Source of the DNA: a virus
Taxonomy: Duplodnaviria > Caudoviricetes
Direction: 5' to 3' (one strand)
IMG/VR virus record: IMGVR_UViG_3300045580_000103
Coordinates: 1-26,034 of that record
Length of the DNA stretch: 26,034 nucleotides
The translations under genes and the position numbers were made by a program. The notes beneath the pieces are model-generated. The model was not told the DNA's origin. It ran no database searches and was given only the letters and a program-made list of their open reading frames with translations. The first letter of the stretch is position 1, and each line of letters starts with the position of its first letter. Below, piece by piece: positions 1 through 26,034 of the stretch.

Positions 1-39
1 CAATATAGGCAACCCCCCGTCAAGGGGACCCAAACCACC

Positions 40-69
40 TTGCACCTCCTCAAAAAATTGCGCTACACT
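40..69 (+). promoter_or_regulatory. Candidate sigma70-type promoter for the packaging operon
   Basis: TTGCAC (40-45), 18-nt spacer, TACACT (64-69), about 30 nt upstream of ATG 98. Confidence 0.45.
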
Positions 70-97
70 CCGCCCATCACCGTCCACCGGTTGCCAC

Positions 98-694
98 ATG
101 CACACACCCGAGATCGAGACCGACATCCCGTTGGCCGACTACCCCCCGACATTCGAGGACCTGCGGTCCCGGGTCGACGCTGCCTTTGCCGCGCTCACCA
201 CTCTGGGGTACGACGTCGAGGTCACCGATGCCGACATCACGGCAGCGCGGGAAGTGGCCACGGGCGCCAAGCGCCCCTCCGACATCCTGCTGTCCTCCCC
301 GGGCACAGTGGTGCACCTCAAGGCCATCCTGAGCGAGTACGACAAGGCCGTGGTCGAGTCCTCGGCCCAGATCCGCACCTACGTCACCAACAAGCTGATC
401 GTCGAGTCCACCAACCCCGACCCGCGCATCCGCATCAAGGCCCTGGAGATGCTGGGCAAGATCAGCGACGTCGGGCTGTTCACGGAGAAGACCGAGATCA
501 CCATGCGGCACCGGCCGACGGAGGAGCTCGAGCAGCTGCTGCGTGAGCGCCTGATGAAGACCATCGAGGCCGAACCGGTTGTGCGCCCCGCGTACGAAGA
601 CCCTGCGGCCCCCCACGCGCTGGACACCAGCCTGCTGGACACCCTTGGCCCCCTGGACGACGCAGACGATGGCCCTGCCAATCTCGCCAGCTGA
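98..694 (+). CDS. Putative terminase small subunit / conserved phage protein upstream of TerL
   Basis: 198 aa with strong GC3 codon bias, helical (DPRIRIKALEMLGKISDVGLF). It directly precedes and overlaps TerL. Function is inferred from position. Confidence 0.55.
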   Translation: MHTPEIETDIPLADYPPTFEDLRSRVDAAFAALTTLGYDVEVTDADITAAREVATGAKRPSDILLSSPGTVVHLKAILSEYDKAVVESSAQIRTYVTNKLIVESTNPDPRIRIKALEMLGKISDVGLFTEKTEITMRHRPTEELEQLLRERLMKTIEAEPVVRPAYEDPAAPHALDTSLLDTLGPLDDADDGPANLAS

Positions 695-3194
695 GATCGA
701 CGCGCTGCTCGCGCGCATGACCCCCGAGAAAATGGCCGAGACCCTGGCCATGCTGGAGGAGCTCGACACCCGCAAGCGGCTCGCCGCGGCGCGCGAGGAC
801 TTCCTGGCCTTCATCGCCCTGCTCGACAGCACCTACAAGTTCGGCACCCACCTCAAACGCCTGGGCCGGCTGCTGATGGACGTGGAGGCAGACACCAAAG
901 ACCGGGTTGCCGTGTCGATGGCCCCGCGTTTTGGTAAGTCCCAGATGATCTCGGTGCTCTACCCGGCGTGGTACCTGGGCCGGCACCCCGACCACAAGGT
1001 GATCGTGGCCTCGCACACTGCCGATCTGGCCGTGGACATGGCCCGAAAAGTGCGGAACCTGATGCAGACGGCCGAATACCGCAAGATTTTCCCCGATGTG
1101 AGCATCGCAGGCGACGCGAAAGCGGCCGGAAAGTGGAACACGAACAAGGGCGGCGAGTATTACGCCGTCGGCGTGGGCGGTGCCCTGGCCGGTCGTGGCG
1201 GTCACCTGATCATTGTGGACGATCCGCTGTCCGAACAGGACATCAAAAACGGCAATTTCGCCCAATTGGAAGTGGTTTACGAGTGGTTCCGCACCGGTTT
1301 GCGCACTCGTCTCATGCCCAACGGCAAAATCGTCGTTTTGCACACGCGCTGGCACATGCGCGACCTGATCGGGCGCCTTATCAAGGACGGCGCCCTCAAT
1401 TCGGACACTGATCAGTACGAAATGTTCGAATTTCCGGCCATTTTGGGCGAGGATTCGGACAATCCGAAGTCGCTGTGGCCCGAACAGTGGTCTCTGGAGT
1501 CCCTGCTGCGCACGAAAGCATCGATGCCGTTGTGGCAATGGAACGCACAGTACATGCAGAACCCCACTGCTGCCGAAAGTGCGATGATCAAGCGCGAGTG
1601 GATTCAGTGGTGGCCCCACGAAAACCCTCCAGACGTCGAATTTATCGTGCAGGGCTGGGACACGGCCCTGACCGCCAAGCAGCGCTCCGACTGGTCTGTG
1701 TGCCACACCTGGGGGGTGTGGACAACCGAGGAGGGGGAGACCCATGCGATCCTGCTGAACTCGGCCAAGGGCAAGTGGGAGTTCCCCGAGCTCAAACAGG
1801 CCGCGTTCGAGCAGTACAACATGTGGCAGCCCGACGCCCTGGTGATCGAGACCAAGGCCAGTGGCCAGCCGCTGGTCGACGAGCTGCGCCGCTCGGGGAT
1901 CTTCGTGACCGAGTTCAGCCCGGGCAAGGGCAACGACAAGGTCGCGCGGGTCAACTCGGTGGCCGACATGTTCAGCGCCGGGCATGTGTGGTTCCCCGAG
2001 ACCTCGTGGGCCCAGGCCACCGTCGAGGAGATCGTGAGCTTCCCGGTGGGCGAGCACGACGACGAGTGCCTCGTGGCGGGCACACGCATCACCATGGCAG
2101 ACGGCACCGAGCGGCCGATCGAGCAGGTGAAGGTAGGGGACTTCGTTGCAACCCCTTTTGGGCCCCGCGAGGTGACTTACGCGGCCTGCACGGGGGTACA
2201 CCCTGTCCGCACCGTGGCGGGGTTGACCGGTACTGAGAACCACCCGGTGGCCACCGCGAGAGGGTGGGTACCCTTGTGGCAGCTTACCCCGGAGGATGAT
2301 ATACTTACTGTATCTACAGTTAAGGAGTCATCATGGCTTTTCCCCGCATCCCAGGAATTCGCGTCGAGTCCGTCGTGTTCAACGGGTACAAATACAACCG
2401 GTACCCAGATTCCCCTAGCAAGCCCCATCGGGTGTATTTCACTCGAACGGGCGGGCAATCGCTGCATCGCGCCATATGGGAAGCGGCCCACGGGCCCGTA
2501 CCTCCTGGCTACCATGTCCATCACTTGGATGGAAACCCCGACAACAACACCCTCGACAACCTCGCCTGTGTGTCTAAGCAAGAGCACGCCGCGGAGCATG
2601 CCGACGCGCGCCGGGAGCTTGGGAGATCTCCTGCGCATCAAGAGCACCTACGACAGGTGCGCGAAGCCGCCGCACTGTGGCATAAGTCCGACGAGGGGCG
2701 GGCTTGGCACCGAGAGCACGCCAAGCGAACCCTCGACGCCGCCCGCGCCGCCCGTAAGCACTCCGTGCAACGCCCCTGCCGATGCACGGAGTGCGGAGGC
2801 ACGTTTCTTGCGCGCTCTCCCAAGGCCAAGCACTGCAGCCCAAAATGCCAGCAGGCGCGAAACGCCCGCGTTGCTAAGGCCGCATCCCTCGCCCAACGTA
2901 TTGGCTACACCTGCGCCCATTGCGGTGGCGTATTTACCGCCGCAACCACAGCGCAAAAATTCTGTGGGCCCCAGTGCAAAAACGCCTACGGAAACGCTAG
3001 AAAGCGCGCTCGTATACAACTTGAGCGTGGCGGAGGTTGAGTGCTACTTCGCCAATGGGGTTTTGGTACACAACTGTGACGCCATGACACTGTGCCTGCG
3101 CCGCGTCCGAACCGGCGGACTGTTGCGGCTCTCGACAGACCAGGAGGATAATGAGGCCTTCACGCGGTCGCGTCGCCGACGGGCCTATTATTGA
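669..3194 (+). CDS. terL: Terminase large subunit containing an intein
   Basis: Walker A-like MAPRFGKS, Walker B LIIVDDP, coupling motif LHTRWH, and nuclease motifs QGWDTA, IETKASG and HDDE|CD (split by the intein). ATG 669 (MALPISP) is preferred over the track start at 579, which lies deep in the upstream gene. Confidence 0.95.
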   Translation: MALPISPAEIDALLARMTPEKMAETLAMLEELDTRKRLAAAREDFLAFIALLDSTYKFGTHLKRLGRLLMDVEADTKDRVAVSMAPRFGKSQMISVLYPAWYLGRHPDHKVIVASHTADLAVDMARKVRNLMQTAEYRKIFPDVSIAGDAKAAGKWNTNKGGEYYAVGVGGALAGRGGHLIIVDDPLSEQDIKNGNFAQLEVVYEWFRTGLRTRLMPNGKIVVLHTRWHMRDLIGRLIKDGALNSDTDQYEMFEFPAILGEDSDNPKSLWPEQWSLESLLRTKASMPLWQWNAQYMQNPTAAESAMIKREWIQWWPHENPPDVEFIVQGWDTALTAKQRSDWSVCHTWGVWTTEEGETHAILLNSAKGKWEFPELKQAAFEQYNMWQPDALVIETKASGQPLVDELRRSGIFVTEFSPGKGNDKVARVNSVADMFSAGHVWFPETSWAQATVEEIVSFPVGEHDDECLVAGTRITMADGTERPIEQVKVGDFVATPFGPREVTYAACTGVHPVRTVAGLTGTENHPVATARGWVPLWQLTPEDDILTVSTVKESSWLFPASQEFASSPSCSTGTNTTGTQIPLASPIGCISLERAGNRCIAPYGKRPTGPYLLATMSITWMETPTTTPSTTSPVCLSKSTPRSMPTRAGSLGDLLRIKSTYDRCAKPPHCGISPTRGGLGTESTPSEPSTPPAPPVSTPCNAPADARSAEARFLRALPRPSTAAQNASRRETPALLRPHPSPNVLATPAPIAVAYLPPQPQRKNSVGPSAKTPTETLESALVYNLSVAEVECYFANGVLVHNCDAMTLCLRRVRTGGLLRLSTDQEDNEAFTRSRRRRAYY
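2297..2327 (+). promoter_or_regulatory. Candidate internal promoter (extended -10) and RBS for the nested HNH gene
   Basis: TGaTATACT at 2297-2305 lies in an AT-rich patch inside the intein coding sequence. AAGGAG at 2322-2327 is 5 nt before ATG 2333. Confidence 0.6.
2333..3040 (+). CDS. HNH homing endonuclease with two C-terminal Cys4 zinc-binding repeats, nested out of frame inside the intein
   Basis: HNH_3-type motif LHRAIWEAAHGPVPPGYHVHHLDGNPDNNTLDNL. Zinc repeats CTECGGTF...CSPKC and CAHCGGVF...CGPQC. It has a strong RBS and lies in a different frame from TerL. Confidence 0.92.
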   Translation: MAFPRIPGIRVESVVFNGYKYNRYPDSPSKPHRVYFTRTGGQSLHRAIWEAAHGPVPPGYHVHHLDGNPDNNTLDNLACVSKQEHAAEHADARRELGRSPAHQEHLRQVREAAALWHKSDEGRAWHREHAKRTLDAARAARKHSVQRPCRCTECGGTFLARSPKAKHCSPKCQQARNARVAKAASLAQRIGYTCAHCGGVFTAATTAQKFCGPQCKNAYGNARKRARIQLERGGG

Positions 3195-3204
3195 GGATTG
3201 ACCC

Positions 3205-5685
3205 ATGATTGACAAAAGCGTCTACTCCGCCCCCACCGGGCTCGCACCCGAGGGCGCCGAGCTCGAGATCGAGATCGTAAATCCAGACCTCGTCACGCTC
3301 GACGACGGCAGCGTGGAGATCACCCTGGAGCCGGGCGGGGAGGACGACGACTCGGAGGTCGGGTTCGACGCGAACCTTGCGGCGCACATCGACGAGGGGG
3401 TGCTCGCTGAGCTGGCCTCGGAGCTGGTCTCCCTGGTGGAGGCAGACATCAACAGCCGCAAGGACTGGGCCGACACCTACGTCAAGGGGCTGGAGGTGCT
3501 GGGTCTCAAGTACGAGGAGCGCACCGAGCCCTGGCAGGACGCCTGCGGCGTGTACTCCACCGTGCTGGCCGAGGCGGCGATCCGCTTCCAGGCCGAGACC
3601 ATGAGCGAGACGTTCCCGGCCGCCGGCCCGGTCAAGACCAAGATCCTGGGCAAAGAAACCCGCGAGAAGGTCGAGGCGGCCACCCGCGTGCGCGAGGACA
3701 TGAACTACCAGCTCACCGAGACCATGGTGGAGTACCGCCCGGAGCACGAGCGCATGCTCTACTCCCTGGGCCTCGCCGGTTCGGCGTTCAAGAAGGTCTA
3801 CGAGGACCCCACCATGGGCCGCCAGACCGCGGTGTACATCCCGGCCGAGGACGTCATCGTGCCCTACGGCGCGTCCAACATCGAGTCGGCCGAGCGCGTC
3901 ACCCACATCATGCGCAAGACCAAGAACGAGATGCTGCGCCTGCAGGCCAGCGGGTTCTACGTCGAGTGCGACCTGGGCGACCCCCTCACGTTCCACAGCG
4001 ACATCGAGAAGAAAAAGGCCGAAGAGGGCGGCTACTCGCTGACCGACGACGACCGCTACTGCGTCTACGAGATCCACGCCAACCTGATCATCGAAGGCCT
4101 GGACGAAGAGGACGAGGGAGCGCACCTGCCCAAGCCCTATGTGGTGACCATCGACCGCGGCACGAACACCGTGCTGGCCCTGCGCCGCAACTGGCATGAA
4201 GACGACGAGCTCATGGCCAAGCGCAACCACTTCGTGCACTACGTCTACGTGCCGGGGTTCGGGTTCTACGGCCTGGGCCTGATCCACATCATCGGTGGCT
4301 ACGCGCGCGCCGGCACAAGCCTGATCCGCCAGCTGGTCGACGCCGGCACGCTGAGCAACCTGCCCGGCGGCCTGAAGTCCCGTGGCATGCGGATCAAGGG
4401 CGACGACACCCCCATCTCCCCGGGCGAGTTCCGCGACGTGGACATCCCCTCGGGCACGGTGCGCGACAACATCATGCCCCTGCCGTACAAAGAGCCGAGC
4501 CAGACCCTGCTGGCCCTGCTCAACCAGATCACGGAAGAGGGTCGTCGCCTGGGCGCCATCAGCGACATGAACATCAGCGACATGTCGGCGCAGGCCCCGG
4601 TGGGCACCACCCTGGCCCTGCTGGAGCGCACGCTCAAGCCCATGGCCGCGGTCCAGGCGCGCGTGCACTACGCGATGAAGCTCGAGTTCAAGCTGCTCAA
4701 GGCGCTGATCGCGGCCAACGCCCCCGAGGCGTACGACTACGAGCCCGACGTGGGCCCGGCGCGCGCCCGGCGCGCGGACTACGAGATGGTCGAGGTCATC
4801 CCGGTCAGCGACCCCAACAGCTCGACCATGGCCCAGCGCGTGGTCCAGTACCAAGCGGTGATCCAGCTGTCGCAGACCGCGCCGCAGATTTACGACCTCC
4901 CGCAGCTGCACCGGCAGATGATCGAGGTGCTCGGCGTGAAGAACGCCGACAAACTCGTGCCCATCGACGACGACATGAAGCCGCGCGATCCGGTCTCGGA
5001 GAACATGGCGTTCCTCAACGGCAAGCCAACCAAGGCGTTCATCTACCAGGACCACGATGCCCACATCGCGGTGCACACCGCGCTGCTCCAGGACCCGCTG
5101 GTCATGGCGCAGGTCGGCCAGAACCCCCAGGCCCAGAAGATGATGGGCGAGATCATGGCCCACATCAGCGAGCACTTGGCGTTCGCCTACCGCCGCAAGA
5201 TCGAGGAGCAGCTGGGCGTGCCCCTGCCGCCGCCCGACGAGGAGCTGCCGGAGGAGGTCGAGGTCAACCTCTCGCGCATGGTGGCCCAGGCCGCGCAGCA
5301 GGTCCTGCAGCAGAGCAAAGGACAGGCCGCCCAGCAGCAGGCGCAGCAGGCGGCGCAGGACCCGATGGTCCAGATCCAGCAGGCCGAGCTGCAGCTCAAG
5401 CAAGCCGAGATCCAGCGCAAGCAGCAGAAGGACATGGCCGACGCCCAGCTCAAGGCCGCCAAGCTGGCCCTGGACCAGCGCAAACAGGTCGCCGACGAAG
5501 AGCTGCGCGAGCAGAGCAACGTGGTCGACGCGTACCGGGCGGGCGTCATGGGCCGCTCGGCCGACGCACAGCTGCTGCGCGAGGACCGCGAGTCCGCCAT
5601 GGAGGTCGCGCGCGCCCTCCAGGAGCGCAACACCAACAACGCCCTGGGCGAGTCCGGCCGACCCGACACAGGAGCTGCTGAATGA
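3205..5685 (+). CDS. Portal protein
   Basis: 826 aa directly after TerL, with GAGG upstream. It has a GFGFYGLGL motif and a Q-rich C-terminal coiled coil like P22-type barrel portals. Confidence 0.88.
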   Translation: MIDKSVYSAPTGLAPEGAELEIEIVNPDLVTLDDGSVEITLEPGGEDDDSEVGFDANLAAHIDEGVLAELASELVSLVEADINSRKDWADTYVKGLEVLGLKYEERTEPWQDACGVYSTVLAEAAIRFQAETMSETFPAAGPVKTKILGKETREKVEAATRVREDMNYQLTETMVEYRPEHERMLYSLGLAGSAFKKVYEDPTMGRQTAVYIPAEDVIVPYGASNIESAERVTHIMRKTKNEMLRLQASGFYVECDLGDPLTFHSDIEKKKAEEGGYSLTDDDRYCVYEIHANLIIEGLDEEDEGAHLPKPYVVTIDRGTNTVLALRRNWHEDDELMAKRNHFVHYVYVPGFGFYGLGLIHIIGGYARAGTSLIRQLVDAGTLSNLPGGLKSRGMRIKGDDTPISPGEFRDVDIPSGTVRDNIMPLPYKEPSQTLLALLNQITEEGRRLGAISDMNISDMSAQAPVGTTLALLERTLKPMAAVQARVHYAMKLEFKLLKALIAANAPEAYDYEPDVGPARARRADYEMVEVIPVSDPNSSTMAQRVVQYQAVIQLSQTAPQIYDLPQLHRQMIEVLGVKNADKLVPIDDDMKPRDPVSENMAFLNGKPTKAFIYQDHDAHIAVHTALLQDPLVMAQVGQNPQAQKMMGEIMAHISEHLAFAYRRKIEEQLGVPLPPPDEELPEEVEVNLSRMVAQAAQQVLQQSKGQAAQQQAQQAAQDPMVQIQQAELQLKQAEIQRKQQKDMADAQLKAAKLALDQRKQVADEELREQSNVVDAYRAGVMGRSADAQLLREDRESAMEVARALQERNTNNALGESGRPDTGAAE

Positions 5686-5873
5686 AGACGGTGCTCGACG
5701 TTTTGAATGATCGCATCCAGCAGCAGCTGGATGCTGCAACAACTACGCTGGTCGGCGGCGCGTCCGCCGATTTCGCAGCGTATAAAGAATTGTGCGGCCT
5801 GATTCGAGGTCTAAGGACTGCACAAATGGAACTGCAAGACCTCGCGAAAAATCTGAGAGAAAACGATGACTGA
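5682..5873 (+). CDS. Small conserved phage protein (63 aa)
   Basis: ATGA overlap with the portal stop. Helical-hairpin pattern YKELCGLIRGL, typical of the gene between portal and GroES. Confidence 0.7.
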   Translation: MKTVLDVLNDRIQQQLDAATTTLVGGASADFAAYKELCGLIRGLRTAQMELQDLAKNLRENDD

Positions 5874-6237
5874 AACCACCACGCCTATTTCCGACGACCA
5901 GTTCGAAGCCAAACTGCCCCAGCCTGTTGGCTACCGCGTCCTGATCGCCCTCCCGGCCATCGACGACACGTTCGCCTCTGGCCTGCTCAAAGCGGATGTC
6001 ACCAAGCACCAGGAGGCCATCCTGTCGATGGTCGGGTTGGTGTTGGACATGGGCGCCCAGGCGTATGCGGACAAGGACCGGTTCCCCACCGGCCCCTGGT
6101 GCAAGTTCGGCGACTACGTGATGTTCCGCTCGAACTCGGGCACGCGCTTCAAGTTCAACGGTGTGGAGTACCGCCTGCTGAATGACGACTCGATCGAGGC
6201 CGTCGTTGCGGACCCGCGCGCCATCAGCCGCGCATAA
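5866..6237 (+). CDS. groES: GroES/Cpn10-like co-chaperonin
   Basis: PQPVGYRVLI, mobile-loop-like ASGLL, GLVLDMG, GDYVMF and YRLLNDDSIEAVV match the Cpn10 pattern. Confidence 0.88.
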   Translation: MTETTTPISDDQFEAKLPQPVGYRVLIALPAIDDTFASGLLKADVTKHQEAILSMVGLVLDMGAQAYADKDRFPTGPWCKFGDYVMFRSNSGTRFKFNGVEYRLLNDDSIEAVVADPRAISRA

Positions 6238-6247
6238 GGAGACGCCC

Positions 6248-7282
6248 ATGTCCATGGAAAAGATGGAGTTCAAGTTCCCCAACCCGGACGCCCCGGGCGG
6301 GGAGGAGGCCGTGGTGGTTGAGGTGGAAGGCGCCGACGCAGGTGAGAAGCCCGCGGCCGAGGCTGCCCCGGCCGCCGCGCCGGCCGCCCGCGCAGACGCC
6401 GCTGACGACGCCGATGGCGATGACGTCAGCCTGGAGATCGTCGACGACACCCCCGAAGCGGACCGCGGCCGTACCCCGGCCGCCCCGCCGGAGGAGGTCA
6501 CCGACGACGAGCTGCAGCACTACTCGGAGAAGGCGCGCAACCGCATCAAGCACTTCACCCGCGGCTACCACGACGAGCGCCGCGCCAAGGAAGAGGCCAT
6601 CCGCCAGCGCGAGGAGGCGATCCGCGCCGCCCAGGTGCTCAAGGAAGAGGCCGATCGCGCACGCGAGGACGCCGCCAAAGCTCAGGAGGCGCTGGTCACC
6701 CAGGCCAAGCGCGCAGCTGAGCTTGAATTGGCGCAGCTCAAGGGCGAGTACACCCGCGCATACGAGGCCGGAGACCCGGCGGCTATTGCAGAAGTGCAAC
6801 AGAAGCTGACGGCTGCGACCATGCGAATGGAGCGGTTGGCCAACTTTAAGCCCGCACCTTTACAAGCGCCGAAATCTGAGGTACAAATACCCCAACCCGC
6901 CCCAGCGCCGGCTGTGGACCGCAAAGCGGAGGCTTGGAAACAGGCCAACACTTGGTTCGGCACCGATGAAGAGATGACCGCCTTCGCGCTGGGACTGCAC
7001 AACAAGTTGGTCGGCCAAGGGGTAGACCCCCAAAGCGATACCTACTACGCGCGAATCAACGCCCGTATGCGAGAAGTGTTCCCCTCGGCATTTGCCGAAA
7101 AACCAGCTGAGCCCGCGCCGCGCGCTAAACCCAGCGCCGTGGTGGCCCCCGCGACCCGAAGCACTGCCCCCAAAAAGATCGTGCTGACCCAGTCACAAGT
7201 GGCTATTGCCAAACGCTTGGGCGTTCCGCTGGAAGCCTACGCCAAACAGGTTGCAATCGAAATGAGGAAATCGAATGTCTGA
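6248..7282 (+). CDS. Putative capsid scaffolding protein
   Basis: RBS TAAGGAG (6235-6241) before ATG 6248. Acidic N-terminus, long coiled coil and C-terminal LTQSQVAIAKRLGVPLEAYAKQ helix-turn-helix, located upstream of the capsid genes. Confidence 0.75.
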   Translation: MSMEKMEFKFPNPDAPGGEEAVVVEVEGADAGEKPAAEAAPAAAPAARADAADDADGDDVSLEIVDDTPEADRGRTPAAPPEEVTDDELQHYSEKARNRIKHFTRGYHDERRAKEEAIRQREEAIRAAQVLKEEADRAREDAAKAQEALVTQAKRAAELELAQLKGEYTRAYEAGDPAAIAEVQQKLTAATMRMERLANFKPAPLQAPKSEVQIPQPAPAPAVDRKAEAWKQANTWFGTDEEMTAFALGLHNKLVGQGVDPQSDTYYARINARMREVFPSAFAEKPAEPAPRAKPSAVVAPATRSTAPKKIVLTQSQVAIAKRLGVPLEAYAKQVAIEMRKSNV

Positions 7283-7724
7283 AAACCGCACACCCCGCGA
7301 ACTGCAAACCCGAGATCGCACTGCCCGCAAGCGCGCATGGCAGCGGCCGGAACTTTTGCCGTCTCCCAACCCGGAGCCCGGCTATGAGTTCCGCTGGATT
7401 CGGCTCAGCACCATGGGCGAAGCGGACCCGACAAACGTTTCCGCCAAACTTCGCGAAGGCTGGGAGCCCGTCAAGGCTTCGGACCATCCCGAGGTGTTTG
7501 CCATGGAGGCGGACAATCCGCGCTTCAAGGACAACATCCTCGTCGGCGGTCTGATGCTCTGCAAAGCCCCCGTCGAAATGGTCCAGGAACGCAACGAGTA
7601 CTACCGCGAGCAAGCGGAAGCGCAGATGACGTCCGTGGACCACAACTTCATGCGCGAGAACGACGCCCGCATGCCGCTCTTCCGGGAGCGACAGACCAAG
7701 GTGACGTTCGGACGCGGTAATTAA
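7275..7724 (+). CDS. Conserved phage head-module protein, function unknown
   Basis: 149 aa with GAGG RBS, overlapping the scaffold stop. Motifs PGYEFRWIR and REGWEPV. Confidence 0.75.
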   Translation: MSENRTPRELQTRDRTARKRAWQRPELLPSPNPEPGYEFRWIRLSTMGEADPTNVSAKLREGWEPVKASDHPEVFAMEADNPRFKDNILVGGLMLCKAPVEMVQERNEYYREQAEAQMTSVDHNFMRENDARMPLFRERQTKVTFGRGN

Positions 7725-7740
7725 CCCAGAGGAGTTATCC

Positions 7741-8334
7741 ATGGCTTCGACCGCTTCTCCCTACGGGCTCCGCCCCGTGAATCGTGTGGACGGCTTGCCG
7801 TACGCCGGTGCTGTTCAGGAGTTCCTGATCAACCCGGCCGGCACCGCCACCAACATCTTCAACGGCTCCATCGTGGCCCTCGACACCAACGGTTACGTGG
7901 TGCTGATGACCGCTACCGGCGCTGACGGTACTACCAACGCCTTCCCCGCCGGCACCATCGGCGTGTTCGTGGGCTGCGAGTACTTCAACGCCCAGGGCCA
8001 GTTGATCTTCAGCCAGTACTACCCCTCCGGCACGACCGGCGTGGTGAAGGCGAAGGTCGTGACCGACCCGAACGTGGTGTTCCAGGCCCAGCTCGACGGC
8101 TCCGGCGCGCAGGCTGTGCTCGGCGCCAACACCTTCCTGGCGGCAGCCCAGAGCACCAGCACTGGCAGCACCCAGACCGGCAACAGCACTGTGGCCCTCG
8201 ACGCCACCGTGCAGACCGCCGCTGCGGCTTTCCGCATCGTTGGCTTTGCCTCGACCCCCGGCGACGCGTTCACCGACGTGCTCGTGAAGTTCAACCCCGG
8301 CCAGCATTCGTACACGAATGCCGTCGGTATCTGA
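7741..8334 (+). CDS. Putative capsid decoration/minor capsid protein
   Basis: GAGGAG RBS. G/A/T-rich beta-type 197-aa protein with PYGLRPV, immediately before the MCP. Confidence 0.65.
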   Translation: MASTASPYGLRPVNRVDGLPYAGAVQEFLINPAGTATNIFNGSIVALDTNGYVVLMTATGADGTTNAFPAGTIGVFVGCEYFNAQGQLIFSQYYPSGTTGVVKAKVVTDPNVVFQAQLDGSGAQAVLGANTFLAAAQSTSTGSTQTGNSTVALDATVQTAAAAFRIVGFASTPGDAFTDVLVKFNPGQHSYTNAVGI

Positions 8335-8346
8335 GGAGGCTGAACC

Positions 8347-9255
8347 ATGGCTATCTCTCGTGCCCAACTACGCAAAGAACTGCTGCCCGGCCTGAACGCT
8401 CTGTTCGGCCTGGAGTACGCCAAGTACGGCGAAGAGCACAAGGAAATCTTCGAGACCGAGACCTCCGAGCGCTCGTTCGAGGAAGAGACCAAGCTCTCCG
8501 GCTTTGGCACCGCTCCGGTGAAGGCTGAAGGCGCCGCCATCGCGTACGACAACGCGCAGGAAGCCTGGACGGCTCGCTACACCCACGAAACCATCGCGAT
8601 GGGCTTCTCGATCACCGAAGAGGCGATCGAGGACAACCTGTACGACTCGCTCTCGAGCCGATACACCAAAGCGCTGGCCCGTGCCATGGCCTACACCAAG
8701 CAGGTGAAGGCCGCTGCGATCCTGAACCAGGGCTTCGCTGGTGGCCCCACCTACGGTGACGGCAAGACCCTGTTCGCGACCGACCACCCGCTGGTTGGCG
8801 GCGGCGTCAACAGCAACCGCCCGACCGTGGGCGCGGATCTGAACGAGACTTCCCTGGAAGCCGCCGTGATCCAGATCGCTGCTTGGACCGACGAACGCGG
8901 CCTGCTGATCGCTGCCAAGCCCAAAAAGCTGGTGGTGCCCCCGAGCCTGATGTTCGTCGCGACCCGCCTGCTCAAGACCGAGCAGCGCGTGGCCACCGCC
9001 GACAACGACATCAACGCCCTGAAGTCGATGGGTGCGATTCCCGGTGGATACACCGTGAACCACTACCTGACCGACACCAACGGCTGGTTCCTGCTGACCG
9101 ACGTGCCCAACGGCCTGAAGCACTTCGTCCGTACGCCGATGCAAACCGGAATGGACGCTGACTTCGATACCGGCAACAGCCGGTACAAGGCCCGCGAACG
9201 CTATTCCTTCGGCGTCAGCGACCCGTTGGGTGTCTGGGGGTCGCCCGGCGCTTGA
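8347..9255 (+). CDS. Major capsid protein (Mu gpT-like, HK97 fold)
   Basis: GAGGAGG RBS. N-terminus MAISRAQLRKELLPGLNALFG, GDGKTLFATDHP, PKKLVVPP and C-terminal KARERYSFG. Followed by a terminator. Confidence 0.92.
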   Translation: MAISRAQLRKELLPGLNALFGLEYAKYGEEHKEIFETETSERSFEEETKLSGFGTAPVKAEGAAIAYDNAQEAWTARYTHETIAMGFSITEEAIEDNLYDSLSSRYTKALARAMAYTKQVKAAAILNQGFAGGPTYGDGKTLFATDHPLVGGGVNSNRPTVGADLNETSLEAAVIQIAAWTDERGLLIAAKPKKLVVPPSLMFVATRLLKTEQRVATADNDINALKSMGAIPGGYTVNHYLTDTNGWFLLTDVPNGLKHFVRTPMQTGMDADFDTGNSRYKARERYSFGVSDPLGVWGSPGA

Positions 9256-9268
9256 TACGAAAGTATCT

Positions 9269-9294
9269 AAAAAAGGCCCTTCGGGGCCTTTTTT
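9269..9294 (+). terminator. Rho-independent terminator (potentially bidirectional)
   Basis: AAAAAA-GGCCC-TTCG-GGGCC-TTTTTT just after the MCP stop. Confidence 0.92.
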
Positions 9295-9303
9295 ATTGTC
9301 CGC

Positions 9304-9332
9304 TTGCGGCCTGGGGCCAGAATAGGTACATT
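9304..9332 (+). promoter_or_regulatory. Candidate promoter for the free-standing HNH gene
   Basis: TTGCGG (9304-9309), 17-nt spacer, TACATT (9327-9332). GGAG at 9351-9354 precedes ATG 9361. Confidence 0.55.
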
Positions 9333-9360
9333 ACCTGTTACTAAATCTCTGGAGCCGCAC

Positions 9361-9987
9361 ATGGACGTATTGAACCTGCCCAAGACCCGCGCTGAAGCAA
9401 AAGCCCTTGGGGCCAAGTATTACTTCACAGGGGAGCCCTGCAAGCACGGGCACATCGCGCCTCGCAAGACCAAAGGGGCGTGCGTGGAGTGCCTGAAGGA
9501 AGAATGGCGCCGCGGGGCAGAGACCCGAGCTGAGTATTTTGCGGCGTACAACCGCCGCACGGAGGTCGTAGAGCGCAAGCACGACTGGTACATGGAGAAC
9601 CGTGACGCCGTAGTAGCCCGCGCACAAACCACCCCCCAGGAGTTGAAGCGGCAGTACCGGAAGGCGTGGGAGCGCCGAAACGCAGACGCGATCCGCGCGA
9701 ACAACAAAGTGCGCCGCCGCAAGCACCGGCAGGCCACTCCGGCGTGGCTCACACGGATGCAGAAGTCGGAGATACGCGCGCTGTATCAGGCCGCCATTGT
9801 GTCCAGCCGGGCTACAGGGGAGGCGTACGTTGTCGACCACATCTACCCCCTGCGGTCCGATGTTGTGTGCGGGCTGCATGTCCCGTGGAATTTGCGCATC
9901 ACGACGCAGCGGGAGAACCTGGAGAAGTCCAACAAACTGCCGAGCGACGACGAAGCGCTTGCGTTCCCAACCCCCCGAGTGATATAG
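9361..9987 (+). CDS. Free-standing HNH endonuclease
   Basis: N-terminal YFTGEPCKHGH...CVEC zinc motif and C-terminal VVDHIYPL...CGLHVPWNL...EN..KSN HNH motif. Start set at ATG 9361 because of its RBS. Confidence 0.88.
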   Translation: MDVLNLPKTRAEAKALGAKYYFTGEPCKHGHIAPRKTKGACVECLKEEWRRGAETRAEYFAAYNRRTEVVERKHDWYMENRDAVVARAQTTPQELKRQYRKAWERRNADAIRANNKVRRRKHRQATPAWLTRMQKSEIRALYQAAIVSSRATGEAYVVDHIYPLRSDVVCGLHVPWNLRITTQRENLEKSNKLPSDDEALAFPTPRVI

Positions 9988-9988
9988 T
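9959..9988 (+). promoter_or_regulatory. Candidate promoter embedded in the 3' end of the HNH gene
   Basis: TTGCGT (9959-9964), 18-nt spacer, TATAGT (9983-9988) with an extended TG at 9980-9981. It would start transcription just before the structured RNA. Confidence 0.55.
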
Positions 9989-9997
9989 GGGCGCACT

Positions 9998-10066
9998 CCG
10001 GGAACATCCGGTGTTGCTGACGGTCCCGGCCGACGACATGCAGACAGCAGCACGTAACTCGCATGT
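9998..10066 (+). ncRNA. Pseudoknotted RNA element, likely the Mu-gpT-DE (Mu-like gpT downstream element) motif
   Basis: Three interleaved helices: CCGGGA 9998-10003 with TCCCGG 10024-10029; GTGTTGCTG 10011-10019 with CAGCAGCAC 10045-10053 (one G-U); ACATGC 10036-10041 with GCATGT 10061-10066. It is intergenic and downstream of a gpT-like MCP. The family name is from recall and context, not a covariance search. Confidence 0.6.
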
Positions 10067-10077
10067 GAGGAACCACC

Positions 10078-10308
10078 ATGTCTCGCACCAGCTTCTCTGG
10101 CCCGGTCGCCTCGGCCAACGGCTTCATCGGCGCCCTCGAAGGCGCTGTCAAACTCCCCACCTACACCGTCGCCTCGGCACCCTCCGCGGCTGGCCTGACC
10201 GGCACGATCATCTTCGTGTCGAACGGCTTGGCCGGCGCCCCGTGCGTTGCGGTGTCCGACGGTACCAACTGGATCAGCCCGGCCGGCACCACGATCGCCG
10301 CGGCCTGA
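10078..10308 (+). CDS. Small virion-associated protein
   Basis: GAGGA RBS. MSRTSFSGPV start and AVSDGTNW fibre-like motif. Confidence 0.75.
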   Translation: MSRTSFSGPVASANGFIGALEGAVKLPTYTVASAPSAAGLTGTIIFVSNGLAGAPCVAVSDGTNWISPAGTTIAAA

Positions 10309-10320
10309 TAGGGGTTTGCC

Positions 10321-10527
10321 ATGACGTTCAAATTCGTTCCCGCCTCGCCGGAAGAACTGGCGCGTCGTGGCGTAAAGCCCGCTGCCGACGCGCAGCCGCC
10401 GGCCCCCCAGCCCGCCCCTGCCGCGCGCCGCCGTGCGCGCGCTTCGCGCGGCCAGTTTGCGGGGGACAACCCCGCCACGCCGGGCGTCAACGAGGCCTGG
10501 GCTGCTGACGCTCAGTCCGAGGAGTAA
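10321..10527 (+). CDS. Hypothetical phage protein
   Basis: 68 aa filling the gap between neighbours, with motif RARASRGQFAGDNPATPGVNEAW. Confidence 0.65.
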   Translation: MTFKFVPASPEELARRGVKPAADAQPPAPQPAPAARRRARASRGQFAGDNPATPGVNEAWAADAQSEE

Positions 10528-10529
10528 TT

Positions 10530-10838
10530 ATGGGTATGCAAACCGATGTCGTCGCCAGCGGCGTACAGACCTCAACCGGCCAGCTGCAGACCGCGGCCGG
10601 CACAGGCGCGCTTGCGCGCGCTCGGGTCAAGTCCATCCTGATCATCCCCGCGGCCGGCGCCGGCACGGTGGTGTTCCGCGACGGCGGAGCCAGCGGCCCT
10701 GTCAAGATGACGGTGCCCACCCTGGCGGCCTCCACGAGCGCCAGCTACACGCTGCTCCCGGGTGAGGGTGTCCTGTTCCAGAACGACGTCCACGTCACGC
10801 TGACGGGCGTCACCTCCGTGATGGTGTTCTATGCCTAA
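10530..10838 (+). CDS. Conserved small beta-rich virion protein
   Basis: GAGGAG RBS. MGMQTDV start and LPGEGVLF motif. Confidence 0.75.
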   Translation: MGMQTDVVASGVQTSTGQLQTAAGTGALARARVKSILIIPAAGAGTVVFRDGGASGPVKMTVPTLAASTSASYTLLPGEGVLFQNDVHVTLTGVTSVMVFYA

Positions 10839-11082
10839 GACCCCAGCCTGGACCCGCAAGGAAGGCAAGGACCCCAAGGGCGGCCTCAACGCCAAGGGCC
10901 GCGCGTCGGCCAAGGCGCAGGGCATGAACCTGAAGCCGCCGGCTCCGAAGCCGAAGACCCCCAAAGACGCCGCGCGGCGCAAATCGTTCTGTGCCCGCAT
11001 GGGCGGAATGCCGGGGCCCATGAAAGACGAGAAGGGCAAGCCCACCCGCAAGGCGCTGTCCCTGAAGGCTTGGAACTGCTGA
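10831..11082 (+). CDS. Small basic conserved phage protein
   Basis: AWTRKEGKDPKGGLNAKGRAS...RRKSFCARM...KAWNC, overlapping the upstream stop. Confidence 0.8.
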   Translation: MPKTPAWTRKEGKDPKGGLNAKGRASAKAQGMNLKPPAPKPKTPKDAARRKSFCARMGGMPGPMKDEKGKPTRKALSLKAWNC

Positions 11083-11092
11083 AGGGGCGAGG

Positions 11093-11338
11093 ATGACTGT
11101 GCAGGAATTGTTGCTTGGGGCTTTGTACATCGGGGGTGCGATTGTGGGTTGGTTTTTGAAAGACGCCATCGACAGCGCCAAGAACACGAAAGACGCTCTG
11201 GCCGACTTCAAGACCGAAGTGGCCAAGGAATACGTGCCGCGAAACGACATGCGAGAGCTCCAGGTCGAGGTCGGCCGACGGTTTGACCGCCTCGAAGAGA
11301 AGCTCGACCGGTTGGTGGAGCGCAACCATGCCCAGTAA
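11093..11338 (+). CDS. Small membrane protein (one TM helix plus coiled coil)
   Basis: Hydrophobic N-terminus LLLGALYIGGAIVGWFL and C-terminal RFDRLEEKLDRL. Confidence 0.7.
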   Translation: MTVQELLLGALYIGGAIVGWFLKDAIDSAKNTKDALADFKTEVAKEYVPRNDMRELQVEVGRRFDRLEEKLDRLVERNHAQ

Positions 11339-11480
11339 GACCCCGGCGCAAGCCCGGTTCATGCAAGCTGTGGCGAACAGCCCCAAATTCGCCAAGAAGG
11401 TGAAGGTCCCGGCCAAGGTCGGGAAAGAGTTCGTAGCGGCCGACAAGGCCAAACCCAAGGCGCGAAGGAGCCCGAAATGA
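11328..11480 (+). CDS. Small basic phage protein
   Basis: GGAG RBS then ATG 11328 (MPSKTPAQARFMQAVANSPKFAKKVKVP). The track start at 11283 is probably too early. Confidence 0.75.
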   Translation: MPSKTPAQARFMQAVANSPKFAKKVKVPAKVGKEFVAADKAKPKARRSPK

Positions 11481-11665
11481 TGAACGAGATGAAAGCCATG
11501 AAGAAATCCGGCCGCGGCATGGCGAAGGCCGACATGCAGAAGCCCGCAGCCTACAAAAAGGGCGGCTCGGTGGGCAGCGCGTCGAAGCGCGCCGACGGCA
11601 TCGCCAAAAAGGGCAAGACGAACACCAAGATGGTGGCGATGGCCCGCGGCGGCAGCTGCAAGTAA
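11477..11665 (+). CDS. Small basic protein with xxGG motifs
   Basis: AAGGAG RBS and ATGA overlap. Motifs YKKGGSV, RADGIAKKGKT and MARGG. Confidence 0.75.
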   Translation: MMNEMKAMKKSGRGMAKADMQKPAAYKKGGSVGSASKRADGIAKKGKTNTKMVAMARGGSCK

Positions 11666-11676
11666 GGAGCCCTGGC

Positions 11677-12396
11677 ATGGCGACCTCCGATTTTGGCCGC
11701 GCATTCGCGGCTGCACGCAAGGCCGGCAAGAAAGACTTCGAGCACGGCGGCAAGAAATTCAGCACCGAGACTCGGGAGGAGAAGTCCTCCCGCGTCGGCA
11801 AGGCCGTGTCTGACAAATCGGACGCCATGCGGGGCGCCTCGCGGGCGGCCACTGCCCCGGCAGCCAAAGCCGGTGCAGACAAGCGCCGCAAGGCCGCTGC
11901 AGACGCCAAGTTCGCCGCCAGCGTCGGCGACTACGTTCGCTCCCGCTCGGCGGAGCGCGACCGCAAAGAGAAGCTGGGGCTGGCCATGGACGTAGCCGGC
12001 GCGGCGCTCCCCGCTGCCAAGCTGGCCCAGGGGGCACGCGGGGCGCTTGCGGCGGCCAAAGCCGCCAGAGCCACCCCGTCGATCGGCCCTACCGGCGTGG
12101 CCCGCAAGGTCATGCCGTCGCGCCCTGTGACTCAAGTTGGGCGAAAGACTGGGGTGTCCAGCGACGCGCGCCGTAGCGCGGAGGGGTTCAGCCCGGACGA
12201 AGCCTTGAAGGCGATCGCCAAAAAGGCTCCGGCCAAGTCCGCTCCGGCCAAGTCCGCTCCGGCCAAGTCCGCTCCGGCCAAGTCCGCTCCGGCCAAGTCC
12301 ACGCGGGCCAAAAAGCCGAGCAACCCTCCCCCTGCTGACGACTTCGGCGCGGGCATGCGCCGCGGCGGCAAGGTGGCCAAAAAGAGGTACATCTGA
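11677..12396 (+). CDS. Lys/Ala-rich, histone H1-like putative internal virion protein
   Basis: TAAGGAG RBS. N-terminal FGRAFAAARKAGKKDFEHGGKKFST, APAKS repeats and C-terminal MRRGGKV. Confidence 0.7.
   Translation: MATSDFGRAFAAARKAGKKDFEHGGKKFSTETREEKSSRVGKAVSDKSDAMRGASRAATAPAAKAGADKRRKAAADAKFAASVGDYVRSRSAERDRKEKLGLAMDVAGAALPAAKLAQGARGALAAAKAARATPSIGPTGVARKVMPSRPVTQVGRKTGVSSDARRSAEGFSPDEALKAIAKKAPAKSAPAKSAPAKSAPAKSAPAKSTRAKKPSNPPPADDFGAGMRRGGKVAKKRYI
12226..12300 (+). repeat. 15-bp perfect tandem repeat x5 (GCTCCGGCCAAGTCC, encoding APAKS)
   Basis: Read directly from the sequence. Confidence 0.97.
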
Positions 12397-12671
12397 TGAT
12401 GGCCAGCCGCGGCATGGGTGACATCGCCAAGTCCAAGCGCCCGAAGGTTCTCCGGCGCAAGGACGGCGACAAGTTCGACCTCTACGCCAAGGGCGGCGAG
12501 GTCAAGTCTCGTGTGAACGAGGCTGGCAACTACACCCAGCCCGGCATGCGCAAGCGCCTGTTCGAGAAGATCAAGGCCGGCGCCAAGGGCGGCGACCCCG
12601 GCGAGTGGAGCGCGCGCAAGGCGCAGATGCTGGCGCGCGAGTACAAGGCAGCGGGCGGGGGCTACAAGTGA
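12396..12671 (+). CDS. Small basic conserved phage protein
   Basis: TGATG coupling. MMASRGMGDI, YAKGGEV and GEWSARKAQMLAREYKAAGGGY. Confidence 0.78.
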   Translation: MMASRGMGDIAKSKRPKVLRRKDGDKFDLYAKGGEVKSRVNEAGNYTQPGMRKRLFEKIKAGAKGGDPGEWSARKAQMLAREYKAAGGGYK

Positions 12672-12898
12672 AAGCCCCGCAGCAGTCGCTCAAGGACTGG
12701 ACGGCCCAGAAGTGGCGCACGTCTGACGGCAAGCCGAGCAAGGGCAAGAAACGCTACTTGCCCGACGCTGCCTGGAGCGCGCTGAGCCCCGGCGAGAAGG
12801 CCGCCACCAACCGCGCCAAGGCCGCAGGAAACGCCAAGGGCAAACAGTTCGTTGCGCAACCCAAAAAGGTCGCGAAGAAAGTCGCAAGGTACCGCTGA
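12668..12898 (+). CDS. Small basic conserved phage protein
   Basis: GTGA overlap start (MKAPQQSLKDWTAQKWRT...RYLP...KGKQFVAQP). The track start at 12605 lies inside the previous gene. Confidence 0.75.
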   Translation: MKAPQQSLKDWTAQKWRTSDGKPSKGKKRYLPDAAWSALSPGEKAATNRAKAAGNAKGKQFVAQPKKVAKKVARYR

Positions 12899-13590
12899 TG
12901 GCCACGTCTGGCACCACGCTGTTCAACATGGAGTTCACCGACATCGCCGAAGAGGCGTGGGAGCGGGCCGGGCGCGAGATGCGCTCGGGCTACGACCTGC
13001 GCACGGCGCGGCGGTCGATGAACCTCATGACGATCGAGTGGCAAAACCGAGGCATCAATATGTGGACGATCGACGAGGGGTCGATCAACCTCGTCCAAGG
13101 GCAGGCCGAGTACGAGCTGCCGGCCGACACGATCGATCTGCTCGAGCACGTCATCCGTACCGGTGCAGGCAACGAGTCCACGCAGGCCGATCTGAACATC
13201 AGCCGAATCAGCGTCTCCACCTACTCGACCATCCCCAACAAGCTGACCCAGGGCCGCCCCATCCAGTTGTGGGTCGAGCGCCTGCGCGACGCGCCGAAGG
13301 TCACCGTGTGGCCGGTCCCCAACCAGAGCGACTTCTACGTGCTGCGGTACTGGCGCCTGCGGCGCATCGAGGACGCCGGCACCGGGGTGAACACCGCGGA
13401 CGTTAACTTCCGCTTCCTGCCCTGCCTTGTGGCCGGGCTGGCGTACCACATTGCCATGAAGGTGCCGGAGCTCGCTGATCGCCTGCCCCTGCTCAAGGCC
13501 GAGTACGACCTGCAGTGGGACCTCGCGGCCGGCGAGGACCGCGAGAAGGCCCCGGTCCGCTTCGTGCCGCGCATCATGAGGGCTCGCTGA
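12898..13590 (+). CDS. Putative head-tail adaptor / head completion protein
   Basis: 230 aa with a helical N-terminus (ARRSMNLMTIEWQNRG), a beta insertion and a helical C-terminus (FLPCLVAGLAYHIA). Position fits. Confidence 0.65.
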   Translation: MATSGTTLFNMEFTDIAEEAWERAGREMRSGYDLRTARRSMNLMTIEWQNRGINMWTIDEGSINLVQGQAEYELPADTIDLLEHVIRTGAGNESTQADLNISRISVSTYSTIPNKLTQGRPIQLWVERLRDAPKVTVWPVPNQSDFYVLRYWRLRRIEDAGTGVNTADVNFRFLPCLVAGLAYHIAMKVPELADRLPLLKAEYDLQWDLAAGEDREKAPVRFVPRIMRAR

Positions 13591-13946
13591 TGGGCAACCG
13601 GTTCGCGTCCGACCGCATTGCCATCGCGATATGCGACGTCTGCGGATTTCGCTTCCGGCTCAAAGAGCTCAAGGAAGTGATCGTCAAGGCGCGCAAGACG
13701 AATATCCTGGCCTGCAATGAGTGCTGGGACCCTGATCACCCGCAGCTCATGCTTGGCACGTTCCCGGTGGATGACCCCCAGGCCCTGCGCAACCCGCGGC
13801 CGGACAGCACGCAGCTGGAGCCGAGCCGGGACATTCAGTGGGGCTGGAACCCGGTCGGCGGGGCGCGGTCGTTTGACGACGCACTCACCCCGAACACCTT
13901 GGTGGCCACGGGGCAAACTGGTACAGTTACGGTATTCACGACGTAA
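13590..13946 (+). CDS. Conserved phage protein with a Cys4 zinc ribbon
   Basis: TGATG coupling at 13588-13592. CDVCGF...CNECWDPDHPQ...DPQALRNPRPD. Confidence 0.75.
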   Translation: MGNRFASDRIAIAICDVCGFRFRLKELKEVIVKARKTNILACNECWDPDHPQLMLGTFPVDDPQALRNPRPDSTQLEPSRDIQWGWNPVGGARSFDDALTPNTLVATGQTGTVTVFTT

Positions 13947-13955
13947 GGAGTCGAC

Positions 13956-14144
13956 ATGGCCACGAAGATGAAGCACGACGATGCCAAGATGGACAAGGCC
14001 GCGGTGAAGAGCGCCGTCCACAAGCACGAAAAATCCATGCACCCCGGCAAGCCGCTGACCAAGCTGGCCAAGGGCGGCGGCATCAAAATCCGCGGCACGG
14101 GCGCAGCCACCAAAGGGACACGCGCCCGCGGCCCGATGGCGTGA
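13956..14144 (+). CDS. Small basic protein with xxGG motif
   Basis: TAAGGAG RBS. KHEKSMHPGK and LAKGGGIKIRGTGAATKG. Confidence 0.75.
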   Translation: MATKMKHDDAKMDKAAVKSAVHKHEKSMHPGKPLTKLAKGGGIKIRGTGAATKGTRARGPMA

Positions 14145-14151
14145 GGTCTGA

Positions 14152-14835
14152 ATGAACTACGCGGGCGCTGGTTATGTTTACGCTATCACCAATACGGTGA
14201 ATGGGCGGCAATATATCGGCAGCACCGTCAACTACAAGCAGCGTTGGGGCGACCATCGACGCATGCTTCGGCGGGATACGCATCATTCGTTTGTTTTACA
14301 GCGCGCGTGGAACAAATATGGCGAGGCCGCGTTCAAATTTGAATTGCTCGTCGTGTGCCCCAAAGAGCTCCGAGTGGAATACGAGAACCGGCTCATGGCC
14401 ACGCGGACATATAACGTGCTCCGCACGGCGCGGGAGGCAATCGTACGCAGGGGGCGCCGTCATTCGGAGGCCACCAAATCAAAGATGTCCGCGGCACACA
14501 AAGGTAAGGTTTTCTCCGCGGAGTGGCGCGCGAATATGGCCGACGCCGCACGCCGACGAATGTACGACGCCGAGTTCAGCCGCAAAGCGAGCGAGCGGCA
14601 GCGCGGGGTTACTCCATCTGCGCAGACCCGGGCGCGCCTTTCCGCCGCGGTAACGGCCGCGAGAGCCGCGGAAGCCGCACACACCCGGGGTTTGGTGCAT
14701 AAAATATACCTGAAAGCGGCGCAAGGCGGTAAAATTGGGGAACTCTGCGGAATCTACGGGATAACCACGACCACGTTCTACAAGCACTGCCGCGATCTCG
14801 GGCTGCCTAACTTGAAACAGAGGCTGAAAACATGA
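14152..14835 (+). CDS. GIY-YIG homing endonuclease with NUMOD3-like repeats
   Basis: YVYAITNTVNGRQYIGS, LQRAWNKYGEAAFKFELL, HSEATKSKMSAAHKGK and PSAQTRARLS. Codon usage is less GC-biased than in flanking genes. Confidence 0.9.
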   Translation: MNYAGAGYVYAITNTVNGRQYIGSTVNYKQRWGDHRRMLRRDTHHSFVLQRAWNKYGEAAFKFELLVVCPKELRVEYENRLMATRTYNVLRTAREAIVRRGRRHSEATKSKMSAAHKGKVFSAEWRANMADAARRRMYDAEFSRKASERQRGVTPSAQTRARLSAAVTAARAAEAAHTRGLVHKIYLKAAQGGKIGELCGIYGITTTTFYKHCRDLGLPNLKQRLKT

Positions 14836-15464
14836 CGACTTACGCTGAACTCTGCGTTCAGGCTTCAGAGATATGCGAGAACGAGTTCTCGCCGGATCAG
14901 CTCGCCATGTTTTTTCGAACCGCCGAGCAGAAGATCTACAACACCGTCCAGATCCCCGCGCTGCGCAAGAACGTCACCGGCACCATGACGGCCGGCAACA
15001 AGTACTTGGCCATCCCGACGGATTTCCTGTACGTGTTCTCCATGGCGGTGGTGGGCGCTGACGGCGCGTACGAGTTCTTGCTGGACAAGGACGTCAACTT
15101 CATCCGCGAGGCGTACCCGTTCCCTCTGGTGAGTGGCAAGCCCCGGCACTACGCCCTGTTCGACGCCAACAGCTTCATCCTGGGCCCGACGCCCGACGCG
15201 GCGTTCGAGGTCGAGCTGCACTACGGGTACTACCCGGAGTCCATCGTCACTGCAGGCACCACATGGCTCGGCGACGAGTTCGATTCGGCGCTCCTCAACG
15301 GCGCGCTGGTCGAGGCGATTCGCTTCATGAAGGGCGAGCAAGATATGGTCCAGCTCTACAGCGAGCTGTTCCTGCAGTCCATGTCCTTGCTCAAGAATCT
15401 CGGTGACGGGAAGCTGCGGCAGGACGCGTACCGATCCGGCCAGAACCGGGTCAAAGTTCAGTAA
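14832..15464 (+). CDS. Putative adaptor / tail tubular-type structural protein
   Basis: 210 aa with ATGA overlap. AEQKIYN, GKPRHYA, LGPTPD and ALLNGALVEA pattern typical of phage adaptors. Confidence 0.7.
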   Translation: MTTYAELCVQASEICENEFSPDQLAMFFRTAEQKIYNTVQIPALRKNVTGTMTAGNKYLAIPTDFLYVFSMAVVGADGAYEFLLDKDVNFIREAYPFPLVSGKPRHYALFDANSFILGPTPDAAFEVELHYGYYPESIVTAGTTWLGDEFDSALLNGALVEAIRFMKGEQDMVQLYSELFLQSMSLLKNLGDGKLRQDAYRSGQNRVKVQ

Positions 15465-15475
15465 TAGGAGGGCGC

Positions 15476-16228
15476 GTGAAATACGGTGTCGTGTACGTAG
15501 TGACAAATACCGAGACGGGCAAACAGTACGTTGGCTTGACTACGGTTGGACTTGCGCGGCGCTGGGCGAATCACGTGACTCACGCCAGGGCGCCAAAAAC
15601 GCGCCTCCATAAAGCGATAGCCAAGTACGGGGCGGCGGCTTTTTGCGTGGCGGAATACGCCAGCGCGGTCAAAAAAGAACTCTTAGCCCAACTGGAAAAA
15701 GACGTTATCGTACAGCTCGCACCAGCGTACAATCAGACAAGCGGCGGCGAGGTTACGTTCGGTAGAAAGTACGACGACGCCACGAAGGAGCGTATTCGCC
15801 TAAGTAATACCGGCAAGAAACGCACCGCGGAGCAGCGCGAACGAAACCGGCAGCAAAAGTTGGCGTGGTTTGCACAACACCCGGAACGGCGGGGCGCCGT
15901 GGCAACTCAATTGGCCGAGGCTAGATCGCGGGTAGACGTGGAAAAGCGCAAAAAAGCCGCTGGCGACGCCGCCCGAAATAGGGTGTGGTCGGAGGAGTCC
16001 AGGGCCAAGCTACGCGCGGCGTGTATGGGGCGGCGGTATAGTGAGGAGGTCATTTCAAAGATGGCTGAGTCGAAAAAACGAAAAATTCGGTGCGATACCA
16101 CGGGGGTGGTGTACTCTTGCAGAACCGAGGCTGCTGAACTGACGGGCGTATCTGAGCGCTCCATTCAGCGAGTTTGCGGCGGTAGGTACCCTTCCGTTAA
16201 AGGGTTAGAATTTTCTTACGTAAGGTGA
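15476..16228 (+). CDS. Second GIY-YIG homing endonuclease (NUMOD3-like repeats, NUMOD1-like C-terminal HTH)
   Basis: AGGAGG RBS and GTG start. VVYVVTNTETGKQYVG, LHKAIAKYG, YNQTSGG, SEESRAKL and C-terminal YSCRTEAAELTGVS...I.RVC. Confidence 0.9.
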   Translation: MKYGVVYVVTNTETGKQYVGLTTVGLARRWANHVTHARAPKTRLHKAIAKYGAAAFCVAEYASAVKKELLAQLEKDVIVQLAPAYNQTSGGEVTFGRKYDDATKERIRLSNTGKKRTAEQRERNRQQKLAWFAQHPERRGAVATQLAEARSRVDVEKRKKAAGDAARNRVWSEESRAKLRAACMGRRYSEEVISKMAESKKRKIRCDTTGVVYSCRTEAAELTGVSERSIQRVCGGRYPSVKGLEFSYVR

Positions 16229-16232
16229 GCTC

Positions 16233-16649
16233 ATGATCACACAATCGCTTTGTTCCTCGTTCAAACAGCAGATCCTGCTGGGCGAGCACGACCTCGACAC
16301 CGACGTGATCAAGATCGCCTTGTACACCTCGGCCGCCACCCTGGGGGACAGCACCACCGCGTACACCGCGACCAACGAAGTGGTCGGCACCGGGTACACC
16401 GCGGGCGGCAACACGCTGGCCGGCGCGACCGTGAGCCTGACCGGCACCACGGCGTTCGTGGACTTCTCGGACACCACCTGGAGCAACGCCACGATCACCG
16501 CGCGCGGCGCGCTGATCTACAACTCCAGCAAGTCCAACAAGGCCATTGCGGTGCTCGACTTCGGCGCGGACAAGACCTCCACTGCCGGCGACTTCACCGT
16601 GGTGTTCCCGGCCAACGACGCGACGAACGCTATCGTCCGCATCGCGTAA
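16233..16649 (+). CDS. Conserved structural (tail-associated) protein
   Basis: CSSFKQQIL, KIALYTSAA, GYTAGG, ARGALIYN and VLDFGADK. Strong GC3 bias. Confidence 0.75.
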   Translation: MITQSLCSSFKQQILLGEHDLDTDVIKIALYTSAATLGDSTTAYTATNEVVGTGYTAGGNTLAGATVSLTGTTAFVDFSDTTWSNATITARGALIYNSSKSNKAIAVLDFGADKTSTAGDFTVVFPANDATNAIVRIA

Positions 16650-16660
16650 GGTAGCCGCGT

Positions 16661-17635
16661 GTGGCTTCGTCTGTTGAATACGGAGGATGGGGCTCAGTCC
16701 CGTGGGGTGAGGGCTCCTGGGGGCTCAACCTCACCAAGGTATTCGTAGACGGGGCCCAGGCTGCCGGTGCCGTCGGCACGCTGACGGTCCGAGCAGGCGC
16801 GAAGGCTTACCCGACGGGGGTCCAGGCCGCTGGTACAGTCGGGACCGTGACGGTCCGGGCCAAGGCTACGGCTCCACTCACAGGCGTCCAAGCCACGGGC
16901 GCGGTCGGGACCGTGACGGTCCGGGCCAAGGCTACGGTTCCGCTCACGGGGGTCCAGGCCGCTGGTGCAGTCGGCACGCTGACTGTCCGCGCAGGCGCGA
17001 AGGCCTACCCGACGGGGGTCCAGGCCGCTGGTGCAGTCGGCACGCTGACGGTCCGCGCAGGCGCGAAGGCCTACCCGACGGGGGTCCAGGCCGCTGGCGC
17101 AGTCGGGACTGTAGCGGTCACTGGCACGGCAACGGTTCCGCTCACAGGCGTCCAAGCCACGGGCGCGGTCGGGTTTGCGGCGGTAACCGCCGCGGCGGTT
17201 GTTCCCGTCACTGGCGTCGAAGCGCAGACCCAACTGGGCTCCGTTGTGGCCACTGCCGGGGCCCAGGTGTACCCGCTGGGCGTGGCCGCCCAAGGGCAGA
17301 CCGGGGCGCTTGACGCCACCGGCACCGCGGTCGTTCCGCTCACCGGGGTCGTTGCCCAGGCGCAGCTTGGCGATGTCGAGGTGTTCCTCTCGATCCAGAT
17401 CCTGGTCGAGGGGGTTCAGGCGCAGACCCAGCTCGGCAGCGTAGCGGTGACGGCCGGGGCCCAGGTGTACCCTGCGGGGGTGCAAGCGACGGGCTACGCG
17501 GGCTTCGCGCTCGTCTGGGGCCAGATAGATGACAACCAGACGCCGGACTGGCAGAATGTAGGGGGTTCGCCGGCCACTATGTGGACCCCGGTTGCAGATT
17601 CACAAAATCCCGATTGGCAGCGCATCGCTGCGTAG
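16661..17635 (+). CDS. Repetitive fibre-like structural protein
   Basis: GTG start after TAAGG. N-terminal GW repeats, about 11 copies of a 22-aa TGVQAxGxVGTxTV unit, and C-terminal Trp repeats. Confidence 0.75.
   Translation: MASSVEYGGWGSVPWGEGSWGLNLTKVFVDGAQAAGAVGTLTVRAGAKAYPTGVQAAGTVGTVTVRAKATAPLTGVQATGAVGTVTVRAKATVPLTGVQAAGAVGTLTVRAGAKAYPTGVQAAGAVGTLTVRAGAKAYPTGVQAAGAVGTVAVTGTATVPLTGVQATGAVGFAAVTAAAVVPVTGVEAQTQLGSVVATAGAQVYPLGVAAQGQTGALDATGTAVVPLTGVVAQAQLGDVEVFLSIQILVEGVQAQTQLGSVAVTAGAQVYPAGVQATGYAGFALVWGQIDDNQTPDWQNVGGSPATMWTPVADSQNPDWQRIAA
16750..17500 (+). repeat. 66-bp degenerate tandem repeat array
   Basis: For example GACGGGGGTCCAGGCCGCTGG recurs at 16813, 17011 and 17077 (spacings 198 and 66). 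Boundaries are approximate. Confidence 0.9.
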
Positions 17636-17644
17636 AGGTAACAC

Positions 17645-19822
17645 ATGGCGAGCAGCTACACCCCCCTCCTCCGTTTGACCCTGCCGACTACCGGCGAGCT
17701 TCAGGGCACTTGGGGCGACACCGTCAACAACGGCATCACTTCGCTGACCGAGGCCGCGATCGCGGGGACCGCGGCGATCGTGATGTCTGACGCCAACCAC
17801 ACGCTGACGGTGGCCAACGGCGCGACCGACGAGGCGCGGCGCATGTTCGTGACCCTGACCGGTGCGTTGACCGCCACGCGCAACGTCATCTGCCCGGCTG
17901 TGAGCAAGATGTACGTGGTGCGCAACAACACCACGGGCGGCCAGTCGATCGTGTTCAAGACCTCCGCGGGCACCGGGATCACGGTGGCCAACGGCCAATC
18001 CGCGCTGCTGTACTGCGACGGCACCAACGTGGTCGAGGCGTTCAGTGCGTTCGGGGGCAACGCGGCCACCGCCACTGCACTGCAGACCACCCGCACGCTG
18101 TGGGGCCAGAACTTCAACGGAACGGCCAACGTGACCGGCAACCTGAGCTCGGTCGGCAACATCACGGGCACCGCCAGCGTCACGATCACCGCGACCAACG
18201 GCAGCCTAGGGCTCGCCGCCACAGGCACGGGCAACCCAATCCAACTCTTGACCAACAGCATCGAGCGCATGCGCATCGACAGCGCGGGCAACGTGGGCAT
18301 CGGGACGACCTTGGCTGCTTCGCCGGGGTTGGCCCTCGCAGACAGCCTGAACATTAATTTTGCGGAAGTTGCCGGCGCAAGCTACGCCAACATCTTCCGA
18401 CAAGCAAACTCTGCGGATTTGGTTCTTGGTAGTGGGGTTCGGTACTCGTCCACCGCCAATAGTTTCGCCAGCTCTATCGGCGCGGCCTGGGCGCGCACCG
18501 CCATCAGCGTCGGCTACGGGGCTATAAAGTTCCTCACCGCTCCAGAAGCCGCCATCTCCCCAGGCGCCTCCGCAACACTGAACGAACACATGCGCATCGA
18601 CAGCGCGGGTAAAGTGGGGATTGGGACGAGTTCGCCTGCTACAAAGTTGGATGTAAATGGTGACGGCACATTCCGCAATGGCAACGGTGTGATTGTTGGC
18701 ACGGTATCAAATGCGGCAGGCTGGTTTGATTTTGGCGGTAGCAGTAACGTAAGCGGCGCACAAATGTCGCACGTTAATACGCTGCGATTCTTGACAGCCT
18801 CTACAGAGCGTATGCGCCTCGACTCCTCCGGCAACCTCGGCTTGGGGGTGACGCCGAGTGGTTGGGCGAGCGCATCAAAAGCGTTCCAGATAAAAGGCAC
18901 AGGGTCTTCTATTGATGGGGCTATTTCTGCCGGAAACGGCACAAACGCGCTAGTGGTTAGCAACAATGCTTACTACAACGCGGGATGGAAATACGTTTTT
19001 TCAGGTTCACATCCAGCAGGTCGGTATGACATAGACACCGGCACTCATGCTTGGTACACCGCCCCCTCCGGCACCGCAGGCAATCCCATCTCCTTCACCC
19101 AAGCGATGACGCTGGACGCGAGCGGGAATTTGGGTATTGGGACGAGTTCGCCGACATCCCCCATTCATGTACAGCGTTCCAATGATGGGGTGATAGGAAC
19201 TTTCCGAGGGACATCAAGCGCGCAATTATTGTTGAGTGTTTCTGGCGGTAACCTAATTTACGATGCGTCCAACGGAAATGCAACACACGTTTGGCGAGCC
19301 AACAACACAGAGCGTGCGCGTATCGACGCCAATGGGCGTTTCTTGATTGGCACGACGAACAGTATTGACGGACGTCTGTCCGTCGTGGCAGACACTGGAA
19401 ACTCTGGGTGCATTGCAACAGGTAATAATGGGCTTCCGGTGTACTATCCAGCTTACTTTTACCACGGCGCAAGCTTGGTTGGAAACATCTCCTGCAACAG
19501 CACGAATACCGCGTACACCACCTCCTCCGACTACCGCCTGAAGGAAAACATCCAAGACGTTACCGGCTCTGGCGCGTTCATCGACGCCTTGCAGCCGCGC
19601 ACTTGGAACTGGAAGGTGAACGGCTCTGTTGGCACGGGCTTCATTGCTCACGAGTTGCAGACTGTGTCGCCGTCGTCGGTGACGGGCACCAAAGACGCAG
19701 TGGACGCCGAAGGCAGGCCGGTGTATCAGGCGGTTGAGTACGGCTCTGCTGAGGTGATTGCCATGCTGGTGGCAGAAGTGAAATCGCTACGGCAACGCAT
19801 CACCGCACTGGAGGCCAAATGA
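17645..19822 (+). CDS. Tail fibre with C-terminal intramolecular chaperone (peptidase S74-like)
   Basis: GAGGT RBS. N-terminal GELQGTWGDTVN anchor, five ERMRIDSxGNxGIG-type repeats, SDYRLKENI autocleavage motif, GFIAHEL and a terminal coiled coil. Confidence 0.9.
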   Translation: MASSYTPLLRLTLPTTGELQGTWGDTVNNGITSLTEAAIAGTAAIVMSDANHTLTVANGATDEARRMFVTLTGALTATRNVICPAVSKMYVVRNNTTGGQSIVFKTSAGTGITVANGQSALLYCDGTNVVEAFSAFGGNAATATALQTTRTLWGQNFNGTANVTGNLSSVGNITGTASVTITATNGSLGLAATGTGNPIQLLTNSIERMRIDSAGNVGIGTTLAASPGLALADSLNINFAEVAGASYANIFRQANSADLVLGSGVRYSSTANSFASSIGAAWARTAISVGYGAIKFLTAPEAAISPGASATLNEHMRIDSAGKVGIGTSSPATKLDVNGDGTFRNGNGVIVGTVSNAAGWFDFGGSSNVSGAQMSHVNTLRFLTASTERMRLDSSGNLGLGVTPSGWASASKAFQIKGTGSSIDGAISAGNGTNALVVSNNAYYNAGWKYVFSGSHPAGRYDIDTGTHAWYTAPSGTAGNPISFTQAMTLDASGNLGIGTSSPTSPIHVQRSNDGVIGTFRGTSSAQLLLSVSGGNLIYDASNGNATHVWRANNTERARIDANGRFLIGTTNSIDGRLSVVADTGNSGCIATGNNGLPVYYPAYFYHGASLVGNISCNSTNTAYTTSSDYRLKENIQDVTGSGAFIDALQPRTWNWKVNGSVGTGFIAHELQTVSPSSVTGTKDAVDAEGRPVYQAVEYGSAEVIAMLVAEVKSLRQRITALEAK

Positions 19823-20181
19823 ACACCGCACACTTTTTCGCCATCGCCCAGGCCTTTCTCTGGTCGGCTGCAGCCATGTACGCGCTGTGGATCTTCTACG
19901 CGGCCGTGATGTGCCTCAAGACCGCCAAGAACAAGGGCCTGCTCAACACCCAGCTCAAGGTGCTGGGCACCCCGGTGCTCATGGTCGGCTACCTGCTGGA
20001 CGCGGTCCTGAACATCGCCGTCATGACGGTGGTGTGCCTGGAGATGCCGCAGGAGCTCACCATCAGCGCGCGCCTCAAGCGCTACAACCGCGACGAGGCC
20101 GAGTGGTGGTGGCGCCGCAAGGTGGCTGCCGTCTTCGAACCCATACTCGACCCGCTGGACCCTTCCGGGGACCACATCTAA
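19819..20181 (+). CDS. Hypothetical membrane protein
   Basis: ATGA overlap, two hydrophobic segments, and ELTISARLKRY and LDPLDPSGDH motifs. Confidence 0.7.
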   Translation: MNTAHFFAIAQAFLWSAAAMYALWIFYAAVMCLKTAKNKGLLNTQLKVLGTPVLMVGYLLDAVLNIAVMTVVCLEMPQELTISARLKRYNRDEAEWWWRRKVAAVFEPILDPLDPSGDHI

Positions 20182-20211
20182 CGCGCATAATGTGGGCCTA
20201 AGGAGCCTTTT

Positions 20212-20388
20212 ATGAACGACCAAAACACCCTGATCGAGTTGAAACTCCCCCTGCACGCTGTGAACGTCCTCATGGCCGGACTCGGCAAGCTCCCCCTGGA
20301 GCAAGCGATCGACGTCCTGATGGCCGTGCGCAGCCAAGCGGAGCCGCAGCTGAAAGCCGCGGCCGACGCCGAGCCCGCCGAGCAGTAA
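20212..20388 (+). CDS. Small protein (58 aa) missing from the ORF track, possibly a fibre assembly chaperone
   Basis: TAAGGAG RBS and ATG 20212. Translates as MNDQNTLIELKLPLHAVNVLMAGLGKLPLEQAIDVLMAVRSQAEPQLKAAADAEPAEQ, with TAA at 20386-20388. Confidence 0.8.
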   Translation: MNDQNTLIELKLPLHAVNVLMAGLGKLPLEQAIDVLMAVRSQAEPQLKAAADAEPAEQ

Positions 20389-20411
20389 TCAACGCGCCTC
20401 GTGGAGGGCCT

Positions 20412-20783
20412 ATGGACTGGTCAAAGTACCCCAACTTCACCCCGGACGAGTTTCGCTGCAAGCACACCGGCCGCGAGGGTATGCAGCCTGAGTTCATGGC
20501 CCGACTGCAGGCCCTGCGAACGGAGTATGGCAAGCCCATCAAGGTGACCAGCGGCTACCGCCACCCCACCCATCCAGTGGAGGCGCGCAAGCAGCGCTCC
20601 GACGGTGAGCACACCCGGGGCCTGTGCTGTGACATCGCCTGCGCAGATGGCCGCGCGCGGTTCGAGCTCGTGTCCCTGGCGCTCAAGCACGGGTTCACCC
20701 GGATCGGGATCGCGAAGACCTTCGTCCACATCGGGCTCGGCGGCCCCGGCCTGCCCGCCAATGTGATCTGGGAGTACCAATGA
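20412..20783 (+). CDS. Endolysin, peptidase M15 family
   Basis: GGAGG RBS. NFTPDEFRCK, VTSGYR, H-x6-D (HTRGLCCD) and FVH zinc ligands. Confidence 0.88.
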   Translation: MDWSKYPNFTPDEFRCKHTGREGMQPEFMARLQALRTEYGKPIKVTSGYRHPTHPVEARKQRSDGEHTRGLCCDIACADGRARFELVSLALKHGFTRIGIAKTFVHIGLGGPGLPANVIWEYQ

Positions 20784-21169
20784 TCCAAGCACTGATTCCG
20801 GCGCTCGCGCCGATCCTCGGCAAGATCATCGCCAGCAAGTTCCCGGACCCGGCGGAGGCCGCCAAGGTCGAGGCTGAGCTCCAGGCCGAGCTGTGGCGCA
20901 ACGCGCACCAGCTCAACGCCGCCGCCGCGGACATCATCAAGACGGAGGCCAACAGCCAGCACGGGCTGGCGGCCATCTGGCGCCCGGTGGTCATGCTCAC
21001 GTTCGCGGGCCTGATCGTGGCGCGCTGGTTCGGCTGGGCGGCTCCCAACCTGAGCGAGGCCGAGTACCTCAAGCTGTGGTCCATCGTCGAGTTCGGCCTG
21101 GGCGGCTACGTGGTGGGGCGCAGCGTCGAGAAGGTCGCCCCGAGCATCGCCGGAGCCTTCAAGCGATGA
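20780..21169 (+). CDS. Holin (3TM-holin type)
   Basis: ATGA overlap with the endolysin. EANSQH...WRP motif, hydrophobic helices and LGGYVVGRSVEK. Confidence 0.8.
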   Translation: MIQALIPALAPILGKIIASKFPDPAEAAKVEAELQAELWRNAHQLNAAAADIIKTEANSQHGLAAIWRPVVMLTFAGLIVARWFGWAAPNLSEAEYLKLWSIVEFGLGGYVVGRSVEKVAPSIAGAFKR

Positions 21170-23031
21170 CCCTCAAAAAGCTGCAGCTGCGCCCGGGCGT
21201 AAACCAAGAGAACACCCGGTACACCAACGAGAACGGTTGGTGGGTCGCGGACAAGGTGCGCTTTCGCCAGGGCACCCCTGAGAAGATCGGGGGCTACGTC
21301 CGCTGGTCCGCGTCCACGTTCGCCGGCATCTGCCGCTCGCTCAACGCCTGGGTCACCCTGGGCGGTGCCAAGCTGCTTGGCATCGGCACGAACGAGAAGT
21401 TCTACATCGGCAACGGCGGCGCGTACTACGACATCACGCCGATCCGCAACACCGCGGCGCTCACGGACCCCTTCACTGCGACTCTCAACTCCTACACCCT
21501 GCTTGTCACGGACGTCGCGCACGGCGCGAGCGTGGGGGATTACGTGATTTTCAGCGGGGCCTCGGGGCTTGGGGGCAATCTCAGCGCGGCCGTGCTCAAC
21601 CAGGAGTACCGCGTTGTCGAGGTCCTGACCGACGACACCTACACAATCGAGACCTCGGTGCAGGCTACCGCGGCCGACGTCGCGGGGTCGCCCGGGGGCG
21701 GCTCGGTGTCCGCCGCCTACCTGCTCGGTGTTGGCCCGGCGATCCAGGTGCCCACGGAGGGCTGGGGGGTCGGTGCCTGGGGGACCGGTGCCTGGGGTAT
21801 CGGCACCTCCGACTGGGTGCAGATGCGGCTGTGGTCGCAGTCCAACTTTGGCGAAGACCTGCTGTACGCCCCGCGTGGGGGCGAGATCTACTGGTGGGAC
21901 GCGGACACTGGCCTGCTGTCGCGTGGCGTGGCGGTGACGGGGCTCCCAGGGGCGTCGGACGCGCCCACCGCGGTCAACTCGATCCTCGTCTCCGACGTCA
22001 GCCGGTTTGTGCTGGCGTTCGGCTGCAACGAGCTCGGCAGCTTGGAGATCGACCCGATGCTGGTGCGGTGGTCCGACCAAGAGGACTTCCTGAACTGGAC
22101 CCCGGCCGCGACGAACCAAGCGGGCGGCCTGCGGCTGTCCATCGGGTCGGAGATCGTTGCGCGCACTCAACTGCGGCAGGAGATCCTGGTGTGGACGGAC
22201 GCGGCGCTGTACTCTCTGCAGTACCAAGGCGCTCCCGCTGTGTGGGGCGCGCAGATCATGGCGGACAACATCTCCGTGATTGGGCCCAACGCCACCGCGA
22301 CCGCCGAAGGCGTGGCCTACTGGATGGGCAACGGGAAGTTCTACAAGTACGACGGCCGCGTGCAGACCATGCGCTGCGACCTGCGCCAATACGTCTTCCA
22401 GGACTTCAACTACGAGCAGGCGCTCCAGGTTTTCGCCGGCACGAACGAAGCGTTCAACGAGGTGTGGTGGTTCTACCCCAGCGGCAGCAGCGACAGACCC
22501 GACAAATACGTCGTTTACAACTACGCGGAAGACGTCTGGTATCAAGGCGATATGGCGCGGTATGCGTGGCTTGACTCCGGCATTCTTGACGCGCCGTACG
22601 CGGCCAATTCCGACAAGCTGGTGGTTCACGAGCAGGGCGTCGACGACGCGACCGGCGACATGCTGGCACCGCTCCCGGCCTACATCGAGTCCGCCGAGTT
22701 TGACATCGAGGACGGGGACCGGTTCGGGTTCATCTGGAGGCTCCTGCCGGACCTCACGTTCCGCGGGTCGTCGGCCGCGAACCCGAGCGCCACGTTCACG
22801 CTCTATCCGATGAAGGACTCTGGCTCCGGGTTCGGGGATTCTGTCGGCGGCAGCCGCGCGGCGGGCGTCACCCGCTCCGTCGCCGTGCCGGTGGAGCAGT
22901 TCACAGGGCAGGTCTACATTCGTGTGCGTGGGCGCCAGCTGGTCATGCGGGTGGAGTCCACGGATCTCGGCGTGACGTGGCAGCTCGGCAGCCCCAGGAT
23001 CGACATTCGGGCCGACGGCCGGCGGGGGTGA
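21166..23031 (+). CDS. Putative tail tube/nozzle (stabilisation) protein with a ubiquitin-activating-enzyme FCCH-like beta insertion
   Basis: GGAG RBS and ATGA overlap at 21166 (MTLKKLQLRPGV; the track start at 20893 overlaps the holin). KVRFRQGTPEKIGG, VRWSDQED, FNEVWWFYP and C-terminal RVRGRQ...DGRR. Beta-propeller-like. The insertion call is tentative. Confidence 0.72.
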   Translation: MTLKKLQLRPGVNQENTRYTNENGWWVADKVRFRQGTPEKIGGYVRWSASTFAGICRSLNAWVTLGGAKLLGIGTNEKFYIGNGGAYYDITPIRNTAALTDPFTATLNSYTLLVTDVAHGASVGDYVIFSGASGLGGNLSAAVLNQEYRVVEVLTDDTYTIETSVQATAADVAGSPGGGSVSAAYLLGVGPAIQVPTEGWGVGAWGTGAWGIGTSDWVQMRLWSQSNFGEDLLYAPRGGEIYWWDADTGLLSRGVAVTGLPGASDAPTAVNSILVSDVSRFVLAFGCNELGSLEIDPMLVRWSDQEDFLNWTPAATNQAGGLRLSIGSEIVARTQLRQEILVWTDAALYSLQYQGAPAVWGAQIMADNISVIGPNATATAEGVAYWMGNGKFYKYDGRVQTMRCDLRQYVFQDFNYEQALQVFAGTNEAFNEVWWFYPSGSSDRPDKYVVYNYAEDVWYQGDMARYAWLDSGILDAPYAANSDKLVVHEQGVDDATGDMLAPLPAYIESAEFDIEDGDRFGFIWRLLPDLTFRGSSAANPSATFTLYPMKDSGSGFGDSVGGSRAAGVTRSVAVPVEQFTGQVYIRVRGRQLVMRVESTDLGVTWQLGSPRIDIRADGRRG

Positions 23032-23034
23032 TCT

Positions 23035-24144
23035 ATGGCCATGGAGGAATTCCGCGCCCCTGCGCTACCCTACCCGCCGAGCGATTACCAAGCGCGGTAC
23101 TTCGCGGAGCTCACCCGCGCGCTGCGCATCTACTTCAACCAGCTCGACTCGGAGACGCCGAATAAGGCGTATTCTTACCGCGCAGACAAACTTCTCTTGA
23201 ATTTGACGAACAATATCGTCGAGGAAGAGGGCGCCATGAGCTGGAACCCGGTGGATCAGACGGTCAACCTCGGCATGGCCTACGGGGTCACCCAGCAGGT
23301 CGGCCAGGAGACCTACGCCCGTGTCGCCAACCAGACCGGGGTGCTCATTCCGAACGGGGCGGTCGTTGGGTTCGCCGGGGCTACCCCGACCGCGATCCTC
23401 GTGTCTCCGTACTTGGCGGATGGCTCGCAACCCACACTGTACGCGCTCGGGGTCATGACCCACGACCTCCCCGACAGTGGCCAGAAGGGGTACTGCACGA
23501 CCTGGGGTTTTGTGCGCGACCTGGACACGAGCGCGTTTGCAGCGGGCGACGTGCTGTACGCCAGCCCCACGGTGGCCGGCGCCTTCACCAACGTCAAGCC
23601 CACAGCGCCGGACAACGTGATACCGCTGGCGGTGTGTGTCGTCGCGGACGCTACGGCCGGGGTTGTGTTTGTGCGCCCGACGATCCAGCAGATGCAGTAC
23701 TACGGGGCGTTTGCGTCGACCACCGACCACGTTGCGGTAGCGATCAACACCCCCACTGCCGTGACGTTCAACGCAACGGACATCAGCAACGGCGTGGTCA
23801 TCGGCACCCCGGCGTCGCGGCTGGTTGTGCCGCAGTCGGGGCTGTTCACCGTGAACGCCAACTTCCAGCTCTCCAGCAACAGCGCGTCGGCCAAGACCAT
23901 GCGGTACTGGTTCCGCAAGAACGGGGTGGACCTGCCGAACTCGGCGCTCCTTGTGACCTCAGACATCAACAACGGGTATAGCTTTGCGGGGCACTCGTAC
24001 ACCGTGTCGATGCAAGCCGGCGATTATGTGGAGGTCCTGTTCGCAGTGGACGACGTGGCCCTATTCTTGCGCGCGGCGCCGGCCACAGGGTACGCCCCTG
24101 CGTCCCCATCCGTGCAGTGTTACATGACCCAGGCGCAGCAGTAG
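23035..24144 (+). CDS. Putative tail/fibre structural protein with a C-terminal C1q/TNF-like beta domain
   Basis: N-terminal APALPYPP...LRIYFNQLD. C-terminal VTFN...SGLFTVNANFQ...WFRKNG...AGDYVEV. Confidence 0.65.
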   Translation: MAMEEFRAPALPYPPSDYQARYFAELTRALRIYFNQLDSETPNKAYSYRADKLLLNLTNNIVEEEGAMSWNPVDQTVNLGMAYGVTQQVGQETYARVANQTGVLIPNGAVVGFAGATPTAILVSPYLADGSQPTLYALGVMTHDLPDSGQKGYCTTWGFVRDLDTSAFAAGDVLYASPTVAGAFTNVKPTAPDNVIPLAVCVVADATAGVVFVRPTIQQMQYYGAFASTTDHVAVAINTPTAVTFNATDISNGVVIGTPASRLVVPQSGLFTVNANFQLSSNSASAKTMRYWFRKNGVDLPNSALLVTSDINNGYSFAGHSYTVSMQAGDYVEVLFAVDDVALFLRAAPATGYAPASPSVQCYMTQAQQ

Positions 24145-24160
24145 CGGGGTACACTCGGGC

Positions 24161-24595
24161 ATGGCAACTATCCGACCCATCACCGCCGCCGATACGGCCG
24201 CCATGGTCGCAGTCGTATCGCGGATGGTCGCCGGCACCAAGTTCGCGGCGCCCACGGACGACAAAGTGCTGCGCATGATCCAGCGCCCCAACGGCTTCGC
24301 GACGTGTGCAGTAGTCGATGGGCAGATCGTCGGGTTCATGGCCGGCTACGTCGGTGAGACTTTCCTGAACCACGAGGTGAACGCGTACGAGCAGGGGCTG
24401 TACGTCATGCCGGAGCACCGCGGGTCCACCATTGCGGTGCGGCTGGTGCGGGAGTTCGAGGCCTGGGCCCGGGCGCGCGGCGCCAAGAACATCTGGTTGG
24501 GCCAGTCCGTTGGGCAGGACCAGATGCAGACCCTTCACTTTTTCGAGCGCCTGGGCTACGCGTGCCAGGGGTTCATCACCTGCAAGACGCTATGA
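24161..24595 (+). CDS. GNAT-family acetyltransferase
   Basis: IRPITAAD, GQIVGF, acetyl-CoA motif LYVMPEHRGS and FFERLGY. Confidence 0.88.
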   Translation: MATIRPITAADTAAMVAVVSRMVAGTKFAAPTDDKVLRMIQRPNGFATCAVVDGQIVGFMAGYVGETFLNHEVNAYEQGLYVMPEHRGSTIAVRLVREFEAWARARGAKNIWLGQSVGQDQMQTLHFFERLGYACQGFITCKTL

Positions 24596-26034
24596 ACCTG
24601 CTCGACTGGAAACACAAGCTCCTGGGGCGCCCGTACCGTTGCGGCGGTGGCGGGGATTCCGGCTCGGATTCGGATTCGGGGTCGAGCAACGACGCCAACT
24701 GGGGCGATTGGGGTGGCCCTGGCGGGTACCAAGAGGGCAGCTACGACCACGACTCTGGGACCTACTCGGGCGGCAGCTCTGATACCAGTGCGGGGATCGA
24801 CTCCTTTGAATCGGACTGGAATGCGGTGACGAGCGGCGGCCTCACGGCGGCCGAGCAGGCATCTCAAGGCCCTACACCCTCCCCGGACCCGATCGACTCC
24901 TTTGAATCGGACTGGAATGCGGTGACGAGCGGCGGCCTCACGGCGGCCGAGCAGGCATCTCAAGGCCCTACACCCTCCCCGGACCCGATCGACTCCTTTG
25001 AGGCGGACTGGAATGCGGTGACGAGCGGCGGCCTCACGGCGGCCGAGCAGGCATCTCAAGGCCCTACACCCTCCCCGGACCCGATCGACTCCTTTGAGGC
25101 GGACTGGAATGCGGTGACGAGCGGCGGCCTCACGGCGGCCGAACAAGCCGCGCAAGCGGAGCAGTCTGGCGGAGCCCCTCCAGACCGGGACACTCTCGCA
25201 GCGGCCCGCGCGGACGCGCTCATGTCGGCGTTTCCTGGGCTCTCTCGAGAAGACGCGATGGCGCTCGGGTATGTTGGGGTAACCCCTGAGGCCCAGAAAG
25301 CGTACGGCAAGGATTTCGGGTTTGGTATGCACAGCCCAGGACTCGACTTCGCGACCCTTGGTCTGCTCGACCAGCTCGGGTTTGGCGGCGTGGACCTGGG
25401 GTCGTTCGGGTATGCGAACCAGACGGTGGACCAAGCGCTGGCGTCCAAGGCCGCGTCGGACTACCTTGGCCGGAACGTCGGCACCTTGATGGGGACTTTG
25501 GTCGGGAACCCCGCGCTGGGGGCCCTGGTGCAGTCGTTCGCGGATCTTGGGCAAGGGCGCCCGGTGGGCGACGTCGTCTCCAATACGATCGCCGGCCTGC
25601 TGTCGCAGCCGCTCAGCGCCGCGCTCGGCCTATCGGTTCCAGCCAGCGCGATCAGCGCCGCAGCCAAGGGGCAGTACGCAGACGCGATCTACAACACCGC
25701 GGTTGCCAATATCGCGAAATCCACGGGCCTGCAGCCCTCCACCATAGCCAGCGCGCTCGATGGGAAGTTCGGCACCGCCCTGGCGCAGCAGCTGACCGGT
25801 GAGCTGGTCCGCGAAACCACGCTCTCACTGTCCAAAGACACCCCCCTCCTTGCGGGGATCGTCGGCCCCATCGCGGCAGCTTTCGGGCGGCCCGTGGGGG
25901 CGCTGATCGGCGAGGTCCTGGGCCCGCTGAACGCCGGAGCCTTCAGCCTGCGGTCGGCTCTCAACAATGCGATCCCGAGCGGCGGCGGCCTTGCCGGGCT
26001 GCTCAACGGGGCCGGGGCCGGATCAGGGCCAGGG
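24592..26034 (+). CDS. Putative internal virion / DNA ejection protein, truncated by the window end and missing from the ORF track
   Basis: ATGA overlap with the GNAT stop. The frame stays open for 481 codons to the window end: MNLLDWKHKLLGRPYRCGGGGDSGSDS..., then 32-aa repeats, then Gly/Ala/Leu-rich glycine-zipper-like helices. Confidence 0.75.
   Translation, partial: MNLLDWKHKLLGRPYRCGGGGDSGSDSDSGSSNDANWGDWGGPGGYQEGSYDHDSGTYSGGSSDTSAGIDSFESDWNAVTSGGLTAAEQASQGPTPSPDPIDSFESDWNAVTSGGLTAAEQASQGPTPSPDPIDSFEADWNAVTSGGLTAAEQASQGPTPSPDPIDSFEADWNAVTSGGLTAAEQAAQAEQSGGAPPDRDTLAAARADALMSAFPGLSREDAMALGYVGVTPEAQKAYGKDFGFGMHSPGLDFATLGLLDQLGFGGVDLGSFGYANQTVDQALASKAASDYLGRNVGTLMGTLVGNPALGALVQSFADLGQGRPVGDVVSNTIAGLLSQPLSAALGLSVPASAISAAAKGQYADAIYNTAVANIAKSTGLQPSTIASALDGKFGTALAQQLTGELVRETTLSLSKDTPLLAGIVGPIAAAFGRPVGALIGEVLGPLNAGAFSLRSALNNAIPSGGGLAGLLNGAGAGSGPG
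24795..25142 (+). repeat. 96-bp near-perfect tandem repeat, about 3.6 copies
   Basis: ATCGACTCC begins at 24796, 24892, 24988 and 25084. The unit encodes IDSFE(S/A)DWNAVTSGGLTAAEQASQGPTPSPDP. Confidence 0.97.

Follow-up and report, generated by a model that had tools for sequence, protein, structure and literature searches.

A phage terminase intein and the HNH nuclease gene overprinted on it: a probable homing element

The DNA analysed here is a stretch of 26,034 nucleotides from a virus of the Caudoviricetes (IMG/VR record IMGVR_UViG_3300045580_000103, positions 1 to 26,034), referred to below as the window; all features described lie on its plus strand. The gene for the terminase large subunit precursor, terL (669..3194), has its ATG at 669 and its stop at 3194 and encodes 841 amino acids, matching Pfam Terminase_6N and Terminase_6C. 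Its identity to the TerL proteins of DSL-LC04 and of the Pelagibacter phages HTVC023P/027P is 42–46%. It is preceded directly by a 198-aa ORF (98..694), from its position likely the small terminase, and followed by an 826-aa ORF (3205..5685), from position and size likely the portal; both are without a Pfam match. Inside terL, an intein of 336 aa (2067..3074) is inserted at the sequence HDDE|CD (the bar marks the insertion point), close to where the RNase H-like nuclease domain ends, and the predicted spliced product has 505 aa. The open frame from 669 to 3194 confirms the view of the first-pass annotation that terL and intein form one uninterrupted frame. Nested within the intein, in frame 3 relative to it, lies a gene for an HNH nuclease of 235 aa (2333..3040), the stop codon of which falls inside intein block F, 34 nt upstream of the intein end.

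The insert has the residues and the fold of a class 1 intein. Its N-terminal splicing region (2067..2243) runs from C1 (2067–2069; CLVAGT) to T56 and H59 of block B (T56-E-N-H59; 2232–2243), and the C-terminal region (3012..3077) comprises blocks F (VYNLSV) and G, from V316 to H335-N336, together with Cys+1 of the C-extein (3075–3077). Across 22 aligned inteins C1, T56 and H59 are invariant. Residues 1–80 and 311–336 of an AlphaFold model have pLDDT values above 90, and the predicted model matches intein HINT folds (2IMZ) with a Z score of 17.2 and an rmsd of 1.9 over 116 aligned residues. The splicing blocks A, B, F and G are thus intact, as had been noted before. The insertion is in frame and absent from homologous alleles, the junction being empty in 34 of 38 scorable close terL loci. 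From the conserved residues and the essentiality of TerL, the 336-aa intein is predicted to splice itself out.

A canonical full intein carries an in-frame endonuclease between blocks B and F; here, Pfam detected no nuclease family in the intein frame, and residues from about 89 to 308 of the model mostly have pLDDT values below 50. The overlap, read in the intein frame, consists of 15% P, 12% S, 12% T and 11% A. The S/T/P richness without a motif that was pointed out earlier is real, and its special meaning is not, because it simply follows from C occupying the third positions of codons: ordinary genes of the window, read in their +1 frames, are equally rich (S+T+P+A 0.49–0.60). A functional domain in this region was considered and rejected, in view of these ordinary +1 frames, intein-frame dN/dS values of at least 1 and the disorder in the model. 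As modelled, the intein middle is a predicted disordered loop that drifts in sequence while being kept stop-free.

The nested gene was proposed to encode a complete HNH protein with two Cys4 repeats and its own ribosome site, start and stop, which is what positions 2333–3040 and the sequence just before them contain. The catalytic core (residues 44–86; 2462..2590) matches Pfam HNH_3 with an E value of 5.9e-19 and 67.9 bits against a cut-off of 24.8, and its catalytic residues are intact: H63, H64, N76 and H85 are invariant and N72 and H89 nearly so, an invariance that is partly built into the alignment since the motif AWHREHAK served as search seed. The first Cys4 motif (C151, C154, C168, C172; 2783..2848) is invariant in 30 aligned proteins, and the second (C194, C197, C211, C215; 2912..2977) is missing from many relatives. 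I-HmuI is intron-encoded, and enzymes of its type nick DNA. This HNH_3 enzyme is also the nearest solved structure (1U3E), over nuclease residues 15–93, with a modest likeness (profile E 0.0035; Foldseek E 0.034; Z 5.8 over 72 residues). It has Asp as the first residue of the DH pair and Asn at the last motif position where the window protein has His, and its C-terminal domain is replaced in the latter by a long helical part and the Cys4 repeats. Foldseek gave no match for the nuclease at E ≤0.001; a wide search was filled by helix matches and barely probed the helical and Cys4 parts. Going by the modest match to I-HmuI, the nested nuclease may nick rather than cut its target.

Sequences upstream of the nuclease gene suggest that it is expressed separately. 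A Shine-Dalgarno-like AAGGAG (2322..2327) lies 5 nt before the ATG, and in most relatives, too, the gene starts with ATG, or rarely GTG, behind a Shine-Dalgarno-like site. Further upstream, inside the intein coding sequence, a predicted promoter-like site is found (2276..2305; GTGGCA-18-TATACT, with TG before the -10 box). Such sites score at least 10 at 12 of 26 related starts versus 2 of 260 control windows; the other 14 starts score below 10, four of the 26 scoring 0, and the signal is partly tied to protein sequence, as the -35-like TTGA often spans an intein Asp codon. Between promoter and start, a predicted RNA hairpin (2304..2324) covers the beginning of the ribosome site with its 3′ arm, and the 5′ arm would be missing from a transcript that starts at the internal site. 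The predicted accessibility of the ribosome site on the short transcript rises from 0.31 to 0.64 in 14 elements, which are mostly better promoter scorers and partly kin, compared with a change from 0.45 to 0.47 for 25 genes of the window, controls that all come from one GC-rich genome. The window's own predicted gain is small (0.28 to 0.40). The promoter-like site and the hairpin are likely control elements, a scheme that is the same as that described for T4-type homing endonucleases in the part of the source compared here (PMC2988022).

The layout is found far beyond the window. A related nuclease is nested in an intein at 57 of 60 viral loci, 56 times in frame 3 and once in frame 2; of the other three loci, one ends at a contig edge and two are distant and un-nested. 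In prokaryote genomes the intein frame is open across the match in 13 of the best 18 of 59 loci, and in the cultured phages TJE1, phiCDHM19 and Highwayman the nuclease lies unannotated under terL; the host of TJE1 is non-pathogenic. The nuclease frame is under purifying selection, with dN/dS values of 0.07–0.32 in the 10 of 15 pairs that were unsaturated, and the intein frame, with values of 1.07–1.71 in all 15 pairs, is kept stop-free without sequence conservation: against 134 stops expected from synonymous recoding of 27 sequences, none was observed, and the third frame of the same sequences has 0–34 stops each. Thus, relatives that keep both frames open, and a difference in dN/dS between the frames, were found as the first-pass annotation had anticipated. 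The nested layout persists across nucleases down to 30% identity. Among the best 150 family representatives no complete in-frame intein fusion was seen, and one (P0095) is fused to the N-half of an intein only. The nuclease family comprises 1,228 clusters (50% identity) at E ≤1e-30, whatever their layout. Members occupy neighbouring positions at the TerL motif (HDDx|CD, HDD|CxD, DA|CT and DA|CRY), and free-standing relatives occur after terL in phages PAE1, SN1 and EauM-23 and before terS in BP10. Free-standing and nested forms are interspersed, the free-standing nuclease of BP10 and the nested one of Highwayman being sisters (support 99/96). Repeated independent invasions were not accepted as an explanation, since a single clade of the four free-standing relatives was not rejected (p-AU 0.11) and the deep tree is poorly resolved. 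A tblastn search of cultured phages with the mini-intein returned distant matches only, in 9 records.

The terL site itself exists in filled, empty and reduced states. Besides the window, 4 of the 38 scorable close loci are filled. On the terL tree, filled and empty states require four changes, and a single clade of filled alleles is rejected (p-AU 3.9e-6). The five filled alleles are not one element (the nuclease of locus L064 shows only 27% identity, and L091 is truncated); therefore, the patchiness reflects gains or losses at the site, direction aside. Locus L064 has a near-identical terL to the empty loci L082 and L067, from which it differs at +1, +2, +6, +10, +11 and +12, followed by identity for about 150 nt. 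This short converted tract changes Val+1 to the Cys+1 that is required; its 5′ end cannot be placed because of a background difference of about 6% between L064 and L082 upstream of the site. At +1, 29 of the 34 natural empty alleles encode Val, 3 Thr, 1 Met and 1, L077, Cys, so the target proposed earlier, the flanks of the filled allele simply rejoined, does not represent the usual natural site. A sister mini-intein of 140 aa, L063, has lost the nuclease and retains the ribosome site, the ATG and roughly the first 23 codons of the nuclease gene. Intein and nuclease start are both common to the window, L001 and L063. With its intact overlapping ORF, selection by frame and patchy host-gene tree, the locus has the attributes of an intein whose homing endonuclease lies out of frame, and the idea of a dual-coding selfish element is supported by selection in both frames, patchiness, the conversion tract and conserved translation signals. 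Probably, the terL intein and the overprinted HNH gene act together as one homing element, in which splicing would restore the terminase and the separate nuclease would spread the insert.

Other explanations have to be weighed against this one. The source is a metagenomic virus record that is 42% complete, so assembly errors might have shifted an in-frame endonuclease out of frame. However, two contigs of another run (X3; 2175–3017 and 3005–3632) show 0 differences and 0 gaps relative to the window, and parts of the intein are also covered by the pieces listed from runs X5, X6 and X17, some of which carry substitutions. In this comparison, made on assembled contigs, the list of indels is confined to a -1 at 2760 and a compensating +1 at 2764, by which both frames are restored; the check for indel errors that had been called for thus revealed no frame error. 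The contigs show presence only, and among the joints listed for four runs none skips 2067–3074, as an empty allele of the same phage would. The chance of an open intein frame in the window alone is about 0.003–0.1 when modelled by codon shuffling or from the codon usage of nuclease genes, and 0.68 when that of core genes is taken; such figures in GC-rich sequence make the single window weak evidence and the family strong evidence. Considering also the same layout at 57 viral loci and in three cultured phages and the frame-specific selection, a frameshift artefact was rejected and its probability is negligible; the overlapping two-gene layout is confirmed as real. Production of the nuclease by ribosomal frameshifting from the terL frame, or removal of the insert as RNA, would find an argument in the in-frame fusion of P0095, but the start codon and Shine-Dalgarno-like site in most relatives, the retention of all protein-splicing residues, and an insert that is an exact multiple of three with selection against stops, which an RNA intron would not need, make this highly improbable.

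That the HNH protein is a packaging helper of the terminase, as some terminase-linked HNH proteins are described to be, and is kept linked to terL by its location in the intein, is also improbable, if somewhat less so. The free-standing relatives that adjoin terminase genes in four cultured phages and the purifying selection on the nuclease frame would fit such a role, and the link was raised in part of the brucellaphage paper (PMC4422536). However, close terL loci, taken with up to 2.5 kb to each side, encode a relative in only 2 of 39 cases (L062 and L064, both intein-filled), and such a protein does not accompany the terminase across related phages; L063 deleted the nuclease with terL intact, and phages with near-identical TerL differ in nuclease presence. 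More serious, though still unlikely, is that the nuclease gene is a free-standing parasite, independent of the mini-intein in which it has settled, and may cut elsewhere in or near terL, the intein being dragged along by co-conversion. The apparent expression signals of its own, the interspersed free-standing kin, the spread over several neighbouring positions of one TerL motif and, according to part of PMC2988022, the ability of free-standing T4 enzymes to cut far from their own gene all speak for it. Against it, the converted tract of L064 extends only about 12 nt at the 3′ side, suggesting that the break lies at the junction or 5′ of it, and the common intein and nuclease start of the window, L001 and L063 imply that the pair travelled together.

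For the joint homing element preferred here, the following course can be envisaged. The 841-aa precursor would excise the 336-aa intein by the standard Cys1/Asn336/Cys+1 route to give the 505-aa TerL. The nuclease would be made from its own ribosome site, probably mostly off a short transcript from the intein-internal promoter, that site being partly hidden in the hairpin on the long terS–terL message. During mixed infection it may introduce a nick close to the HDDx|VD codons of an empty terL allele in the fashion of I-HmuI, and repair would copy the intein and a few flanking bases, installing the Cys+1 missing from most empty alleles. When homing no longer pays, an in-frame deletion of the nuclease could leave a mini-intein. 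The element would likely have originated when a free-standing, terL-linked HNH gene entered a mini-intein at the HDDx|CD site. The first-pass annotation had suggested such an intermediate; the origin is plausible because free-standing relatives adjoin terminase genes, and a transient state is contradicted by persistence of the layout down to 30% nuclease identity.

The overprinted-nuclease layout has already been published, for brucellaphage terL (2015), actinophages (2025) and dnaX (2026), so the suspicion that alternative-frame intein endonucleases were known elsewhere was right. The following comparisons concern the parts of these sources that were compared. The brucellaphages (Perisivirus Tb and kin; JN939331, ORF07/ORF08; PMC4422536) likewise have a contiguous TerL intein containing a same-strand, out-of-frame HNH gene that has its own ribosome site. 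Their intein lies in the ATPase half (GNRAD|C...HN|CVIIDD) and not at the nuclease HDDx|CD motif, the HNH gene is in frame 2 instead of 3, and the Cys motifs come first and the HNH last, the reverse of the window protein, with 54 residues in common at 37%; in site, frame and domain order the window intein thus falls outside that family. The actinobacteriophage inteins (Gosselin, Arsenault, Gogarten, 10.1101/2025.01.02.630785) share the contiguous intein, the same-strand frame-3 nuclease ORF and the unstructured in-frame middle, and invasion by a free-standing nuclease was proposed there too. However, the out-of-frame types described are EndoVII-like, antisense LAGLIDADG and antisense Vsr-like, with HNH inteins in frame; the window nuclease, with HNH_3 as sole Pfam match and I-HmuI as best structure, is not of the EndoVII-like type. 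The sections compared contain no promoter or ribosome-site analysis such as that made here. The cyanobacterial dnaX intein (10.64898/2026.09.14.751524) shows the same selection-by-frame pattern and coexisting full, mini and empty alleles, in a cellular host gene and with an out-of-frame LAGLIDADG enzyme, unlike the phage terL and HNH of the window. In the ShiLan domain of a phage methylase (PMC11855218) an HNH is also hidden in a second frame with the host frame open, but it has no splicing domain, a non-essential host gene and no detectable ribosome site. Fractured genes (Dassa et al. 2009, PMC2677866) have a nuclease gene between intein halves that carries a promoter and hairpin of its own and overlaps the C-half at its 3′ end; their host gene is broken into two ORFs joined by trans splicing, whereas the window terL reads through as one frame. 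We found no paper on the nuclease family at the HDDx|CD site, although supplements such as the tables of Gosselin 2025 could hold members, and nothing on inteins of TJE1 or phiCDHM19, in a literature coverage without most subscription journals.

It is a tentative proposal, with chances somewhat below even, that these elements form a large, old and undescribed family of overprinted intein-nucleases aimed at the terminase HDDxxD motif, in which intein sequence may have been co-opted as promoter and hairpin switch for the nuclease, timing homing apart from TerL synthesis. If this is true, overprinting rather than in-frame fusion would be a stable arrangement, and perhaps the prevalent one, for the terminase inteins of such phages, and many inteins that are catalogued as decayed would be active. 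Annotation misses nested nucleases, as illustrated by those hidden under terL in three cultured phages; therefore, counts of mobile versus decayed inteins are likely biased. The occurrence, at a single site and its surroundings, of free-standing, nested, mini and empty states makes the gain and loss of endonucleases by inteins testable. Finally, the locus exemplifies in nature how one gene can be overprinted on another, essential one at little cost, since the part of the protein that is overlapped would be removed by splicing.

The terL gene of the window (669-3194) is read in one frame without an internal stop, and the intein that it carries (2067-3074; precursor residues 467-802) possesses C1, T56xxH59, block F, H335-N336 and Cys+1, the first C-extein residue. 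C1, T56, H59 and N336 are invariant across 22 aligned relatives of the intein. The predicted structure contains a confident HINT domain (Z 17.2 against the Mtu RecA intein), from which about 220 low-confidence residues are looped out. In frame 3 relative to the intein, the overlapping DNA (2333-3040) encodes a 235-aa HNH_3 protein (Pfam), the model of which is confident (mean pLDDT 91.6) and combines a nuclease core with three helices and two Cys4 motifs; its nearest solved structure is I-HmuI, with modest scores. The first-pass annotation had described both frames as open, subject to the exclusion of indel errors. Assembled contigs of sequencing run X3 show zero differences over 2175-3632, and no indels are listed for four runs apart from one -1/+1 pair, spaced by four bases, which both frames survive. 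This pair, at 2760-2764, belongs to variant contigs of runs X5 and X6. The dual-coding layout is borne out in the window as well as in its relatives, and the element is real and well supported.

Homologues that keep both frames open are common: in 56 of the 60 viral loci with a related nuclease the intein-side frame is open throughout, one base to the right of the nuclease frame and within a long ORF, which includes the intein ends wherever the contig reaches them. The exceptions are a locus nested in the other frame (L053), one that is cut off (L058) and two distant matches that are not nested. In L053 (177-689) the family member lies in frame 2 of its intein, while its sister (99/93), L055, is nested in frame 3; the pair suggests a frame switch or separate entry. 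Pfam scans of 14 host ORFs gave Hint or intein models in all 14 and terminase models in 10, and the insertion junctions listed lie 21-77 residues before the host C-terminus, at or adjoining the same D/H-x-D motif. Among prokaryote genomes, the frame is open in 13 of the best 18 of 59 loci, and the remaining 41 match only over a short stretch, in the HNH core. Of the cultured phages, TJE1, phiCDHM19 and Highwayman have the nested nuclease beneath an annotated terL, and PAE1, SN1, EauM-23 and BP10 a free-standing relative adjoining the terminase genes. The Clostridium phage phi CD119 record (L106, 778-2595) holds the phiCDHM19 element too, but its frames are broken and its terL annotation is fragmented; the element has decayed, or the record, an old one, contains errors. 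A profile search with the nuclease matched 1,228 clusters (E <= 1e-30); the median length of the best 150 matches is 222 aa, with an in-frame intein N-half in one and an intein C-half in none.

The two frames are under different selection. In 15 pairs compared, substitutions are concentrated on third positions of nuclease codons, and dN/dS by frame, obtained by a simple counting method, is 0.07-0.32 for the nuclease (10 pairs; the other 5 saturated) and 1.07-1.71 for the intein in the same pair set. A set of 27 diverse sequences shows no intein-frame stop, against an expectation of 134; free-standing relatives have 1-12 stops in the corresponding frame. Selection therefore acts on the protein sequence of the nuclease, and on the intein frame only for openness. 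The third frame contains 0-34 stops, usually above the 2-9 that the model expects for the intein frame; frame 3 nesting may be common because it leaves the cheaper frame to be held open.

The insertion site (HDDE|CD) is reached in 38 of 39 close terL loci, being empty in 34 and filled in 4, and the filled alleles together with the window form no single clade. The proteins of L064 (filled) and of L082 and L067 (empty) are nearly identical; in DNA, 6 of the first 12 bases past the junction differ and the next ~150 show no difference. The pattern resembles that of recent homing, in which a short conversion tract would have swapped Val+1 for Cys+1. Such a gain matters because Cys is absent at +1 in 33 of 34 empty alleles, 30 of which have none of Cys, Ser and Thr. 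A 140-aa mini-intein (L063), 70% identical to the window's intein over aligned columns, retains the ribosome site, the ATG and ~23 nuclease codons; judged by these remnants, it is a deletion product of the full form, not its ancestor.

Most family members have an ATG with a Shine-Dalgarno-like site upstream. In the window, a sequence scan predicts a sigma-70-like promoter at 2276-2305. Using relatives that are not independent, in which the -35-like box often overlaps a conserved Asp codon of the intein, and controls all from one genome, sites of equal score were found before 12 of 26 starts against 2 of 260 control windows, and predicted ribosome-site accessibility was 0.31 on a long message against 0.64 on one starting at the promoter-like site (14 elements, mostly better promoter scorers), with no such shift in 25 control genes of the window (0.45 vs 0.47). 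The window's own gain is small. An internal promoter with a hairpin switch is likely on these predictions; the same scheme is described for T4-type homing endonucleases (PMC2988022) and for nucleases in fractured genes (PMC2677866). On the minus strand, a promoter-like TTGTCA-17-AATAAT (3187-3215; 10/12) faces back into the terL end and nested gene, and may be a chance occurrence.

Related terL genes hold other inserts. A second intein site, in the ATPase half before HN|TRW, is occupied in L093, L095 and L097 and by the second insert of L099, with an open intein frame and a nested frame-3 ORF of ~210-260 aa ending in VDHCH...GKVR.LLC..CN, a motif that looks endonuclease VII-like; in L099, frame 2 of the first insert holds a distinct nuclease-like ORF. 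The terL genes of L006, L007 and L029 encode 1,064-1,077 aa; for L006 and L029, Pfam detects one more intein, in the ATPase half. Inserts in L089 (954-2033) and L091 (1320-2501) are not spanned by any single frame, have a nuclease-like ORF of ~290-310 aa between intein-like halves, and resemble fractured genes in which the intein is split.

The window is a 26-kb tailed-phage fragment (estimated completeness 42%), detected in runs from drinking water and freshwater. Its TerL shares 42-46% identity with the counterparts in DSL-LC04 and in Pelagibacter phages HTVC023P and HTVC027P. Three further likely free-standing homing endonuclease genes lie among head and tail genes (9304-9987, 14152-14835, 15476-16228), two with GIY-YIG and NUMOD3 (Pfam); the other has an HNH-like motif at its C-terminus and no Pfam match. 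Several small Lys/Arg-rich ORFs lie between capsid and tail genes (10831-12900), including a basic 239-aa ORF with APAKS repeats (11677-12396). A 324-aa Gly/Ala/Val/Thr-rich ORF of ~22-aa repeats (16661-17635) precedes a likely tail fibre gene (17645-19822), and an ORF leaving the window end (24601-26034) opens with a Gly/Ser/Asp-rich part, followed by roughly four tandem repeats of 32 aa (DPIDSFESDWNAVTSGGLTAAEQASQGPTPSP).

The layout, the selection pattern, the patchiness and the deletion derivative are demonstrated, and the intein with its nuclease is most likely a two-part selfish element: splicing would rescue TerL, and the nuclease would be expressed separately and nick empty alleles in mixed infections. 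That the nuclease instead helps the terminase in packaging is unlikely, since the fetched flanks of 37 of the 39 close terL loci contain no relative of it. Possibly, the nuclease of the selfish element cuts far from the intein junction.

An out-of-frame nuclease in an intein is already a published kind of layout. The brucellaphage paper of 2015 (PMC4422536) describes an intein-encoded HNH gene that in every annotated brucellaphage genome lies within terL but in another frame, as the phage Tb record confirms, but that element differs from the window's in site, frame and nuclease domain order. Gosselin et al. 2025 (10.1101/2025.01.02.630785) report frame-3 nucleases of the EndoVII-like kind as well as antisense types, Phillips et al. 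2026 (10.64898/2026.09.14.751524) the same selection pattern in dnaX, and Arsenault et al. 2025 (PMC11855218) a hidden HNH without an intein; passages of PMC6293099, PMC7468147 and PMC5418858 do not describe the layout. A literature search covering main texts from a subset of journals turned up no description of this nuclease family at the nuclease-domain site in TerL. The present analysis adds to this published picture a deletion-derived mini-intein, an apparent conversion tract supplying Cys+1, relatives of the nuclease that stand free next to terL, and, inside the intein, a likely promoter and hairpin switch.
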